Origin: a virus
Virus record (IMG/VR): IMGVR_UViG_3300037808_001516
Location: 32,001 to 96,000 of that record
Length of the DNA: 64,000 nucleotides
Reading direction: 5' to 3' (one strand)
Shown: positions 1 to 64,000 of the stretch, one piece after another
Position numbering within the stretch: position 1 is the first letter of the stretch
Layout: each line of letters opens with the position of its first letter
Translations under genes and position numbers: made by a program
The notes under the pieces: generated by a model
Seen by the model: only the letters and a program-made list of their open reading frames with translations
Databases searched by the model: none
What the model was told of the DNA's origin: nothing

Positions 1-144
1 GAGGTGGAGTTTCCAAACGACGTCCAGAAATCAATGTTAACTATGGGATATGGAATTTATAAGAAACAGCTATCTGGCAAGATAGTTTTTGAAAATGAAG
101 ATGCCGGCGCCTTAGATAGATTCGTTGATCGGAGTTTTTCATAA
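1..144 (+). CDS. 3' end of an upstream gene (partial), probably baseplate/tail region
   Basis: Frame 1 is open from base 1 (EVEFPNDVQKSMLTMGYGIYKKQLSGKIVFENEDAGALDRFVDRSFS) to TAA 142-144, which overlaps the next ATG (TAATG coupling). Confidence 0.6.
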   Translation, partial: EVEFPNDVQKSMLTMGYGIYKKQLSGKIVFENEDAGALDRFVDRSFS

Positions 145-1172
145 TGAAAAAGACAGATAAAAAATTTCACATTGAAGACGAGTTCTTTAAATCTGGATAT
201 AACGGACAAGGTCCAAATCCGCTCTATGAACCAGTCCCAAACTTTTCAAGCCGACCCGGCGACGAGATCTTTCAGCCTGCAATAAATAACAACACGATTA
301 TAATCTTAGGTCGCGACCGAGACCCATTCAGGGAAACAAAGGAAGGTGTCAAAGAAAAACACGCGAACAATCCTATCGATATAGAAACAGTGTCGGGATA
401 TTCTGACTTTATGGGCGCAGGTGCCATCGACATGATTGTTGGTAGAGGCGCCCCATATGCCGTTCCAGGTGTTGGTGACTACCCCAATAGCTTGCCGCCC
501 CTCTACCTAACCAAGACGGACAATAATTTAAGATCGGTTAGATTGAGAGACGGAGAGTTCCACCCTGGGTATGTAATGGATGCCGCTCGAATTTACATAA
601 GTCAAATGTGTGATATAGACGAATATTTCGCACTTAAGAACACAGAAGATATAACGGTAGACCAAGGGCCGAGTTCTGCAATAATCCTTAAAGGGGACAG
701 GTTGAGGATGCATTCTCGAAGAGACGTTAAGATAATCGCCGGCGGAGACAAAGACACGCCAACTGACTCAAACGGCTTCTCAATTCGAGAAAGAGGAAAA
801 ATACATCTAATAGCCGGCAACGGAAGGTATGGTAACCAGCAACCTATACCTGTAGGTACGAACCTTGTAGCATGTTTGAATGATATTATAGAAAGTATTC
901 AGTCAATCTCTACAATTTTAGAGAATGTGGTAGTTGCTCAAAAAGAAGTCAATGCTGCACTTAAAGGACACGTTCACGGCACCGGCGCCGGACCCACTAC
1001 ATCACCAGATCCAATTTTGCAAACATATTGTTTGAATGCTGATTTGGGAATGATTAACGACCTTAGACAGTTAATTTCTGAAAAAACAGTAAACACTTTA
1101 GCGATAGTTAATAATTACTTAAGCCCTGCAGGCGCCAAATACGTGAATAGTAGATACAACACTACGACATAG
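144..1172 (+). CDS. Baseplate central spike/hub-like protein
   Basis: 342 aa, beta-rich middle, C-terminal HVH (HxH) motif followed by G-x-G-P-T as in metal-binding tips of gpV/gp5-type spikes; lies upstream of gp25/gp6-like genes. Confidence 0.55.
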   Translation: MKKTDKKFHIEDEFFKSGYNGQGPNPLYEPVPNFSSRPGDEIFQPAINNNTIIILGRDRDPFRETKEGVKEKHANNPIDIETVSGYSDFMGAGAIDMIVGRGAPYAVPGVGDYPNSLPPLYLTKTDNNLRSVRLRDGEFHPGYVMDAARIYISQMCDIDEYFALKNTEDITVDQGPSSAIILKGDRLRMHSRRDVKIIAGGDKDTPTDSNGFSIRERGKIHLIAGNGRYGNQQPIPVGTNLVACLNDIIESIQSISTILENVVVAQKEVNAALKGHVHGTGAGPTTSPDPILQTYCLNADLGMINDLRQLISEKTVNTLAIVNNYLSPAGAKYVNSRYNTTT

Positions 1173-1181
1173 GAACATAAT

Positions 1182-4100
1182 ATGGCTTTTAAGATAGACA
1201 TTGAACATAGAGGCCGGTTTTTAACGTTCGGACCTAGATTTAAAGGCGAGACCGGGAAAGACATTTTCGCCGCCAAGGTGGCATTAGGAATACTCCGGCC
1301 AATTCCAGCCGCGTCTGAAGAAGAAAATAGCATAGAGCTTGGTACTGAGCTGTCTTATGATTCTAATATCCCCTTGGACGAGCAGAAGTGGTTCGATTGC
1401 TCAACTGGTTTGGGCGTTGACTTGGCAAAAGCGACAAAATTCGACACAACCTTGGAAAATGCTTTAATAAAATTTCAGTTAGATAATCAGTTTCTAATAA
1501 CCTCTTATTATTTTGAGAAATTTGGATATTTAAAGTTGCTCAACGCAGCAACAAATGACAAGACTATATTTGAAGCAGAGATAGCATCACAGATCTCAGT
1601 TTCCATGGGGTTATTCGAATCAGAATTGAGGACACTTGGCGAGGCTACTATCGCGATTATGCACGGATGGCTACCTGGAACCCGATTAGCGACAAACACC
1701 TCTTACACGCATGACGACAGGGTCTATTCAAACTCCAATATCTATGACGGTAGACTTCCCACCGTATTCGACTTGGTTCCTATCGGAATATATAACAACT
1801 TACTAGATCCAGAATATTCTCAAAACTTTGCTTCACTGCTCCGATCAGGTCTCGCAATACCCGGGACTTTGGCAAAGTCAGCAATCGCAAACGGCCCCCG
1901 AGATGGCGAGAGTTTTATGGAATGGCTTTCTAGATCAATGGAATCTAACAGGGCATGGGCATCCACACTTGGAGACGAATTCTTAAATTTTGAATATGGG
2001 TCTTTGCAATATTACCCCGTACTCACCGCGAAAAGTTCTTTATACACCGCTGCGAGTCAAGTAGTGGACTACTATTTAGAAAATGATTTATTTTCACAGA
2101 CTCTGTCGCAAGAGGAATTAAACGAACAGGCGAGAAGGGCTATCTATCCAGATCCCTTTTCGAGAGAGGATGTTTTCATAATAGATGGAACAAGGTTGGG
2201 GATATATACCGACACTGAATATTTTCTACGCGCAGAAGGTCCTCTGCCACCAGCATCGCTTCAAGAGGAGACTCAAGAGCAGCTCGAAGAGAGGGCGTTA
2301 AAAACAGCACTAGACAAATCACAGAAACCTGAAATATGGTATTTTCTCAAAGATGACGAAAAGTTTAAACAAACTTACCCTTCTCGCGACCGTTCATCAG
2401 ATGCATCATCTGGCCCGGACCATTCGGGAGATTATCCTTCTAGAATTACATTAAGTATGTCAGCCAGCTTACGAGAAAATTATGGTGACCTGTACTCTCC
2501 ACATGGAGACACTACAGGTTTCAAGAAAGAAAACTATTGGGTCTTGACAGCTGACGAAACAATAATTGAAGCTGGAGACAATCAAAATAAAGCACAGCAT
2601 TGGAGAGTGTTAGAGTCATCAAACGCCTCAAACCCATTGATAAGGTTTAAGGAATTTATCACGCCTTCCCTGAGACCAGGACAGAGCTATAGGGCTTTGT
2701 TTGAAATTAATAGACAAAAGTTTGAATTAATTACAGATGGAGAAGGTTTCGAGCAGCCCCCAGAATCCGCCACTCTAGATGTTGACCCAACATCCGAAAA
2801 TGTTTGTTTAGATCAAAATTCAGAGCAAGCAGAGCGCGCTTACGAAGAGTACCGATCACATGCCATAAAGAGAAGAAGAGAGATGGTTCGAAAAATCAGG
2901 GAGGCTGTGAGAAGTAATGACGGCTCTAGGACAACTGTTAATCTCGGCGTTCTTGGCGACTTGGACCTGGGAGGGTTTAATAATTTAAACATGGACACGC
3001 AAAGCGATTACGAGGTAATGCAAAAGGTGGCTCAAGTTTTACCAGGACAAGAAGCAATCGACTTTATCACTGGCTTTTCCGCAAGTACCAAAGACAGAAA
3101 ACTTAATAACCCTGACAACGACACAAACAACCTATCGATAACAGTGGAAGAGTTGAAGGAGCGCGTCGACAAAGCAGCAGAAGACCTAAGAGAGGCACAA
3201 GACATAATTACAAGAGAAAGAATAAAATTTGAAAAAGGGACAGACTTTAATGGTCAAAACGAAGCTGCACAGCTAAGTGCTTTTTTTACGGACACAATCG
3301 ACCGAGAATTCGGAAAAAAGTACAAAAACTTATCGAAGGAAGAATTGTCAACATCACTAGATTTTAGCTTTAGGGCCACCGGAGTAGGCCTGTTAGGTCA
3401 CCGGTCAGGTAAAGACGTTACAAGCTTCGCCGGCAATAAATCAGCCGGACTGAATGAAGTTGAGTCGAAAAAAATATTCACAAGACCTCGTACAAACAAC
3501 TATCTGTCTTTAATAAAAGATATGACTGCTGCACCAAAATTTTCGGGTTTTTTCGATGATTCTAGAAACTCATGTAAAGACTTAGGCATCAATATTGACA
3601 AAATTACTGCGTATGCTTTTGTTACAAAATATACCTCCGGGCTAAAGGCTGCCGCAAGAAAAGAGGAAGACTTTTCATTTAAGAGTTGGTTCGAAAATAA
3701 TGTCACAGACCCAATAAAGGAGTTCGGCGCCACCTCAGCACAGAATTTTGAAGATTCCTTCGATCCTGACAACTTCCCTGAAGACGCGGCATTAAGAGCC
3801 CTAGGCCAAGAGTGTGATCTAGAAAAGGTATGGTTAGGAGCCCTTGACAAGCTTGATTTAGTATCTCTACTATGTGATTATATCAAGTGTATTAAGCTAC
3901 CTCCTTTTGATTTTAAAGCCCCCGATTTCAGGCTTCCTCCCCTACCTAAGGTTCCTATATTGGGATGGTATGCTGGTTTTTATAAATTTGTAAGGGACAA
4001 TTATGAGCAGATATTAACTAGGCTAGCCTGTACCGCATCCAAGATGATAATAGACAAGCTAGCATTCCCGTTCTGTGAAGAACAGTTGCAAGACTTTATC

Positions 4101-7100
4101 CAAAATGATCTATTGTCGAAAAACCAGTACGCAAAGCAAGCAGTTATTGAATCGCTGACACGAACCGGAGTACCTGATGCAGACAAGGCGAAAGACTTCT
4201 TCGATGCAACATCCAACATCCTGACCGGCAGAGAACTTTGTTATATATTTAAAGGGAACATGCCAGACGATGCAACAATGTCTGCAATAACAAGGATGGC
4301 TGCAGCCACCGGAGTTTCGGAATACCTAGGAACTCCAGAAGACGTTATCAACTTTTTTGGTGTAGTTGGAGTGTATTTGCCTGACGAAATATGTGACCAG
4401 TTGAATAATCAAACTATTGTTAGCCCGACTAACTGTGATGATACAAACGATCTATTAAGAGGTGTAAGAAATAGACTACAAACAGGTGATGCCACTCTTT
4501 CGGATGAAGAGATAAACAGAGTTGTGAATTCTGCGGAACAAAGCAAACAAGAAGAAGCGGACAGGTTAAAGTCTTTTCTCGATAATGGTTTCAGCGGCTT
4601 GGTACCACCGATATTTCAGTATGGAAATGAAAGCGCTCCAATGTCAGACTTTCCAGAACACTTTAAGAAGGAACAAGAGAAGACAGCAGAGTCCATCTTT
4701 TCAGTACCTAAAAAAGCCTACAGCGAGGGGTTGGCTCAATATGTTCCAGCTATGTACGTAGGAAGCCCAGTTGATCTATGGCCATACGATGAAAGGTATG
4801 ACCAGTGGCAAGTATTGAGGCTTGAGTCTGCCCTGGAGCAGTTGAGGGTGTACGCGGAGACGATGGACCCCATCACCGGTTTCAACCCAAGACCAGAGTC
4901 TCAATGGGCTTCTTTGCATACATTATATGAAGTTGAGATTATAAACACTATACCAGGGAATCTAATTTCAGAAGATAAGAAAGCGTCTTTGCAAATTCTA
5001 GAAGGGACAGAGAATTCTAGTAATCCTGATTACATAGTTCCTCATGATACTGAGATTTTTAATCCACAAAGAAATAGCTACACAGGAAAGCTTGATATAC
5101 AAACCAAACGGAATTCAGTGTTGGTCCACAAGAGAAAGATTGCCGGCATGGACACTAAAGAGAATATCGAATTCGCACTCATCGGCTTAGAGGATGTAAT
5201 AGACAGATACGATAAACGAGTCAGACGAACTTCAGACGGAAAACAAGATAGACTCAAACGACAACGAGAGCCTTTTTTGACACAAAGGACAGAGCTGAAA
5301 AACTTGCTTTATCGACTTGAACAAAATCCCGAAACGGACTTGTCTCAAGCCGGAGTGGTATCTTACGAATTTTTTATGGCCTATCAGCAAAATATAAACA
5401 GTGAAGAAATTGAGAATTATACCGATGATTCAGGGAACAGACTTCAATTTGCACTTATACCATGGTTGGTCACAGGCCCAGATGAAACGGGCTCCGAAGA
5501 TTATCGAGTACACTCCATGGACTACGAATACAGTAAATTCTTGCGAGAGTACCTCGAAACAGACGCGAATTTGATTTCGTCAGCGGACTGTGTCGAGCGT
5601 ACAATGTCCATCGAATACAACGCGTACGGCATACCGAGCTTTTCGTACGACTGTGTGGAATACGCCCCAAAACCAAACTACGGAGAACTTAAAGAAAACG
5701 GTAAGAGAATTTTTGATACTCCCACTGCAGCTGCATACTTTAGGCTAAACTTCAGTCGCACTGGAGAAGATGACGCCAATGCAAATATTCAAACGGCTAT
5801 AAATGCTGTGTCGCAAAGAATAAATGATTTGTCATCTAGAATAACGGAAATAATCACCAATAGGCCTCCCATATCCGATGATCTTTTACTTCCAGGCCTT
5901 GAAGAACTCTTAGATCAAAGATCAGAAATAGCTTTAGAATCATCAGACAGCACCGCTGAGACCGTAGCATCCAGCGGTCAGCAATTCTCACTTGAATTTA
6001 GAGCAACTACAGCATACTCTCCGAAGATTACTTTGAGAGAGATGACTGCCGCGGAAGGAAAAGACAGGTACGACATGATAATTGAGGGAGACTTTTTCAT
6101 TGGGCTTGATCTGGAATCAGCCAGTGGACCCGCAGGAAGAGAGGTCTACAGTTATTGCAACCAATTACCAGACGCATATACACACCCAAGACCGCAAATG
6201 CGCACCCAAGAAGATTTCTTTTCGTCAAAAAGACATAGATTTTCAAATATGCTGATTGATAAATTAAAGTCTAATTTTTCATATCAGAGACAGAATACTA
6301 ACAATCAATACTTTGAAACTGAATTCACAAGTGGCGAGTTTTACAAGAGAACGACAGAAGCAATCATAGAGTCTCTTTTAGAAGAGCTATCTGAATCTTA
6401 CTTGTTTGAATCGGAAGAAGTCGAGAGACTAGATAACAGAATAGTTGGAAAAAGACAGAGGAGTACTTGTGTATCAAACCGATTCTCATTCGGTGATGCA
6501 TCAGTGGTTGCTTTCAACAAGGCTATACTTGGAGATGTCTCGACTGAAATAGCAAAAGAAATGGCAAAACCAGAAAATGCACCGGAAAATTATGATTTTG
6601 ATTCCCCATCTGCATTTGACAAGGCGATGCAAAATTTAGCATTCAAAGGCTTTATTAAAACGTGCTTGATGGATATTTTACTGAAAGGTGGATTGGCTTA
6701 TTCTAGGTGGGACGTCGAGCCGATAGTGGAAGAACAGTTTTTTATAGATTATGCGATATCTTATGTTTTTAACGAACTTCAGAGTAGTAGTGAATTGAAA
6801 GATTCTTGGAGGATAAACATTGAAAATGTAACAGGGATATCCAATAGCAAGGTTGCTCTTGATACTTTGGTGAAACAAGAGTTGATAAGATTGCCAAACT
6901 ATTCGAAACAGATCTTCAACCCTGAAAACAATAGTACAAATTTCTATAACTGGTTCCTGGAGGAAAAGACGTCACACTTTCACGTATCTAAGTTCGCGGA
7001 CTCTGAATCTCAACCATATTCGCCCCACATCGCGAAACATATAAATAGAATTTACGATAACCAAAACGAGAAAGTTTTTATACAAAACAAACCTGAATTT

Positions 7101-9161
7101 GTGGTGGAGCATTATATAGAAATCACAGGATCTCAACTTGTAAGTCTGTATTTAGATGTTTCCGGAGCATTTGATCTACCCCTTTCATTGGTCGATGACA
7201 TATCTGACACGCTTATTTTGAATGTAATAGATTTTGCTATTGCAACTCAACTAATTGATCCAGATGCCCTGATGAACGCCATTGAGCAGAACTTCGGAAA
7301 GATAAGTCAAGGATCTAGGATTGTCCTTGTAGAACCGGTGAATGATTCCGCTGACGACGTCCGTTTCATCGGCTTTGATCCAAACGCCGATCCTGGAGAA
7401 CAACAGCAGGAGGTAGATGATGAATATAACCAATTCAGCAAAGCCTTGAGGAATATTCCAGGCATATCTGAAGATGAAATCGCAAGCAGATCTGCAATCA
7501 TGAGGTCGTTTCAAGTCACAGCCAAAACTACTGATCGGGGTGAAGGTGATAATCCTGTAGTTTTTGCGATACCATTAGTGGAGTATAAGAGAGAGCTAGA
7601 CTTTGAGGATTGCTATTCAATTAGAAACTATAGTCTAGACAGTTTCACCGAAGCAATACCGTTTATGATCCAAGAGATGACGAAAAGCGAAGACTATGTT
7701 CTGCTGCTAGACAATATCTTTCCAACAAGGAGACTGATGTCTATGGCCTCTGTGTTTTCTACAAGTGTAGTATCGGGGTATAATAACATGCCAACGATCC
7801 TTACTCCAACAAAATCTTCTCTTGCATCATTGGTGAACACACTGGGATTAGGCAGGAGACAGAGAGCAGAACTTCAGACTCTTTCTCAAGAAGAATTTGT
7901 AAAACAGTTCACAGAAAACTTCCCAACAGACGAGTCAAATTGTATTGATTTTCCCTCTGGACTTGAGGATATGTTTAAAAAGTTCTTTGAAGAGTTGTTT
8001 AAGTTGATCCGCCAAATGCCATCTATAATCTTTAGAGGAGTAGCAAACCAGTTGGACCCTGCTTATAAGGAGATGAGGCAGCATTACATAAATTGCGATA
8101 TAAATCACCTGACCTATAGAGGTTTAAGACCAGCCGGCACAGGAGATTATAAGATAACAAATGGTTTATACTTGAAGGGCACACCGAGATTAAAACCTAA
8201 CCCGGAACTTCAAGAGTATGAGGGTAAAAATAAAGGAAAGTACGTTCCGCTTACTCTGGGGTTTGCGTCTGACTTAACGTATGCACTCGGCGCCATACCG
8301 AATTTTTCCATCTTTGGCGCAAGATTAGGCATATCTATAGCGAAGCTGGTGACTTATATCTATGCTGGAAATCGACCATTCTTAGATCCTTCTTCCTATT
8401 TTAAAATCCCCTGTGCAGACATAGATGTGGGAGCGTGGAGAAATAAAGGCAAATACGATGCAGGTATCTACGGCCGTTATGGGCACCCTCTTTCTCCTTT
8501 TACACTATTGGCGCTGGCAACGCCTCAACTTGAGGGGGACAAGAGAGCGAAAGAAGCAAACTGTCAAGTACCACTTCCAGAGTGTGTGGAGTTGAACACG
8601 GGCAATGCGCCACCACCAGAGATCCCAAGGGAAGACCGGGATTATCATCGACCTCCTGGGTCAAGCATCGGATCCGGCGACGGAGACGGTCTTCTGGACG
8701 AGGATATACAAAACCCTGACATCATGGGAGGACCCGAGTCAGATGATACACGTACGTTAGACTTTGAAGACTGTCGCGAGTCGTGGGAAGCCCGAGTAGA
8801 AACTGGAAACCAGGATAGGTTAGTAGAGTTGTTGGACGATACCGCGCGGATCGAAATCATGCTTTTAGGTCTCAGAGAGAATGGATATGACTCCACCGAC
8901 CCAGCAAGGCCTGTTGATCTTGAAGGTCCATTCGCTGATTATAACTCAATGACGATTCAACAACTTCTAGAAGCAAGGGACTGGTATTTTGATACGATCA
9001 ACGAGATAAAATCGTCTTACAGTGAATTAGAGCTGCAGTGTGCATCCGCTGATGAGTACATTGAGTACACCGGCGCCCAAAGCTTAATTGTTATGTCACT
9101 TTTATCAAAAGTGGAGCGAAACCGCGAGGAACAAGCCAGAAGCAATGACCGCAGAAGGTGA
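1182..9161 (+). CDS. Giant (2659 aa) virion-associated protein, possible degenerate N-terminal peptidoglycan-binding domain
   Basis: Uninterrupted ORF between spike and gp25-like genes; N-terminus FKGETGKDIFAAKVALG...FDTTLENALIKFQ...LGEAT resembles the three-helix PG-binding pattern with insertions. Confidence 0.5.
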   Translation: MAFKIDIEHRGRFLTFGPRFKGETGKDIFAAKVALGILRPIPAASEEENSIELGTELSYDSNIPLDEQKWFDCSTGLGVDLAKATKFDTTLENALIKFQLDNQFLITSYYFEKFGYLKLLNAATNDKTIFEAEIASQISVSMGLFESELRTLGEATIAIMHGWLPGTRLATNTSYTHDDRVYSNSNIYDGRLPTVFDLVPIGIYNNLLDPEYSQNFASLLRSGLAIPGTLAKSAIANGPRDGESFMEWLSRSMESNRAWASTLGDEFLNFEYGSLQYYPVLTAKSSLYTAASQVVDYYLENDLFSQTLSQEELNEQARRAIYPDPFSREDVFIIDGTRLGIYTDTEYFLRAEGPLPPASLQEETQEQLEERALKTALDKSQKPEIWYFLKDDEKFKQTYPSRDRSSDASSGPDHSGDYPSRITLSMSASLRENYGDLYSPHGDTTGFKKENYWVLTADETIIEAGDNQNKAQHWRVLESSNASNPLIRFKEFITPSLRPGQSYRALFEINRQKFELITDGEGFEQPPESATLDVDPTSENVCLDQNSEQAERAYEEYRSHAIKRRREMVRKIREAVRSNDGSRTTVNLGVLGDLDLGGFNNLNMDTQSDYEVMQKVAQVLPGQEAIDFITGFSASTKDRKLNNPDNDTNNLSITVEELKERVDKAAEDLREAQDIITRERIKFEKGTDFNGQNEAAQLSAFFTDTIDREFGKKYKNLSKEELSTSLDFSFRATGVGLLGHRSGKDVTSFAGNKSAGLNEVESKKIFTRPRTNNYLSLIKDMTAAPKFSGFFDDSRNSCKDLGINIDKITAYAFVTKYTSGLKAAARKEEDFSFKSWFENNVTDPIKEFGATSAQNFEDSFDPDNFPEDAALRALGQECDLEKVWLGALDKLDLVSLLCDYIKCIKLPPFDFKAPDFRLPPLPKVPILGWYAGFYKFVRDNYEQILTRLACTASKMIIDKLAFPFCEEQLQDFIQNDLLSKNQYAKQAVIESLTRTGVPDADKAKDFFDATSNILTGRELCYIFKGNMPDDATMSAITRMAAATGVSEYLGTPEDVINFFGVVGVYLPDEICDQLNNQTIVSPTNCDDTNDLLRGVRNRLQTGDATLSDEEINRVVNSAEQSKQEEADRLKSFLDNGFSGLVPPIFQYGNESAPMSDFPEHFKKEQEKTAESIFSVPKKAYSEGLAQYVPAMYVGSPVDLWPYDERYDQWQVLRLESALEQLRVYAETMDPITGFNPRPESQWASLHTLYEVEIINTIPGNLISEDKKASLQILEGTENSSNPDYIVPHDTEIFNPQRNSYTGKLDIQTKRNSVLVHKRKIAGMDTKENIEFALIGLEDVIDRYDKRVRRTSDGKQDRLKRQREPFLTQRTELKNLLYRLEQNPETDLSQAGVVSYEFFMAYQQNINSEEIENYTDDSGNRLQFALIPWLVTGPDETGSEDYRVHSMDYEYSKFLREYLETDANLISSADCVERTMSIEYNAYGIPSFSYDCVEYAPKPNYGELKENGKRIFDTPTAAAYFRLNFSRTGEDDANANIQTAINAVSQRINDLSSRITEIITNRPPISDDLLLPGLEELLDQRSEIALESSDSTAETVASSGQQFSLEFRATTAYSPKITLREMTAAEGKDRYDMIIEGDFFIGLDLESASGPAGREVYSYCNQLPDAYTHPRPQMRTQEDFFSSKRHRFSNMLIDKLKSNFSYQRQNTNNQYFETEFTSGEFYKRTTEAIIESLLEELSESYLFESEEVERLDNRIVGKRQRSTCVSNRFSFGDASVVAFNKAILGDVSTEIAKEMAKPENAPENYDFDSPSAFDKAMQNLAFKGFIKTCLMDILLKGGLAYSRWDVEPIVEEQFFIDYAISYVFNELQSSSELKDSWRINIENVTGISNSKVALDTLVKQELIRLPNYSKQIFNPENNSTNFYNWFLEEKTSHFHVSKFADSESQPYSPHIAKHINRIYDNQNEKVFIQNKPEFVVEHYIEITGSQLVSLYLDVSGAFDLPLSLVDDISDTLILNVIDFAIATQLIDPDALMNAIEQNFGKISQGSRIVLVEPVNDSADDVRFIGFDPNADPGEQQQEVDDEYNQFSKALRNIPGISEDEIASRSAIMRSFQVTAKTTDRGEGDNPVVFAIPLVEYKRELDFEDCYSIRNYSLDSFTEAIPFMIQEMTKSEDYVLLLDNIFPTRRLMSMASVFSTSVVSGYNNMPTILTPTKSSLASLVNTLGLGRRQRAELQTLSQEEFVKQFTENFPTDESNCIDFPSGLEDMFKKFFEELFKLIRQMPSIIFRGVANQLDPAYKEMRQHYINCDINHLTYRGLRPAGTGDYKITNGLYLKGTPRLKPNPELQEYEGKNKGKYVPLTLGFASDLTYALGAIPNFSIFGARLGISIAKLVTYIYAGNRPFLDPSSYFKIPCADIDVGAWRNKGKYDAGIYGRYGHPLSPFTLLALATPQLEGDKRAKEANCQVPLPECVELNTGNAPPPEIPREDRDYHRPPGSSIGSGDGDGLLDEDIQNPDIMGGPESDDTRTLDFEDCRESWEARVETGNQDRLVELLDDTARIEIMLLGLRENGYDSTDPARPVDLEGPFADYNSMTIQQLLEARDWYFDTINEIKSSYSELELQCASADEYIEYTGAQSLIVMSLLSKVERNREEQARSNDRRR

Positions 9162-9198
9162 TAAGTGCAAAGGTGTTTATCAAAATAAATGAATTATG

Positions 9199-9207
9199 AC
9201 TATTTAT
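9199..9207 (+). promoter_or_regulatory. Putative late promoter ACTATTTAT
   Basis: Intergenic copy of a 9-mer recurring upstream of structural genes; 16 nt before ATG 9224. Confidence 0.6.
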
Positions 9208-9223
9208 TTTTGAGGTTTGAGTA

Positions 9224-9748
9224 ATGCCATTTAATCATTTTATACCACAAAGAAGTGAAGAGATGCTGAAAGTACAATATCAGCCACTTTTCCCTTTGCA
9301 GTACGACGGACTATTTGGTCCATATAAACCAGTATCGTCTTTGAGAGATTCTATACAAAAAGACTTTGAATATTTATTATTAACTAACCCAGGAGAGTGG
9401 CCGATGAACCCCGACCTGGGCATAGGAGTGAAAAGATATCTTTTTGAAACGTTCGGATCTCCAGAGATGAACAAGATTCAAGAAAGGATAAGGGCACAAC
9501 TACAGAGATATTTGCCCTTTCCGTATATACAACTGTTCAGTGCAGCGTTTGAATCAGACCCAGAAGAGCAGGATCAAGGCTATGCAAGTTTGGTTATAAA
9601 GTATGCAATATTGGACGACTTGGTGAGACAAATAATTGTAACCCAAATGGGGGTCAATGTTACAGACATCCAGGTCAACAACAGATTTCCTGCAGGCGCA
9701 CAATCCCGGTACCCGACAATAAGCAGCAATATGAGGACGATTAGATGA
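9224..9748 (+). CDS. Baseplate wedge protein, gp25-like
   Basis: SIQKDFEYLLLTNPGEWPMNPDLGIGVKRYLFE matches the GPW/gp25 signature; directly precedes a gp6-like gene. Confidence 0.85.
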   Translation: MPFNHFIPQRSEEMLKVQYQPLFPLQYDGLFGPYKPVSSLRDSIQKDFEYLLLTNPGEWPMNPDLGIGVKRYLFETFGSPEMNKIQERIRAQLQRYLPFPYIQLFSAAFESDPEEQDQGYASLVIKYAILDDLVRQIIVTQMGVNVTDIQVNNRFPAGAQSRYPTISSNMRTIR

Positions 9749-11550
9749 CTACAAACAACAACAGAGGCGTCACGGACGCAAACTATACTAGTGTAACTTT
9801 TGATGAAATAAAAGAAAGACTTTTAACACATGCCAAATCTCGATATCCTGACACATATAGAGATTTTAACGCGTCGTCTTTTGGATCGATGATGTTCGAC
9901 TTAGTGGCCATGATGAGTGAGCAATTAAACTTTTACGCAAATTATGTAGGGAATGAGTCGTACGTCCAATCCGCGTACACCATGTCCGCATTAGAAAAAC
10001 TTGGGTCCGAAAACGGAGTAGATGTAAGCAATGCTATAACTTCCTACGGCACTGTCAGTATATATACTGCAATACCCGCCGACGCAGTCTTGGGAACAAT
10101 AGATAGTTCATATACTCACAGGATCCTGAAGGGTGCGGTATTCACAACTCCCTCTGGCGGAAGATACACTTCGACTCAAGACGCCGTCGTCGACTTGGGG
10201 TCTACGAACATTATAGGTACAACATTCTCAGACGACGATTCGAGAATTACGTACTTTGTATACAAGGTTGATGTTCCTGTTGTATCTGGTGAAGAAAGAA
10301 CGACTACATTAAATATTGGAACATATAGAAAGTTTTTAAAATTTGAAATAAGTGACTTAACATTATCGAATATAATAGATGTAGAAGATTCAAACGGAAA
10401 CAAATATTATGAGACTTCAAATTTAGCCCAGAACGTTATTTACAAGGAGTTGCCAAGTAGAGATAATAACGATCCGACGGTACCGTCGAAGCTAGTACCA
10501 ATGCCCGTACCAAGAAGGTTTACAAAGGAAATTAATAATGGACTCACCAGTCTCGTGTATGGCTTCGGATCCGAAGACGACCTAAAGGTTAAAAATGTTG
10601 CAAACCCAAATAAGATAGCAACTCAACAACCCGGAAAAGAGTATGTTACAGATAATGTATTTGACCCCGCACAATTGCAATCTACTGACAAATTTGGAGT
10701 GGCTCCACAAAACACAACCTTGACAATAAAATACAGGTCAAACACAACAGAGAACTCAAACGCACCAGTAAATTCTATAAACGGCATCTCCTCAGCACAG
10801 ATTATTTTTGAAAATGAAAATAATCTGGATGCCGACAAAGTTGCTTTTATAAGGAATAATATCGCTGTCACCAACAGTGAGCCAATAAACGGAACATTAA
10901 AATTTAACACGACCCAGGAAATATCCCAAAGAATAAAAGCATCTTTAGGTTCTCAATCCCGCGCAGTCACTCTGCAGGATTATGTCGCATCAGCCTATTC
11001 TATGCCTGCAAGCTTTGGCGCGCTAACGAGAGCATCAATAAGCAGAGATACAAACGACCTGAAAAGGAACTTGAACATGTATGTGATTTCACAAGACGTA
11101 GATGGAAATCTTCAACAAGCCAGCGCGCCATTAAAAAATAACCTTAAAACTTGGTTAAATTCAGTTAGAATGGTGACTGATACTCTAGACATCTTCGATG
11201 CAAAGATAGTGAACGTTGGGTTGGAGATTGACATTGTCGTGGACCAGAGAACTAACTTCTCTACTGTCTTGTCGGAGGTCAGAGAAAAGCTCTTTGACGA
11301 ATTAACTCTGGTGAGACCAGAAATCGGGCAGCATTTTTCGGTCGGCGATGTAGAAAAGATACTAAGTAAAATACCTTATGTTGTGAGGTTTAACAGTGTA
11401 AAAGTAGTGTCAAAATCGGGAACAGGATATTCGGACATAAGATACGACATTGCAACCAACATATCACCAGACGGCGGTTTGGTGTACATTCCGGAAGACT
11501 GTATCTGGGAAATTAAAAACGCATCAGATATAACAGGGAAGGTTCAATAA
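9745..11550 (+). CDS. Baseplate wedge protein, T4 gp6/baseplate J-like
   Basis: NYTSVTFDEIKERL..YPDTYRDFNASSFGSMMFDL at the N-terminus and SQSRAVTLQDY, both typical of gp6; 601 aa. Confidence 0.85.
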   Translation: MTTNNNRGVTDANYTSVTFDEIKERLLTHAKSRYPDTYRDFNASSFGSMMFDLVAMMSEQLNFYANYVGNESYVQSAYTMSALEKLGSENGVDVSNAITSYGTVSIYTAIPADAVLGTIDSSYTHRILKGAVFTTPSGGRYTSTQDAVVDLGSTNIIGTTFSDDDSRITYFVYKVDVPVVSGEERTTTLNIGTYRKFLKFEISDLTLSNIIDVEDSNGNKYYETSNLAQNVIYKELPSRDNNDPTVPSKLVPMPVPRRFTKEINNGLTSLVYGFGSEDDLKVKNVANPNKIATQQPGKEYVTDNVFDPAQLQSTDKFGVAPQNTTLTIKYRSNTTENSNAPVNSINGISSAQIIFENENNLDADKVAFIRNNIAVTNSEPINGTLKFNTTQEISQRIKASLGSQSRAVTLQDYVASAYSMPASFGALTRASISRDTNDLKRNLNMYVISQDVDGNLQQASAPLKNNLKTWLNSVRMVTDTLDIFDAKIVNVGLEIDIVVDQRTNFSTVLSEVREKLFDELTLVRPEIGQHFSVGDVEKILSKIPYVVRFNSVKVVSKSGTGYSDIRYDIATNISPDGGLVYIPEDCIWEIKNASDITGKVQ

Positions 11551-12665
11551 TGAGTATAAAAAGATATGTTGCAAATAAAGACAATACTATAACAAACGCA
11601 TTTAAAGAAAATCTACAAACACGCGCCACCGAAGCAAACATGGGTGCTTCTGATATAATTGAGGTTTTTTCAATTTATGGCCAGGCATCGACATCTTCAG
11701 CCGAGCAGGCTAGAATACTAATCGAATTTCCAGTTTCTCAGGTTGTTTCAGATAGATCAGCTTCCAGGATTGCAGCCTCTGGCAGTGTAAGTTTTGTTTT
11801 AAAGTTGACAAATGCTGAACATTCCTTTACCACCCCATCTGACTTTACTTTGAGTGTGTATCGTCTCTTAAATCCCTGGACAGAAGGTACAGGACTAGAC
11901 ATGGAAACCTACACAGATACTGGTGTAAGCAGTTGGACTTACAGAGTCTCTGGTTCACAATGGAGCGGCGCCGACGGGAGTTTCGCGGATAATACGCGAT
12001 CGGATGTGGCTTTTGAATCGGGAACAGAGAATCTAGAAGTAGATATTAGTGACATTGTAGAAGACTGGATTGATGGAACAGCAAATAATTATGGCCTGTT
12101 GATAAAGCTGTCAGGATCCGCAGAGAATGTTGTCGGAGGCGCCGACCCAATCGCGGAAAAATCTTACTACACAAAGAGGTTTTTTGCAAGACAATCTCAA
12201 TATTTTTTCAAAAGGCCAATAATCGAAGCGAGGTGGGATAGTTCTTCAGTACATACAGCCTCTCTTCCAAGTCCTTATGTTAGAGCGGACGAGTACTTAT
12301 ATAAAATAACGAATTTTAAATCGTCGTATAAGACGTATGAGAATGTAACATTTAAGGTGAATACAAGAAACAAAGACTGGCAACCAAACGTCTATACTGT
12401 TGCCACGAACAAAGCACCCGTTGACTTGGTTGATGAATCCTATTATAAAATTAGAAGAGTGGTGGACAATTACGTAGTTGTTGATTATTCAACTGGAAGC
12501 GCGCCAGCGTATTCCAAGCTATCATACAATGCGACCGGATCCTATTTTGATTTTGATATGTCAAATTTAGAACCAAACTATTTATATGAAATAAGCTTTT
12601 TAAGAAGAAACGAAAACGATTACATCGAACAGAAAGAGAAATTTAAATTTAGAGTTGATCCATGA
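11550..12665 (+). CDS. Baseplate-associated protein with DNRLRE-like beta-sandwich
   Basis: ARILIEF...W.EGTG...VDISDIVEDWIDGTANNYGLLIK...RPIIEARW pattern; TAATG-coupled to the gp6-like gene. Confidence 0.55.
   Translation: MSIKRYVANKDNTITNAFKENLQTRATEANMGASDIIEVFSIYGQASTSSAEQARILIEFPVSQVVSDRSASRIAASGSVSFVLKLTNAEHSFTTPSDFTLSVYRLLNPWTEGTGLDMETYTDTGVSSWTYRVSGSQWSGADGSFADNTRSDVAFESGTENLEVDISDIVEDWIDGTANNYGLLIKLSGSAENVVGGADPIAEKSYYTKRFFARQSQYFFKRPIIEARWDSSSVHTASLPSPYVRADEYLYKITNFKSSYKTYENVTFKVNTRNKDWQPNVYTVATNKAPVDLVDESYYKIRRVVDNYVVVDYSTGSAPAYSKLSYNATGSYFDFDMSNLEPNYLYEISFLRRNENDYIEQKEKFKFRVDP
12577..12585 (+). promoter_or_regulatory. Putative late promoter ACTATTTAT inside the upstream CDS
   Basis: Exact motif about 76 nt upstream of the 3452-aa gene start. 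Confidence 0.4.
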
Positions 12666-15600
12666 CAGACTACAGAGCAAAGACAGAGAAATCAAAATCA
12701 TCCGATAGAAAAGAAAAATTCTTTACTAGAAGAAATATCCCCTCGGCTAACGAGAACCGTCAAGGTTTAACATCAAAAGAGCAGGAGTCGGACGGTCTAA
12801 TAAAGAAGACCAGAGATATTACAAACAAATATAGACCCGACATCATTGTAAAAGACCCAAGCACTTTCGCGTTCTTTGGCAGTGCTAAAAAATACTATGA
12901 AGACGCTTTCTCCAACATTGTTAATTATTATCCGTTTGACGGATCAAGAAAAGAAATATTGGAGTGGTATGAGACAGCAACATCAGTCGAGATTGGAATG
13001 CTACACAATCATTGGCCATCATATGTCGGCCATGTCTCGATCGATTCACAACAATATATAAGTTTTTATAGTGGCCCTCAATCAATTGCTGAGTCAGAGT
13101 ACATGGGAGCATACACTCGCGGAGAGACGGGACTGAGACTGGATCCCTCCAAAGGAAATACAGTTGAGTTTTGGCTGAAGAAGGGCAGCTGGTCTATTCC
13201 GGAAGAAGTAGTGTTTGACATAGGGTCATACCCTGGAAAGGTCTCCGCTGCAAACGGTGGCCAGTTTAAGTTATATCTTTCAAATTCTTCTGGCTCACCA
13301 TTCCACGTGGACTATAGTATCGGTACAACCGGAATTTCTGCAACAAACATAGGGTCGTCTAATATTACAACTAGCTCTGTCGGAGACAGTGCTTGGCACC
13401 ATTATGCGCTTAAGGTTCACCAAGAGGATAGTAAACTTCATATGAAGTTGTACGTGGACGGTAAATACGACTCTCTTACGACTTCTTCTGTGGCTACTAT
13501 GGGTAGCGTCGACACATATATGTCCGGCCGCATTGGCGCCGCTCAAGCCGACACCACAGGATCTTTATCAGGATCCATGGATGATTTTAGGTTTTGGAAA
13601 GGGAAGAGAACGTCAAAACAAATCAGTAGATTTTTCGACCAAAAAGTATTTGCTAGCGAAAACTTAGAGGAAACCTATGAGACTAAATTGGGATTGTACT
13701 ATAGATTTAATAAGCCAGCAATAGCTGATACCGAGACAGATAGATTAGTTGTAGATTACTCCGGAAACGACATCACTGGTCAAATATATAAATACGACAA
13801 CACTGTGAGGGTAGCGGAGTCCGCAATAACAATATCCCCATACACTTCAGCATCAGAATTGCAAGACCCCCACCTTGAGGATAAAAGCAGCGCCGTACAG
13901 GATCTGAAGGTTGATTTGGTAAATATAGGAGAATCTTACGACATAAACAACGCTTCTAATTTAAAAAATTTCGTACCAGAATGGGTCTTTGACAACAACA
14001 ACGATGGACTTTCTAATCCAGACAGTCATGTGTCTATATTGTTTCATCTGTTGGCATCTGAATTTGACGAGATCAGACAAAAGATCGATGGCATCAAGCT
14101 TGAAAAATTACCCAGATACGAATCAATTACTCAAGAAATTACAAGCCACGAAGACTTTTCTCAGTTAGGAATGTCGTCAAGCTACATGCAAAACAACTTT
14201 TTCATCGGATGTGATGATAGTGGAGAAATATACGCTCCATCTTTAGGTTCTCATGCTGAATTTTCAGTCAGGAAATGTGAGAACGTCGGATTTAATGTTG
14301 TTCAGAAGCCCTTGTCGAGCGTAGATCCGAATGATGAACAGGATCTTAAGGTCGCGCAAGTATCAATAACGAAGCCATTCGAAGAAATAAGAAGAGCGAT
14401 TCTTGAAAATGTATATTCATCAGCTAAGTATATGTTAAAAAGAAAAGGCACCGCCACAGCTTTTGGCGCGGTACTAAGATCATATGGCGTTGATGAGGAT
14501 CTAGTGTCTCTTAACATCTATGGAAGAAACTCTGAGACTTTTATAGACAACTCAAAATTAGATACGGCCATCGACGAAAGAAATAGTGTCTATTTTGGAG
14601 AGAACCTGAATTCGACAATATTTCTATCGTCATCGGATAACGAGGAAAGAACTTACCTACAAGCAGACACGGATGAAACAGAATATACATTTGAAGGCAC
14701 ATTCATGTTTCCCTCCTTTCGAGATAAGCAGCATGATACAAACACCTCGTCTATCTTTGGTGTTTCCGAGGTTTCTGCTATTAATAACAACCTGACAGCG
14801 CCCGCAACCAATAATGCTGATTTTGTTGTCAAAGTGGCGAAGGACAATCTTTCTTCTGACGATGCCAAGTTTATCTTGACGTCTCCCGCAGGAATCATAT
14901 CAGATCTGGAATCAAATGTATTTAGAGATGTTTATGATAATTCTCGATGGAACATAGCCCTAAAGGTTGTAAAGGATCTAGATAACAAATTTGTAAGCTC
15001 TTCCGCGGCAACGTACAAGGTAGAGCTTGTAGGTCACAATCACATATTGGATACACTCCAAAATTCGTTTAGCATCACTTCGTCTTTGACCCAAGCCGAA
15101 TATGAAAACTTCCGAAGCGCACATAAAACAATCTTTATCGGCGCACAAAGAACCAACATAACAGGATCAGTAGTTACTTCGACTGACATCAAGGTTGTGG
15201 ACTTCAACGGATGGAATGACGACCTTTCATTAGACGAGCTGAAAGTTAGATCTATGACACCATCAACCACTGGTAGAGACAATTCAGATACTTACAGAGA
15301 AAACTACAACACGGTAAATAAACTGAAAGATAAGAACAAGATTTTTTCAATTCAGTTTGATGCTATATCTGCCTTATCATCGGAAAATACTTTGGTTGCC
15401 GTAGATGCAACCTCTGGATCCGTAGACCATGTGGCAAGGTATGGACAATTAATTGGAAACAAGTATCCAGCAAAGTCCACAGTGTTCTCCAAAAACCTAA
15501 CAAATGTAATACAGAGGGAGTACTTGCCGGTTGTGAGAAACATTCCTCTTGGCAACGACCATGGAGAACAGGGAATACAAACCAAGGCAGCAGAGATAAA

Positions 15601-18600
15601 CAAGTTTGACCTCTCTTCCAGACCACAGAGTAAGCTACTTTCTTTTGAAAAGAGTATGTACCAAGCAATTTCAAGAGAGATGGTCGACTTTGTGGGAGGG
15701 CTGTTGTCATTTAACAATCTGATAGGTGAGCCAGTAAACAAATATAGGAAGAGTTATAAGATGTTAGATCATCTACGTCAAAAATTCTTCGAAACGGTGG
15801 AGAGCGAAAATCAATTCGAAAGATTCGTAAGTTACTTCCGGTGGATCGACAAGTCTGTAGGACACTTCCTAGATCAGATGGTTCCCGCAACCGCAACTAC
15901 CAACACAGGCATAGAAGATGTTATAGAATCGCACGCACTAGAAAGAAACAAGTACGACCACAAGGCACCATTTGTGGAGAGAAAAGAGTATGACTCGGGA
16001 CTTGAGACTAACCTTTTAGCTATAAACGAGCTTCTTTATGACTGGGAGCACGGCCACAATTCTGACAGCGAGGCTGATCATTGCTTGTGGCAGAAAGACA
16101 GGAAAGAGAGGACGGGAGATAGAGAGACCATAAGAAAAGTCTTAACCACTGTGGTCTCAGGATCAACCTATGTTACCAGAAACCTAGTAAAGCCGTATCG
16201 ACACACTATAGATAGGCAAACTCTATTGAACATAGGGTCAAACAGAAACGCAAACAAGAATAAAGATTTATATAAAATAGTCAATGAGGGTAAAGAGATC
16301 TCCATATCTTCAAGCGATATTTATGAATTCAAGCAATGCAACGATGTAATAAACCCGCAGCAAGAAAAGATATATTCAGCGAAGACTAACACGACAACAA
16401 CAGATAGTTACCTTGACGCAGATTCAGACATGATTCTACCGTTCAGTTTATACAGCTCTTCAGTTGGTGTAGATTTCGAGAATTTCAAGCAAAACCTAAA
16501 GATAACTAACAACCATGACGGAACGCCTTCGTTACAAAGTCCATTCGTCAAGAGTCTCGTCGGAGGCATGCCTCATAGGAGCGTCAAATTTGGCACTGCT
16601 GACGCTGACCGTCCCGAAGCATACGATGTATCATCTTCTGCAAATACACTCACCATAAAGCAAACCTCGGCCCCTAAGTCCATGTTTCACCGTGATTTAG
16701 GAGGAGCCCGGTTCTATCACATTGGAAATGTAAAAACCACAGAGACTCCCTTAGTAATCGGAAATTATTCTAAAGACTATGAAATTGTCATGACCAACGG
16801 CCGTTCGTTGAACAACAATTATTTGGTAGAGAACGAAGGTCTAAATTTGACAGGCGGTATTTCACAGGGCCTGTATGTTCCAGCTATCACCGAGTTTGAA
16901 GTTCCTCAGAGGCCAGCGCGAGACCACGTCATAGTTAATCGCTTTAACGCGCCAGGAGGAGCAGAATCATCAACTCCACAGGGCATGAACAGGGAATCCT
17001 TAGAGTACTCAGTGTACAGTACTGTAAATTACAGAAACGGCGTGGTTCGATACATAGAAGATTTCCTGTCAGAAGAACACTCAGAGCAATTCGGATACCG
17101 ATCCGGCAGCACGACACAAGCTTCTAGACACATGACGAATAGAAACACCGGCAAAAAGACGGGGTCTTTAGGTCAAGAGCTGGAATACGACAACAACTAC
17201 GTCCAGCACGAAATACCACAAAATGATTTTGGATATTCTTGGGTGACGTCATCTGCAAATGAAAGCGTATACAGTTTTCTAAATAAGAATGAAAACACCG
17301 GTCATCAACATTTGCTTAACATATCTGGAGCCCTGAAATCATCTCAGACGATAACTTTCTTGGGAACCTCAGAGTTGACGCCAAACTTAGACTTTGTGAA
17401 TTTAAATACCTTTACAACTAGAAGTTTGACGTCTGATGTGAACATGCTGACAAACAACTCTGCAGACTTAAACTCAATCGTACTTAATCGCCAGGGACCA
17501 TACGGATGGCCATCTTGGAAACAATTAAAGGGAGAGCAACATCCCATTACGAAAGCACACAAGAAAAACAACAAGCTTTCGGTTGTTTATCGTACACACA
17601 ATTCAAAAAAATATGCTTTTGTGGATTCTATTAAGGGTGATTATGAGTTCGACTTCAAAGACACAATTGACATTAGCGACACTAACACTTCCGCAAGATT
17701 GGTTGACAACTATGATGAGATGTATATTACATCTAAGTTCAATCCATTGAACGTAAACTTAACTAGATTTGACAACACCAGTATCAGTTTAGAAAATCTA
17801 GATTTGGCAATTCGCTCGGCCATCGGTGTACCTATTTTAGCAGTAAACCAATTATCTCAGCATCACATGTGGACAAACGATGAATACTATTTGGGAACGG
17901 TTTTGCGTGACGCATCCAGACATAGCGATGGACTATCTTTTGATGAAGAAGATGAGTTCATGATGTTTAGCCCTGAAGGGGCCCTGAGTGAGGATGAGCA
18001 AGCAATGCTGTCAACTGCGCTTGGTGGTCTACGCGAGTCGGCCGCCGTGTCTATGCGTGCCACAGTACAAAACAAAATAACAGGCTTCGCTCAAAGAAAG
18101 TTTGAAAATTTGGTAATAGCAGGAGTGCAAAACCCAGAAATATGGTCAAAGTATATTGACCATGACAAATATGTTTCAGAGACTAGTTTTGCAGTTCTTA
18201 AGAATTTTCTTACGGAGGGTATTACCTCAAGAACAATGAGAGAGTTGAACTACATAGAGACAATATATCCGAGAGAGATAAATACCTACAAATCAAAAAT
18301 CAGAGCTAGGGATAGCTTTGATTTCTTTGGATGGAATAGTACCAGGTCTAATAGACAGTTAATCTTAACTGGAAACGTTTCTTACGATACTCCTCTGATC
18401 GAGAACTCAGATGTCCGATTGTTTTTTCCTCAATCTGCCTTGGCCGAAGAAAGAGAGTTTAAAAAGTCGTTTTACAATACGGTGGAGATGGTCGATATAA
18501 ATTCAACGGGATCAGATGCTTCGACAACGTCTAGCACACACATCACGGCTAGCAGCTGGGTCCTTGATTCTCGTGAAACTTTTACTGGCTTACCGTTGAA

Positions 18601-21600
18601 TATAACATCTTCATACTTCACAGAAGGGGATAATTTCCTTAGGTCCCGATCACAGGGCACAAGGGGAGAAGGCATTTTACAAAACGATTACAGTATTTTT
18701 GGATTAGGATATAATGGACTTCGGGGTGCACCTCCGATATCACCAGTATATAACAGAAGAATACCGCAGATTCACGGAAACAACTCTTACTTGGCTGGTG
18801 AGGCGAAATACGAAGCCGCCGCTACTCGAACGGGCCCGTTTTACGATTCATATCAAGACTACGCCGAAGGTTTAAGATCCGCAGGTCAGACATATTCGCT
18901 GATTCCTGAATTCCGAATGCACAAAGTTATAGAAGATTATCTTACAACCGTCGATTCTTCGAAGTTTGCAATTGATGAGTTCCTAGAATTAACAGGGACA
19001 GTATACCACACATCTTCAGGTAACCTGTCAGTTGGAACGCAGTTTTTTGAAACATACTCGATGACTGATTTTATGAAATATTTTCAAGTTGTGAAAGATG
19101 ATATCGAAAATGAGAATCTTGGACTGGCTCCTGGCAAATTAACATTAAGGTGTCAAGCCGTGAAAAGATTTTTGCCTTATAGAGGATTCTATCCAGCAGA
19201 AAGAGTCGTCCAGATATCCGAAGTTTTCGACAGGAGTTATCTTCGACCCGGGTCATATGGTTCAAAGTATATTGAAAACGATTCTATAAAAGAAGATGCA
19301 GCTAAATCTTATCTAGATTTAAGAATTGAAAATTCAAAAGCTCAAGCAATAAAGCCGCTTATGGCGCCTGGTGTGTTAATGAATTCGATAAAAACTGGCC
19401 TCGCGGTTGATTATCCGATATTCAGCTCATCAGTAGATACTGGTGTGAGTTATATTTTCAACAATCATATCACATCAGCTCTAGACGACTTTTCTTTGCT
19501 TTCTCTCGGAACATCAACCGCTTTCACCGGGTCCCTAATTAACTCGTCTGTAGATGAAGGCATACCGAGAGTTAGCGGTACTCTGGATTACAGAGTGTCT
19601 TTTGAAGATTTGTTATATCCACACCGCATTTGGGATCAAATTGTTTATGACAACGAACCACACCCAAGCGCGAGTATGTTGCATGGGACAACAGATCACC
19701 TTAAGGTGCTCGACCGTCCACCACGATTTGGAAACATCGATAGAGATATGTCTACTCAGTATGGCGCAATGAATTTTGAAACGTCAGAAAATGCATTTGC
19801 AATTTCTATGCTGCCTTTCACATTAGCTACTAATAATTTTTGTGCAGAAACTGTAAATTTCTTCTTGGAGGACGGAGTGTTGAATACTGCTATTTCGGCC
19901 CCGGGTGCACAATATTTTGATAACTTGACCTACAAGATGAGAGTGCATCTCGCGAACGAAGACACAGTCATGTACGATAGACACTCTGCTTTCGGCCCAC
20001 CAGTAGACGAAGGCAATCCAGAGATCACTACGTATAACCTGTCTAGCACAAAGATTTACAACGATGACGGTACCGCCGCCTCGGCTTCCGTGTCTTTCGC
20101 CGCTTCTACGGCTAGACCCCTCACTGAGATTCCAACAGAGGTCACGGCGTCGTCTCTTACTGTACTAAATGCTGTATTTGACTCTTTTCCAGGTTTTAGC
20201 TTCGAGTCTGCAAACTCTCAAACCGTTAATGTAAAATATTACGATTCAGAAAACTTTGTCGGAGATAACATAAAGTTTAAGTTTGGAGAAGCTTACACTA
20301 GTGCAACTCAAACATTTCTAAGTACAGCTCTCCAGCACCCAAGAATCACCATTTCTGGCGCCGCTGGCCAGCACAAATTTAGATTTTACAACTCCAACAC
20401 TTCGGGCGGTACGCAGTCGGACCTTTCGGATACTGCTTATGTCAATGTTTATGATACTAGCGCCGGCGCCTTACGCGATGGTTCAGAAGTCGCTCAAGAG
20501 TTTTTCACAAAGTTTGTGTCAATACCTGTAATGAGCCAATCTTTTGCAGCTTTCTTGGGCACCGGCGCGGACGCCGGGAAGCTTAACTTGTTCGGACGAA
20601 CTAGAAGTATAGATTCGGACATATCGATAACATCAGACATATCAATCGCCGGATTTAGTCATTATGACGACACATCCACAAAATTCATAGCCAGAATAAC
20701 AACAGGTAGCAACTCAAATGGTCATACGTCTGGGGATTACGGAACAGAGCAAATAAACTTTTCTTCTTCTGCTACATCCACTTCATGGGCTGCTCGTCTG
20801 GCTGCGCTGGATTCCTCAATTAGCAGATACGTTAATATTGGCGCCGCAGAGCCATTGTCTGCCGCTACAGTCGCTACGGCAACTAGGGACGCAGTTTTGG
20901 CCTTATCGTCTTCAACTGCCGCCTATCAGATTTCTGCATCAATCGGAGCCTCTTCCAACATTGTGACCTTGAGAAGACTAGACTCAGGTTCGCAGGGAAA
21001 TGTTCCGATAGGCAACCCAGGAGAAGCTGTTTCTGCAACTGATCTAGTTTCTTCGATCAGTACCAGTTTCGCCGGCGGTGCGCTACAAACCATCGCCGGA
21101 AAAGCAGATGTTTTTACTCCAACTACTGCGATTCAATCCGGATCTCATGGACATTTACCATATGTGCCACCCTTTTTAGATCCGAATACTAGCCCTTACG
21201 CAGAGTTAAGTTTTACACCAGCTAGCGCTGGAGAATATACGATTCCAGAGGTTCTAAATGACCTGCAAATAACATATTACAACATGCCTGCGCCGTCAAA
21301 TCAGTCAGAAAACATTAATTACAACGCAGCAATGGTGCTTTCTGCATCCATAGACTTTAAGAATCACATAAAGTTGCGAAGCGATCACACTAATACGAAC
21401 GTCGGATCAAATACTGTCGACCCAAACTCCGTTGATTTAAACAGATGGGTGATTAGACCCAAATGGGAAACTCCAATAATCGATTTCTCATTTGTCACAG
21501 CCAGCGCTATCAATCTGAACGATAACAGCGAGCAGCAAGTTTCGGGATCTCCATGGAAAACGAGATACCAGTCAAATTACTATGAAACGTTAAAGACATC

Positions 21601-23020
21601 CAGTGTTCCTTACCTGACGGCTTCTACTGGAATGTGGCACCAGAGCGGAAATCTTCTTGACGAATTAGCCCAAAAGGGATATTACATGGTCGTCGAAGCT
21701 GGAGATCAGAAAAACCCGGACAGGTTCGCCGCGAAAGACCTGGCAACTAAAGTTGGATTCTTGGATGGTTCTGAATCTAGCAAGAGGATACGTTTAGGTA
21801 ATCTTGCAACTGAAAAAACAGTGTGGGAGTCAGTAGTAGCGATCCCCTTTTACAATGATCCTAAGCAAGGTATTAAGTTCTTTAACCTTAACGCCGAAGC
21901 TTATCGCGATGCTACAAAACTAAACCATATAAACATGATAAGGCACTCAGCCAGAGTTTCTGATAACTCACTGGACCAGAACACTAAGAAACAGCTGAAT
22001 CAACTGTACGACAACTTCCTTAACACCCCCGGTACAAACGCCGCGGAAAACATAGCCTATCAGCTCAGAATGATGGAAAAATTTATTATACCGCCTCAAT
22101 TTGATTTCTTGTCTAACAATGTTGATTGCGCCGATGTGGCACCGTTTGTACAGTACATCTTCCAATTTAGCGGGAAATTCACAGATAAAGATTTAGCTAG
22201 TATGTGGCAAAACTTATATCCCAACTCAGAACAGGGATCTGGAAAAGCAAAACATTCTTCTCCATATCCAAACTCAGGACAACCGTCGGGTATATCGCTA
22301 GACTATCCAGATGTAGAATACGTTTCTGGATTTTTAGACACAGACTCTGTCGGAATATTTCAGGGAATGAGTTCGAATTATGAAGATACTTCTGAATTTT
22401 TGGAAAATGAAGTACGATGGCTCGTATTCAAAGCGAAGCAGCGAGGTACCTCCCGATACGATACCATTGTTGAGAAATCTGTATCCAAAAACAACCACTA
22501 TGATCTGATATCTGTCAATGGCAGAGAGATCAGCGCGGAAAGCATGAAGTCAGCACAATTGAAGCCACAGTTTAACTGGCCGTATGATTATTTTTCCCTA
22601 GTTGAATTGGGCAAGATTGAGTCCAAAGTAGATTTTTACGACGACATCAGAACCGTAGGAGTACCTAAAGAGAGTCCTCGCAGATTAGAGAAAGAAAGAG
22701 GGAACCAACAAGCGAGTCCACCGAAAACACCGGCTGTTGGCTCAACCTCTTCATCGACCTCATCTTCGAGTTCAACCACAACAGTCGCTACATCGATGGT
22801 ATTCAGGGAAGTGTTGCTAGAAGACACAACGACGCCCTCGACGAGGATATTTAATATTACTGGTGGCACGGTGTCGTCAGGTACTGAACAGTTGTTTGTA
22901 AATGGAGTTCTGCAATCACTAGGCGGCACAAACGATTATACGATATCGGGCAACACTGTGACGTTTACCTATGATTTGGATGATGGAGATTCTGTCGTAA
23001 TCTCTTATGTTAAAGACTAA
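12662..23020 (+). CDS. Giant (3452 aa) baseplate protein, gp7/P2 gpI-like core with LamG/ConA-like domains and a C-terminal Ig-like module
   Basis: LamG-like TVEFWLK...WHHYAL...LYVDGK...SGSMDDFRFW; MLKRKGTATAFGAVLRSYG resembles the gp7/gpI KGT motif; S/T linker then EQLFVNGVLQ..DYTISGNTVTF..D.V.ISY C-terminal domain. Confidence 0.6.
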   Translation: MTDYRAKTEKSKSSDRKEKFFTRRNIPSANENRQGLTSKEQESDGLIKKTRDITNKYRPDIIVKDPSTFAFFGSAKKYYEDAFSNIVNYYPFDGSRKEILEWYETATSVEIGMLHNHWPSYVGHVSIDSQQYISFYSGPQSIAESEYMGAYTRGETGLRLDPSKGNTVEFWLKKGSWSIPEEVVFDIGSYPGKVSAANGGQFKLYLSNSSGSPFHVDYSIGTTGISATNIGSSNITTSSVGDSAWHHYALKVHQEDSKLHMKLYVDGKYDSLTTSSVATMGSVDTYMSGRIGAAQADTTGSLSGSMDDFRFWKGKRTSKQISRFFDQKVFASENLEETYETKLGLYYRFNKPAIADTETDRLVVDYSGNDITGQIYKYDNTVRVAESAITISPYTSASELQDPHLEDKSSAVQDLKVDLVNIGESYDINNASNLKNFVPEWVFDNNNDGLSNPDSHVSILFHLLASEFDEIRQKIDGIKLEKLPRYESITQEITSHEDFSQLGMSSSYMQNNFFIGCDDSGEIYAPSLGSHAEFSVRKCENVGFNVVQKPLSSVDPNDEQDLKVAQVSITKPFEEIRRAILENVYSSAKYMLKRKGTATAFGAVLRSYGVDEDLVSLNIYGRNSETFIDNSKLDTAIDERNSVYFGENLNSTIFLSSSDNEERTYLQADTDETEYTFEGTFMFPSFRDKQHDTNTSSIFGVSEVSAINNNLTAPATNNADFVVKVAKDNLSSDDAKFILTSPAGIISDLESNVFRDVYDNSRWNIALKVVKDLDNKFVSSSAATYKVELVGHNHILDTLQNSFSITSSLTQAEYENFRSAHKTIFIGAQRTNITGSVVTSTDIKVVDFNGWNDDLSLDELKVRSMTPSTTGRDNSDTYRENYNTVNKLKDKNKIFSIQFDAISALSSENTLVAVDATSGSVDHVARYGQLIGNKYPAKSTVFSKNLTNVIQREYLPVVRNIPLGNDHGEQGIQTKAAEINKFDLSSRPQSKLLSFEKSMYQAISREMVDFVGGLLSFNNLIGEPVNKYRKSYKMLDHLRQKFFETVESENQFERFVSYFRWIDKSVGHFLDQMVPATATTNTGIEDVIESHALERNKYDHKAPFVERKEYDSGLETNLLAINELLYDWEHGHNSDSEADHCLWQKDRKERTGDRETIRKVLTTVVSGSTYVTRNLVKPYRHTIDRQTLLNIGSNRNANKNKDLYKIVNEGKEISISSSDIYEFKQCNDVINPQQEKIYSAKTNTTTTDSYLDADSDMILPFSLYSSSVGVDFENFKQNLKITNNHDGTPSLQSPFVKSLVGGMPHRSVKFGTADADRPEAYDVSSSANTLTIKQTSAPKSMFHRDLGGARFYHIGNVKTTETPLVIGNYSKDYEIVMTNGRSLNNNYLVENEGLNLTGGISQGLYVPAITEFEVPQRPARDHVIVNRFNAPGGAESSTPQGMNRESLEYSVYSTVNYRNGVVRYIEDFLSEEHSEQFGYRSGSTTQASRHMTNRNTGKKTGSLGQELEYDNNYVQHEIPQNDFGYSWVTSSANESVYSFLNKNENTGHQHLLNISGALKSSQTITFLGTSELTPNLDFVNLNTFTTRSLTSDVNMLTNNSADLNSIVLNRQGPYGWPSWKQLKGEQHPITKAHKKNNKLSVVYRTHNSKKYAFVDSIKGDYEFDFKDTIDISDTNTSARLVDNYDEMYITSKFNPLNVNLTRFDNTSISLENLDLAIRSAIGVPILAVNQLSQHHMWTNDEYYLGTVLRDASRHSDGLSFDEEDEFMMFSPEGALSEDEQAMLSTALGGLRESAAVSMRATVQNKITGFAQRKFENLVIAGVQNPEIWSKYIDHDKYVSETSFAVLKNFLTEGITSRTMRELNYIETIYPREINTYKSKIRARDSFDFFGWNSTRSNRQLILTGNVSYDTPLIENSDVRLFFPQSALAEEREFKKSFYNTVEMVDINSTGSDASTTSSTHITASSWVLDSRETFTGLPLNITSSYFTEGDNFLRSRSQGTRGEGILQNDYSIFGLGYNGLRGAPPISPVYNRRIPQIHGNNSYLAGEAKYEAAATRTGPFYDSYQDYAEGLRSAGQTYSLIPEFRMHKVIEDYLTTVDSSKFAIDEFLELTGTVYHTSSGNLSVGTQFFETYSMTDFMKYFQVVKDDIENENLGLAPGKLTLRCQAVKRFLPYRGFYPAERVVQISEVFDRSYLRPGSYGSKYIENDSIKEDAAKSYLDLRIENSKAQAIKPLMAPGVLMNSIKTGLAVDYPIFSSSVDTGVSYIFNNHITSALDDFSLLSLGTSTAFTGSLINSSVDEGIPRVSGTLDYRVSFEDLLYPHRIWDQIVYDNEPHPSASMLHGTTDHLKVLDRPPRFGNIDRDMSTQYGAMNFETSENAFAISMLPFTLATNNFCAETVNFFLEDGVLNTAISAPGAQYFDNLTYKMRVHLANEDTVMYDRHSAFGPPVDEGNPEITTYNLSSTKIYNDDGTAASASVSFAASTARPLTEIPTEVTASSLTVLNAVFDSFPGFSFESANSQTVNVKYYDSENFVGDNIKFKFGEAYTSATQTFLSTALQHPRITISGAAGQHKFRFYNSNTSGGTQSDLSDTAYVNVYDTSAGALRDGSEVAQEFFTKFVSIPVMSQSFAAFLGTGADAGKLNLFGRTRSIDSDISITSDISIAGFSHYDDTSTKFIARITTGSNSNGHTSGDYGTEQINFSSSATSTSWAARLAALDSSISRYVNIGAAEPLSAATVATATRDAVLALSSSTAAYQISASIGASSNIVTLRRLDSGSQGNVPIGNPGEAVSATDLVSSISTSFAGGALQTIAGKADVFTPTTAIQSGSHGHLPYVPPFLDPNTSPYAELSFTPASAGEYTIPEVLNDLQITYYNMPAPSNQSENINYNAAMVLSASIDFKNHIKLRSDHTNTNVGSNTVDPNSVDLNRWVIRPKWETPIIDFSFVTASAINLNDNSEQQVSGSPWKTRYQSNYYETLKTSSVPYLTASTGMWHQSGNLLDELAQKGYYMVVEAGDQKNPDRFAAKDLATKVGFLDGSESSKRIRLGNLATEKTVWESVVAIPFYNDPKQGIKFFNLNAEAYRDATKLNHINMIRHSARVSDNSLDQNTKKQLNQLYDNFLNTPGTNAAENIAYQLRMMEKFIIPPQFDFLSNNVDCADVAPFVQYIFQFSGKFTDKDLASMWQNLYPNSEQGSGKAKHSSPYPNSGQPSGISLDYPDVEYVSGFLDTDSVGIFQGMSSNYEDTSEFLENEVRWLVFKAKQRGTSRYDTIVEKSVSKNNHYDLISVNGREISAESMKSAQLKPQFNWPYDYFSLVELGKIESKVDFYDDIRTVGVPKESPRRLEKERGNQQASPPKTPAVGSTSSSTSSSSSTTTVATSMVFREVLLEDTTTPSTRIFNITGGTVSSGTEQLFVNGVLQSLGGTNDYTISGNTVTFTYDLDDGDSVVISYVKD

Positions 23021-23031
23021 GGAGTAAAGAA

Positions 23032-23880
23032 ATGGCATTCTTTAATAAGAAAGAAGAAGTTATAGATATAAAGCTTACGCAATTTGGAAAAGACCTGTTA
23101 GCCCGCGGCATTTTTAAACCCGCTTTCTATCAGTTCTTCGACGATGACGTAATCTACAATTCCTCACTTGCGGGAGTATCAGAGCATCAGAACGAATCTG
23201 AATCTCGTATACTTGAAAATACACCAAAGCTGAAGACCCAGGCATTAACACTCGGTGTGGAGTCCCGCTTTCACGTAGAGCAGACCTTGATATCTTCTGG
23301 AGAGCGCAACACGTTTACTGTGATCAATAGAGCAGCAAACCCATACGTTCAGGACAGAATTTTGTTGTACCCGTTGGCGTCCCAAGAAACATCAAATCAA
23401 TCAGCGGCAACCTTTACAATGAGAGTTCTGGGTTCGAAAATGGAACAAGGAGTGGATCCATATGTTACAGAATTAACTGGCTCCGGTATCCTCAAGAGTA
23501 TTCCTCAGATAAACGTCAGCGCAAGTTTCAAGATGACAGAGGATAGAGAAGAGTTATTTGAGTCTCCCACGATGATAAACACTGAGGCGTTTTTTGATTT
23601 GTCCTCTAGAGAGACCGTTTTCGCCGACGGATCTAAGATTACGGTTGAGGGCAACCCAGTTATAGTTGATTTGGAAGAGTTAAATGTTTTCTTCGGGTTA
23701 GACAACTTTGAACTCGAAATCTATGAAATAACCGAAAAGAACAAGAACAAAATATTAACCAGGATAAAAGACCTAGAGGACGTTAACGGCTTGTTTCATA
23801 TAAAGACGGATTCGGATGTAGAAGAAGTTGAAGCGAAAACCGGAAGAAAAAGTAATTACTACAGGTCTAGAGAGAATTAA
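23032..23880 (+). CDS. Baseplate/fibre-attachment protein (LT..G+..LA.G N-terminal motif)
   Basis: AGGAG SD; N-terminus IKLTQFGKDLLARGIFKPAFYQFFDDDVIY parallels that of 29968..30972. Confidence 0.5.
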   Translation: MAFFNKKEEVIDIKLTQFGKDLLARGIFKPAFYQFFDDDVIYNSSLAGVSEHQNESESRILENTPKLKTQALTLGVESRFHVEQTLISSGERNTFTVINRAANPYVQDRILLYPLASQETSNQSAATFTMRVLGSKMEQGVDPYVTELTGSGILKSIPQINVSASFKMTEDREELFESPTMINTEAFFDLSSRETVFADGSKITVEGNPVIVDLEELNVFFGLDNFELEIYEITEKNKNKILTRIKDLEDVNGLFHIKTDSDVEEVEAKTGRKSNYYRSREN

Positions 23881-23882
23881 CA

Positions 23883-26800
23883 ATGAGTAACACAAGTTTT
23901 CCAATTTTAACAACAAAAAGAATAGTTATATCAGAAGGATATGAATCTATTCCTGGTGAAGCCTCGACACGATCAGGGGGCTATGTAGATGAATCAGGGG
24001 CAAACATAATAACAGAGGTAGTAGACCAGGCCCCAGCAACACTTAGAGAATTTACAAAAGTAAAGGTAGAGTTTCTTTTAAAGTCCAGAGAAAATACGAG
24101 TCTTAGCAAATGGTTTTCTGACACCTACAAGAACAATGAAGCGTTTTCGCAGTACGCAGAATATTTGAAAGTGTACTTTATGGCACTTGATGATTCATCA
24201 GACATCCTCGCCGGCTACTTGCAAGACCCTTCGAGTAGATATAGAGCACTCAAATTCTTGCCGAGTGTGTTCGCTCTATCTGGAGAACCTATGCCCAAAG
24301 CCGCAGTCAACTCGATCACGTTCGCTGAAATCTTGCAAAATGAAAAGTTCACTACGACACCAGTCTCGGACACATCAGATTATTATGAACACGATATATA
24401 TGCAGAGATTGAGATGGATATCTCCAATTTAAGCATGGAGTCCACAAGCAAGGTGCACTTAATTGGGTTTATGCACATGGACGTGGAAAGCTACGCTCGC
24501 GACAAAGGACTCTCATTGTTGCCAGAAGAGCCCCACGCTGTTGAATCTATAGGCGGAGAATTAATATATGATCTTCTTTTGGAAAGATCAGATTCTCTGG
24601 AGGTTCCATTCAATAGAGAGTCTCTCTACCTCAATTCTGAACCCTACTATGGGCCATCACACTATCACAGTGAAGACAACCCAGGTCCCGACGGATACGT
24701 TGGATACATGGCAGGGTTCCCCGGGGATGATATGGGCCCCACCCTTGATGTTGTTACATTGAGAAACTACAAGGTGATATCCAGCATATACGACCATCAG
24801 GACGACCCATCAGTTTTCGGACTAGGTCCTATGTCATCTGAACCTGCATCTTCTACGGGTGCAAGCCTGGAATCTTATCTCGGATCCGTCTTAGATAGAG
24901 AAGATCTTCTAGACGCGTCTCGACGCATGGTGGAACTCGTGAGAGCATCCAGCTATGCGGAGTCTAAATCAAGAAAGAATTTTATGAAAGGTACGGATAT
25001 ACCTGCAACGTTCATTAACTCTGTGTCCTCACTGGATCCCATCACCGGAGAAATAACAAACGAGGGAAGCCACCACGCTAGTGTTGTTGGGTTGGACTAT
25101 TTTAAACTGGTGCGAGATATGTCGAACTATGGAAACATCATCAATTTTCATTTTGACAATGGCAACATACCGTTGGTGGAGAGTTTACTGGAAGATAGCA
25201 AAATCATAAATGTCGAAGTTCTGCGGGACAGAGTAACAAATAACCCATACAGCTTTAACGATACTGATTCTCTAGATTACAAGATATACGATACAAACGA
25301 ACCAAGCGTAAGAATGGTAAACACTCAGGATGCTTCACATTCATACGCCTTCAATCAACCAGACTCACAACCACGCATACGCCCATTCGCCGGCCGTCTA
25401 ATCCCTGCATCAACTCATCTAGCCAGTATAAGGGAAATAGATCTGATGAGTTTAAACGCAAGCTCCGGACTGATATCTTCGGTTCCGGGCCACAACAGGT
25501 TCTTTCACATAAAAGATTATGATCTGTTTCATAATGCGCAGTTTGGAAAATACAAGTACCGCTTGAAGTTGACGCTGATAGATGGAGTTTATAAAACAGT
25601 AAGTTTAATGCTGCGCCAACTGGAGCACTCATACCGTAAAATAAACGAATACTTCAACGAAGCGTCCCAGCCGGTGATCAAAAACTCGCAAGGAATTTAC
25701 GTACAAGGCAATTATGACTATGACGTGAATGTTTTCCATCAATCTTTTAAAGAGAGGGATTATTCCCTTACGATCCAATTGGCTAAGAGATCTTACGCTT
25801 CGGCCGTAGAATTCTTAACAGGCAATCGCCCTTCTGAGGCAAGACTGTTCTCGATCGAGGGCGCCCTAGCACCAGAAGTAGCAAACCTTGAAACGATAAG
25901 ACATATGAATGCAACGATTCAAAAATTAATACTGGCCATGAGAAATATACTCAAGGCGAACGGGGATTCTTCAAATTCTGAAGATCTCAAGAAGAGAGGA
26001 AAAACATATACTCCGGCCTCCGGTCCTGGTCGTAAATCAAGAACCATAGAAGTTACAGTAAAATGCCCGGACGTCATCTCTGCGCTGCCAGAAGGCACCA
26101 TTGTTGCAAATTATAGCAACCACCAGATAGAAGACGAAGATGGGAATGACATCACACCAGATTTACCTAACTTAGGCCTTCAAGACTATTTGGACAGAAT
26201 CTCCATAATGCAGGATAGGTACGCGCTCGACTTTTTGCTACCATCCTCATATTCGTCGTTGAGTTTCTCACCATATAGCGTGGCACAGTACGATGTTCAA
26301 TCAAGAAGGTTTGCACCCATTAACAACGAAAACAGGATTGAAGGCGTATCACAAATGGGATCATCGACAATTGTTTCATCTTATGTTTCATACCAGAACT
26401 CTTCAACACAGGAAAAGATAAATTCCGAAATCCTGGTAAACATCGCAAGATCCCGGGATAACATCCTCTCGTCTTTTACAAAGAAGCCTCCTTCAGACCT
26501 CGTGTATCAAGCATTTACATCAGCCGGCGTAGTTGTGAATATGCTGGGTACTCCTCTGTCAACTGGAGGACCTTCCACGAAATCAAATAACAGTAGCAAG
26601 GCCAAGGAGAAACTAAAGGATGCTCTAGATCAAGCGGACAAAGACAATTGCTTAGAGCTGTCAGACGGTTTAAAGTCGGCACTACAAAATGCTGCTTACA
26701 ACGGCGTGACGAGAAAAGAGGTCATGACCACGGCAGAGTCTGGATATGCTAATTTAAACGGTATTATCAATGTAATTGGCAACACTTATGATAATATGTT

Positions 26801-27137
26801 GAGCTTGGTGGGATCATTGCAGAATGCAGCTGCCATCTCACCCAGTGCCGCTAATAAGCCCACAACAGAGGAGCAGAAATTTCTAAACAATGTTGCAAAA
26901 TCCCGCCGGCGCCTCAATAATTTCGGCCTAAAAAGATATGATTTGTATGGTACCGACGCCGCCGAACTCTATGTTGTTGCTCCGGGGTCACCTTCAATAA
27001 AGTTTACTTTAGCGCAGGCAACAAAATGGCGCATGCTAAAAACACAGGCAGATGCATATTTACTTGTGATGGCAAAACCCACAAAAAAAGAGGATGCGGT
27101 AATTCACGTTAACAGTGGATACTTGCTTAGGATTTAA
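23883..27137 (+). CDS. Hypothetical structural protein (1084 aa)
   Basis: Long ORF tightly packed in the baseplate operon; no recognised motif. Confidence 0.55.
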   Translation: MSNTSFPILTTKRIVISEGYESIPGEASTRSGGYVDESGANIITEVVDQAPATLREFTKVKVEFLLKSRENTSLSKWFSDTYKNNEAFSQYAEYLKVYFMALDDSSDILAGYLQDPSSRYRALKFLPSVFALSGEPMPKAAVNSITFAEILQNEKFTTTPVSDTSDYYEHDIYAEIEMDISNLSMESTSKVHLIGFMHMDVESYARDKGLSLLPEEPHAVESIGGELIYDLLLERSDSLEVPFNRESLYLNSEPYYGPSHYHSEDNPGPDGYVGYMAGFPGDDMGPTLDVVTLRNYKVISSIYDHQDDPSVFGLGPMSSEPASSTGASLESYLGSVLDREDLLDASRRMVELVRASSYAESKSRKNFMKGTDIPATFINSVSSLDPITGEITNEGSHHASVVGLDYFKLVRDMSNYGNIINFHFDNGNIPLVESLLEDSKIINVEVLRDRVTNNPYSFNDTDSLDYKIYDTNEPSVRMVNTQDASHSYAFNQPDSQPRIRPFAGRLIPASTHLASIREIDLMSLNASSGLISSVPGHNRFFHIKDYDLFHNAQFGKYKYRLKLTLIDGVYKTVSLMLRQLEHSYRKINEYFNEASQPVIKNSQGIYVQGNYDYDVNVFHQSFKERDYSLTIQLAKRSYASAVEFLTGNRPSEARLFSIEGALAPEVANLETIRHMNATIQKLILAMRNILKANGDSSNSEDLKKRGKTYTPASGPGRKSRTIEVTVKCPDVISALPEGTIVANYSNHQIEDEDGNDITPDLPNLGLQDYLDRISIMQDRYALDFLLPSSYSSLSFSPYSVAQYDVQSRRFAPINNENRIEGVSQMGSSTIVSSYVSYQNSSTQEKINSEILVNIARSRDNILSSFTKKPPSDLVYQAFTSAGVVVNMLGTPLSTGGPSTKSNNSSKAKEKLKDALDQADKDNCLELSDGLKSALQNAAYNGVTRKEVMTTAESGYANLNGIINVIGNTYDNMLSLVGSLQNAAAISPSAANKPTTEEQKFLNNVAKSRRRLNNFGLKRYDLYGTDAAELYVVAPGSPSIKFTLAQATKWRMLKTQADAYLLVMAKPTKKEDAVIHVNSGYLLRI

Positions 27138-27139
27138 TT

Positions 27140-29902
27140 ATGACACAAATTATAGACCCGTGCAGTAGAGTGGAAGTCCCCGACGCCCCAGACCAGGGAC
27201 AAGGCCCTAATCCTGTTTCGACACGATCTCTTGAGATACCACCAGCCGCGTTCCCCGTTAGGCAGTCTGAACCGATAGAACAGACAACTGTCAGAGACAG
27301 CGCACTCATAGAGAAGTACTTGTGGAATGACCTCTCAGACACAATAGACCTCCTCAGATACCCTCAGCAGGCAGTGAGATTGACAAGTTGGCAAGAGAGG
27401 CCAGAGTTTTTAGACTCATTCCGGTTCGTCGCCGGCAAGAACTGGAGATTTGAAAATGGTAATCTAGTTTTTTACAAGAAAGACTTTAAAGCGTCGACGC
27501 TAAAAGGAGTACCCTTTGACTTGCAGACTAGATTTGTAGGAAGCGATCAATCCGGATTGGAGACATGTGAGATAACATTGACACCGGATTTCCCAATATT
27601 TCGAGGACTCCTACAACAGAACAATAGGTTTTCCTTGTCAGAATCGTCGATAATCTTTAACGCTCCTCAAAACTTTCATGCATACGTGTTCGGCACAGGA
27701 CCTTTTGAAGTGCCTCTAATATCAGACACAAATAACTGGAAATACGATTTTTGCTTCAAAGCTCCCGCAGCTTTTTTTAAATCTGAAGTGGATCGCTCAA
27801 GTGTACCGTTAGTAGAGGGAGTATCTATAACTTCTCATTACTTGGGCCTACCTGTAAATGAACCATCCGAAGAAGCAAAAGAGTTGACTAAGTATAGCGC
27901 ATATAGATTTTATGAAAACTCTTTAGACCCAACTGTTCCCGCAAGAGTAGCGGAAGACAGCTCCCAAGTCTTTTTTAATCACGAAATCGTAAACGATATA
28001 ACAGCGCACGCCACTAGTCAAGGTGCCATGAGTTCTTTATTCTCGACAGAACAAGGACAAAGCGTCTTAAACAATCATGTACGGATAACCCTTGACACTA
28101 GTCAGAAGGTGAAGAAAGAAGATTCATTCGCTGCAACCTTAGCTGCAGGCAACCACACCCGCGCTTTCATGAATTTTTTGGTGAACAGTGATGTAGAACT
28201 CAACGCCGAAAATAGGTTTGTTCAAATTCTAGATCAATCTAGACTAGGGGGAAATGTTAACAACAAACAAATCGTAAACTATGAGCCTAAGTCCTACGAA
28301 CAAAACAAGCCCGGAGAATCTGACAATAATTTTAACGAGCACTATGGGTTTTCTGTATATGAATTAACAACATCGCTGTCGGACAAGCAATATTCAAGAA
28401 GCCCGATACCCTATGATCGATCGAACTACGCTCTCTCTTTTAGTCAATTCGATGGCGCGGACCAGCGATTGATCGATATCAAAAACACAAAGAAAAGAAC
28501 ATTTGATTCGATATTAAGTGGTGATTTAGCGCACAGCGAGATTATCGCATATAGAATAGAGAAATCAAACTTAGAAGGAGACACTCTACAGAATTTTTAT
28601 TTCTTCAACAGCTACGATGATGATGCTTTAGACTTTATAGACACACAGGTATTTTATAACAGGGAATATACATATAGAATCTATGCGATTAACGCGGTCG
28701 TAGGAAATAAGTATAAGTATGTAAAATATTACGATAATAGTTATATCGACGACATCTACTCTTTTGCAAATGAGTCTCCTTATAAATTTTTGGCACTTAA
28801 CAAGGCTGTCGTCAGTTTTATTGAGACTCCATTTTTTGAACAGCAAATAGTCATGATCGACAAGCCCCCTCTCTTTCCTCAGGTAGAAGTTGTCCCATTT
28901 TTTCAAGAAGTGGACCGAATCGGGTTTAGATTGACACCAACATATGGATCTGTAATAGAAAAGCCAATACAAATAATTGCATCAGATGAGCGGAAGATAG
29001 CCGCCATGCAGAGTAATTCTGTGAATTTTTCTGAAACAGAGTCGGAGTCTGAAAGGTTGGTTCACTATTCGAGCGACAATCCCCCAACAGAATATGAAGT
29101 TTTGTTAATTCAGCAGCCTCCTAGTTCATATCAGGATTTCGCAACAGCGCAGAGGTTCGCCAAAGAGACAAGCTATAATTCTGGTTACATGGAACTGAAC
29201 CTTGAACCTAATAAAAGATATTACATGGTCTTTCGAGCCGCGGACAATGCCGGAATATCAAATCCCAGTTCAGTCTACACCATGGTGTTGAATCTACACA
29301 CAGACGGTATTTTCGTGGAGTTCGATGAGTACGAGATGCAACCAAACGATTCGGACATTCCAATGACGTTTGAAAGAGTTCTAAAAATAGATCCATCTCC
29401 CGAGCAAATGTCAGTTGATTTTTCAGAGCAAATACAGCAAGAGGGTTTTTATGCCACTGCACCTTCGGTTTCTGACTTGCAGCTTGGCATAGAAGAAAAT
29501 AAAGTCTGGACTAAAGATTATAAATTTCGATTAATATCGAGGACGACAGGAAAGGCAATTGACCTGAACATTAACTATGGGTATGACATTGTACAGCCAC
29601 CAGTCTCATCTAACTATGCGCTTAACTTTGATGATATTGAGATTTTTGACAATCAAGGGACATTAGTGGAAAGAGAGGGAGAAGTCCACGGCGGCCTGTC
29701 TGGGCTCCCTGTCGAGTCTGAAAATCAGCAAAGCTCGACCACGGAATATGATGAGGAAGGAAATCCCGTAAGAAGTACCGTCAGGGCAAACCCCGAATCA
29801 GTCAGAGAAAGGCTGGCCCGAGAAGAAAGGGAGCGCAACATGGAGAGCATTCGCAGAGATGATGCAACTAATACGGGCCCGACAAGAATATATGAGTATT
29901 AA
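27140..29902 (+). CDS. Structural protein with FN3-like domains (920 aa)
   Basis: FIDTQVFYNREYTYRIYAIN and LEPNKRYYMVFRAADNAGISNPS resemble fibronectin type III C-terminal strands. Confidence 0.5.
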   Translation: MTQIIDPCSRVEVPDAPDQGQGPNPVSTRSLEIPPAAFPVRQSEPIEQTTVRDSALIEKYLWNDLSDTIDLLRYPQQAVRLTSWQERPEFLDSFRFVAGKNWRFENGNLVFYKKDFKASTLKGVPFDLQTRFVGSDQSGLETCEITLTPDFPIFRGLLQQNNRFSLSESSIIFNAPQNFHAYVFGTGPFEVPLISDTNNWKYDFCFKAPAAFFKSEVDRSSVPLVEGVSITSHYLGLPVNEPSEEAKELTKYSAYRFYENSLDPTVPARVAEDSSQVFFNHEIVNDITAHATSQGAMSSLFSTEQGQSVLNNHVRITLDTSQKVKKEDSFAATLAAGNHTRAFMNFLVNSDVELNAENRFVQILDQSRLGGNVNNKQIVNYEPKSYEQNKPGESDNNFNEHYGFSVYELTTSLSDKQYSRSPIPYDRSNYALSFSQFDGADQRLIDIKNTKKRTFDSILSGDLAHSEIIAYRIEKSNLEGDTLQNFYFFNSYDDDALDFIDTQVFYNREYTYRIYAINAVVGNKYKYVKYYDNSYIDDIYSFANESPYKFLALNKAVVSFIETPFFEQQIVMIDKPPLFPQVEVVPFFQEVDRIGFRLTPTYGSVIEKPIQIIASDERKIAAMQSNSVNFSETESESERLVHYSSDNPPTEYEVLLIQQPPSSYQDFATAQRFAKETSYNSGYMELNLEPNKRYYMVFRAADNAGISNPSSVYTMVLNLHTDGIFVEFDEYEMQPNDSDIPMTFERVLKIDPSPEQMSVDFSEQIQQEGFYATAPSVSDLQLGIEENKVWTKDYKFRLISRTTGKAIDLNINYGYDIVQPPVSSNYALNFDDIEIFDNQGTLVEREGEVHGGLSGLPVESENQQSSTTEYDEEGNPVRSTVRANPESVRERLAREERERNMESIRRDDATNTGPTRIYEY

Positions 29903-29927
29903 AATAGAGCAATAATAAAACTAAAAC

Positions 29928-29936
29928 ACTAATTAA
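29928..29936 (+). promoter_or_regulatory. Late promoter variant ACTAATTAA
   Basis: ACTAnTTA variant in the intergenic gap, about 30 nt before ATG 29968. Confidence 0.4.
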
Positions 29937-29967
29937 TAGTGATTTCATTTAATAAAGGAGCAAAATA

Positions 29968-30972
29968 ATGGCATTTTTGGACAATTCCGGCGATATTATT
30001 CTTGACGCCGTCTTGACAGACCTCGGAAGAAAGCGTCTGGCAGCAGGAAATTTTAGAATTTCTAAGTTCGCGTTGGGAGACGAGGAGGTTAATTATAATC
30101 TTTTTAACTCAACTGACTCTAGAGGTTCTGCATTTTACGATCTTGAAATTATGCAGACACCAGTCTTGGAGGCATTCACAAGCGACCAGTCTTTAATGAA
30201 GACAAGGTTAATGAGTTTTGCTAGAAACAATATACTTTACATGCCTATGTTAAAGATAAACAACAAGTCGGAAAATCAATCAAGCCAACCAGACAGTGCC
30301 ATTCAGGGCTTCACTCTCATGGCGGACAAAGACACTGTGACGCACGATTCTGGAAACGATAGAGGACATAAGCCCGGATTTATTAGTGGAATGATGGGAG
30401 ACTCAGCACAAACAACGACTCACATAGCGATCGATCAGGGCATCGACTCCGGTGATGACGGACTAAACATAACTCAAACTCTCGACCCAGGACTGCTTGA
30501 GACAGCATTCGTAGTAAAGGTCGACCACAGAATATTGAGACTAGAGTCTTACACTGGGGAGTCCACTTACAATACGCTTACAAATCAATTCATCGATGAC
30601 GATGCCATAGCTACATACTACATAATGCAAGGGCAAGAAGGCTCTCCGATCTTAGGACCTAGAGAAGCAGGCTTCAGAATGAGGTCTGATCTTAGAGATT
30701 CTAATACCACTGAATTGACTACTATCGGCGGCCACGAGATGTTCGCTGGCCCCCTTGGTAACGTCTTGCGCATTGTACCTAGGGTTTCCAATTCGGCTCA
30801 ACAGTCTACGTCTCTTTTCACGGAACTTGGGGCCTCGAAGACAAATCTAGCGACCCGAACCGGAGGAGCGAATATGAGCAATTACAGATACATAGATACC
30901 GTAATGAATATTACAGGTATGACCACCGGGTACTCAATTGACGTACCGATAAGAATTATAAAGAAAAGTTAA
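29968..30972 (+). CDS. Baseplate/tail-collar-like protein (N-terminal LTDLGRKRLAAG motif)
   Basis: AAGGAG SD; LDAVLTDLGRKRLAAGNFRISKFALGDEEVNY resembles the N-terminus of tail-collar fibre (DUF3751-like) domains. Confidence 0.5.
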   Translation: MAFLDNSGDIILDAVLTDLGRKRLAAGNFRISKFALGDEEVNYNLFNSTDSRGSAFYDLEIMQTPVLEAFTSDQSLMKTRLMSFARNNILYMPMLKINNKSENQSSQPDSAIQGFTLMADKDTVTHDSGNDRGHKPGFISGMMGDSAQTTTHIAIDQGIDSGDDGLNITQTLDPGLLETAFVVKVDHRILRLESYTGESTYNTLTNQFIDDDAIATYYIMQGQEGSPILGPREAGFRMRSDLRDSNTTELTTIGGHEMFAGPLGNVLRIVPRVSNSAQQSTSLFTELGASKTNLATRTGGANMSNYRYIDTVMNITGMTTGYSIDVPIRIIKKS

Positions 30973-30986
30973 ACTAGGAGATTAAA

Positions 30987-32030
30987 ATGGCAAATTCTTT
31001 TTTCAAAACACTGACATCCGCGGACCGCACTCAATCACGCACTTTGTTGCACGAGAACATTCCAATTACGGGAACACTACTATCTGGAACTTACAATACC
31101 GATTCCGCAGGAAGAGAGGTTAACGTAAAAGTTTTTTCTCACGGAATGTTTCAGTCTGTGTATGATTATCCATACGCCAGCTCTTCAGCGAATCATATCC
31201 TAGATTTAGCCGCAGGGTTCAGCACCGATGCAAGTTCGGTCTCTTCTTCTGCAACTGCAGCAGCTGCACAGGCGCCGAAGAAGGTAAACATATACAATCA
31301 AATGGCACAGGTACTGGTAGGGTATGACACGGGAAGCAACGTTCGAACATTCGATATTGATGGTAACTTCGCCGACACCGGCACTAAGCATCATGACGTA
31401 ATATTCGTAAACTTTTCTAGGCTCCTTGTTAAGGATGAAATAAAGAAGGGTAGCTTCTCCATAGTGTTAGGCACAGGCTCAGCCTATGCAACGCCTTTCA
31501 GCAACACCCTCACAGTGTCTGACACTGGAGCCGCGACTTCATACCTGTCCAACTCACCTGCAGGTGAGTACGGTTTATTGAAGAGTGGATCCACCAATGT
31601 TGGATTGGTTTACTACCAGGCAGGCGTTGCTGTCTTGACAGGGTCAGTTTTCGGAACGGGATCAAACATGACGTCCACCGGGACTAAAATAGAAGGGTTG
31701 CTGACAGGGTCTTCAATAAACGCAACCGCAGATGCAGTAAGACACAGAATACAGAATATATCCTTCAACAATACAACCGAGCTTAATTCTACAATATTCT
31801 TCTGTAGAGCTAATCACAATGAGTTTAATTACAGTTCTAATCCCACTTATTTGAGTGGGAGTAAGATTGTGGTGAAGGACAATGAGCCCCTTAATCTGCC
31901 TAGATCGTATGTGACAACTGTGGGATTATATTCTCCAGACAATGAACTTATGGCTGTAGCTAAAGTGTCTGAGCCTCTACGCAAGGATCCAACCAACGAA
32001 CTAACATTGAGAGTTCGACTGGATTACTAA
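30987..32030 (+). CDS. Baseplate/tail structural protein
   Basis: AGGAG SD; C-terminal NYSSNPTY...YVTTVGLYSPDNELMAVAKVSEPLRK...LRVRLDY, paralogous to the next gene. Confidence 0.55.
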   Translation: MANSFFKTLTSADRTQSRTLLHENIPITGTLLSGTYNTDSAGREVNVKVFSHGMFQSVYDYPYASSSANHILDLAAGFSTDASSVSSSATAAAAQAPKKVNIYNQMAQVLVGYDTGSNVRTFDIDGNFADTGTKHHDVIFVNFSRLLVKDEIKKGSFSIVLGTGSAYATPFSNTLTVSDTGAATSYLSNSPAGEYGLLKSGSTNVGLVYYQAGVAVLTGSVFGTGSNMTSTGTKIEGLLTGSSINATADAVRHRIQNISFNNTTELNSTIFFCRANHNEFNYSSNPTYLSGSKIVVKDNEPLNLPRSYVTTVGLYSPDNELMAVAKVSEPLRKDPTNELTLRVRLDY

Positions 32031-32031
32031 A

Positions 32032-33213
32032 ATGAGTTTTAAAAGGTTTCAGCAGAAAGACATAGTGAACAACACTATGGTTGCTAAACCTGAATTTAAT
32101 TTTATAGTTCACAGCGGCAGCACGTTTCTTCAGAGAGAGAGGTCCGTCGACGGCAACTTTTCCAACACAATAAAACATATAGAATCAGGTCATGTAAGTT
32201 TACACGAACTAAACATCAACAGACCTAGTGATTCATTAATCTATTCCTTTATTGAAAAAGACAGCACCAGATATTCATTCAAGACAATAACAACAACAGA
32301 ATTTGATTCTGAATCCACTTTCGGGTTTGGATCTCAAATGACATCTTCTTACCCTGTCAGCGCATCTCTAAGCAGGATATATGTACCAGCAGGTATTGAG
32401 TTTAACACAGGTGGAGTGACAGCCCACGTAAATAAGAAATACATCAGGGCTTTGAAAAACCCCATATCGTCATCAAACGTCTTGGGCCCGTCAAACAAGT
32501 ATGGATCCCTAGGCACTTCCGCGGTCAACATGATCTGCGCCCCTGGTATCTTTGCCGGGTCTGGAATCGACAAGGGCTCGATTGAACTGAACTATTATGT
32601 GACTGGAACATTGGTTGCGACTGCCAAAGATCTATATTCTGATGGAAGGATGATACAAACATACGGTTCAACAACATCCGTTGAAGTGGGAATGGTAGTT
32701 TATAACCAGGGGATTATTTTATTAACGTCTTCAACCAGCCTACATACAAGCACAGATAAGTTTTTCTCACCATCCTCAACGGCCAACCCATCTTGGTTAT
32801 CTTTCGGTACCGGTTTAAAACAGGCCGGCCTATCGCTCTCTCACGGAGATGTAGAAGACTCTTCATATTCTATAAATTTCAAGGGGACTAACAAGATACC
32901 CACACTTACAATGTTTGCATTTTCAGAAAAAGGAGAGCATAACTTTTCTAAGAATCCGACATTTTTATCAAGATCTTCAGGTGAGGTATATTTTCAGAAC
33001 AAAGAGAATTATAGAGAGAGACAGTATCAAATAAAGAAGGTGAATAAATCTCCGTATGCAGACCACCAGGAAGAATTTCAGAACGTGACTTACATTTCAA
33101 AAGTGGGCATATATGACAAAGACAAGAACCTAATAGCTATCGCCTCTCTAGCTAACCCAGTAAAGAACACTGAAAAAAGAGACTTTATGTTCAAGATGAA
33201 GATAGATTTTTAA
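32032..33213 (+). CDS. Baseplate/tail structural protein, paralog of the preceding gene
   Basis: C-terminal NFSKNPTF...YISKVGIYDKDKNLIAIASLANPVKN...FKMKIDF. Confidence 0.55.
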   Translation: MSFKRFQQKDIVNNTMVAKPEFNFIVHSGSTFLQRERSVDGNFSNTIKHIESGHVSLHELNINRPSDSLIYSFIEKDSTRYSFKTITTTEFDSESTFGFGSQMTSSYPVSASLSRIYVPAGIEFNTGGVTAHVNKKYIRALKNPISSSNVLGPSNKYGSLGTSAVNMICAPGIFAGSGIDKGSIELNYYVTGTLVATAKDLYSDGRMIQTYGSTTSVEVGMVVYNQGIILLTSSTSLHTSTDKFFSPSSTANPSWLSFGTGLKQAGLSLSHGDVEDSSYSINFKGTNKIPTLTMFAFSEKGEHNFSKNPTFLSRSSGEVYFQNKENYRERQYQIKKVNKSPYADHQEEFQNVTYISKVGIYDKDKNLIAIASLANPVKNTEKRDFMFKMKIDF

Positions 33214-33881
33214 TGGATATTCTAAAGAAGAAGATGAAGTTTTTGGCAACAAAGTTGTCCGCTTTGCAGTCCGAGTTCTCCGTCTCTAGAGAAATATTCG
33301 AATTGGCCTCACGAGAAGTTGATAGCATGTTTAAGCAGAAATACTTTCCAGAATCTTCGATGGTAGAAGAAGAAAAAAATAAGGACTTGGAAGAGTATGA
33401 CCCTGATCAGGACCAAGAACAGGAAGAAGTTAAGGCAGAACCAGCCCCGCCGGAACCTCCAAACCCAGAAGACATGCCAGAGCAACAATCAGCGCTGAAG
33501 GACGCATCTCCAGAAGTAAAAAAGATGTTTAAAAAAATAGCATCTCAGTGTCACCCGGACAAGTTGCAAGATATGGACGATGGGTTTGAAAAAACAAAAA
33601 AAGAACAACTCTACCAAAAAGCAAGACAAGCACTGGAAAACAATGATGTACTGATAATGGCAGATGTCGCCAACGAACTTGGGGTTGAGATACCTGAAAT
33701 AACCGAAACGCAACTAAAACAGACTGAACAGAAAATTATTTCTATAAAAAAAGAACTATCAATGATAGAATCAACAGCAGTGTGGCACTGGTTCTTCACA
33801 GAGGACCCCGCAAGAAAAGATGACATTTTAAAACAATTATTTCAAGTGATGTATGAAGAACAACAAAACGCTAGGTCTTGA
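33213..33881 (+). CDS. J-domain (DnaJ-like) co-chaperone
   Basis: EVKKMFKKIASQCHPDKL: basic helix II plus HPD motif, flanked by coiled-coil segments. Confidence 0.75.
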   Translation: MDILKKKMKFLATKLSALQSEFSVSREIFELASREVDSMFKQKYFPESSMVEEEKNKDLEEYDPDQDQEQEEVKAEPAPPEPPNPEDMPEQQSALKDASPEVKKMFKKIASQCHPDKLQDMDDGFEKTKKEQLYQKARQALENNDVLIMADVANELGVEIPEITETQLKQTEQKIISIKKELSMIESTAVWHWFFTEDPARKDDILKQLFQVMYEEQQNARS

Positions 33882-34398
33882 CATTTCAACTTCTATTACC
33901 GGAGCGACGGTCATGCAAGACAGTAAAATACTAGAAACAGTGTTCTGGGACACCAGAAACAAAAGAAAGTTTCCTACCTTCTATGAAAAAGCAAAGTTTA
34001 TTAAAGAAAATATCTTGACAATAAAAAAGAAACATGGTATAACTAATATATACATCGAGCAATCTTTGCAATCATTCCGCTCGGGATTCTCTTCAGCGCA
34101 GACTTTGTCGACGCTAGCCAGGTTCAACGGTGTCGTGTCGTGGTTCTGCTTTGAGATATTCGGAATCCAACCAGAAATGATTGCAGCAACATCCGCCAGA
34201 AAACAAGCAGGTGTCGGCATCAAGCGTGGCGATAATGCTAAAGAAAAGGTTTTACAATTTGTTATTGACAACTTCCCACAAATTGAGATACAATATACAA
34301 AACACGGAAATCCAAAACCGGGCACACTAGACATGTGTGATAGTATTGTAATCGCTTTAGCGGGAGATAGACTTGTCAGAGAAGCTCAAATTACTTAA
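33853..34398 (+). CDS. RuvC-like Holliday junction resolvase
   Basis: RNase H-fold acidic residues LGLDISTSITG, IYIEQ, DMCDSIVIA; ARKQAG..KEKV helix. Confidence 0.8.
   Translation: MKNNKTLGLDISTSITGATVMQDSKILETVFWDTRNKRKFPTFYEKAKFIKENILTIKKKHGITNIYIEQSLQSFRSGFSSAQTLSTLARFNGVVSWFCFEIFGIQPEMIAATSARKQAGVGIKRGDNAKEKVLQFVIDNFPQIEIQYTKHGNPKPGTLDMCDSIVIALAGDRLVREAQIT
34015..34043 (+). promoter_or_regulatory. sigma70-like promoter inside the RuvC-like gene
   Basis: TTGACA (34015-34020), 17 bp spacer, TGg-TATAAC (34038-34043). Confidence 0.4.
34265..34294 (+). promoter_or_regulatory. Second sigma70-like promoter upstream of primase
   Basis: TTGACA (34265-34270), 18 bp spacer, TACAAT (34289-34294), about 80 nt before the primase start. 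Confidence 0.4.
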
Positions 34399-35290
34399 GA
34401 AAGCTCTAGGCCACTGTTGGTCTAATGAAGATGAACACCAGTTCAGTTGTCCAAAATGTAACCATCATAAGCTAAAATTATCGGTCAACATAGATAAGGA
34501 TGTGTTCAAGTGCTGGATCTGTGACTACTCTGGAACAAAGATATCGCAACTAATTAGACAGTGTACACCAGCCTATTACGCTGACTGGAGACAGTTGGCG
34601 GGAGAACTCGACCTTGCGAAATACGACACTATATTCGCAGAGCATGTGCCTGAGCCTCCGCAAATAATAGATCTACCAGAAAATTTCCAAACACTAACAG
34701 GTAAAAAGACAAGACTCAAAAGGAGAGCCCTAGGTTATCTTTACTCTCGCGGCTTTACAGATAGAGATATTTTGACTTGGAAGATTGGTTTCTGTGATTA
34801 CGGAGAGTATCAAGACAGAGTTATCATCCCAAGTTTTGATGACGATGGTAATGTTAATTTCTTTGTGGCGAGATCATATACAGACGATTGGATGAAATAC
34901 AAAAACCCAAGAGTCAGTAAGGATATTATCTTCAATGACCTCAACATTGATTGGGATGATGATGTAATCTTGGCTGAAGGCGTGTTCGATGCAATGAAGT
35001 GTAAGAATGCCGTTCCACTGCTTGGTTCGACTCTGAGGGAAAACTCAAGACTATTCCAGAAGATATGCGATCGCAAGCCTGATGTATACTTGGCTTTGGA
35101 TGAAGATGCCAAAGGGAAAGAGTTTGGGATAGCAAACAAATTGAGAGAATACGGCATTAAAGTTATGTCCATCGATGTCAGCGGCTATTCGGACATTGGA
35201 GAGATGCCACAAGAGGTGGTAGAACAGCGAAAACAAAATGCGGATATTGTATCCGATTTAGACTATTTACATTATAAATTAGATTTTTAA
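34373..35290 (+). CDS. DNA primase (DnaG-type, Zn finger + TOPRIM)
   Basis: CPKC...CWIC zinc-binding domain, RVIIP, KYKNP, LAEGVFDAM and LALDEDA TOPRIM motifs; TTG start after GGGAG. Confidence 0.9.
   Translation: MSEKLKLLKKALGHCWSNEDEHQFSCPKCNHHKLKLSVNIDKDVFKCWICDYSGTKISQLIRQCTPAYYADWRQLAGELDLAKYDTIFAEHVPEPPQIIDLPENFQTLTGKKTRLKRRALGYLYSRGFTDRDILTWKIGFCDYGEYQDRVIIPSFDDDGNVNFFVARSYTDDWMKYKNPRVSKDIIFNDLNIDWDDDVILAEGVFDAMKCKNAVPLLGSTLRENSRLFQKICDRKPDVYLALDEDAKGKEFGIANKLREYGIKVMSIDVSGYSDIGEMPQEVVEQRKQNADIVSDLDYLHYKLDF
35262..35270 (+). promoter_or_regulatory. Putative late promoter ACTATTTAC
   Basis: At the end of the primase gene, about 32 nt before the three small leader-motif ORFs. Confidence 0.5.
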
Positions 35291-35302
35291 AGGAGTTTTA
35301 TA

Positions 35303-35533
35303 ATGAAAAAATCAGAACTGAAGAGAATGATAGCAGAAGAAGTTTCCAGAATAACCGAGTCCGCCGGCTCGGTTCGTCATGACCTAAGGTATATCAAAGA
35401 GATAATTGAAGAAATCGGCGCCAACCCCGACACCGGTCCCACCGCCCTAGACTTCCAAAATATCATGGGGCATTGCAAAAGAGCGCTGCAGCGACTAGCC
35501 GACCGGGAAAAATATCAAAATCCGGCAAAATAA
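35303..35533 (+). CDS. Small protein with MKKSELKRMIAEE leader (candidate internal head protein)
   Basis: AAGGAG SD; leader shared with 35555, 35862 and 47061. Confidence 0.65.
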   Translation: MKKSELKRMIAEEVSRITESAGSVRHDLRYIKEIIEEIGANPDTGPTALDFQNIMGHCKRALQRLADREKYQNPAK

Positions 35534-35554
35534 CAAAAAAGGAGAAAATCATAA

Positions 35555-35818
35555 ATGAACAAAACACAACTAAAAAGACTAATAAAAGAAGAAACTAAAA
35601 AAGTATTAAATGAGAGAGGAAACTCCAAACAGAATGCCATGCACAATGCAAGGAGAGCACTTGAAACAGAAGATGTTAAATGGCTAAAAGATGCACTTTT
35701 ACGTTTAATGAATGAGATGGCCGGCTTAGACCCGGAGCTAAAATTTTATCTACCAAAGAAAGAAGAGCCACAGTGTCATGATACACCATTCGGCCCGTTG
35801 TGCCCGGACGATGATTGA
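35555..35818 (+). CDS. Small protein with MNKTQLKRLIKEE leader (candidate internal head protein)
   Basis: AGGAG SD; shared leader. Confidence 0.65.
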   Translation: MNKTQLKRLIKEETKKVLNERGNSKQNAMHNARRALETEDVKWLKDALLRLMNEMAGLDPELKFYLPKKEEPQCHDTPFGPLCPDDD

Positions 35819-35861
35819 TCAAGCACGGAATAGAGTCAAAACAAGCAACAGGAGAACAATA

Positions 35862-36032
35862 ATGGAACTTACAAAAAGAAGACTAAAAGAAATAATCGCA
35901 GAAGAGATGAACCACTTAGCAGAAACAGGCGACCTCAACATGATTACCGAATCAGAAAAGAAAGCATTCGCTATCATTCTTGAGAAGCTTACACCAACTC
36001 AACTTGAGACCCTCGGCCTCAAAAGAATTTAG
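35862..36032 (+). CDS. Small protein with MELTKRRLKEIIAEE leader (56 aa)
   Basis: Start re-assigned from 35778 to ATG 35862 because AGGAG lies at 35850-35854 and the shared leader begins there. Confidence 0.65.
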   Translation: MELTKRRLKEIIAEEMNHLAETGDLNMITESEKKAFAIILEKLTPTQLETLGLKRI

Positions 36033-36061
36033 TTGACACCCCTACCAAACCCTGCTATACT
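36033..36061 (+). promoter_or_regulatory. Near-consensus sigma70 promoter with extended -10
   Basis: TTGACA (36033-36038), 17 bp spacer, TGc-TATACT (36056-36061), intergenic, 30 nt before the Mre11-Rad50 ATG. Confidence 0.8.
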
Positions 36062-36091
36062 TGTATCATAACAATTATTCACGGAGAATAA

Positions 36092-39000
36092 ATGAGATTT
36101 GCTCACATTGCGGACACCCATATCCGAAACCTAAAATACCATTTTGAATACAAAGATGTATTTCAACAACTTTATAAATCACTAAAAGAAGAAAAGGTGG
36201 ACTACATTATCCACTGCGGAGACATCGCACACACCAAGACACAAATCTCACCAGAGTTTGTGGACATGTGCAGAGACTTCTTCCAGAACCTTGCAGCCAT
36301 CGCACCAACCTACATCATCCTAGGTAATCACGACGGCAACCTTCGCAACGGTTCTAGGCAAGACGCTCTTTCCCCTATTGCAAAGGCAATCAATGACCCA
36401 AATCTCATCCTGTTAAAGAACGCCGGAGAGACAAAAATCAATGATAAGTTTTGTCTAAATGTTTTATCTGTATTTGATGAGGAAAACTGGACCGAACCAA
36501 CAGACTACAACCTAGTTAACATAGCGTTATATCACGGCGCTATTGATAAATCCAAAACAGACAGCAACTGGACACTAGGCGGCGACCATAGTATCGAAAT
36601 CTTTGAAGAGTTTGACTTTGGCTTTCTTGGGGATATTCACAAAACACAAAAGTTAGATAAGGAAGGTCGTATCTGGTATGCTGGCTCTACAGTTCAACAA
36701 AATTTTGGTGAGTCATTGGATAAAGGTTATCTACTTTGGGATATTGAAAGTAAAGACAATTTTACCAATAGACTCATTACCTTCAATAACCCAAAGCCTT
36801 TCATTACTCTTCCTCTAAGTGAGAAGGGCAATCTGCCAAGACTAAAGCCACCAGAAGGTGCACGTCTTCGTATCGTATCTGAGAGTAATGTATCTCTGGA
36901 CAAGGTTCGTAAGGCCGTCGACATTGCAAAATTTAAGTACAATCCTGAGTCGGTAACTTATCTTAACAGGGCTGCCGGTAAACAAATCAAAGTAGCAGCA
37001 CCAGAAGGTCTAGAGAAACAAGACTTACGAGACATCAAGACACAGGAAACTCTAATGGCTGAGTATCTAAAAGAATACGAGTCGACAGAAGAAGTTCTAG
37101 AGAAAGTTTATAAACTAAACAAAGAATTCAACAAGCAAATTGAAGAGAACGAAGACGTAATGAGGAATGTCAATTGGTCACTTCAGAGTTTGGAGTGGGA
37201 CAACCTATTCAACTACGCAGAAGGAAACAGGATTGACTTTACCAAATTAGAAGGTATCGTTGGTATCTTTGGGAAGAATTACTCAGGCAAGTCTTCTATT
37301 GTGGATACTTTGCTTTACTCTATGTATAACTCTACCTCGAAGTCTATTCGAAAGAACTTAAACATTATCAACCAAAACAAAGATGAATGTGTTGCCACAG
37401 CAACCATCAAGGTTGATGGAACAGACTACATCATAGAACGAAAGTCAAACAAGTACACAAAGCGCCTAAAGGGTGTAGAGACTCAGGAGGCAACGACGGA
37501 CTTAGAATTCTACTCAAAAGACGCGATGGGCAATCACACGGGACTCAACGGCACATCGAGACAAGATACTGACAAGAATGTGCGAAGATACTTCGGGACT
37601 CTACCGGACTTCCTCGCAACCTCCATGGCCTCTCAGTTGGACTCGTTGTCTTTTATCAACGAGGGTTCAACAAAAAGAAAAGAGTTTCTGGCCAAGTTCT
37701 TAGATTTGGAAATCTTTGATAAGAAGTTCAAGATGGCAAAGGAAGCTTCGGCCGAAATCAAAGCGTCTCTCAAGAGGCTCGAAGGTATCGACTTTGATGG
37801 AAACATCAAGGACATCAAATCGGAAATCACCAAGGGAGAGCTTGCAATCGAAAAGAACAAAGCAATCTGCAGCACCCTCAAAGAAGAGCTAGGAGACTTA
37901 TCACAAGCTCTAAACGACCTTCAGAATAAGATTGCATCAGTTCCAGCAGACGTCATAGACCCTGTGATGACATCACGGGCCATAGCGAACAAGCAGCAAG
38001 TGATACTACAGACCACAGCTCAGAAGACTGAGGCTCAACAGCTACTAATGGAGAACGAGACAAAATTTGAAAAGATAGACACGTTTCTCGCAGCATTCGA
38101 AGTAGATTCATACCGAAAGAAGAAAGAACTTATCGATTCTAGTTCTGAAGATCTTGAATTGTTGCTTGCTCAAATGGAGAGTGAATCTAAGAAGAAGAGT
38201 AGAAATAGAGAAAAACAAGACCTACTATCACAAGTGCCTTGCGGGTCACAATTTCCCACTTGCAAGTTCATCAAGGATGCGCACCAAGCAGTCGATTTGA
38301 TTCAGATATCTGAAAAGAAGATGAGTTCTATGTCTAAAGATATCAATTCTTTAGGAGAGAAAATTTCTTCACTGGAGCCTTTGAAGGTGGCAAGCCATCT
38401 TGATAAGTACAATCAACTGGTGGAGAAGAGAAATCAAATAGCAACAACAATCGCAAACAGCAAGCTCGTTGTTGAACGCGCAGACAGCTCCCTGTTCAAG
38501 GAGCAGGTTGAATTAGATGAGCTTAATACCAAGGCAAACTTGTACGAAGAAAACAAGGAAGCTATCGAAAACCTAAAACAACTCCTATCAGATAGAGACA
38601 ATTTGAAGGAACAGGCATTATCGAAAGAAAGGGAGCTTACATCATGCGATCAGAGAATTATGCAGCTTCATAAGAAGCACGGCTCATCAGAGCAAAAGCT
38701 GGTTCACATGCAACAACAACACAAGGAGTTTCAAGAACTAGAAGAGAACTTTGCTGCCTATCACTTGTTCATGGTTTGCTGCCATCCCAATGGTGTTTCT
38801 TATGAAATCATAAAGGAGAGGTTGCCTTACATCAACCAAGAAATCTCCAAGATCTTGACAAACATTGTAGACTTCGAGGTCTTTATCTCTAACAATGAGG
38901 ACAAGCTTGACATCTTTATCAAGCACCCAAGCCACGACCCTCGTCCATTAGAGATGGGATCTGGTGCAGAGAAGACAATCGCATCAATGGCCATTCGACT

Positions 39001-39229
39001 TGCATTTTTAACTGTGTCCAGTTTACCAAAGTCCGACCTATTTATACTTGACGAGCCGGGAACTGCTCTCGATGAAGAAAACATGGAAGGCTTTGTCCGT
39101 ATCTTAGATATGGTCAAGGGATACTTCAAGACTGTTCTTCTTATCTCACATCTCGACAGTTTAAAAGATTGTGTAGACATGCAGATAAACATCGAGAAAA
39201 AGAACGGCTATGCGCACGTAAACATTTAG
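36092..39229 (+). CDS. Fused SbcD/Mre11 nuclease - SbcC/Rad50 ATPase (gp47-gp46-like)
   Basis: Phosphoesterase motifs DTH, GDIAH, GNHD, GDIH; Walker A GKNYSGKS; coiled coil with central PCGSQFPTC; signature GSGAE; Walker B LFILDEPGTALD; H-loop LISH. Confidence 0.9.
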   Translation: MRFAHIADTHIRNLKYHFEYKDVFQQLYKSLKEEKVDYIIHCGDIAHTKTQISPEFVDMCRDFFQNLAAIAPTYIILGNHDGNLRNGSRQDALSPIAKAINDPNLILLKNAGETKINDKFCLNVLSVFDEENWTEPTDYNLVNIALYHGAIDKSKTDSNWTLGGDHSIEIFEEFDFGFLGDIHKTQKLDKEGRIWYAGSTVQQNFGESLDKGYLLWDIESKDNFTNRLITFNNPKPFITLPLSEKGNLPRLKPPEGARLRIVSESNVSLDKVRKAVDIAKFKYNPESVTYLNRAAGKQIKVAAPEGLEKQDLRDIKTQETLMAEYLKEYESTEEVLEKVYKLNKEFNKQIEENEDVMRNVNWSLQSLEWDNLFNYAEGNRIDFTKLEGIVGIFGKNYSGKSSIVDTLLYSMYNSTSKSIRKNLNIINQNKDECVATATIKVDGTDYIIERKSNKYTKRLKGVETQEATTDLEFYSKDAMGNHTGLNGTSRQDTDKNVRRYFGTLPDFLATSMASQLDSLSFINEGSTKRKEFLAKFLDLEIFDKKFKMAKEASAEIKASLKRLEGIDFDGNIKDIKSEITKGELAIEKNKAICSTLKEELGDLSQALNDLQNKIASVPADVIDPVMTSRAIANKQQVILQTTAQKTEAQQLLMENETKFEKIDTFLAAFEVDSYRKKKELIDSSSEDLELLLAQMESESKKKSRNREKQDLLSQVPCGSQFPTCKFIKDAHQAVDLIQISEKKMSSMSKDINSLGEKISSLEPLKVASHLDKYNQLVEKRNQIATTIANSKLVVERADSSLFKEQVELDELNTKANLYEENKEAIENLKQLLSDRDNLKEQALSKERELTSCDQRIMQLHKKHGSSEQKLVHMQQQHKEFQELEENFAAYHLFMVCCHPNGVSYEIIKERLPYINQEISKILTNIVDFEVFISNNEDKLDIFIKHPSHDPRPLEMGSGAEKTIASMAIRLAFLTVSSLPKSDLFILDEPGTALDEENMEGFVRILDMVKGYFKTVLLISHLDSLKDCVDMQINIEKKNGYAHVNI

Positions 39230-39237
39230 GAGGATTT

Positions 39238-39438
39238 ATGATGACAGCAATAAAAGCATGGGCAGACAAACACACGGAAAGATTTATTTCTCGCAAGTTC
39301 TTAGCGTGGCTAACAGCGACAGGGCTAGTAGCATACGGCTCAGTAACTTCTTCGGACTGGGTTTCGGTAACGTTAGCATACATTGGATCACAAGCAGCAG
39401 TCGACCTTGCCACACAGTGGAAGCACGGTAAGCAATAA
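39238..39438 (+). CDS. Putative holin
   Basis: AGGAGG SD at 39228-39233 gives a start at ATG 39238 or 39241; 65-66 aa, SRKF motif, two hydrophobic segments, basic C-terminus. Confidence 0.55.
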   Translation: MMTAIKAWADKHTERFISRKFLAWLTATGLVAYGSVTSSDWVSVTLAYIGSQAAVDLATQWKHGKQ

Positions 39439-39824
39439 TGTTATATCTCAAGATCTTCTGGGCTTGGATAAAGAAAAACTGGAAGCTATCAGCACTTGCA
39501 GCATGGACCATTTTTATTTGGCTTGTGTCTCGCAAGAATGCCGATGGCGCCATCCAAGCCATGAAGGCGAACAAGGAGTCTTATGAAGCTCAGATCCAGG
39601 GCCTCAAAGATGCTCACGAAGAGGAAGTTCAAAAAAGAGAAGAACTTCACTTAAAATATCGTGTGACTCTTGGTAAGATAAAAGAAAAATACGATCTCGA
39701 AGAAGAACAGCTTTCTCGTAAAAAGAAAAAGAAAGTAAAAGAGATCATAAAGAAAGCAAAGGACAATCCTGATGAGATCAATGAAAAAATTGAAAACCTC
39801 TTTGGCTTTACTGCTGCTGATTAG
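39438..39824 (+). CDS. Putative inner-membrane spanin-like protein
   Basis: N-terminal hydrophobic helix then charged coiled coil; follows the holin and overlaps the next gene. Confidence 0.45.
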   Translation: MLYLKIFWAWIKKNWKLSALAAWTIFIWLVSRKNADGAIQAMKANKESYEAQIQGLKDAHEEEVQKREELHLKYRVTLGKIKEKYDLEEEQLSRKKKKKVKEIIKKAKDNPDEINEKIENLFGFTAAD

Positions 39825-40215
39825 TTTTACCAGCATCTCGTTTGCAGCGCCAGGAAAATATAAACAAGTAGAGCAAGGGGACACTGTCCCTTTTTCTGGT
39901 TGGTGTTTTGACAAAGAAGCATCAGCACAGATACTAGCAGACAAAGAATTTCAAGAAAAACAATGCAAGCTCAAGACCAATAGAGCTTTACAGATTCAGT
40001 TCGCAAACTATGATTTAGAGTTGGGTAAACTCAAGGCCGACATGAAATATGAAGTTGGCACAAGAGATACGATTATCGAAGCTCTAAAGGAAGAGAATCT
40101 AAAATTAGAAAAAGTTATTATCGATAGTTCGAACACTCACTGGCACGTCTTCGCATCTCTCGGCTTTGTAGCTGGAGCTATATTGACCATAGTAATTGTG
40201 GAGACTGTAGAGTGA
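39781..40215 (+). CDS. Secreted coiled-coil protein with C-terminal membrane helix (spanin-partner candidate)
   Basis: MKKLKTSLALLLLISFTSISFA signal peptide with no lipobox Cys; two Cys; C-terminal WHVFASLGFVAGAILTIVIV. Confidence 0.45.
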   Translation: MKKLKTSLALLLLISFTSISFAAPGKYKQVEQGDTVPFSGWCFDKEASAQILADKEFQEKQCKLKTNRALQIQFANYDLELGKLKADMKYEVGTRDTIIEALKEENLKLEKVIIDSSNTHWHVFASLGFVAGAILTIVIVETVE

Positions 40216-40583
40216 AAGAAAAAGATCTAAACGAAGTAGCTAAAATAGAAAAAGCAATAAAGGAGAAGTACGGAGATGAAGCGATTCAGAACCCTAAGGG
40301 ATCTTGGGATCAGGAGAAAGAAAATAAATATCTGGAAGACCTCAAATCTTTTTACAAAAGGGATCCTCGCAAAAAAACAACAGAGGTCATTGGGGATGTC
40401 AAAATTAAAACAAGAAAAGCATCGAACCAGGTAGAGAGAGAATGCCCAGTTTGTGGTTCATATTCCTTCTCTGGACGAGATGATGTTTATATGACAAAGT
40501 TTAACTGCTGTTTTGATTGTTATATTCAGCATGTCGACGGCCGAGAAGAAAGATGGAAATCGGGCTGGAGACCAAACAACTAA
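40212..40583 (+). CDS. Zinc-finger hypothetical protein
   Basis: GTG start; CPVC...CCFDC. Confidence 0.6.
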   Translation: MKEKDLNEVAKIEKAIKEKYGDEAIQNPKGSWDQEKENKYLEDLKSFYKRDPRKKTTEVIGDVKIKTRKASNQVERECPVCGSYSFSGRDDVYMTKFNCCFDCYIQHVDGREERWKSGWRPNN

Positions 40584-40609
40584 CTATTTACTATTAGAAA
40601 ACTATTTAT
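40583..40609 (+). promoter_or_regulatory. Tandem late-promoter motifs ACTATTTAC / ACTATTTAT
   Basis: Copies at 40583-40591 and 40601-40609 in front of the packaging/head operon. Confidence 0.65.
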
Positions 40610-40629
40610 TGTAAGAGGAATTTAAAACA

Positions 40630-41130
40630 ATGGCAACAACTTTAGAAATTATAAACTGTATCTCACAGGTACTTGCTAATTCATATGACGGAGCACTTGA
40701 CGAGAGCGGAGAACCGGTTAAAATTGGTCTCCGAAGGGAAGAGGGTAACCCCCTAATAGATCAAAGAGTCATGGACGGATTTGGAGCGCACATCAGCGGA
40801 AACAGACTTCACATCAAATACCACGCAGAAATACCACTTAAAGAAGTTCACTCAAATGGTTTCGAGGGAGAGATGGAATCCATGGTGGAGAAGGTCAAGT
40901 CTTTTATTCAGAAGGAATACAATAAATTGAAAAAATCTTCTCTTTCTCTTTCGGATCCAAGTGAGGTTGATGTTCTTGTTGAATATGTATCTCGTATACG
41001 TTGCAGTGTCAAGGTACACAAATGCTACGAAATAGGAGGAGTCCAGTCAGAGATCAACGATCCAGAATCTACTGAGCGTCCCACAGACCCATCATTCGCT
41101 AAGATGGTTGCTCTCGGCGGACTTAAGTAA
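40630..41130 (+). CDS. Hypothetical protein upstream of terminase
   Basis: 166 aa with GAGGA SD; no recognised motif. Position is compatible with a packaging or head role. Confidence 0.55.
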   Translation: MATTLEIINCISQVLANSYDGALDESGEPVKIGLRREEGNPLIDQRVMDGFGAHISGNRLHIKYHAEIPLKEVHSNGFEGEMESMVEKVKSFIQKEYNKLKKSSLSLSDPSEVDVLVEYVSRIRCSVKVHKCYEIGGVQSEINDPESTERPTDPSFAKMVALGGLK

Positions 41131-41139
41131 GAGGCTTTA

Positions 41140-42726
41140 GTGTCGATAAAACTTACCAAGCAAGAAATAATGAAGGAAATTGTCCGATGCGGCAAGAAGC
41201 CTGAATACTTTATCCACACATACGCAAAGATAACTCACCCAATGAGAGGGCTGATACCCTTCCACTTGTATCCATTCCAAGAAGACCTGTTGGAAGATTT
41301 CGAAGACAATCGATTCAACATCATACTCAAAGCGAGACAGTTGGGAATCTCTACAGTCACCGCGGCATACGTTGCATGGATGATGATGTTTCATCGAGAG
41401 AAGAATGTGCTTGTCATCGCGACTAAGTTTAACACCGCGGCAAACTTAGTAAAGAAAGTTAAGGCAATCATCAAAGCTTTACCAGATTGGCTAAAGATCT
41501 CCACAGTAGATATAGACAATAGAACCTCATTTGTTCTTTCTAACGGATCACAAATTAAGGCATCATCCACATCCGGGGACGCCGGGCGATCGGAAGCACT
41601 ATCTCTTCTCGTCATAGATGAAGCAGCACACGTAGAAGGCCTTGACGAGCTGTGGATGGGCCTCTACCCTACACTATCAACTGGTGGTCGATGCATCGCC
41701 TTGTCTACCCCTAATGGTGTGGGAAATTGGTTTCACAAAAACTACGTAGAAGCGGAGAATAAGTCAAATGATTTTTTCCCAACAAAACTACCGTGGGACG
41801 TCCACCCAGATAGAGACCAGGAGTGGTTTGAAAAAGAGACCAGAAATATGTCTCGTAGGGAAATTGCTCAGGAGCTAGAGTGCAACTTTAACATGTCTGG
41901 TGAGACAGTCTTCGGCGCCGAGGACTTGGAATTATATTTGAACATGTCTTGTGAACCCAAGCACCGAACTGGATTCGACAGAAACCTTTGGATCTGGGAA
42001 GAGAGAAGACAAAACAACACTTACCTTATCGCTGCAGATGTTGCCCGCGGTGATGGTAAGGATTACTCAGTGTGCCATGTTTTCAAATTGGAAACAATGG
42101 AACTTGTTGCAGAGTATCAGGGAAAGGTTACACCGGACGTGTTCTCTAGGGTTCTATTTGACGTGGGACAAGAGTATGGAAACGGATTACTGGTGGTAGA
42201 AAACAACTCAGTAGGTTTTGCAGTCCTTGACAAGCTTAAGGAAATGCAGTATCCTAATCTTTACCATTCCATTAAGTCCACACACGAGTTTGTGGAGGAA
42301 TATCAAGCAGATCAGATGTCCAACGCGGTACCTGGATTCTCTACAACGTCAAAAACGAGACCTTTAATAGTCGCTAAGATGGAAGAATTCATTAGAAATA
42401 ACCTAATTAAGATATATTCCACTCGTCTACTAGCTGAAATGAAGACTTTTGTTTGGAATAACGGAAGAGCCGAAGCTATGAGATCTTACAACGACGATCT
42501 CATAATGGCTTGCGCCGTCGGGTGCTGGGTTAGAGATACTGCACTGGCAGTAAACCAGAGGGACGCCGAGTACGCTAAAGCTTTTATAGGTTCCATTACG
42601 AAAACTACAAACGAAATGGACACGAGGATAAAAGGTATGGTTGGAACGCAAAAATTAAAAATGACAGATGCCGCAAATGAGCATCAACAAAACATCGCCG
42701 CATTTCCGTGGCTATTTAAGGGATAA
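41140..42726 (+). CDS. terL: Terminase large subunit (T4 gp17-like)
   Basis: LYPFQ adenine-binding motif, Walker A KARQLGIST, Walker B LLVIDEAAH, LSTPNG coupling motif, nuclease ADVARGDGKDYS and NDDLIMA. Confidence 0.95.
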   Translation: MSIKLTKQEIMKEIVRCGKKPEYFIHTYAKITHPMRGLIPFHLYPFQEDLLEDFEDNRFNIILKARQLGISTVTAAYVAWMMMFHREKNVLVIATKFNTAANLVKKVKAIIKALPDWLKISTVDIDNRTSFVLSNGSQIKASSTSGDAGRSEALSLLVIDEAAHVEGLDELWMGLYPTLSTGGRCIALSTPNGVGNWFHKNYVEAENKSNDFFPTKLPWDVHPDRDQEWFEKETRNMSRREIAQELECNFNMSGETVFGAEDLELYLNMSCEPKHRTGFDRNLWIWEERRQNNTYLIAADVARGDGKDYSVCHVFKLETMELVAEYQGKVTPDVFSRVLFDVGQEYGNGLLVVENNSVGFAVLDKLKEMQYPNLYHSIKSTHEFVEEYQADQMSNAVPGFSTTSKTRPLIVAKMEEFIRNNLIKIYSTRLLAEMKTFVWNNGRAEAMRSYNDDLIMACAVGCWVRDTALAVNQRDAEYAKAFIGSITKTTNEMDTRIKGMVGTQKLKMTDAANEHQQNIAAFPWLFKG

Positions 42727-42729
42727 AAC

Positions 42730-44718
42730 ATGGCAAGCAAAAAGAATAAAAACAACACAAGAAACCCACAAAGTCTATTGTTCAGGAGACTGACGAGACT
42801 GTTGTCGGGCCCTCTGACTCAGTACCGGACTCAAAACAATCACCGGCTCAGGAGAATTGACTTAGACAAATATGCTAATAGCTTTACTTCTACATCCGGA
42901 AAGGATTTTAAAAAGACTGCGTACAATCCTTACGACAATTTGCAAGCGCAATATATGGCATCTCAACAGAGAGCAGAAAGATACGTAGACTTCGACCAGA
43001 TGGAATACACACCTGAGATTGCTTCCTCACTTGATATCTATGCTGACGAGATGACAACTTACTCTTCTCTCTCTCCGATGTTAAGCATTGAGTGCCCCAA
43101 TGAAGAGATCAAGGCAATTCTAAGCTCTCTTTACAGTAATGTGTTGAACATAGAACACAACATGTTCTCTTGGTGTCGAACAATGTGCAAGTATGGAGAC
43201 TTCTTCTTATATCTCGATATAGATGATGAGCTTGGAGTTACGTCAGTTATTGGTCTCCCAACACAAGAGCTTGAAAGATTAGAAGGAGAAGATAAAACAA
43301 ATCCTAATTATGTGCAATATCAGTGGAACTCAGCCGGACTTACTTTTGAAAACTGGCAAGTGGGACACTTTAGAATCCTCGGCCAAGACAAATACAACCC
43401 ATATGGCACATCTGTTTTGGAACCATCGAGGAGAATATGGAGACAACTAACCCTTATCGAAGACGCTATGATGGCGTATCGTATCGTTAGATCACCCGAG
43501 AGGAAAGCTTTCTATATCGACGTTGGCAATATACCTCCGCAAGACATAGAACAGTATATGCAAAAGGTGATGACTCAAATGAAGAGAAATCAAGTTGTAG
43601 ATTCAAAGACAGGCCGAGTAGACTTGAGGTATAATCCACTCTCAGTGGAAGAAGATTATTTCATCCCTGTCCGCGGCAATAGCAGTACAAAGATAGAGAC
43701 GGTACCTGGAGGTAAATATACAGGCGATATCGACGATGTTAAGTATTTGAGAGACAAACTGTTTTCTGCACTTAAGATACCAGCCGCTTACATTTCTTCC
43801 GACGGAGAAAAAGCGATGGAAGACAAGACAACCCTGGCACAGAAAGACATTAGATTTGCAAGGACAATCCAAAGACTTCAAAGGTCTGTCATATCAGAGC
43901 TTGAAAAGATTGGAATTATTCACCTTTATACGTTGGGGTACAGAGAAGAAGATCTTGTTTCCTTCACATGTCACTTAAACAATCCCTCAAAGATCGCCGA
44001 GATGCAAGAACTCGAACACTGGAAGAGTAGATTCGAAATAGCGGGGAACGCAACAGAAGGGTTCTTTTCTAAGCAATGGCTAGCAAAGACTTTATTCGGA
44101 ATGTCCAACGAAGAATTTATCAGGAACAGAAGAGAAATGTTCTACGACAAACGATACGAGGCAGCTCTAGAGACAGCAGGGGAAGCCGAGCAGGCAGAGT
44201 TAACTTCTGATTTGAATTCCGGAGTCGATGATCTTGAGACGACTGCAGGCAATGCGGACCTCGCCGGCGGCACCGGCGCCGTAGGTTCTGAGCCTGAACT
44301 TGGTGCTTCGATACCTGCCGCTGGTGCAGACCTTGGAGCAGACGATGCTGGCCAGGACGGAGACCTACTAGCAACACCACCAGGAAAACGAGAGGACGAC
44401 AAGGGAAGAACCACGACAGACAAGTCTCACGGATGGTACGAGCCCCGCGGACTAAAGCCCGGCGGAGACCGTAGAAGGGCGTCAGGACCACGGAAGAAAA
44501 ACATGAACCGCGCCGCATCCCCGGAAACAGGAACAATGAGAAAGATGTTCCCTGGTATGGAAGAACTTTCAGGCTTAACAAAAGCAACCAGTGTTTATGA
44601 AGATAAAAAGACTAATTATAAAGTAGAGGAGACAAAAATCCTCAAAGAACAAAAAGAGTTAGATGCTCTTTTCAAAAGCCTAAAAGCGAGGGACGAAAAG
44701 AATGAGACTGAAGCATAA
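42730..44718 (+). CDS. Portal protein (T4 gp20-like)
   Basis: PEIASSLDIYADE, LIEDAMMAYRIVRSPERKAFYIDVGNIP, EEDYFIPVRG, DIDDVKYLRDKLFSALKIP; acidic then basic C-terminal extension. Confidence 0.95.
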   Translation: MASKKNKNNTRNPQSLLFRRLTRLLSGPLTQYRTQNNHRLRRIDLDKYANSFTSTSGKDFKKTAYNPYDNLQAQYMASQQRAERYVDFDQMEYTPEIASSLDIYADEMTTYSSLSPMLSIECPNEEIKAILSSLYSNVLNIEHNMFSWCRTMCKYGDFFLYLDIDDELGVTSVIGLPTQELERLEGEDKTNPNYVQYQWNSAGLTFENWQVGHFRILGQDKYNPYGTSVLEPSRRIWRQLTLIEDAMMAYRIVRSPERKAFYIDVGNIPPQDIEQYMQKVMTQMKRNQVVDSKTGRVDLRYNPLSVEEDYFIPVRGNSSTKIETVPGGKYTGDIDDVKYLRDKLFSALKIPAAYISSDGEKAMEDKTTLAQKDIRFARTIQRLQRSVISELEKIGIIHLYTLGYREEDLVSFTCHLNNPSKIAEMQELEHWKSRFEIAGNATEGFFSKQWLAKTLFGMSNEEFIRNRREMFYDKRYEAALETAGEAEQAELTSDLNSGVDDLETTAGNADLAGGTGAVGSEPELGASIPAAGADLGADDAGQDGDLLATPPGKREDDKGRTTTDKSHGWYEPRGLKPGGDRRRASGPRKKNMNRAASPETGTMRKMFPGMEELSGLTKATSVYEDKKTNYKVEETKILKEQKELDALFKSLKARDEKNETEA

Positions 44719-45520
44719 CAAGAAAAGAAACACAGCATTTGTTTACGAGGCACTGGTAAGAGAGTTGACAGAGTCGGTTGTTAAGAACAACAAAAACAAA
44801 CAAAACAAGATTGTTTCAATTATCAAGGACCACTTCAAGGGAGACTCCTTATTGAAAAAGGAGCTGGAGCTTTATAGAACCATATATGAAACCCGACATA
44901 TTGAAAAGACCACAGCCGAGAAGATTGTTGTCCAAGTTAAAGAAAAGCACGACTCTATGGATAAGAGGATGTTGTTCTTGGAACAATCTGCGCTCATCAA
45001 TAAGATAAACAGAACACTGTCGAACAAAGTTTATAACAACTTTGTTCCAAATTATAAGACGATAGCTTCGGTTTATTCTATTTTTCAAGAGGCACTGCCA
45101 GTAAAGGACAGAGTTCTTCTGGAAGAGAACATTGTTGATCAAATGTCCGCATCAGCAAACACAATCCAAGAGTCGCAACAACCTATTGATTCACTTGTGT
45201 ATGGAACTTTTGTAACTAAGTTCAACGAAGAGTATTCTGATTCGTTGAATGAGAATCAAAAAACGCTCCTAAGCACCTATGTATCCTCTTTTGAGAACAA
45301 TGGAGTGGACTTGAAGATATACTTAAACGAGGAGATCGGTAGAATAAAGGGAAGGCTAGTCGAAATAAAAGAAGAAAACAACAATTCAGAGCTTAAAGAA
45401 AAGTTAGAAAAAGTTTATAATATTTTAGATGAGACAAAGACAAAAGAAATAGACACCTCTACATTAGAGGTTGTTCTTTCTACGCAACAGTTATTGGAAG
45501 AGTTGGAAAATGGCGATTGA
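44702..45520 (+). CDS. Head-module hypothetical protein (helical)
   Basis: 272 aa overlapping the portal end; many [LI]-x-E sites. Confidence 0.6.
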   Translation: MRLKHNKKRNTAFVYEALVRELTESVVKNNKNKQNKIVSIIKDHFKGDSLLKKELELYRTIYETRHIEKTTAEKIVVQVKEKHDSMDKRMLFLEQSALINKINRTLSNKVYNNFVPNYKTIASVYSIFQEALPVKDRVLLEENIVDQMSASANTIQESQQPIDSLVYGTFVTKFNEEYSDSLNENQKTLLSTYVSSFENNGVDLKIYLNEEIGRIKGRLVEIKEENNNSELKEKLEKVYNILDETKTKEIDTSTLEVVLSTQQLLEELENGD

Positions 45521-46052
45521 TATTAAAATAGAATTAGACCCTAGGATAAATTTAAAAGCCAGAAGAACAATAGAGGGCAACATTATAATACTAGACCATG
45601 AAGACATGGACATAGTTTTGATGTCTGAGAAGAAGAAGTGTATAGCGTTTCCGAAGGAGTCAATGTCGGATAAGGTTTACTCCTCTCAGGACAGGATGTT
45701 CAACTTCTTAGCCAAAAGAGGATTGATAAATCGTGGCACCATTCGCGGAGGTAATGTCTTTGGTTCCTTAGAGGCAGACATGCTTGAATCTAAGATCCCC
45801 GGTGTTGATTACGGCCAAGCACTTCTATATTCTATTCACGAATATATTACAGACGAGCGCCCATATTTCAAATCAGCTGAAGAGTATGATGATGCTCGCC
45901 TTGATGCAATGCTTCGCCCTTCAACTGAAGATTCGACTGAGCTTGGAGACGTGCCGCAGAAAGCCAGTAAGGGTTCGATGACTAAACAGATCGGACCATA
46001 CGGCTTTCAATACAACTACTCCCTCGTCAGAGAGGACCAAGGTGAAGACTAG
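45510..46052 (+). CDS. Head-module hypothetical protein
   Basis: Start re-assigned to ATG 45510 (MAIDIKIELD), overlapping the upstream stop. Confidence 0.6.
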   Translation: MAIDIKIELDPRINLKARRTIEGNIIILDHEDMDIVLMSEKKKCIAFPKESMSDKVYSSQDRMFNFLAKRGLINRGTIRGGNVFGSLEADMLESKIPGVDYGQALLYSIHEYITDERPYFKSAEEYDDARLDAMLRPSTEDSTELGDVPQKASKGSMTKQIGPYGFQYNYSLVREDQGED

Positions 46053-46363
46053 TGACATTTATTTGGTTCTCACTTATTTCATATGGCCTCACCCAGATCC
46101 TCGTTTACGGAAAAATCCTAGACCCAATCCGCCCAAAGTCCGGAAAGTTAGGGCAATTGCTTGAGTGCCCAATGTGCACCGGCTTTTGGGTGGGTCTATT
46201 TTTATGGTCCGTAAAGGACTATACTCAACTATTTACTTTTGATAATTCTTTTGTTACAGGCATACTGCTTGGTTTCGCCGGCTCCGGCTCGGCATACATC
46301 GGCAATATGATTTTTGGTGACGAAGGAATAAAAATTGAACATCTTGTAAGGGAGAAAAAATGA
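46052..46363 (+). CDS. Small membrane protein, DUF1360-like
   Basis: GTG start; hydrophobic helices with LLECPMCTGFW (CxxC..FW) motif. Confidence 0.55.
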   Translation: MTFIWFSLISYGLTQILVYGKILDPIRPKSGKLGQLLECPMCTGFWVGLFLWSVKDYTQLFTFDNSFVTGILLGFAGSGSAYIGNMIFGDEGIKIEHLVREKK

Positions 46364-46425
46364 GAGACTTAATTACAATAAAGAGAATGCTAAGACCAGT
46401 AAGACGCTGTAAAGCCGGCTGCTAG
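46360..46425 (+). CDS. 21-aa basic, Cys-containing mini-ORF MRDLITIKRMLRPVRRCKAGC
   Basis: GGGAG SD, ATGA overlap with the upstream stop, ends at TAG 46423-46425. Too short for the ORF track. Confidence 0.4.
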   Translation: MRDLITIKRMLRPVRRCKAGC

Positions 46426-46458
46426 ATGACGCGGGTGGCCCCCGCTGTGAGGAAAAAC

Positions 46459-47064
46459 ATGAAACTTATTAGAGAATATTACGAATTATGCGAAGGCGGC
46501 GTATGCCAAGACCTTCTTACTGAAGATGACAAGAAGTTTGTCGCCGAAGGCGGCCGCATGTTGTCCGGCGTTATGCAAATGGCAGAAACTCAAAACGGTA
46601 ATGGCAGAGTGTACCCACAAGCCATACTGGAAAGAGAGGTCGCTAACTATGCCAAGCTTGTAAAAGAACGCAGAGCACTTGGGGAACTAGACCATCCAGA
46701 CAGTTCTGTCATTAACTTGGCTAACGCTTCGCATATGGTCACTAAGATATGGATGGAAGGCAAGGTCTGTAAAGGTACAATTAGGGTATTGCCGACACCA
46801 TCCGGAAAGATCCTTGAGGGCCTCATTGACGCTGGTTGCCTGTTGGGTATATCCTCACGAGGTATGGGGTCGGTGACTGAGAGAAACGGTATTACTATGG
46901 TAGAGGATGATTTCCAGCTTCTTTGTTTTGATATGGTTTCAGACCCTTCAACGCCAGGAGCTTTCATGTTAAAAGAGGCTAAAGAAAACACAAACATCTT
47001 CACCAAAGAAGACAAGATTGACAGAGCTATAAACAACTTTCTACATAAGTTTGGAGAAAAATGA
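46459..47064 (+). CDS. Prohead core protease (T4 gp21-like)
   Basis: NGNGRVYP, GELDHP (catalytic His), GISSRGMGS (catalytic Ser), FDMVSDPSTPGA; start re-assigned to ATG 46459 after a GAGG SD. Confidence 0.92.
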   Translation: MKLIREYYELCEGGVCQDLLTEDDKKFVAEGGRMLSGVMQMAETQNGNGRVYPQAILEREVANYAKLVKERRALGELDHPDSSVINLANASHMVTKIWMEGKVCKGTIRVLPTPSGKILEGLIDAGCLLGISSRGMGSVTERNGITMVEDDFQLLCFDMVSDPSTPGAFMLKEAKENTNIFTKEDKIDRAINNFLHKFGEK

Positions 47065-47477
47065 AGAAATCAGAGTTAAAAAACATCATTAAAGAGTGTG
47101 TAAAGGAAATATTGTTCGAAGAGGGCGTACTTTCTAATCTCGTCGCAGAGGTTGCATTTGGTATTGCAAAAGCTCAAGGAACATTGGTGGAAAACAACAA
47201 GCAACCCCAAGACACGAAAGCAGCGCAAGAATTAAAAGAAGAACAACAAGAGTCGAGAAGACAAAAACTTCTCGAAACAAAAAGAAAGATGCTAGATGCT
47301 ATGGGTAATCAAAACATGGCTAACGTCTTCGAAGGTACAGAACCACTCAAGTCTGCCGGCACCCCTCAGGCTTCACCAGCCCAAGGACCGATGGCAGGAA
47401 GAGACCCTAACGATGCTGGTGTAGATATCAGCGGTTTGTTTAGTGTAGCAGGACAAAAGTGGAACGCTCTAAAGTAA
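47061..47477 (+). CDS. Head-module protein with MKKSELKNIIKE leader
   Basis: Coupled to the protease gene; leader nearly identical to 35303. Confidence 0.65.
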   Translation: MKKSELKNIIKECVKEILFEEGVLSNLVAEVAFGIAKAQGTLVENNKQPQDTKAAQELKEEQQESRRQKLLETKRKMLDAMGNQNMANVFEGTEPLKSAGTPQASPAQGPMAGRDPNDAGVDISGLFSVAGQKWNALK

Positions 47478-47487
47478 AGGAGAAACG

Positions 47488-47724
47488 ATGAGCAAAGGAA
47501 AAGTATGTCACGTTGAAATCGTGATACATGATCAGAACCAAGTAGAGAGGATGATCAAGAAGTTTACGCGCAAGTGTAAAAAGCAAGGTCTGTTCGCAGA
47601 ACTACAGGAAAGAAGATACTTCAAAAAGAAGTCTCTTAAGATGAAAGAAAAACGGGAAAATAAAAAGAGGTTGTCCCAAAAAACAACTCAAAAGATGAAA
47701 GACAAATTTAACAAATTTGATTAG
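47488..47724 (+). CDS. rpsU: Phage-encoded ribosomal protein bS21
   Basis: 78 aa, very basic; V.I...VERMIKKFTRKCKKQGLFAELQERRYFKKKS follows the bS21 pattern; AAGGAG SD; located among head genes as in described bS21 phages. Confidence 0.8.
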   Translation: MSKGKVCHVEIVIHDQNQVERMIKKFTRKCKKQGLFAELQERRYFKKKSLKMKEKRENKKRLSQKTTQKMKDKFNKFD

Positions 47725-47735
47725 GAGAACACAAA

Positions 47736-48155
47736 ATGGCAAAAGGATTTAGCAATGTACCAGCACCATCGCATGAGTTTAGAAGTGCATCAAGCTGGGG
47801 TAGGACAAGAGGCCCGAAGAATTTAGCCGGCACCAACGGCACGCAGGTGTCAGCTGCAACGGCGCCTCCAACATCCGTAACGAATGGTTATGCAACAGAG
47901 AACCAAAGGTATTTGCACTTACGGTTTAAAGAATCACAGAACACATCCAGAACAATAACGGTGTGGGCTTGGTCTCATGCATTCGGAGCGTGGTCAGCTT
48001 TAACAGACTTGACTGGAACGGCCGTAACTCTTACATGCGACGCCGAAACAAAATATAGAGTGTTTGAGATAAGCGGCGTCGACAGAGTTTATTTCCAGGC
48101 ATCCGGTGCACTACATGGCTCTGACGAACTTCACGCAGCAGGCTCAACGTTCTAG
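47736..48155 (+). CDS. Candidate capsid decoration protein (bare domain)
   Basis: 139 aa; whole length is paralogous to the C-terminal domain of the next gene (SSWGRTR.PKN.AG, ENQRYLHL, WSH/YSH, FE.SGVDRVYF). Confidence 0.55.
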   Translation: MAKGFSNVPAPSHEFRSASSWGRTRGPKNLAGTNGTQVSAATAPPTSVTNGYATENQRYLHLRFKESQNTSRTITVWAWSHAFGAWSALTDLTGTAVTLTCDAETKYRVFEISGVDRVYFQASGALHGSDELHAAGSTF

Positions 48156-48164
48156 GAGAAACCA

Positions 48165-49367
48165 ATGTCTAAAAGAGTTAACTTAAAAGCAGTTCAGTTT
48201 TCTTCGAATGGAGACACAATAGATATCGCAGACAGCGACAACTTATCTTTTACAGATGGTTCGGGCACAGACAAGCCTTTTTCTATATCTGCTTGGGTGT
48301 ATGTCGGAAATATCGCAACAGACTCAGGTGTAATAATTTCACGAAGAAATAGAGACGGCGCCGGCGTCCAAGACGGTGAGTGGATAATAGAACACGTCAA
48401 CGGAAAAATTAAAGCTTACTTGTATGCTGATAATGCTTATAACGAACAAGCAGGCTTCTCAACTTCGAACAGGTTAATATTTGAATCTTCTGCCGCAAAC
48501 CTAACTTCTGCTACCTGGCACTTCATAACAGTTACATACGATGCAAGTCAAGCCACCACCGGACTTAAGGTATACAAAGATGGGACGGAGATCACTGCGA
48601 ACAAAACTGTACAGAAGAACCTCTATGCCGGCATGCCCAATTATAATATCGTTACTACCATCGGCGGCACCGACAGCCCCGATACAAATACGTTTGAGGA
48701 TAACATTGCTGACGTCGTTGTTTTTGATAAGGAACTTTCGCAAACTGAGATAACAGAAATATACAATGGCGGAAAAGTTAAAAACATGACAAAGGCCACC
48801 ACATACAACAACATTATCTCTTGGTGGAAGATGGGCGACGACACCGATGCTCCAATCGCCAATGGAATAAAAGACTATGTGGGCTCGAACAACGGGACCA
48901 TGGTCGGAGACTCTGTTATAGTCACTGTACCCGCACTGGATACAGACAGGATAGGTAATGACGGAGTTATGATACCATCAAGTTGGGGTCGCACCCGACA
49001 ACCAAAGAACATCGCTGGCGACCACCAGGTATATGTTCATGGTGGCATCGCAGGAAACATGCCGACAACAGTACCAAGCGGAGTAGACGCAGGGTATGCG
49101 CTGGAAAACCAAAGATATCTACATCTTTACTGGAAGGCTGCATCCACAACTGCAGCAGTGACAGCCTGGACATACAGTCATGCCTCCGGCGATTGGTCAG
49201 AACTATATGATACTGGTGGAACACAGGTGAAACTGTCAGTCTCAGGGGCCCCCGCAGATACCATGAGAATCTTTGAAGTGTCAGGTGTAGACAGGGTTTA
49301 CTTTCGCCAATCCGGCACCGCACTCGCGGCAACTGATTTGTTTGCAGCAGCTGCCTCTAGCTTCTAG
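48165..49367 (+). CDS. LamG/ConA-like domain fused to the decoration-like domain
   Basis: FSISAWV...WHFITVTYD...LKVYKDG...IADVVVFDKELSQTEITEIYN...ISWWKMGD LamG pattern, then the paralog of 47736..48155. Confidence 0.7.
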   Translation: MSKRVNLKAVQFSSNGDTIDIADSDNLSFTDGSGTDKPFSISAWVYVGNIATDSGVIISRRNRDGAGVQDGEWIIEHVNGKIKAYLYADNAYNEQAGFSTSNRLIFESSAANLTSATWHFITVTYDASQATTGLKVYKDGTEITANKTVQKNLYAGMPNYNIVTTIGGTDSPDTNTFEDNIADVVVFDKELSQTEITEIYNGGKVKNMTKATTYNNIISWWKMGDDTDAPIANGIKDYVGSNNGTMVGDSVIVTVPALDTDRIGNDGVMIPSSWGRTRQPKNIAGDHQVYVHGGIAGNMPTTVPSGVDAGYALENQRYLHLYWKAASTTAAVTAWTYSHASGDWSELYDTGGTQVKLSVSGAPADTMRIFEVSGVDRVYFRQSGTALAATDLFAAAASSF

Positions 49368-49401
49368 CAGAAATTTTTCCTTCCCTTTAGAAACTGAAAA
49401 C

Positions 49402-49410
49402 ACTATTTAT
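49402..49410 (+). promoter_or_regulatory. Putative late promoter ACTATTTAT
   Basis: Intergenic, upstream of scaffold and major capsid genes. Confidence 0.7.
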
Positions 49411-49466
49411 TAAGAGGCGGACCAATCCGTCGTCCGTATAATATAATTTGTTAGGAGTCAAAAATA

Positions 49467-50663
49467 ATGTCAAACTTACTGGAAAGAGCAATCATCGATG
49501 CAAAAGCGTTGAAGGAAGTGGCGCTTAAAAACGCAGAACAGCTTGTAATAGAGAAATACTCTGTAGAAGTCAAAGAAGCGATGAGCCAGATCCTTGAAGA
49601 TGAATCTGCCGAAGCCATGGTCGACCTCTTCGGAGATGAACAGTCTGCAGAAGCAGGCATGCCCGAGTCTCCTGAAGGAGAAGAACTCGAAGATCCTATC
49701 ACAACTAGTGATATAGAATCTCAGATACCAGATGCATTCATGTCCGACGACGAAGAAATAATCCAAATCAAGTTGGACTCTCTCGATGATGAAATCGAAG
49801 ACGAAGATGCTTTGTTTGGAGGAGACGACAAGCTGGATGACGATGAGATAGGTATCGACATCACAGACGACGAAGAGATGGACGCGGACCTTGATGCCTC
49901 TATCGAGCCTGACATCGACCTGGGATCTGATCTCGGCTCCGACATAGGCGCAGGCATGGACACTGCAGGATTGCAAGAAGTCATAGCTTCCGCTTTACAG
50001 GATATTCTATCCGAGGAAGAAGAGGATGAGGAAGACCTTAACGAAGAGGACAAAGAAGAACTCGATGAGGAGATTGACCTAGATGAGCTTATGGAAAGAG
50101 TCAGAGTCGAAGGCACTCCACAAAAGTCTGGTTGGGCCGGAACACCAGAATCTATCATGAAAGAATACGAATCAATGCTGCTTGCTAGAGAGCAAGACAG
50201 CGAAGTAAAAGAAGAGAACGAGGAACTTCGAAAGAATGTTGCCGCTCTTCAAAAAGAAAACAAGACACTTACTTCTGCGGCACTCAAGCTGCAGGAGCAA
50301 AACAAAGATTTTACTACAGCATTTAACACATTGCAAGAAAAGTTAGAGACCATGAATGTTTCCAACGCAAAGTTGCTGTATATTAACCAGGCTCTAGAAA
50401 ATGCCTCCTTGAATGAGCGACAAAAAAGAAAAATTGTCGAAGCCATTTCGAAAGCCGGAACAGTACAAGAAGCAAAGATTGTATTTGAAACTATGAACGA
50501 CACAGTTGTTACTACTTCAGACGTGAGGAAAGAAACTACTTTAAGTGAAATGGTATCAAGAAAGTCTTCACTACTTGTCGCGGCTCGAAAAGAGCAACCA
50601 AAACAGGAAGCCAGCCCCTTATTCAATAGAATGCAAGCGCTGGCAGGAATAAAGACAAATTAA
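49467..50663 (+). CDS. Prohead scaffold/core protein (gp22-like role)
   Basis: Highly acidic middle, coiled-coil C-half, many [LI]-x-E sites, ends RMQALAGI; immediately upstream of the MCP. Confidence 0.75.
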   Translation: MSNLLERAIIDAKALKEVALKNAEQLVIEKYSVEVKEAMSQILEDESAEAMVDLFGDEQSAEAGMPESPEGEELEDPITTSDIESQIPDAFMSDDEEIIQIKLDSLDDEIEDEDALFGGDDKLDDDEIGIDITDDEEMDADLDASIEPDIDLGSDLGSDIGAGMDTAGLQEVIASALQDILSEEEEDEEDLNEEDKEELDEEIDLDELMERVRVEGTPQKSGWAGTPESIMKEYESMLLAREQDSEVKEENEELRKNVAALQKENKTLTSAALKLQEQNKDFTTAFNTLQEKLETMNVSNAKLLYINQALENASLNERQKRKIVEAISKAGTVQEAKIVFETMNDTVVTTSDVRKETTLSEMVSRKSSLLVAARKEQPKQEASPLFNRMQALAGIKTN

Positions 50664-50699
50664 TTCTAATAATATTACAGAAAAGGAGGTGAATTTATA

Positions 50700-52481
50700 A
50701 TGTCTATTTTACAAAAATTAACAGAAGGCGTACAGTCCCGCGATATGCAGGCCGAAGGTGCAGCTCTTCTTAACAAATGGGAAGCTACTGGCTTGCTTGA
50801 GGGTCTCAATGAGGGATCAGCAAAGCAAGGTATGGCAGTTCTTCTAGAAAACCAAGCAAAGGAGCTTCTCCGTGAGGCTTCTACAATGGGTGCAGGCGAT
50901 GTCGAAGGCTTCGCAGCAGTTGCATTCCCAATCGTTCGTCGTGTATTCGGCGGGTTGATTGCAAATGATCTCGTATCGGTTCAGCCAATGAGCTTGCCGT
51001 CCGGTCTCATTTTCTTTCTTGATTTCACACATAACAATTCTAAGGGTGGAGCCATCGGTGGCGATTCTATCTATGGCGGTAATGTGGTTGGTCGTCAGTT
51101 GACTGGCGGTGTTAATCTTGCAGATCCAGCCGGCTACGGCAACAACGTCGGTAAGGGTGGTCACTATGACTTCGGTCATGCACACTCATCACCAACTGGT
51201 TCTGCAACTTCAACAGCTACTCGTAGTACTGCTACCGGCGTCGGTTTTACTAGCAAGACCATCGCGAGCCTGGTTGAGGCTGATCTTAAGCTTATCGATT
51301 ATGACGTAGATATCACGGAATTAGGCAACAGCGACTCTGATGCAGAAATTACAGTTCAGGTGATTACGGACGCTGCTGAGTTAACCGCGCTTAAAGCAGC
51401 AAATATCGACCTAGAAAATCTTTCTGGCCTACAAATCGCGGCCGCTCAACTTGATACCCCTGAAAGAATGGTTCGTAGGTTAACCAAAGCAATACACAAC
51501 GCAGCAGGTGAACTTACTGGTATCCGAATCGTCCTCATCGACGAATCAGGCGCTGTCACAACCGTCGCTACCGATAATGTGGATTTCACATTCCCAGTTG
51601 TTGACGAGTTCACAAATGGTGTAGCTGCAGGTTCAGTTGTTGGTGGTGCACCATTCGGTCTTGAAGGTTCCGACAATAATGGCGGCGACTTTGATGGTGT
51701 TGGTCGCGACATAATGTCCGAGATCGACATCAAGGTTGACAGCATCGCTGTTACCGCACAGACCAAGAAGTTGAAGGCCAAGTGGTCTCCAGAGCTTGGT
51801 CAGGACCTCAACGCATACCACAACTTGGATGCAGAGGTTGAGTTGACTGGCATTCTTTCAGAGCAGATTGCTTTGGAAATTGACCGTGAGCTTCTTAGTG
51901 AGCTTGTTAACGGTGCAACCGCCGGTACTCGATACTGGAGCCGCGCTCCAGGTTTGTTTGTTAACTCTCTCGGCCAAGAAGTCGGTGCTAACACAGCTGC
52001 TCCAGACTTCACCGGTACAGTTAGCGAGTGGTACGAGACGCTCATTGAGACAATCAATGATGTAAGCGCTCAGATCCACAGAAAGACGCTTCGTGGCGGT
52101 GCAAACTTTGTTGTTTGCTCTCCAGAGGTTGCTAACATCCTTGAGTTCACCAGTGGTTTCCGCGCAAGCGTAACTGCTGACCAGGACAGAGGCACAATCG
52201 GCGCCGTCCGCGCTGGTAGCTTGAGCAAGAAGTTCGACGTTTACGTTGATCCTTACTTCTTGCGAAACGTGATCCTCGTTGGTCGTAAGGGTAGCTCGTT
52301 CCTTGAGAGCGGGTTTGTATATGCGCCTTACGTACCACTCCAGGTAACACCAACCATCTTCGGTACGGAAGACTTCATACCGCGTAAGGGTGTAATGACC
52401 CGCTACGCGAAGAAGATGGTACGACCTGACATGTACGGTCTTGTTGTTGTTCAGGATCTACTTGGTAAAGAAGGTAGATAA
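50700..52481 (+). CDS. Major capsid protein (T4 gp23-like)
   Basis: LLENQ, FPIVRRVF..LIANDLVSVQPMSLPSGLIF, KKLKAKWSPELGQDLNAYHNLDAEVEL, EIDRE, YAPYVPL, GVMTRY; AGGAGGT SD. Confidence 0.97.
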   Translation: MSILQKLTEGVQSRDMQAEGAALLNKWEATGLLEGLNEGSAKQGMAVLLENQAKELLREASTMGAGDVEGFAAVAFPIVRRVFGGLIANDLVSVQPMSLPSGLIFFLDFTHNNSKGGAIGGDSIYGGNVVGRQLTGGVNLADPAGYGNNVGKGGHYDFGHAHSSPTGSATSTATRSTATGVGFTSKTIASLVEADLKLIDYDVDITELGNSDSDAEITVQVITDAAELTALKAANIDLENLSGLQIAAAQLDTPERMVRRLTKAIHNAAGELTGIRIVLIDESGAVTTVATDNVDFTFPVVDEFTNGVAAGSVVGGAPFGLEGSDNNGGDFDGVGRDIMSEIDIKVDSIAVTAQTKKLKAKWSPELGQDLNAYHNLDAEVELTGILSEQIALEIDRELLSELVNGATAGTRYWSRAPGLFVNSLGQEVGANTAAPDFTGTVSEWYETLIETINDVSAQIHRKTLRGGANFVVCSPEVANILEFTSGFRASVTADQDRGTIGAVRAGSLSKKFDVYVDPYFLRNVILVGRKGSSFLESGFVYAPYVPLQVTPTIFGTEDFIPRKGVMTRYAKKMVRPDMYGLVVVQDLLGKEGR

Positions 52482-52507
52482 TACAGCTACAAGCTAGCAC
52501 AAAAGCT

Positions 52508-52540
52508 AAGCCCAGTCTTCGGACTGGGCTTTTCTTTTTC
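52508..52540 (+). terminator. Intrinsic terminator with C(UUCG)G tetraloop
   Basis: AAGCCCAGTC-TTCG-GACTGGGCTT followed by a T-rich tail, right after the MCP gene. Confidence 0.9.
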
Positions 52541-52557
52541 TATTGATTAAACCATGT

Positions 52558-52566
52558 ACTATTTAT
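52558..52566 (+). promoter_or_regulatory. Putative late promoter ACTATTTAT
   Basis: Just downstream of the terminator, about 32 nt before ATG 52599. Confidence 0.7.
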
Positions 52567-52598
52567 ATTGATAACCTTAAAACAGGAGGACCCCAAAA

Positions 52599-53495
52599 AT
52601 GGGCAAGAAAAGAAGATATTTGACCAATCCCAAGAAGTTTGGCAAAAAGCATTTTGAAATTTTAGACAACATGGACGGCACTGATGACAATATTATTTCA
52701 TCGGACAACGCCGTACTAGCTATAAGAACACTAGGACTCGTAGCAAACAATGACAGGACAATCTCTCTTACAACAGAGTTGTTCGGTTCAGGTTCAGACA
52801 CAGAGTTCTTAAGGTACAAGTTCCCTGTTACTGGTGGCGTAGCAGTTCTCGCCGACATTATTGGTAGCGAGACTTGTGAGAGAAAAGTTACTTCCACTGG
52901 ATATCAGTTCACGGCTTCATTGCCGGCTAACGCTAGCGTGGCAGGCCCACTGAGAGACGCCTCCGGAAATATCTTTGTCTTGCCCACAGGTAAGACAGAT
53001 GTGTTGGCTGCCATAGGAACTAACTTTCCAGACAACATATCAACCCCAGCAAATGCAACGACTTTCTTGCAAGAGTCGGTAACAGTTAGCACGGCCCCAA
53101 TCGGCGTAACCAGTACACTCTTGGATACCTCTCTTAGTAGCACCGGCGCACTAACAATGAGTTGTACTGCTGGATTAGTTGGAACAGGTCCACAACACGG
53201 TTCTGGTTCTGGAGTTGGATCGTCTCAGGTTTACTCTATCGCTAGCGCCGTCGGTCATGGTTTCCACGTCGCCTTATCTGGCAACTTGACAGGGTCCTTG
53301 ACTTTGAGCCAGCATAGCGGTTTTGCAACGACGCCAAACTACCATGGAAGCTCATCGGTTGTTCTTTTGGCTTCCGCATCAGTTGCTGCACTTGCTGCAC
53401 AGACACTTACTGTCACATTCACTCCACTGGATGTAAACGGAGCACAATCAACAAGCGAAGCGGTATCGACAACGATGACCGTACCATTCACATAA
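52599..53495 (+). CDS. Virion protein with basic MGKKRR N-terminus and S/T/G-rich beta domains
   Basis: AGGAGG SD; N-terminus resembles that of the next gene. Confidence 0.6.
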   Translation: MGKKRRYLTNPKKFGKKHFEILDNMDGTDDNIISSDNAVLAIRTLGLVANNDRTISLTTELFGSGSDTEFLRYKFPVTGGVAVLADIIGSETCERKVTSTGYQFTASLPANASVAGPLRDASGNIFVLPTGKTDVLAAIGTNFPDNISTPANATTFLQESVTVSTAPIGVTSTLLDTSLSSTGALTMSCTAGLVGTGPQHGSGSGVGSSQVYSIASAVGHGFHVALSGNLTGSLTLSQHSGFATTPNYHGSSSVVLLASASVAALAAQTLTVTFTPLDVNGAQSTSEAVSTTMTVPFT

Positions 53496-53511
53496 TACGA
53501 AAGGATAAGTA

Positions 53512-53904
53512 ATGGGTAAAAAGAAGAAGATTCTTCTCAAGTACAAGAAACTTGGCATAATAAGCAAGAAGTGGGAAAAGAAATTTGCTCACTTCTTGCA
53601 GGCCAACATCGACACATTCACTGCAAAAGTTGAAGAGACATTGGAAAAGGTTGATCAAGTTCTTGAATCAACGCAAGTTGTTATCGATTCTACAAAAGAA
53701 GTCGAACCAACTGAGCCTGTAGAAGTGGTCGTGGAAGAGAAGCCTAAAACTACAAGAAAAAGAAAGTCGCCTACAAAGAAGACTGCTACTACTGCAGATA
53801 AGAAGACGACACCAGCCAAGAAGAAGCCAACTGGTTCAACTGAAAAGAAAACCACCACTACAACTCGTAGAAGGCGAACCACCAAAACTAAAACAGAAGC
53901 CTAG
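53512..53904 (+). CDS. Basic protein with K/T-rich histone-like tail
   Basis: MGKKKKILL N-terminus; C-terminal KTTRKRKSPTKKTATTADKKTTPAKKK...RRRRTTKTK. Confidence 0.6.
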   Translation: MGKKKKILLKYKKLGIISKKWEKKFAHFLQANIDTFTAKVEETLEKVDQVLESTQVVIDSTKEVEPTEPVEVVVEEKPKTTRKRKSPTKKTATTADKKTTPAKKKPTGSTEKKTTTTTRRRRTTKTKTEA

Positions 53905-53924
53905 GTGAAATGGCCGCCTGGACA

Positions 53925-53933
53925 ACTAGTTAT
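53925..53933 (+). promoter_or_regulatory. Late promoter variant ACTAGTTAT
   Basis: ACTAnTTA variant, intergenic, about 32 nt before the neck gene. Confidence 0.45.
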
Positions 53934-53965
53934 AATGATAAACTATAACTTGTGAGGATCTGTAA

Positions 53966-55225
53966 ATGTCTCTACCAACTCTAACTCCAGCGAGCGCTCT
54001 TTCGGCCGTTGTACTTCCTGTTACTGGTGCAACCAACAAGGTAAACACCGCGGTACCATACAAGATTTACTCTGATGAAACATCGCCGCTTTACTCTTCT
54101 GAGTTTATTTCAGGCGCAGTGGATCAGGTATCTTATGTGTATAAGAAACTTGGAGGAGATGTACTAGACCTGGAGATAACAGAGGGAAATGTTTACGCTG
54201 CTTACGAAGAAGCTGTTCTGGAATATTCATACTTAATAAACGTCCACCAAGCAACAAACATTCTATCGGATACTCTAGGGAACACTACAGGATCGTTTGA
54301 TTCAAAGGGCAACATAGAGTCAGGCTCATTGTCGTCTTCGTTGGGAGGCGAACATGTAGCGCTTAAGTACCCCAAATTCGAATATAGCATGACCCGTCGC
54401 ATCGCTGATGGTGTAGGTGCAGAAGTGGGAGTTAATGGCTCGGTCCAATACTCAGCTTCTTTCGATGTTACTTTTGGTATTCAAGATTATAACCTTCAAG
54501 ATATTATAAGTTCTTCTGAAGAATACTCCGGATCAGTTGGGAACAAGACAGTGCTTATTAAGAAGGTCTTCTATAAGACCCCTCACGCCATGTGGAGATT
54601 TTTTGGTTATTACGGTGGACTGAACGTCGTGGGCAACATGCAGAGTTATGGTCAATTTTCAGACGACTCAACCTTTCAACTGATTCCGACCTGGCAAAAC
54701 AAGTCTCAAGCGCTGGCTTTCGAAGATGCAATATATACTAGAATGTCTCATTTTTCATATGAACTGAGAAATAACAACTTAAGGCTAAGCCCTATACCAT
54801 ACACTGGCGGCCCAACAAAGATGTGGGTTGAGTTCTCTATACCAACGGACGTTTGGGACAACGACGACACCGCAACTGACGGTATAAACAACATGAACAC
54901 GTTGCCGATCGGAAATCTTCCGTTTAAGAACATAAATTCAATAGGTAAGCAGTGGATCAGAAGGTTTGCCTTGGCACTATGTAAAGAGACTTTAGGGCAG
55001 GTAAGATCTAAGTTTGGAAATGTTCCAATACCAGGTCAGCAGGTCAGCTTGAACGGTACCGCACTGGTCAGTGAAGCAAAAACAGAGCAGAATGCTCTGC
55101 GAGACGAGCTAAAAACTACGCTAGCTGAACTTACATATGCTAAATTAGCCGAAGCTGATGCGAATATGCTTGAAAGTACTGAGAAAGTTTTGGATAAGGT
55201 TCCAAACTATATTTTTGTGGGGTAA
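53966..55225 (+). CDS. Neck/head-completion protein (gp13-like)
   Basis: YVYKKLGGDVLDLEI..., WIRRFALALCKETLGQVRSKF..IPIPG..VSLNG, typical of gp13-like adaptors. Confidence 0.75.
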   Translation: MSLPTLTPASALSAVVLPVTGATNKVNTAVPYKIYSDETSPLYSSEFISGAVDQVSYVYKKLGGDVLDLEITEGNVYAAYEEAVLEYSYLINVHQATNILSDTLGNTTGSFDSKGNIESGSLSSSLGGEHVALKYPKFEYSMTRRIADGVGAEVGVNGSVQYSASFDVTFGIQDYNLQDIISSSEEYSGSVGNKTVLIKKVFYKTPHAMWRFFGYYGGLNVVGNMQSYGQFSDDSTFQLIPTWQNKSQALAFEDAIYTRMSHFSYELRNNNLRLSPIPYTGGPTKMWVEFSIPTDVWDNDDTATDGINNMNTLPIGNLPFKNINSIGKQWIRRFALALCKETLGQVRSKFGNVPIPGQQVSLNGTALVSEAKTEQNALRDELKTTLAELTYAKLAEADANMLESTEKVLDKVPNYIFVG

Positions 55226-55230
55226 TGTAA

Positions 55231-55719
55231 ATGTCTGAAGATAACAAATGGTCACAACCAGCATCACCGCCGCCGCCCTTGTTTACGGGAAAGAAGGAAA
55301 AAGACCTTGTAAAGCAAGTCAACGATGAAATCATCGAAAGAGTTGTTGGGCAGACAATAGCATACTACCCAGTAAGCTTGGAGCATACAAATTTTCACGA
55401 AATCTATGGAGAAGCCATACAAAAGTCTTTTTTAAACCCAATAAGAGTCTATGCGATGGTCTCTTATGTGTCAGAGACAACCACGACCACTCCGCTTGGC
55501 GTAGACAGGGTTGAAAGAATAAAGGTATCGTTTCACAAAAGAAGATTAACAGAAGATCAGGACCTCTTTGTCAGAGAAGGGGACTTTGTACAGTACGGTG
55601 ATAACTTTTATGAAATATTGACACTCTCTGAACCGATTTGGCTTTACGGACAAGTAGAATCGAAGTTCGAAATAACCGCAGAGTGCGTCAGAGCTAGAGA
55701 GGGTTTATTTAATGTCTGA
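55231..55719 (+). CDS. Neck/head-closure protein (gp14-like)
   Basis: GQTIAYY...EIYGEA...VREGDFVQYGDNFYEI; follows the gp13-like gene. Confidence 0.65.
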   Translation: MSEDNKWSQPASPPPPLFTGKKEKDLVKQVNDEIIERVVGQTIAYYPVSLEHTNFHEIYGEAIQKSFLNPIRVYAMVSYVSETTTTTPLGVDRVERIKVSFHKRRLTEDQDLFVREGDFVQYGDNFYEILTLSEPIWLYGQVESKFEITAECVRAREGLFNV

Positions 55720-56530
55720 AATTACCAACGATGTGAAAAAAGTCTACTTTGACCCATCAACTATTGAAACTATTGACAAATCTGTGTTAAACTTTATTAA
55801 AGGATTGAATCTTTTCTCGAATACTAATGAAGGGTGGAGAGAGGTTCCAGTGGTGTGGGGAACTTCAGAGAGAGCATTCCTGGTAAAGAACAGCAAGGAC
55901 ATAAGAGACCAGCAAGGGATCCTAAAGTTGCCAATAATATCGGTATATAGAAGCTCCATAGTGAAAGACATGTCGAGTAAAGGAGTATTCCAGGGCAATG
56001 TGCCTGGCAACAACGACGAACAAGGAGGAAGCCTTGTTGTGTCGAGAGTCATAAACCAAGATAAAACAAAGAACTTTGCAAACGCAGACGCAAAGAGACT
56101 CTATAAGCAGGAGAACTATCCTTACGATAATCAGAAGATTGTATACAAAACAGTCAGTGCACCAATGCCTGTAAATGTAACAGTATCATATGAAATTACG
56201 ATAAGAACAGAATATCAGCAACAAATGAACGAATTAATGTTGCCTTTTATCACAAAACCTGGTACTATAAACTATGTAAATTTACAAGAAAGCGAACACA
56301 GATTTGAAGGATTCGTAGACGGAAACTTTAATGACCAAGGAAACTTGCAGAACTTCTCTTCTGATGAGAGAAGGTTTGAGACCAAGATATCATTAAGAGT
56401 TGTCGGGTATTTAGTCGGTGAAGACAAAAATGGAGAAAGACCACACTACTCGATCCGAGAAAATTTTGTAGAAGTAAAGATGCCAAAAGAAAGAATTATA
56501 ATAGATCCCGATGAGTGGGACAAGACATAA
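55712..56530 (+). CDS. Tail completion/sheath stabiliser (gp15-like)
   Basis: VPVVWG..E, LKLPIISVYR, PMPVNVTVSYEITI...QQMNEL; synteny after gp13/gp14. Confidence 0.65.
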   Translation: MSEITNDVKKVYFDPSTIETIDKSVLNFIKGLNLFSNTNEGWREVPVVWGTSERAFLVKNSKDIRDQQGILKLPIISVYRSSIVKDMSSKGVFQGNVPGNNDEQGGSLVVSRVINQDKTKNFANADAKRLYKQENYPYDNQKIVYKTVSAPMPVNVTVSYEITIRTEYQQQMNELMLPFITKPGTINYVNLQESEHRFEGFVDGNFNDQGNLQNFSSDERRFETKISLRVVGYLVGEDKNGERPHYSIRENFVEVKMPKERIIIDPDEWDKT

Positions 56531-56554
56531 ATCAAAAAAGAAAGGATACTTAAT

Positions 56555-56875
56555 ATGTCAGAAGAAAACAACAAAGAGCAAGAAAACGCGCCACAATCAC
56601 AGGAGGTCGTAGAGATCGAATGGGAGGAAGTCAAGGAACTTGTCAGTGTCAGAGCAGCACTAAGCCAAACAGAGAACGAACTAGCACGGTTTATGCTACA
56701 GGCTGAGAGAAGAAAGAACATGCTGGTGGCAAAAGTAGAGCAACTCGAAGCTGGCCTCTATCAGTTGGGTTCAGAGCTTAGAAGTCAGAAAGAGATTGAT
56801 GACTCATTTACTTACGAGTTAAAATTACCATCCCAGATTGGGGAAAAGGGCTATTTTCTCCGGAAAGATTCATAA
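56555..56875 (+). CDS. Coiled-coil hypothetical protein
   Basis: 106 aa with AAGGA SD. Confidence 0.55.
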   Translation: MSEENNKEQENAPQSQEVVEIEWEEVKELVSVRAALSQTENELARFMLQAERRKNMLVAKVEQLEAGLYQLGSELRSQKEIDDSFTYELKLPSQIGEKGYFLRKDS

Positions 56876-56936
56876 ACACCACCACAGCAGACTACTTAGG
56901 TTATAACCGCAAGTTCAACATAACAAGGAGAGAGCG

Positions 56937-57149
56937 ATGTATACAACTAGCGACATAGGCATAGCAGCTTATCTGCAACTAAGGAAGTTTAAGCTTACGG
57001 AGTGTAGGAGATTGGACTCTGGGAAGTTTCATTTTGTCTTTGAAGACCCTAATAATCAATGCTCGGTAATTGCACTTGAGTTTCTAGATTCTGACTTTTG
57101 CAGATTTGATAACAACGTTAGAAACTTAAAGAAAATTCTCTTCTCTTAG
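56937..57149 (+). CDS. Small protein, DUF5659-like
   Basis: YTTSDIGIAAYL...GKFHFVFED pattern; AAGGAG SD; ACTACTTAG motif variant at 56891. Confidence 0.5.
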   Translation: MYTTSDIGIAAYLQLRKFKLTECRRLDSGKFHFVFEDPNNQCSVIALEFLDSDFCRFDNNVRNLKKILFS

Positions 57150-57160
57150 TGTAATCGGAA

Positions 57161-57169
57161 ACTATTTAT
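57161..57169 (+). promoter_or_regulatory. Putative late promoter ACTATTTAT
   Basis: Start of a long AT-rich leader before the 1350-aa fibre gene. Confidence 0.65.
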
Positions 57170-57278
57170 AAGCAGACGTTCGTTAGCTTCATTTAAATAA
57201 CATTCCCTCATATTTAATACTCTTATATTTTATAAAATAATATTATTTTTTATATAACATATATAGGAGGAAAAATAT

Positions 57279-60200
57279 ATGGCTTATGAAATAAGTTCTT
57301 CCGTCGCAAACTCTACTTTCGCTATTCAGGGGGTGACCTCATCCGTTACAAACGGATTCGAGCAAGGCGGCAAGTTTAGCCCAGACGGAACGAAATTGGC
57401 TGTGGGCACATATCGCCATGGCGGAGCCGGATCAACGGACTATGGTATAGACATCTATACCTCAGCCTCATCTGGCGGATGGACTCGAACAGAATCCATC
57501 GACACCGGAACCAGCGGCCCCGGGGCCCACATGGAGTGGTACTCAGCCACTAATATCTTTGCGATTGTTGGAAACAACATCAAAAACTTTCTCAGTGGCG
57601 CTTCTGGTTGGTCAGCCGGTCAGGTTAACGTTGCAACTGGTGGTGATCGTTACTTTGAATTCAACCCAAGTAAAACGATTCTCGCAACATGGAAAGGTAC
57701 AGACCAAAACTGGAGGTCTATCTATTCAGGCTCAGGAAACTGGACTTCAACATCAGACCAGTCCGCAGGCAGCTATGGCGACCTGCAGAGTTTGGCTTGG
57801 ATATCTGATGATGTTATCGCTTTAGGTTATCCAGAGAACTCATCCTACAGAGGTATCTTGTTGACTTACAAGACAACTAACGGTGGCTCTAGCTATAGCA
57901 TGGCTGAATATCTGAATGGCGATTCAGTCCAGTTGCCAGGTATGGGTGCTGCTTTGTATTATCACACGTCGAGCAACGCTCTTCTCGTGGGAACACGCGC
58001 CGCTGCAGCTGACACTGAGAATGCTAAAAACAAGCTAATCTTGATCCAGTCAGGTTCTGAAGGTCACCTACCTGCGAGCTATACCTCTCACACGGTTATA
58101 GACTCTGGTAAAAGACCGATAGACGGCTTTCAGACTGCACCACAGTCTGGAAACGGTGATAGAGTGCTCATGGTTACCCATGATGACGGTGCTGACGATG
58201 CTGACTTGTTAGCAATCGAATCCGGATCGGCCGGATGGAAAGTTACAGTAATCGATGATAACATTCAAGGCCCAAGTTCGGAAGGTAATATTGATATATC
58301 ATCTCTCGGTGCTGTTGTTTCGAATGACATTGGAAACGGCTCCGGCCAGGCTACCTTTGTAGTCAGGCAGATGATATCTGCAGACCCAGCACTTGCATCT
58401 ACTGTTGCATCGACTGTTGGCAGTTCCGGAGGAACCGTTAAGGCAGGTGGTACTAATTCATCCCCTGTAGGTCAGGTTGTAATACCGTCAAACGCGCTTG
58501 GCGGTAATGTGTCCGTCAGTGTTGATACCGCGCATGCGTCGTCGTCCGTCAAATTAGGCTTAAGAACGCTAGGAGAAGCTTCTAGTAATATAATTCGCCT
58601 AACGCCACATGGCACAAAGTTTAGTTCAGCAGTTACAGTTACGATTCGTTTGAAAGATGGAGCTTCAACCGACAACTTACAGTTGTTGAAAAGAAACAGT
58701 GAAACCGGACAATGGTATGATACCGGAGTCAGCTTATCTGTTTCTTCAGGCACAGTATCTTTCACCACTACTAGCTTTAGTGATTATATAATAATAGGAG
58801 GACAAAAAGTGGCTAGAACAAAAATAAATAATATACAATTAGATAGATTAGAGAGGGCAAACTCGGTCTTAGCTTCGGCTTTGAACCTTACAGCTTCGGC
58901 AAACACAGTTGCACTGGATGTGATTGATTCAGACAGATTTTTACTGCAATCAGCAAGTGGAGAATCTCAGATAGTCTCAGCATCGGCTATAGCAACATAT
59001 ATGGCAACAAAGGTACAGCCTACCCATATCCAAACAACGGATACGGACACAGCAGGGACATATAGAGTCACGTTTACAGACTCAACAGACACAGATACTA
59101 CATCACAAATCTTTACTGATGGTGATCTAGTTTTTAATGCAGGAACAAATGCTTTAAGCATGGCAATCCTGTCAGCATCATCAGATATCAGCGGCTCAGC
59201 TGCACTTTTCGTAGGATCTAGTGCAACCGTTAATAATGGGCTCACAGTCACTGCTGGTGGCGCAACAGTTACAGCGGGCGGACTTACCGTCTCGGCTGGC
59301 GGAGCAAGCATAACAGGACCAGTAACTTCATCTGCAGCTGTAAGGACCGGTGCAGGCTTGATTACTGGTCAATCTATTTTGGACATTGGTACAGACAGTG
59401 ATCCTGATGCACTAAGAGTTGGTTCAAGTAATGTTAATGTTTCATTGTCTCTTGAGTCGAGTGGTCCATCCTCCGGTGCATTTACTGTAGCCGGCGGCGT
59501 CGGTATCGGCGACGACCTTTTCGTCGGTAATGAAATATCTGGTTCTGGTGATCTTAAAGCAGGAACCATCACCATGGCGGAATTCACTGTTGCTAGAAAT
59601 GGTAACACTGATATTGATGGTACCTTGAACGTTGAAGGTGTTCCAACTTTTCAAGCTGGTGCAGTCTTTTCGTCCGGTATTACAACCGCAGGTGCAATTG
59701 CAGGGGCAACAACAATCTCTGGTTCGAGCACAATCTCAGGCCATGCCTTGGATATCGAAACGGATGCAAACGTCGCAGGTGACCTTACTGTTGTTGGTGA
59801 TCTTGTAATTCAGGGCGCCACAACAACGATTGAAACCACAAATCTTCTCGTGGAAGATAGCTTGATTGAGATCGCCCGCGGCAATGGCGGCTCTAGAGCA
59901 TCCAATGCAGGAGCTGGTCTCTTTATTTCTGGTACATTGGCTAACGATGTTTCACTTACTGTACAAGGCAGCGGCGGACGACTTAGAGTCAGCGGTTCCA
60001 CCCCTGGTTTTGATACTGTGTTTGGCGGTTCTTACGCCATCAACGGAAGCTCGGTCCTCAACAACACAACACTTGGAAGCTCTGTTGTTAATTCAAGCTT
60101 GACTTCCCTCGGGACACAAGCAGAAGCGTTGAACATGGGCTCTCAGGGCATTACTGCTGCTGGCGCAATCGCTGGTGCATCAACTGTATCTGGTTCTGGT

Positions 60201-61331
60201 CTTGCATCTGCAGGTGGCGGTCTCGCTGCCGGCTTTGGTAGCCAGTTCACCGTAAGCAACGCAGGCGCAGTTGTCGCGGCTAGTTTGAATAACAGCGCTG
60301 GTGGAATCACCAACGCTGGATCGATCAACGGCGCAACTACTATTTCTGGCTCTGGCCAGTTATCTTTAGCAGTTGGGATTAGTGCTGCAAACGAAAACTT
60401 CACTGTAAGCAGTGCAGGCGCAGTTGTTGCTGCTAGTTTGAACAACAGCAACGGCGGCATTACCAACGCTGGTTCAATTGCTGGCGCAACTAGTGTTGAC
60501 GGTTCAGGTGATCTTACCATGGGTACAATCACGATGACTGGCTTCGCTGTTGATGCAGACGGTGACACTGCTCTCAAGAGTCTTACTGTTGATGATGGAT
60601 CGACAATCGGTACAGACAGCGACTCAGACATGCTGACTCTTACCAATGGTTCTGACATCACCGTTGCTTCAGACCTTGATCTTGTTGTTAGCGAAGGTAA
60701 ACTTAAGCTTGGCTCTACAGCAGTAACTTCTACTGCTGCAGAACTCAACTTGCTTGATGGTGTATCCGGTCTCGTCCAAGCTGACTTTACTAAGTTGGCA
60801 GCGGTTGACGCGACTGCTGCAGAACTCAACTTGCTTGACGCTTCTGCAGGATCCGATACGGCTCTTGCTTCTGGCGACGGTGTCATTTTTGGTGATGCAT
60901 CAGACAGCAACAACACTAAGAAGGCTACAATGCAAAACGTTGCAGACCTTTTGGGCGCTGGTGATGGCTTGCAGGTTAACGACTCAACCGCTGCAATCAG
61001 AATTGATTATGTCAACGACATTTTCTCTTCAGCATCACACATGAACGCTGGATTGTCATACGATATGATAACAGCATCTTTAAGTGCAACACCATTATCA
61101 TCATCATTGCAGGTTTACCTCAATGGTATGCTTCAGGTTGTTTCTGGAGCTGTCGACATCAGTGGCTCTTCTTCAGGTGTATATACTCCTGTTTCTGCTT
61201 TTGACTATAAGCTTTCCGACGGATCAAGTGAATTTGGTCTTGGAAATGCTATGGACACAGCTACTAAAGTTATCTTCGCAGAGCCAATTGACAATGATGA
61301 CGTAGTACAAATCAAGTACATCAAAAAATAA
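57279..61331 (+). CDS. Large fibre/appendage protein: beta-propeller-like + ZU5-like + repetitive shaft + C-terminal Ig-like module
   Basis: AGGAGG SD; WD-like blades (FSPDGTKLAVG, FEFNPSKTILA); ZU5-like VGSSGGTV...VVIPSNAL...IRLTPHGTKFSSAVTVTI...TTSFS; G/S/A/T repeats; AAELNLLD fibre repeats; LQVYLNGMLQ...DY...D.VQIKY end. Confidence 0.7.
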   Translation: MAYEISSSVANSTFAIQGVTSSVTNGFEQGGKFSPDGTKLAVGTYRHGGAGSTDYGIDIYTSASSGGWTRTESIDTGTSGPGAHMEWYSATNIFAIVGNNIKNFLSGASGWSAGQVNVATGGDRYFEFNPSKTILATWKGTDQNWRSIYSGSGNWTSTSDQSAGSYGDLQSLAWISDDVIALGYPENSSYRGILLTYKTTNGGSSYSMAEYLNGDSVQLPGMGAALYYHTSSNALLVGTRAAAADTENAKNKLILIQSGSEGHLPASYTSHTVIDSGKRPIDGFQTAPQSGNGDRVLMVTHDDGADDADLLAIESGSAGWKVTVIDDNIQGPSSEGNIDISSLGAVVSNDIGNGSGQATFVVRQMISADPALASTVASTVGSSGGTVKAGGTNSSPVGQVVIPSNALGGNVSVSVDTAHASSSVKLGLRTLGEASSNIIRLTPHGTKFSSAVTVTIRLKDGASTDNLQLLKRNSETGQWYDTGVSLSVSSGTVSFTTTSFSDYIIIGGQKVARTKINNIQLDRLERANSVLASALNLTASANTVALDVIDSDRFLLQSASGESQIVSASAIATYMATKVQPTHIQTTDTDTAGTYRVTFTDSTDTDTTSQIFTDGDLVFNAGTNALSMAILSASSDISGSAALFVGSSATVNNGLTVTAGGATVTAGGLTVSAGGASITGPVTSSAAVRTGAGLITGQSILDIGTDSDPDALRVGSSNVNVSLSLESSGPSSGAFTVAGGVGIGDDLFVGNEISGSGDLKAGTITMAEFTVARNGNTDIDGTLNVEGVPTFQAGAVFSSGITTAGAIAGATTISGSSTISGHALDIETDANVAGDLTVVGDLVIQGATTTIETTNLLVEDSLIEIARGNGGSRASNAGAGLFISGTLANDVSLTVQGSGGRLRVSGSTPGFDTVFGGSYAINGSSVLNNTTLGSSVVNSSLTSLGTQAEALNMGSQGITAAGAIAGASTVSGSGLASAGGGLAAGFGSQFTVSNAGAVVAASLNNSAGGITNAGSINGATTISGSGQLSLAVGISAANENFTVSSAGAVVAASLNNSNGGITNAGSIAGATSVDGSGDLTMGTITMTGFAVDADGDTALKSLTVDDGSTIGTDSDSDMLTLTNGSDITVASDLDLVVSEGKLKLGSTAVTSTAAELNLLDGVSGLVQADFTKLAAVDATAAELNLLDASAGSDTALASGDGVIFGDASDSNNTKKATMQNVADLLGAGDGLQVNDSTAAIRIDYVNDIFSSASHMNAGLSYDMITASLSATPLSSSLQVYLNGMLQVVSGAVDISGSSSGVYTPVSAFDYKLSDGSSEFGLGNAMDTATKVIFAEPIDNDDVVQIKYIKK
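58809..61331 (+). CDS. Nested in-frame product (840 aa) from an internal GTG start
   Basis: AGGAGG at 58796-58801, 7 nt before in-frame GTG 58809 (Val511), preceded by an AT-rich stretch; would read MARTKINNIQLDRL. Confidence 0.6.
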   Translation: MARTKINNIQLDRLERANSVLASALNLTASANTVALDVIDSDRFLLQSASGESQIVSASAIATYMATKVQPTHIQTTDTDTAGTYRVTFTDSTDTDTTSQIFTDGDLVFNAGTNALSMAILSASSDISGSAALFVGSSATVNNGLTVTAGGATVTAGGLTVSAGGASITGPVTSSAAVRTGAGLITGQSILDIGTDSDPDALRVGSSNVNVSLSLESSGPSSGAFTVAGGVGIGDDLFVGNEISGSGDLKAGTITMAEFTVARNGNTDIDGTLNVEGVPTFQAGAVFSSGITTAGAIAGATTISGSSTISGHALDIETDANVAGDLTVVGDLVIQGATTTIETTNLLVEDSLIEIARGNGGSRASNAGAGLFISGTLANDVSLTVQGSGGRLRVSGSTPGFDTVFGGSYAINGSSVLNNTTLGSSVVNSSLTSLGTQAEALNMGSQGITAAGAIAGASTVSGSGLASAGGGLAAGFGSQFTVSNAGAVVAASLNNSAGGITNAGSINGATTISGSGQLSLAVGISAANENFTVSSAGAVVAASLNNSNGGITNAGSIAGATSVDGSGDLTMGTITMTGFAVDADGDTALKSLTVDDGSTIGTDSDSDMLTLTNGSDITVASDLDLVVSEGKLKLGSTAVTSTAAELNLLDGVSGLVQADFTKLAAVDATAAELNLLDASAGSDTALASGDGVIFGDASDSNNTKKATMQNVADLLGAGDGLQVNDSTAAIRIDYVNDIFSSASHMNAGLSYDMITASLSATPLSSSLQVYLNGMLQVVSGAVDISGSSSGVYTPVSAFDYKLSDGSSEFGLGNAMDTATKVIFAEPIDNDDVVQIKYIKK
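60246..60492 (+). repeat. Internal duplication with 153-bp (51-aa) period in the fibre shaft
   Basis: FTVS.AGAVVAASLNNS.GGITNAGSI.GAT at 60246 and 60399; related GIT.AG.IAGA.T.SGS units occur upstream. Confidence 0.8.
60732..60838 (+). repeat. 26-bp exact direct repeat encoding TAAELNLLD
   Basis: ACTGCTGCAGAACTCAACTTGCTTGA at 60732-60757 and 60813-60838. Confidence 0.85.
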
Positions 61332-61355
61332 TTGATCCCACCATAATTCCCACCT

Positions 61356-61388
61356 AAGCCCGCCTTTTTGGCGGGCTTTTCTTTTTCT
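61356..61388 (+). terminator. Intrinsic terminator
   Basis: AAGCCCGCC-TTTTT-GGCGGGCTT followed by TTCTTTTTC after the fibre gene. Confidence 0.88.
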
Positions 61389-61390
61389 TA

Positions 61391-61420
61391 TTTCCTTTGC
61401 GCAAAGGAAAAACTATTTAT
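61391..61420 (+). promoter_or_regulatory. Perfect 20-bp palindrome abutting late promoter ACTATTTAT
   Basis: TTTCCTTTGCGCAAAGGAAA (61391-61410), motif at 61412-61420, upstream of the sheath gene. Confidence 0.65.
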
Positions 61421-61464
61421 TAAGTAAAATAACATTTATCTTGATCCGCAAAGGAGATATTAAC

Positions 61465-64000
61465 ATGGCATCTAGAAAGTTTAGATTCGTTTCACCAGGA
61501 GTATTCCTCAAAGAAATAGACAATTCACAACTCCCAAGGACACCCGAAGGTGTCGGACCAGTGATTATCGGTAGAACCCGAAAAGGCCCATCAATGAAGC
61601 CTTATAAAGTTCGTTCATTAGAAGAGTTTGAAAGGGTATTTGGCAAGCCAATGCCCGGAAACCAGGGAGAAGACCCTTGGAGAGATGGTACCGGCCTTTT
61701 AGCTGAATCTTACTTGCCGTATGCTGCAAGGGCTTATTTGTCCGCAGATATTGATTCACCAGTTACAGTAATAAGACTTGCTGGTGTCGCCGGCGACGAT
61801 GCCGCTGCCGACGGAGCAGGCGAGCCAGGCTGGGAAGCATCAAACGCTTGGGGCTTATTTGTAATGCCCAAAGATTTCAGCGCATCCGCCGCTGATCTAG
61901 AATTAGCTGCAATATTTTACGGAGCAACAGACTCGACGGCCTCCGATTTTGGAATAAAAACAAAGGGTATACACGCTTCTGGTGGAGCAGGCACAGCCGG
62001 AGGAAGTGATATATTAACAGTAAACAATACAGGAACTCAGCTTGGAACCGACGGTCGTTTCACGGTTCAGCTTTCAGCTTCATCCGGAACAAGAGAGATT
62101 TCATTTGCATTCGAAGATATAAGAAAAGATTTTAACACAAACCCAGTAATGACGAATACAACAATCTCTTCTGTCGCATCCGGCACCCTAGCAGAACATT
62201 ATTGGCTGGGTGAGACTTTTGAAGAAAACTACAGAAAAGTTTCATCATCAGCCGGCCAGAATGGGTTGGTCGCGGTAGCGATGCAGTTAACAGATCTGAT
62301 GGACGATTTTAAGAGCTTGGAGCACGGCCTAACCGAGGCTAGAAGTGGCTGGGTTTTTGGAAACGATACCTCTGGGAACCCCTCTGCCTTTTCGGAAGCT
62401 AATCAGCAGAAGCTTTTTAGAATTATTTCAATCCAGGAAGGTTTTGAAGCAAGTAGGGACTTGTTGATTGGGATTGAGGATATCCGACCAGCACGCCCGG
62501 GTGCATTTGAGCGCTTTGGCACGTTCTCTGTAGTAGTGAAAAGAATAACTCCGTCAAATGTTGTGGAAATAGAAAGATTTGATGGATTAAATCTAAATCC
62601 AGAGTCAGCCAACTTCATCGCAAGACGAATTGGGGATGTTTATATGGAATGGGACTCTGTACAGAAGAGAAACAAGATGTACGGAAGCAATTTGAATATT
62701 TCAGAATTTATCAGAGTTGAAATGAACTCTGAAATAGAGGTCCAGGGTGGCCCTATAAATGTTGAAACAGTGCCGTTTGGTTTTTATGGCCCAATCGTCC
62801 CTAAAACTGAAGCAAAGGCAGTGGCGGGCACAGGTGGCGTAGCTTCCGTGGGTAGCTTCAAGGCCCTAGATGCATTTAACGCTACTGGAGCAAATGGCCG
62901 CACATTTAGAATTAAAACAGTGGCCAATACAACTGGGTTAGTGTTCGAACTCAAATCAGATCTGACTTCCGCAGCCGCGGCATCATCAAATGCTGCAGGT
63001 CAGGACAATGAAGCGGCACCAAAGGTTGGAACCAACGGAATTAGTGCAGGTGATAACGCGGCATTTGCAGCTGCAGTAAAGGCAGCAATTGAAGGGTCAA
63101 CATTAGCGTCAGATTTAACGGTATCCGCGGTTGTTGCAGACGGCTCCGACTCTGTGATAACGATAACACAAAAAACCTTAGGTGCTGTAACTACTGCAGC
63201 ACATGAGACCGCAGCCGATGGGAATCACTTTACGATCACAGAAACAAACGCCGGAAATAACCCGGAGTTTCTTGTCTCGCCAGGCTTTTCGACTTGGGCA
63301 ACGGCCGAAGTTTCATTATCTGGAGCGGTAGCTGATTCATCTGATATAAGTCTTAAGTGGCCACCAGCACCGCTTGTTGCAACTGGGTCAAAAGAACCAG
63401 GTCAATCAGCAGGGTATATGTTTGGTGTTACTCCATTCAAACAAACTTACACCGGTGGAGCAGGAACTCCAACAAGAGAGATTAATAAGGGCTATGTTGA
63501 CTTTGTTAGAATAATGTCCGATTACGGAACCTTAATAGCAGATCAGACGTCAGGAATCGACGGCACCAACGGCGAAGCACCTTATAAGTTTACATTGGAT
63601 GAAGTTATTATTACACCTAAGACTGGAGTCACACACGCAAATCTAACAGGCCCAGGTGAAGTGAAGTCTGCAGTGTACACTACAGGATCACGTACTGCAT
63701 CCGCCGCCGGCGGTATAGCCGCCTCGTGGACTCAGCACGTCGATAAATCAGGCTCATGTGATATTAGAACTTTACTTGATATTGTTGGCGGCTTTAATAT
63801 GCCACTCGCCGGCGGCTCCGATGGTGTTAACATTATAGAAGCAGATCCATTTAATATGGGAGTTGTAGACGCCGACGCGACAACTGCAACATCTTATGCT
63901 TTCGCATCCATAGACAGAGCGATTGAGATGATAAGGGACCCAGAACTGATAGAACATAACCTCGCTGCAATGCCTGGTGTCACAAACACCACATTGACAA
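61465..64000 (+). CDS. Contractile tail sheath protein (gp18-like), partial at the window end
   Basis: AAGGAG SD; MASRKFRFVSPGVFLKEIDNSQ...VIIGRTRKGP..P.KVRSLEEFERVFG sheath N-terminus; later ERFDGLNLNPESANFIARRIGD and LAGGSDG. Absent from the ORF track, consistent with no stop in the window. Confidence 0.9.
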   Translation, partial: MASRKFRFVSPGVFLKEIDNSQLPRTPEGVGPVIIGRTRKGPSMKPYKVRSLEEFERVFGKPMPGNQGEDPWRDGTGLLAESYLPYAARAYLSADIDSPVTVIRLAGVAGDDAAADGAGEPGWEASNAWGLFVMPKDFSASAADLELAAIFYGATDSTASDFGIKTKGIHASGGAGTAGGSDILTVNNTGTQLGTDGRFTVQLSASSGTREISFAFEDIRKDFNTNPVMTNTTISSVASGTLAEHYWLGETFEENYRKVSSSAGQNGLVAVAMQLTDLMDDFKSLEHGLTEARSGWVFGNDTSGNPSAFSEANQQKLFRIISIQEGFEASRDLLIGIEDIRPARPGAFERFGTFSVVVKRITPSNVVEIERFDGLNLNPESANFIARRIGDVYMEWDSVQKRNKMYGSNLNISEFIRVEMNSEIEVQGGPINVETVPFGFYGPIVPKTEAKAVAGTGGVASVGSFKALDAFNATGANGRTFRIKTVANTTGLVFELKSDLTSAAAASSNAAGQDNEAAPKVGTNGISAGDNAAFAAAVKAAIEGSTLASDLTVSAVVADGSDSVITITQKTLGAVTTAAHETAADGNHFTITETNAGNNPEFLVSPGFSTWATAEVSLSGAVADSSDISLKWPPAPLVATGSKEPGQSAGYMFGVTPFKQTYTGGAGTPTREINKGYVDFVRIMSDYGTLIADQTSGIDGTNGEAPYKFTLDEVIITPKTGVTHANLTGPGEVKSAVYTTGSRTASAAGGIAASWTQHVDKSGSCDIRTLLDIVGGFNMPLAGGSDGVNIIEADPFNMGVVDADATTATSYAFASIDRAIEMIRDPELIEHNLAAMPGVTNTTLT

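What the first reader, a model, noticed from the sequence alone, without database searches (positions are those of the whole stretch)
35303..47477. Shared N-terminal leader on four small late proteins: candidate capsid-targeting and protein-delivery system
Seen: 35303 MKKSELKRMIAEEVSRITE-S, 35555 MNKTQLKRLIKEETKKVLNE-R, 35862 MELTKRRLKEIIAEEMNHLAE-T and 47061 MKKSELKNIIKECVKEILFE-E share L-K-x-x-I-x-E-[EC] followed 6-7 residues later by [IL]-x-E, while their C-terminal parts are unrelated. The three clustered genes follow a late motif (35262) although they sit between primase and the recombination nuclease; the fourth is coupled to the prohead protease gene. Known: T4 internal proteins carry a short N-terminal capsid-targeting sequence removed by gp21 after [IL]-x-E, and IPI* blocks a host restriction system. 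Inference: this amphipathic leader is a different packaging tag that loads swappable cargo (possibly anti-defence) into the head for injection.
Basis: partly seen in the sequence, partly recalled or inferred. Interest (0 to 1): 0.8.

Follow-up and report, generated by a model that had tools for sequence, protein, structure and literature searches.

The report
Capsid-targeting-like leader on phage proteins
Five otherwise unrelated small proteins of this uncultured marine T4-like phage begin with the same 20-residue helical tag, whose key residues are spaced as in phage T4's capsid-targeting sequence, so it most likely loads proteins into the phage head and is then cut off, though no experiment shows this yet.

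Summary
All four ORFs exist with good ribosome-binding sites. A fifth lies outside the window at genome 4195-4665. A profile built only from 241 leaders of other phages ranks exactly these five first among 3,149 six-frame ORFs of this genome: E 3e-6 to 9e-4 for four, 0.011 for the protease-coupled one, 0.3 for the next ORF.

The tag (consensus MKITKSQLKQIIKEELEKVLEE) heads about 8,000 protein clusters. In the sampled viral contigs nearly all sit in one clade of marine T4-like phages, usually in tandem arrays with unrelated downstream sequence.

Its conserved residues lie at -6, -3, -2 and 0 from an invariant Glu. That is the spacing of the residues shown by mutagenesis to direct targeting and processing in T4's capsid-targeting sequence. 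The pattern repeats 8 residues later. The phage encodes a T4 gp21-family protease.

The best reading is a T4-style head-loading propeptide. It is a variant of that known system, not a new kind of tag. The fourth protein is a conserved head-core gene, not swappable cargo. Packaging, cleavage, injection and any anti-defence role are untested. Most cargos in relatives are acidic.

This scan noted the same leader earlier on other genomes. I found no paper describing it.

The parts
35262..35269 (+). ACTATTTA late-type promoter-like motif, 34 nt upstream of the first leader gene
   Evidence: CTATTTA is the most enriched 7-mer upstream of genes (13 seen, 1.2 expected). Genome-wide it occurs 24 times on the + strand and 3 on the - strand. 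It lies upstream of the scaffold gene (49467), 52599, the fibre gene (57279), 61465 and 40630.
35303..35533 (+). Leader protein 1 (76 aa). Leader is residues 1-19, MKKSELKRMIAE|EVSRITE|S. The cargo has no relatives beyond near-identical copies.
   Evidence: (E 8.6e-4); no Pfam or PHROG hit.
35555..35818 (+). Leader protein 2 (87 aa). Leader is residues 1-20, MNKTQLKRLIKE|ETKKVLNE|R. The cargo has no relatives other than itself.
   Evidence: (E 2.9e-6).
35862..36032 (+). Leader protein 3 (56 aa). Leader is residues 1-21, MELTKRRLKEIIAE|EMNHLAE|T.
   Evidence: AGGAG 7 nt before this ATG; E 2.1e-5.
36033..36061 (+). Near-consensus sigma-70-type promoter (TTGACA-17-TATACT, with TG) that restarts transcription for the nuclease gene right after the leader trio
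   Evidence: 11 of 12 matches; 11 such sites on the + strand, none between window 36100 and 73600, the stretch that holds the head and fibre genes identified here; another lies at 34265 before the primase.
46426..47064 (+). Prohead protease of the T4 gp21 family. The true start is probably Met12 at 46459, giving the N-terminus MKLIRE.
   Evidence: Pfam Peptidase_S77 E 9.8e-29; PHROG 207 E 2.5e-54. Many relatives align only from residues 8-14.
47061..47477 (+). Conserved head-core protein (138 aa) with a leader-like N-terminus, MKKSELKNIIKE|CVKEILFE|E, and a nearly invariant [LIV][LIV]-E44. Its start codon overlaps the protease stop.
   Evidence: E 0.011; 47 distinct orthologues, 33 aligned. 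AlphaFold2 gives helices 3-20, 22-41, 53-82 and 124-137 with a disordered linker after E44, at low confidence (pLDDT 66.6).
49467..50663 (+). Acidic coiled-coil scaffold (T4 gp22 position), N-terminus MSNLLERAIIDA; the presumed docking partner of the leader
   Evidence: The N-terminus is conserved in 25 relatives. The gene lies directly upstream of the major capsid gene and has ACTATTTA upstream.
50700..52481 (+). Major capsid protein (T4 gp23-like) with a conserved candidate maturation site, ELLRE|[ASQ]S, at residues 55-59
   Evidence: PHROG 138 E 5e-70. ELLRE is invariant in the 28 distinct relatives aligned.

Best explanation
The shared N-terminus is a prohead-core targeting propeptide of the T4 capsid-targeting-sequence (CTS) type.

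Anatomy: it is a 20-22-residue amphipathic helix made of two copies of one unit, hydrophobic-x-x-hydrophobic-hydrophobic-x-Glu (LKQIIKE, one spacer residue, then LEKVLEE in the consensus).

Proposed mechanism (inferred):
1. The hydrophobic face docks the protein onto the helical scaffolding core while the prohead assembles.
2. The gp21-family protease then cuts after one or both Glu residues (I-x-E at about residue 12, [IL]-x-E at about residue 20).
3. This frees the downstream protein inside the head.
4. The freed protein either stays with the DNA and is ejected into the next host, or is degraded with the scaffold.

In this genome the tag sits on three species-specific small proteins in a late-type cassette between primase and nuclease. 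It also sits on a basic Cys-rich protein at genome 4195. A looser form heads the conserved head-core protein that follows the protease.

Shown: the tag, its spread, its residue pattern, and the presence of the protease. Inferred: docking, cutting, packaging and delivery.
For: 1. Family membership was tested independently of this genome.

2. Conserved positions relative to the invariant Glu are L at -6 (99%), I at -3 (94%), I at -2 (97%) and E at 0 (100%). T4 IPII and IPIII start MKTYQEFIAE, which puts Y4, F7, I8 and E10 at the same offsets. In T4, residues 4 and 7 govern targeting and residues 8 and 10 govern processing (PMC9026906). T4 gp24's propeptide MAKINELLRE fits the same spacing.

3. 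The same spacing recurs around a second Glu at +8 (L/I at +2, V/L at +5, L at +6).

4. The protease is Peptidase_S77. T4 gp21 cuts after L/I-x-E. The capsid protein keeps an invariant L-R-E site.

5. In the family of the genome-4195 protein, E20 directly before the cargo is invariant in 49 sequences. A member with only a short N-terminus starts MKISEIITE|ACWKGY, which is about the length of the T4 CTS. AlphaFold2 ends the leader helix at residue 19.

6. The tag is portable. 249 cargos fall into 194 BLAST clusters, and about 7,987 representative clusters match the tag.

7. Of 79 viral loci picked by the tag alone, 74 share genes with this phage. Arrays often lie inside the head module, next to the protease or terminase. 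The one near-complete contig without shared genes also has an S77 protease.

8. Conservation is at the protein level. Synonymous codons vary, and internal copies without Met occur in multi-unit proteins.

9. The trio has a late-type motif upstream and a sigma-70-type promoter downstream.
Against: - No virion proteome or N-terminal data exist for any phage that bears the tag. The tag profile found nothing in T4, HTVC008M, Syn9, S-PM2, RM378 or Mel-JY01, so published proteomes cannot be used.
- There is no statistically detectable sequence similarity to the T4 CTS. The shared spacing is also what any amphipathic helix gives.
- Cargos in relatives are mostly acidic (median pI 5.1, 46% below 5), unlike the basic T4 internal proteins.
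- In relatives only 14% of arrays have the late-type motif within 150 nt, against 7% of control ORFs. Many arrays lie beside replication genes.
- A few cargos are enzymes that could work in the cytoplasm: an RNase_T exonuclease and an AAA_33 kinase-like protein.
- P1' would be Glu at the first site, whereas A or S is usual in T4.
Confidence: 0.55

Rival explanations
1. The leader is a docking helix for some other shared partner, not the prohead. Candidates would be a chaperone, a host hub protein or a phage regulator, or the helix could be a general oligomerisation element. The Glu residues would then be ordinary helix-surface charges.
For: The hydrophobic -6/-3/-2 spacing is generic for amphipathic helices. 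Many arrays lie next to replication and recombination genes, and few have a late-type motif. Cargos are mostly acidic, and a few are cytoplasmic-type enzymes.
Against: The two Glu positions are invariant (100%) while neighbouring surface positions vary. E20 at the leader-cargo junction is invariant in the genome-4195 family. Leader genes recur directly beside the protease and terminase genes. No other conserved enzyme or partner gene flanks the arrays. The sampled distribution follows one T4-like clade with an S77 protease.
Confidence: 0.2
2. The genes are one fast-evolving paralogous family of small helical proteins. Only the N-terminal helix stays recognisable, and there is no targeting or cleavage role.
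For: The genes lie in tandem arrays, as expected from duplication. Most cargos are short, have no known domain and are predicted helical or disordered.
Against: The same tag heads proteins with unrelated recognised domains: RNase_T, AAA_33, PG_binding_1 and a beta-rich Cys module. Lengths range from 30 to 603 aa. The tag occurs as internal repeats between unrelated segments. Conservation drops abruptly after residue 22, which points to a module boundary rather than gradual decay.
Confidence: 0.12
3. The conservation reflects an mRNA or translation-start feature, such as an A-rich unstructured 5' coding region, or a recombination junction, and not a peptide function.
For: Codons in the leader are more A-rich than in the cargo (for example CAA 93% at -7 and GAA 95% at 0).
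Against: Synonymous codons vary at every conserved position (Leu CTT/CTA/TTA, Ile ATT/ATC/ATA, Glu GAA/GAG). Internal leader copies far from any start codon, and lacking Met, keep the peptide.
Confidence: 0.03

Closest known systems
Capsid targeting sequence (CTS) of phage T4 internal proteins IPI, IPII and IPIII (MKTYQEFIAE), removed by the gp21 protease (PMC9026906, PMC3012670)
   Same: Both are short N-terminal tags shared by otherwise unrelated proteins. Hydrophobic residues lie at -6, -3 and -2 from a Glu that fits the L/I-x-E protease motif. Both phages encode an S77 (gp21-family) protease. Cargo is hypervariable between related phages.
   Different: There is no detectable sequence homology. 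The tag here is 20-22 residues, against 10 in T4. The unit is duplicated, giving two candidate cut sites. The scale is far larger: thousands of cargo families, arrays of up to 10 genes within a 20-kb locus, and multi-unit polyproteins. Most cargos are acidic rather than basic. No experimental proof exists.
N-terminal propeptides of T4 head proteins gp24 (MAKINELLRE) and gp22 (MLKEQLIAE), and the prohead core proteins gp67 and gp68
   Same: The protein at 47061 is a small, helical, partly disordered protein encoded next to the protease. It has an N-terminal [IL]-x-E propeptide-like helix and a further conserved [LIV][LIV]-E site, as expected of a core component that the protease processes.
   Different: hhalign finds no relation to gp67 or gp68. 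The gene lies after the protease, not before it. A separate 398-aa acidic scaffold occupies the gp22 position.
Propeptides of ejection and inner-body proteins of phiKZ-like giant phages (201phi2-1, SPN3US), cut by a diverged gp21-like protease after S/A-x-E (PMC9026906, PMC5694885)
   Same: Many different head-internal proteins are processed after Glu. Propeptides carry redundant cut sites.
   Different: The cut motif and the phage lineage differ. Those propeptides are long and are not one portable consensus tag.

Membership tests
T4-type capsid targeting sequence (CTS) / internal-protein system | Short tag at the extreme N-terminus, shared by proteins that are otherwise unrelated | tested here: met
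   All five matches start at Met1. The cargos are BLAST singletons. Conservation ends at about residue 22.
T4-type capsid targeting sequence (CTS) / internal-protein system | Tag ends in the gp21 cleavage motif L/I-x-E | tested here: met
   I-[AK]-E at residues 10-12 (12-14 in 35862) in all five, then [IL]-x-E 7-8 residues later in all five. The Glu is invariant in 232 leaders.
T4-type capsid targeting sequence (CTS) / internal-protein system | Determinants spaced as CTS residues 4 and 7 (targeting) and 8 and 10 (processing) | tested here: met
   L at -6 (99%), I at -3 (94%), I at -2 (97%), E at 0 (100%), against Y4, F7, I8 and E10 of MKTYQEFIAE. The pattern is also generic for amphipathic helices.
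T4-type capsid targeting sequence (CTS) / internal-protein system | Phage encodes a gp21-family (Peptidase_S77) prohead protease | tested here: met
   46426-47064: Pfam PF03420 E 9.8e-29. The only near-complete tag-bearing contig without shared genes also has it.
T4-type capsid targeting sequence (CTS) / internal-protein system | Sequence homology to the T-even CTS (MKTYQEFIAE) | tested here: not met
   The leader HMM scores IPII at -1.4 bits, and IPIII does not appear in the listing at all. The tag profile finds nothing in the whole T4 genome.
T4-type capsid targeting sequence (CTS) / internal-protein system | Late expression together with head genes | tested here: inconclusive
   The trio follows ACTATTTA, a motif also found before the scaffold and fibre genes, and lies between two sigma-70-type promoters. 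In relatives only 14% of arrays have the motif, against 7% of controls. No transcript data.
T4-type capsid targeting sequence (CTS) / internal-protein system | Proteins present in virions with the tag removed, and ejected with the DNA | not testable with these tools
   No cultured tag-bearing phage with a virion proteome was found. Only Flavobacterium phage immuto has weak matches.
T4-type capsid targeting sequence (CTS) / internal-protein system | Cargo is basic and DNA-associated, as IPI-III are | tested here: inconclusive
   The genome-4195 cargo has pI 9.9 and a Lys/Arg-rich tail. The three clustered cargos have pI 5.0-7.9. The median in relatives is 5.1.
T4 prohead core proteins gp67/gp68/gp22 (considered for 47061 only) | Sequence or profile homology | tested here: not met
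   hhalign probability 0.3% against gp68 and 0.5% against gp67. No Pfam or PHROG hit above the curated cut-offs.

The most novel reading that the evidence does not exclude
A large clade of uncultured marine T4-like phages uses a duplicated CTS-type address tag to load a hypervariable set of proteins into the capsid for delivery with the DNA. The set spans thousands of families and includes enzymes and multi-unit polyproteins that the head protease would cut apart. That would be a protein-injection repertoire far larger than the three internal proteins of T4.
Probability: 0.4. Interest if true: 0.85.

Novelty: new variant of a known kind. Interest (0 to 1): 0.68.

Why it matters
If the tag does load proteins into the head, it gives a sequence-only way to list the proteins these phages inject. 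Injected proteins are the first phage products to meet host defences, and they are almost unknown outside T4, P1 and phiKZ-like phages.

It would extend the T4 CTS from a T-even curiosity to a general device of gp21-protease phages. It would point to the scaffold-binding rule (hydrophobic at -6, -3, -2 from the cut Glu). It would also supply a natural tag for loading foreign proteins into non-model phage capsids.

The hypothesis can be tested directly by virion N-terminomics or by a protease-plus-reporter assay.

Tried and rejected
- **Near-identical DNA in sequenced phages:** none.
- **tblastn with a 22-aa consensus leader, and with a two-leader protein, against 50,697 phage records:** no leader matches, probably because the low-complexity filter masks the tag. 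Only a cargo domain hit cyanophages.
- **Pfam, PHROGs and the ESM Atlas on the four proteins:** nothing named.
- **Homology of the 47061 family to T4 gp67 or gp68:** none.
- **Foldseek of the genome-4195 model against the PDB:** no match.
- **Cargo homologues of 35303 and 35555:** only self or near-identical copies.
- **Cultured tag-bearing phage with a virion proteome (HTVC008M, Syn9, S-PM2, RM378, Mel-JY01, T4):** none carries the tag.
- **Full-text search for the motif string:** no paper.
- **The search for related loci with the broad leader alignment:** failed; a tighter alignment worked.
- **mRNA-level explanation:** rejected because synonymous codons vary.
- **Leader recognised by a neighbouring modifying enzyme, as in RiPP systems:** considered unlikely. 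The only conserved enzymes next to the arrays are the nuclease, terminase and protease.
Full report
**Setting.** The window is bases 32001-96000 of a single 143,905-bp viral contig. It is a distant marine T4-like myophage.
- The portal is Portal_T4 (E 1e-78), the terminase is of the T4 type, and the capsid protein is gp23-like.
- The closest sequenced phages are Flavobacterium phage immuto, Microcystis phage Mel-JY01 and Rhodothermus phage RM378, at only 40-47% protein identity.
- The gene at 46426-47064 is a Peptidase_S77 prohead protease, the T4 gp21 family (E 9.8e-29).

**Observation.** The four ORFs exist as described, and each has an AGGAG/GGAG site.
- For the third ORF, the ATG at 35862 has the ribosome-binding site; the longer 35778 start does not.
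- The ATG at 47061 overlaps the protease stop codon.
- A profile made from the four leaders found a fifth gene outside the window, at genome 4195-4665. It starts MKKQELIQIIKEEIEAVLLE|KCQKGY.
- To avoid circularity I rebuilt the profile from 241 distinct leaders of other phages and searched all 3,149 six-frame ORFs of this genome. The five genes are the five best hits: E 2.9e-6, 2.1e-5, 7e-5, 8.6e-4 and 0.011. The next ORF scores 0.3.
- The downstream parts share no BLASTP similarity with each other or with 244 other cargos.

**How widespread the tag is.** I fetched 80 loci around protease homologues and 79 loci chosen only because they carry the tag.
- The consensus is MKITKSQLKQIIKEELEKVLEE.
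- Against 1.84 billion representative proteins, 7,987 clusters match at E <= 1e-3. All that I looked up are metagenomic and unnamed.
- Of the 79 tag-selected loci, 74 share genes with this phage and 54 contain its terminase.
- Of the five loci without shared genes, the only near-complete contig has an S77 protease. The other four are 11-45% fragments.
- Tag genes are all on the + strand and form tandem runs of up to 7; one 20-kb locus holds 10.
- They fill recurrent slots: primase|nuclease (as here), nuclease|next conserved gene, the gene before the terminase|terminase, membrane protein|protease, and protease|47061 orthologue.
- 249 cargos fall into 194 clusters; 173 are singletons. Median protein length is 111 aa.
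- Of the 70 longest tagged proteins, only five match any Pfam family: AAA_33, RNase_T, PG_binding_1, a DNA-polymerase-B exonuclease domain and a marginal Cmr2 hit.

**Anatomy of the tag.** I anchored 232 leaders on the invariant Glu.
- L is at -6 (99%), I at -3 (94%), I at -2 (97%), E at 0 and E at +1 (100% each).
- Then come L/I at +2, V/L at +5, L at +6 and E at +8.
- So the unit hydrophobic-x-x-hydrophobic-hydrophobic-x-Glu occurs twice.
- 57% of leaders have [IL]-x-E within the 12 residues after EE, against 10% of control windows, with a sharp peak at +8.
- After about +9 the sequence becomes G/E/D/S-rich, like a linker.
- AlphaFold2 models of two tagged proteins place a helix at residues 3-19 or 3-20.
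- Synonymous codons vary at every conserved position.
- Some database proteins carry 2-4 tag copies inside one chain, several without Met.
- The constraint is therefore on the peptide, not on the RNA.

**Comparison with T4, using sequences fetched here.**
- T4 IPII and IPIII both start MKTYQEFIAE|A, gp24 starts MAKINELLRE|S, and gp22 starts MLKEQLIAE|A.
- In the CTS, Y4, F7, I8 and E10 lie at -6, -3, -2 and 0. Mutagenesis places targeting at residues 4 and 7 and processing at residues 8 and 10. gp21 cuts after L/I-x-E (PMC9026906).
- The marine tag has the same spacing, a longer N-terminal lead-in (MKITKSQ against MKT), and a second copy of the unit.
- Redundant cut sites in propeptides are documented for phiKZ.
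- There is no significant sequence similarity to the T4 CTS, and the whole T4 genome has no match to the tag profile.
- This is resemblance of design, not demonstrated homology. An amphipathic helix would give the hydrophobic spacing anyway. What goes beyond that is the invariance of the Glu pair.

**Protease specificity in this clade (inferred).** The capsid protein keeps an invariant ENQAKELLRE|[ASQ]S before the conserved core in the 28 distinct relatives aligned; immuto has IVSE|A at the same place. The scaffold starts MSNLLE and the protease probably starts MKLIRE.

**The junction Glu.** The genome-4195 protein belongs to a family with 872 homologues.
- In 49 aligned members, E20 directly before [RK]-C22 is invariant.
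- A member without the long leader starts MKISEIITE|ACWKGY, about the length of the T4 CTS.
- This is the best single hint that the Glu at the tag-cargo junction is functional.
- This cargo is basic (pI 9.9) with a Lys/Arg tail, like a DNA-associated internal protein. Its fold has no PDB match.

**The fourth protein is different.**
- I recovered 47 distinct orthologues of 47061 from the 80 protease-anchored loci, lying at or shortly after the protease gene.
- More distant orthologues read MKKSDLKxLIKPLVKECIHEVLLEEG, so its N-terminus is a relative of the tag, not a copy. That fits its weak score (E 0.011).
- It has a nearly invariant [LIV][LIV]-E44 at the end of helix 2, then a hypervariable linker, a basic helix, FEGTEPL, and a conserved C-terminal helix.
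- It looks like a processed scaffold-accessory protein. It shows no relation to T4 gp67 or gp68.

**Timing.**
- ACTATTTA is the most enriched upstream word in this genome.
- It is strongly strand-biased and lies before the scaffold gene, 52599, both fibre genes and 40630.
- The trio has it 34 nt upstream, inside the end of the primase gene.
- Immediately after the trio there is an 11/12 sigma-70-type promoter for the nuclease gene. Another lies before the primase.
- No such strong promoter lies in the head and fibre gene region.
- So the trio looks like a late cassette set between two early genes.
- In relatives the link is weak: 14% of arrays have the motif, against 7% of control ORFs. No expression data exist.

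**Weak points.**
- There is no virion proteome for any tag-bearing phage.
- The tag is absent from T4, HTVC008M, Syn9, S-PM2, RM378 and Mel-JY01. It is only weakly present in immuto (MKKSQLRQIIKEAL; MKKSQIVKAVQEVLEE).
- Cargos are mostly acidic.
- Some cargos are enzymes that could act in the cytoplasm.
- Many arrays sit among replication genes.
- Nothing here bears on an anti-defence role.

**Prior knowledge.**
- The concept of a conserved CTS on diverse internal proteins is established for T-even phages (PMC3012670; PMC9026906).
- I found no paper containing this motif.
- No paper among those holding 'capsid targeting', 'T4-like', 'marine' and 'N-terminal' describes it.
- Earlier notes of this scan report the same MKITKSQLKQIIKEE leader on other genomes and read it the same way. 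Those are unchecked leads. The tests above are my own.

**Verdict.** The tag is best read as a longer, duplicated variant of the T4 capsid-targeting propeptide (about 55% confidence). The main rival is a docking helix for some other partner.

Noticed in passing
window 47488-47724 (+): A ribosomal protein bS21 gene (Pfam Ribosomal_S21, E 2.7e-9) sits inside the head module, directly after the protease-coupled protein.
   Followed up: partly
window 47736-48155 and 48165-49367 (+): Two adjacent proteins (139 and 400 aa) share a similar C-terminal region of about 110 residues (GYA.ENQRYLHL ... VSGVDRVYF). The longer one has a Laminin_G_3 / concanavalin-like domain. They may be capsid decoration proteins.
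   Followed up: no
database proteins P0003, P0004, P0008, P0010; L047:151-939: Single polypeptides hold 2-4 leader copies separated by unrelated segments, and some internal copies lack Met. They look like polyproteins of tag-cargo units. I did not test whether they are cut apart or also made from internal starts.
   Followed up: partly
genome 3668-4665 (locus L084), outside the window: The fifth leader gene follows a 176-aa protein that ends in a WPSAYASGALVKCRKVGAANWG motif, behind an ACTATTTA motif. One homologue (P0284) fuses the two protein types. The basic Cys-rich family has 872 homologues, no Pfam family and no PDB fold match.
   Followed up: partly
window 46426-46459: The protease ORF probably starts at Met12 (46459), giving MKLIRE. 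Many relatives align only from residues 8-14, and T4 gp21 has a comparable LIE near its N-terminus.
   Followed up: partly
L037:2223-2966, L039:3198-3959, L042:3218-3994, L067:397-1221, L080:3363-4139: A conserved family of about 250-275 aa in relatives starts with a leader-like MNISRSDLYRIILEEY. This genome has no evident counterpart.
   Followed up: no
window 34265-34294 and 36033-36061, and further sites beyond 73600: Near-consensus sigma-70-type promoters (11-12 of 12 matches) occur 11 times on the + strand and 3 times on the - strand. None lies in the head and fibre gene region. Together with ACTATTTA this gives a workable early/late map of the genome.
   Followed up: partly
L164 (Flavobacterium phage vB_FspM_immuto_3-5A) 287-1045 and 10454-10675: This cultured phage has two proteins with leader-like N-termini. 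One of them lies two genes upstream of its prohead protease. It is the only isolate seen that could serve for an experimental test.
   Followed up: partly

Follow-up and report, generated by a model that had tools for sequence, protein, structure and literature searches.

A conserved internal start signal behind a predicted self-cleaving ZU5 domain in the fibre gene of an uncultured marine myovirus

Introduction

How many proteins are made from a single uninterrupted fibre gene, and how is a variable head held on such a fibre? Both questions are raised by a 1350-aa open reading frame (57279..61331; all coordinates refer to the + strand) in the window, the 64,000-nt stretch of DNA analysed here, which covers positions 32,001 to 96,000 of the IMG/VR record IMGVR_UViG_3300037808_001516. 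Well inside this frame a ribosome-binding site and an in-frame GTG stand directly behind a domain similar to those that cut their own polypeptide chain. The original prediction, made from the letters of the window, was that the gene yields two isoforms, with and without a propeller head, and it named a recent fusion of two genes as the alternative. Here we combine structural models with a comparison of phage and bacterial relatives and conclude that the internal start is under selection as a nucleotide signal and is very probably used, and that self-cleavage of the adjacent domain is likely.

Results

The source of the window is an uncultured marine myovirus with a T4 core. Gene order at the locus is gp13-like, a gene of 162 aa, gp15-like, small genes, fibre and sheath, with neck genes on one side of the fibre gene and the tail sheath gene on the other. 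In the fibre frame a propeller head is followed by a ZU5 domain and this in turn by the fibre part, an anatomy that is established for the gene, its folds being those of structural models; fused homologues are 950-2270 aa long. Pfam and PHROGs returned nothing for the whole 1350-aa protein or for either half (Pfam at E ≤ 1 for the whole). Nor did tblastn find a match among 50,697 phage records, which indicates that the family is absent from cultured or deposited phages at the tblastn sensitivity used.

The main start is preceded at 7 nt by the Shine-Dalgarno sequence TAGGAGGA (57264..57271), and the N-terminus that it opens, MAYE[IVL]SSS, is common to about 30 homologues. A candidate late-promoter motif, ACTATTTAT (57161..57169), is located 110 nt upstream of the fibre ATG; it occurs seven times in the whole window against 0.68 copies expected, always on the + strand and each time just upstream of a gene, the next copy after the fibre gene, at 61412, preceding the sheath gene. 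An intrinsic terminator (61356..61378), consisting of a 9-bp stem with seven G-C pairs and a T-run, follows the fibre stop codon. In a search of the fibre gene for a promoter of the short isoform, ACTATTTAT was not found and sigma-70-like matches stayed at the background level. With the promoter motif upstream, the terminator downstream and none of the motif inside, an internal start of translation is the favoured source of a short product.

The head, residues ~10-365 (57306..58373), was modelled by AF2 as a seven-bladed beta-propeller (mean pLDDT 84, pTM 0.86), which bears out the propeller of the original prediction, and its best Foldseek matches are WD40-type propellers (E 1e-10). It is the most variable module of the protein, with ~33% identity to the homologue P0003 versus ~90% for the ZU5 domain and junction. 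For the fibre part, a phmmer search of PDB sequences retrieved nothing meaningful; the Peptidase_S74 domain (PF13884) had no Pfam match at the C-terminus of the present protein (P0001) at E ≤ 1 and is present in several relatives of the C-terminal 840 aa, e.g. P0005 and P0008.

Between head and fibre lies the ZU5 domain, residues 373-509 (58395..58805), which includes the strand after the presumed scissile bond. The AF2 model of residues 369-508 (pLDDT 85-97) was superimposed by VIA-align on the ankyrin-B ZU5 domain (4d8o) with a Z of 16.3 and an rmsd of 2.4 Å over 126 residues at 26% identity, model residues 5-141 corresponding to protein residues 373-509; Foldseek found the same structure with E 9e-8. 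Further VIA-align matches are UNC5b (3g5b; Z 11.2), GAIN domains (Z 9-11) and the rat NLRP1 FIIND (Z 8.7). At the sequence level, Pfam ZU5 (PF00791) scores 15.5 bits on the window fragment (E 0.021), below the gathering score of 21 bits; of 42 aligned relatives, 33 are recognised by it at E ≤ 0.1, the best of them with E 1.2e-8, and the top phmmer match in the PDB is the ankyrin-2 ZU5 (E 0.13). The assignment as ZU5-like made from the letters alone is well founded in these matches. Its placement of the domain end at TTSFS was right in part: the motif S499-F500-S501 is there, at the stated distance of 10 residues from S501 to V511, but the fold runs on through residues 502-507. This stretch, D502-G507 (DYIIIG; 58782..58799), is modelled as the last beta-strand of the sandwich (model strand E134-138, pLDDT ~91) and is called the plug strand below. 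The core motif P-H-G-x-x-F reads L-T-P-H-G-T-K-F at residues 441-448; among the 42 phage and bacterial sequences P443 is invariant, and conservation reaches at least 90% for H444, G445 and F448. H444 is probably the counterpart of UNC5b H624 and CARD8 H252 (after PMC3210808). A His of this kind is found also in non-cleaving ZU5 domains such as UNC5b, where its role is structural (PMC3210808).

Whether the domain cuts itself is the first point to be weighed. In a reading that we regard as unlikely, the internal start is used and ZU5 is an uncut structural adaptor, so that covalent 1350-aa chains and 840-aa fibres mix in the oligomer. All evidence for the internal start given below would be the same under this reading, and it agrees with the best structural matches, the ZU5 domains of ankyrin and UNC5b, for which, to our knowledge, self-cleavage has not been reported. 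The predicted autoproteolytic bond, in the motif S-F/S, falls between F500 and S501 (codons TTT AGT, 58776..58781). Across the same 42 sequences S501 never varies and conservation of F500 is at least 90%, and in the model the S-F-S motif occupies a tight turn between strands 492-499 and 502-506, a pattern of conservation that speaks against a mere adaptor. The original prediction had remarked on Ser in place of the His of the H-F/S cleavage motif. The Ser is indeed there, and it is no defect: CARD8 and NLRP1 cut at S-F/S, and in CARD8 this residue, S295, two before the cut, is dispensable (PMC3210808). The non-cleaving UNC5b has no S-F-S motif and carries Leu at the Phe position (PMC3210808), again at odds with a purely structural role here.

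On the other side, counterparts of CARD8 His-270 and Glu-279, the proposed catalytic residues (PMC3210808), were not identified, and the 42-sequence alignment holds no conserved second His. A conserved basic K471 and acidic E475 precede W479. Some lineages depart from the motif, with Leu for Phe, i.e. S-L-S, in two relatives (P0138, P0149) and loss of the P-H-G His in two others (L019, L036); all four keep the internal start, which means that cleavage is either not universal or not essential.

Nature has provided a split version of the gene. In relatives from two independent samples (L004, L005) a 51-nt cassette of stop, Shine-Dalgarno sequence and ATG is located exactly between the F and S codons, so that the DNA itself documents a gene divided at the F/S bond. 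The head-ZU5 gene ends ...S-T-F-TAG and is followed by a spacer with its own Shine-Dalgarno sequence, and the fibre gene begins ATG-AGT-GAG-TAT, that is M-S-E-Y-I-A-I-G-G, with the plug strand at its very start. Removal of an initiator Met is expected before Ser; if it occurs here, the split genes would reproduce both of the predicted cleavage products. Downstream of the plug they also retain TAGGAGGA, followed after 10 nt by GTG. Recoding of the stop codons at the F-TAG or F-TGA ends was considered and rejected, as three in-frame stops, of two kinds, occur in the spacer in addition to its own Shine-Dalgarno sequence and ATG. In L005 and in L047, orphan ZU5 genes end at Phe and the next genes start M-A-Y..., a hint that other N-termini may plug in as well. 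In the 143.9-kb record (79% complete) no second ZU5 socket for the MAYEISSS N-terminus was found. The F/S position of the split in L004 and L005 is neither a domain border nor the internal Met, and a purely structural domain offers no reason for this exact site, which leaves the precision of the split unexplained if ZU5 is never cut. Taken from comparison and models, self-cleavage of the ZU5 domain at F/S is in our judgement likely.

The second point is the internal start itself. As first described, AGGAGG (58796-58801) precedes an in-frame GTG (58809-58811), which is codon 511, the offset from the main start being 1530 = 510 x 3. The complete motif, TAGGAGGA (58795..58802), codes in frame for (I)-G-G, and the internal frame (58809..61331) would encode an 840-aa bare fibre, (M)ARTKINNIQ.... 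With its 6-nt spacing to the GTG, the motif forms an anti-SD duplex of -10.2 kcal/mol, equal to that of the main start of the gene. The AT-rich flank that nevertheless stays in frame was also correctly described: in the 50 nt centred on the GTG, GC falls to 22%, the minimum for the fibre gene (mean 48%), and their predicted folding energy of 0.0 kcal/mol is the weakest in the gene.

A Shine-Dalgarno-like string followed by a start codon is not in itself rare, since two of the ten intragenic AGGAGG copies in the window have an in-frame start 4-12 nt downstream, and Gly-Gly after a beta-strand is structurally plausible. Both facts would fit a gene in which motif and M/V codon are the fossil of an old fusion or a structural Gly-Gly linker and the full-length protein alone is made, cleaved or not. 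The relatives make this very improbable. The comparison covered 24 distinct junction DNAs of fused genes; with lineages defined by <60% ZU5 identity, at least 12 are represented (median pairwise identity 44%). They share a phylogeny, so that the junction counts are not fully independent. A scan with a single protein yielded one locus, and an alignment of 10 sequences (A2) was used for the wider scan. GGAG(G) is found 6-8 nt upstream of an ATG or GTG in all 24 junctions, and the same nucleotides are read in four different peptide contexts, I/L-G-G ([AT]TA GGA GGN), V-E-D (GTG GAG GAY), T-E-V (ACG GAG GTT) and I-G-D (ATA GGA GAT); the bacterial ZU5 homologues have no G-G at the equivalent position.

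Codon choice within the motif points in the same direction. The first Gly codon over the motif is GGA in 20 of 20 cases; in the same ORFs GGA makes up 11.7% of first-Gly codons where GG dipeptides occur elsewhere, and 19.5% when every Gly codon is counted. Val is always GTG (8/8), which accounts for 10.3% of Val codons elsewhere, both GGA and GTG being minority codons in these genes. The second Gly codon is free to vary in its third base, as are the neighbouring fourfold-degenerate sites, while the synonymous sites of the Shine-Dalgarno motif are frozen. An anti-SD duplex of -9.3 kcal/mol or stronger is predicted for all 20 distinct junctions of the first two scans, compared with 4 of 522 control codons (0.8%), the controls being in-frame ATG/GTG codons of the same ORFs. 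For both mRNA structure and GC content the site has a median rank of about 3% within each gene and the extreme value in this one, where no stretch of the message is less structured.

One metagenome scan pattern contained [MV]ARTK and biased the loci found with it to M/V at residue 511, and the statistic for this residue was restricted to proteins retrieved by residues 1-510 alone; among these, M or V occupies the 511-equivalent position in 25 of 25 fused homologues. The original prediction had asked whether homologues start at MARTK, and free-standing ones start at this point: residue 511 (V) aligns with Met1 of the free-standing homologues P0007, P0055 and P0113. Free-standing fibres occupy the same genomic position as the fused gene, and in one of them (L054) the start region, TATAGGAGGAATAAGC-ATG-GCT-AGA-ACA-AAA, is the string seen at the internal junctions.

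These data far exceed what chance would give, and the conservation of synonymous sites in at least 12 lineages demonstrates, at the nucleotide level, that the internal start signal is under selection. The claim of an internal start is strongly supported by the comparison, and that of a recent fusion with a relic start is not supported, the fusion being old and widespread and its start signal selected. Initiation at GTG 58809 is very probable, though elongating ribosomes arriving from the upstream start could mask the site.

Slightly less probable still than a fossil or linker is a role of the motif in pausing elongating ribosomes, for instance to let ZU5 fold and cut before the fibre emerges, with no initiation at all. 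The motif lies directly past the last ZU5 strand, and a pause there would coincide with completion of the domain. However, a pause would work as well with no start codon at Shine-Dalgarno spacing, yet an ATG or GTG is present in 24/24 DNAs and a Met or Val in 25/25 proteins; in the free-standing L054 orthologue the identical string forms the genuine start region; and the motif is kept in the split genes, where ZU5 is on another polypeptide.

Just upstream of the internal Shine-Dalgarno sequence the +1 frame reads TAA TAA TAG. Frameshifting into these stops was considered and dismissed, the off-frame stops being unconserved except for the TAG inherent in TAGGAGG. The same stops might suggest two genes that were joined erroneously in sequencing or assembly, through an indel in the AT-rich run or the loss of a stop, but this can practically be dismissed, since that TAG is an automatic by-product of the motif and the fused frame, with its conserved junction peptide, is open in independent assemblies: in P0002 (100% identical, another contig), in L002 and L003 (a 59%-identical relative in two samples) and in more than 20 further contigs.

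Discussion

The observations suggest the following scheme. A monocistronic late gene would be transcribed into one mRNA and translated into two primary products. The first, from ATG 57279, would be the 1350-aa chain of variable propeller head, ZU5 and fibre; the second, from GTG 58809, would be the 840-aa bare fibre, initiated from a full-strength ribosome-binding site placed in the I-G-G-Q-K codons directly downstream of ZU5. Like the CARD8/NLRP1 FIIND, PIDD and Nup98, ZU5 would cleave itself, here at the bond between F500 and S501, after which the 500-residue head would be held non-covalently, the S-D-Y-I-I-I-G of the fibre serving as the last ZU5 strand and filling the head-borne socket as a plug. 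Chains initiated internally would lack the plug, starting just past it, and would be unable to hold a head. The ratio of the two starts would then set the number of heads per presumably trimeric fibre, and the non-covalent joint would leave the head exchangeable or sheddable. The docking, oligomeric state and stoichiometry of this scheme are what we infer; that internal start and self-cleavage operate together as described appears moderately likely on the strength of sequence comparison.

Several known systems resemble parts of this scheme. Autoprocessing at H-F/S is known in PIDD and Nup98/Nup96, and in CARD8/NLRP1, PIDD and Nup98 the fold retains the strand that follows the cut, so that the fragments remain non-covalently bound. 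The phage domain shares with the CARD8/NLRP1 FIIND (ZU5-UPA; PMC3210808) a ZU5-type sandwich, S-F/S at the turn before the last strand, an invariant Ser at the nucleophile position and a buried Phe. Unlike the FIIND proteins, it belongs to a phage virion fibre and has no UPA, CARD or death domain; the part to be freed is a propeller head and not a signalling domain, its sequence is closest to ankyrin/UNC5 ZU5, and its cleavage is predicted. The GAIN/GPS region of adhesion GPCRs (BAI3, PDB 4dlo) is likewise an autoproteolytic beta-sandwich (Z 9-11). In GAIN domains the cleavage motif is H-L/T, and the fragments are kept together by the strand that follows the cut (Stachel), which remains embedded. 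The phage protein differs in its S-F/S motif, and has no helical subdomain A and no membrane receptor.

In bacteria, ZU5 autopeptidase domains are N-terminal in RHS and other polymorphic toxins, often beside a beta-propeller (Zhang et al. 2012, PMC3482391). For the toxin-borne ZU5, a role in freeing the filament at the base was predicted, and the superfamily was described with a C-x-H thiol motif and toxin cargo (PMC3482391). The fibre domain resembles these domains in being prokaryotic, N-terminal to a long filament or repeat region and propeller-associated; it differs in its F-S motif, in its virion fibre cargo and in the superimposed internal start. The bacterial homologues retrieved here (P0168-P0196) are signal-peptide proteins with an [ST]-F-S motif.

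As for the two starts, in-frame nested genes with their own Shine-Dalgarno sequence are known in T7 (gene 4A/4B), lambda (C/Nu3) and phiX174 (A/A*). The arrangement predicted here is of the T7 4A/4B type, with two products from one frame and the shorter, initiated at an internal Shine-Dalgarno sequence and start, lacking the N-terminal domain. It is distinguished by the position of the start directly behind a predicted self-cleavage site, by which the docking strand and the head alone are removed. We know of no fibre gene in which a Shine-Dalgarno sequence conserved under four alternative peptide codings has been documented. In the lactococcal phages Tuc2009 and TP901-1, by autoproteolysis of Tal, and in SPP1, by a programmed frameshift that yields gp17.1 and gp17.1*, long and short chains co-assemble with an extra domain on some of them. 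The fibre gene would similarly give long and short chains with an extra domain on some subunits, in contrast by internal initiation and proposed ZU5 cleavage rather than by a frameshift or a Gly-rich cleavage site. Self-cleavage, as predicted here, also has a parallel among phage fibres of the endosialidase type, whose Peptidase_S74 domain (PF13884) is an intramolecular chaperone at the C-terminus; unlike theirs, the cut would be N-terminal, in another fold, and the cleaved module retained rather than discarded.

A wider reading is more tentative: possibly, a large group of marine myoviruses attaches interchangeable fibre heads through ZU5 as a general connector of the socket-and-plug kind, with the second start tuning the number of heads. 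The socket would be head plus ZU5, derived either from a self-cut fused precursor or from a separate gene ending at Phe, and the plug would be a strand of 6-7 residues at the N-terminus of the fibre. The conserved second start behind the plug would supply plug-less chains and so tune head number per fibre. Receptor binding could shed or pull out the non-covalently held head, as in the release of the GAIN Stachel or of NLRP1, and recombination at the conserved ZU5 junction may exchange one head for another, as the divergence from P0003 (head 33%, junction ~90%) would suggest.

In the literature searched, 'ZU5' and 'tail fiber' occur together in PMC3482391 only, which deals with bacterial polymorphic toxins. 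If the scheme is correct, this would be, as far as that literature shows, the first description of self-processing by a ZU5 module within the fibre of a phage virion, and it would extend to bacterial viruses the "cut but stay bound" principle of ZU5, FIIND and GAIN domains. Gene callers annotate single proteins at such loci and miss the short isoform. The junction is also a case of overlapping signals, a ribosome-binding site maintained within coding sequence by purifying selection through four peptide solutions. The plug and socket could serve as a connector in protein engineering. For the phages themselves, two starts and a self-cut would, if confirmed, be a simple genetic means of dosing a variable, probably ligand-binding, head, and such dosing would bear on how abundant marine phages recognise their hosts and exchange receptor-binding parts as modules.

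Genomic Context of the Fibre Gene

The fibre gene (57279-61331, + strand) is one unbroken frame of 1350 codons in a viral record of 143.9 kb, estimated to be 79% complete, of which the window covers bases 32001-96000. Upstream of it lie genes for the terminase, the portal, a gp13-like neck protein and a T4-type major capsid protein nearest to those of Flavobacterium phage immuto, Microcystis phage Mel-JY01, and Rhodothermus phage RM378, as well as genes of 162, 272, and 106 aa (the second with a faint gp15 signal, detected in a relative), then a 70-aa DUF5659 gene. This structural module is preceded by two giant ORFs, encoding 2659 and 3452 aa (1182-9161 and 12662-23020). The downstream neighbour is the tail sheath gene (61441-63999 and beyond), with its Phage_sheath_1C domain past the window end (96483-96788 of the full record); its listed TTG start at 61441 is probably wrong, the ATG at 61465, preceded by the Shine-Dalgarno (SD) sequence AAAGGAG, being likelier.

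The motif ACTATTTAT may serve this phage as a late-promoter element; the window has seven copies (9199, 12577, 40601, 49402, 52558, 57161, and 61412) where 0.68 would be expected, and each lies on the + strand, shortly before a gene. One copy sits 110 nt 5' of the fibre ATG, the window motif scan found none within the fibre gene, and a strong terminator follows its stop codon; thus the gene appears to be transcribed by itself, and a short isoform, if made, would be translated from the same mRNA as the full-length chain.

A Probable Internal Start Site behind the ZU5 Domain

Both the position and the frame of the proposed internal start check out, with AGGAGG at 58796-58801 (inside TAGGAGGA, 58795-58802) and an in-frame GTG at 58809, codon 511, in the junction peptide ...T-T-S-F500-S501-D-Y-I-I-I-G-G-Q-K-V511-A-R-T-K-I-N-N.... 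The surroundings, described as AT-rich and intergenic-like, indeed have the most extreme GC content (22%) and mRNA folding (0.0 kcal/mol) in the gene. By itself such an arrangement is not rare, 2 of 10 intragenic AGGAGG sites in the window preceding an in-frame start, so the case depends on comparison with relatives. The second such site lies inside the 272-aa gp15-like gene (56023-56041), where an in-frame GTG follows AGGAGG after 10 nt.

A HMMER search with residues 1-510 only, and hence unbiased as to residue 511, gave 77 relatives, about 25 of which join head, ZU5, and fibre in one protein (950-2270 aa), in some cases with non-propeller and in some with multiple heads. The position of V511 is M or V in all 25, followed by an A-R-T-K-like sequence. 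The proposed check for homologues starting at M-A-R-T-K turned up three free-standing fibres that begin exactly at this position: P0113 (M-A-R-T-K-L-N), P0055 (M-A-R-T-R-I-N), and P0007 (M-A-K-S-K-I-N). The P0007 and P0113 genes occupy the same genomic slot as the fibre gene of the window, with no head gene 5' of them, and the start region of the free-standing gene at locus L054, TATAGGAGGAATAAGC-ATG-GCT-AGA-ACA-AAA, is a string identical to that of the internal junctions.

DNA was obtained for 24 distinct junctions of fused genes, representing at least 12 lineages that share under 60% ZU5 identity (median pairwise identity 44%), and in every one GGAG(G) stands 6-8 nt 5' of ATG or GTG. Over this SD the encoded peptide changes while the nucleotides stay: I/L-G-G ([AT]TA GGA GGN), V-E-D (GTG GAG GAY; L019 and L036), T-E-V (ACG GAG GTT; L050), and I-G-D (ATA GGA GAT; L051). 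In 20/20 cases the first Gly is encoded by GGA, a codon that these ORFs use for only 11.7% of the leading glycines of other GG dipeptides and for 19.5% of glycines overall; the second Gly codon ends in A, T, or G, its third base falling outside the GGAGG core, and third positions just upstream of the SD are near saturation. Valine at the start position is GTG in 8/8, versus 10.3% of Val codons, and the anti-SD duplex reaches -9.3 kcal/mol or lower at 20/20 junctions versus 4/522 control in-frame ATG/GTG codons, all junction counts being drawn from related sequences. For the folding of the local mRNA and for GC content alike, the median within-gene rank of the site is about 3%. Across an alignment of 42 sequences from phages and bacteria, the bacterial ZU5 homologues lack G-G at the SD position. 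Judged at the nucleotide level, what selection has preserved here is a ribosome-binding site and not a linker peptide, and the start at GTG 58809 is very likely functional.

Predicted Self-Cleavage of the ZU5 Domain

The claimed propeller head is supported by a predicted seven-bladed fold of residues 1-375 (pTM 0.86, matches of WD40 type). Residues 369-508 are predicted to form a ZU5 sandwich (pLDDT 85-97), matching ankyrin-B ZU5 (VIA-align; Z 16.3, rmsd 2.4 Å, 126 residues aligned), UNC5b (Z 11.2), GAIN domains (Z 9-11), and the rat NLRP1 FIIND (Z 8.7). The Pfam ZU5 score of the window's sequence is 15.5 bits, under the threshold of 21; Pfam ZU5 matches 33 of the 42 aligned relatives (best E 1.2e-8). 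Thus the original prediction of a ZU5-like domain holds for the fold, but not for its end at TTSFS: the structural alignment extends as far as residue 509, placing strand D502-G507, past the F/S turn, within the fold, and V511 directly adjoins the domain end.

In the same alignment of 42 sequences S501 is invariant, F500 and a P-H-G motif are at least 90% conserved, and the position two before the predicted cut is variable (S, R, K, Q, T, or H). The Ser noted there in place of His is as in CARD8 and NLRP1, which are cleaved at S-F/S; in CARD8 S295 is dispensable while Phe and Ser are essential, and the non-cleaving UNC5b has Leu where cleaving domains have Phe (PMC3210808). No equivalent of CARD8 His-270 or Glu-279 was identified by sequence comparison; H444 is the counterpart of a structural His present in non-cleaving ZU5 domains too.

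The strongest argument for self-cleavage comes from a natural split in contigs of two different samples (L004 and L005), where the head-ZU5 gene ends ...S-T-F-TAG, the spacer has its own AAGGAG, and the fibre gene begins ATG-AGT-GAG-TAT (M-S-E-Y-I-A-I-G-G). Compared with the fused sisters (S-T-F-S-E-Y-M-A-V-G-G), a 51-nt stop/SD/ATG cassette has been inserted, flanked directly by the F codon on one side and the S codon on the other. An initiator Met before Ser is expected to be removed; if so, the two gene products would be both predicted cleavage products. Downstream of the plug, the strand that follows the predicted cut, the split genes retain TAGGAGGA, 10 nt, then GTG, and a chain without the plug seems to persist even where the head is separately encoded. 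Overall, self-cleavage between F500 and S501 seems rather probable.

Two lineages have S-L-S instead of S-F-S (P0138 and P0149) and two lack the P-H-G His (L019 and L036). All four keep the internal SD and ATG despite changes expected to matter for cleavage; thus cleavage and internal start are separable in evolution.

'Orphan' ZU5 genes ending exactly ...S-T-F-stop were also seen (L005:6001-8270, L047:770-960), followed by genes that begin M-A-Y-E-V-S-T-S-V or M-A-Y-T-I-L-D-N-K, not S-E-Y. The M-A-Y-E-[IVL]-S-S-S N-terminus, which every head conserves, might in turn plug into ZU5 sockets that lack the strand; the 143.9-kb, 79% complete record yielded no further ZU5 domain.

Discussion

Variability is greatest in the head (about 33% identity to P0003) and conservation is greatest at the junction (about 90%), which fits head exchange by recombination at the ZU5 junction. 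Against the 1332-aa relative at L002:5892-9890, the gene is a mosaic, with the head about 33% and the ZU5 and fibre N-terminus about 90% identical, and with long near-identical blocks in the fibre part broken by unalignable segments, as is usual where modules have been exchanged by recombination. Fused and free-standing forms have the C-terminal ~60 residues (...Y-L-N-G-M-L-Q...D-D-V...Y-I-K-K) in common. The G-A-I-A-G-A-T-T-I-S-G-S-G-type repeats of the 840-aa part are shared with many fibres (P0005, P0008, P0010, P0012, and others) that end in a Peptidase_S74 chaperone (PF13884) and not in Y-I-K-K; thus the repeat core is joined to different termini.

Within the literature searched, ZU5 appears together with "tail fiber" or "bacteriophage" solely in Zhang et al. 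2012 (PMC3482391), where bacterial ZU5 autopeptidases adjoining propellers and filament repeats were predicted; the context there is polymorphic toxins, whereas here it is a phage fibre gene. The "cut but stay bound" behaviour of ZU5, FIIND, and GAIN domains, proposed here for the fibre, and in-frame nested genes, to which the internal GTG start is likened, are both known kinds of part. A precursor of 1350 aa and a fibre of 840 aa would be translated from one mRNA. By cutting itself between F500 and S501, the precursor would leave the head (residues 1-500) held on the fibre chain solely via strand 502-507, which chains begun at GTG 58809 would lack. Mixed assembly would then give fewer heads than chains per fibre, and a head that may be able to leave.
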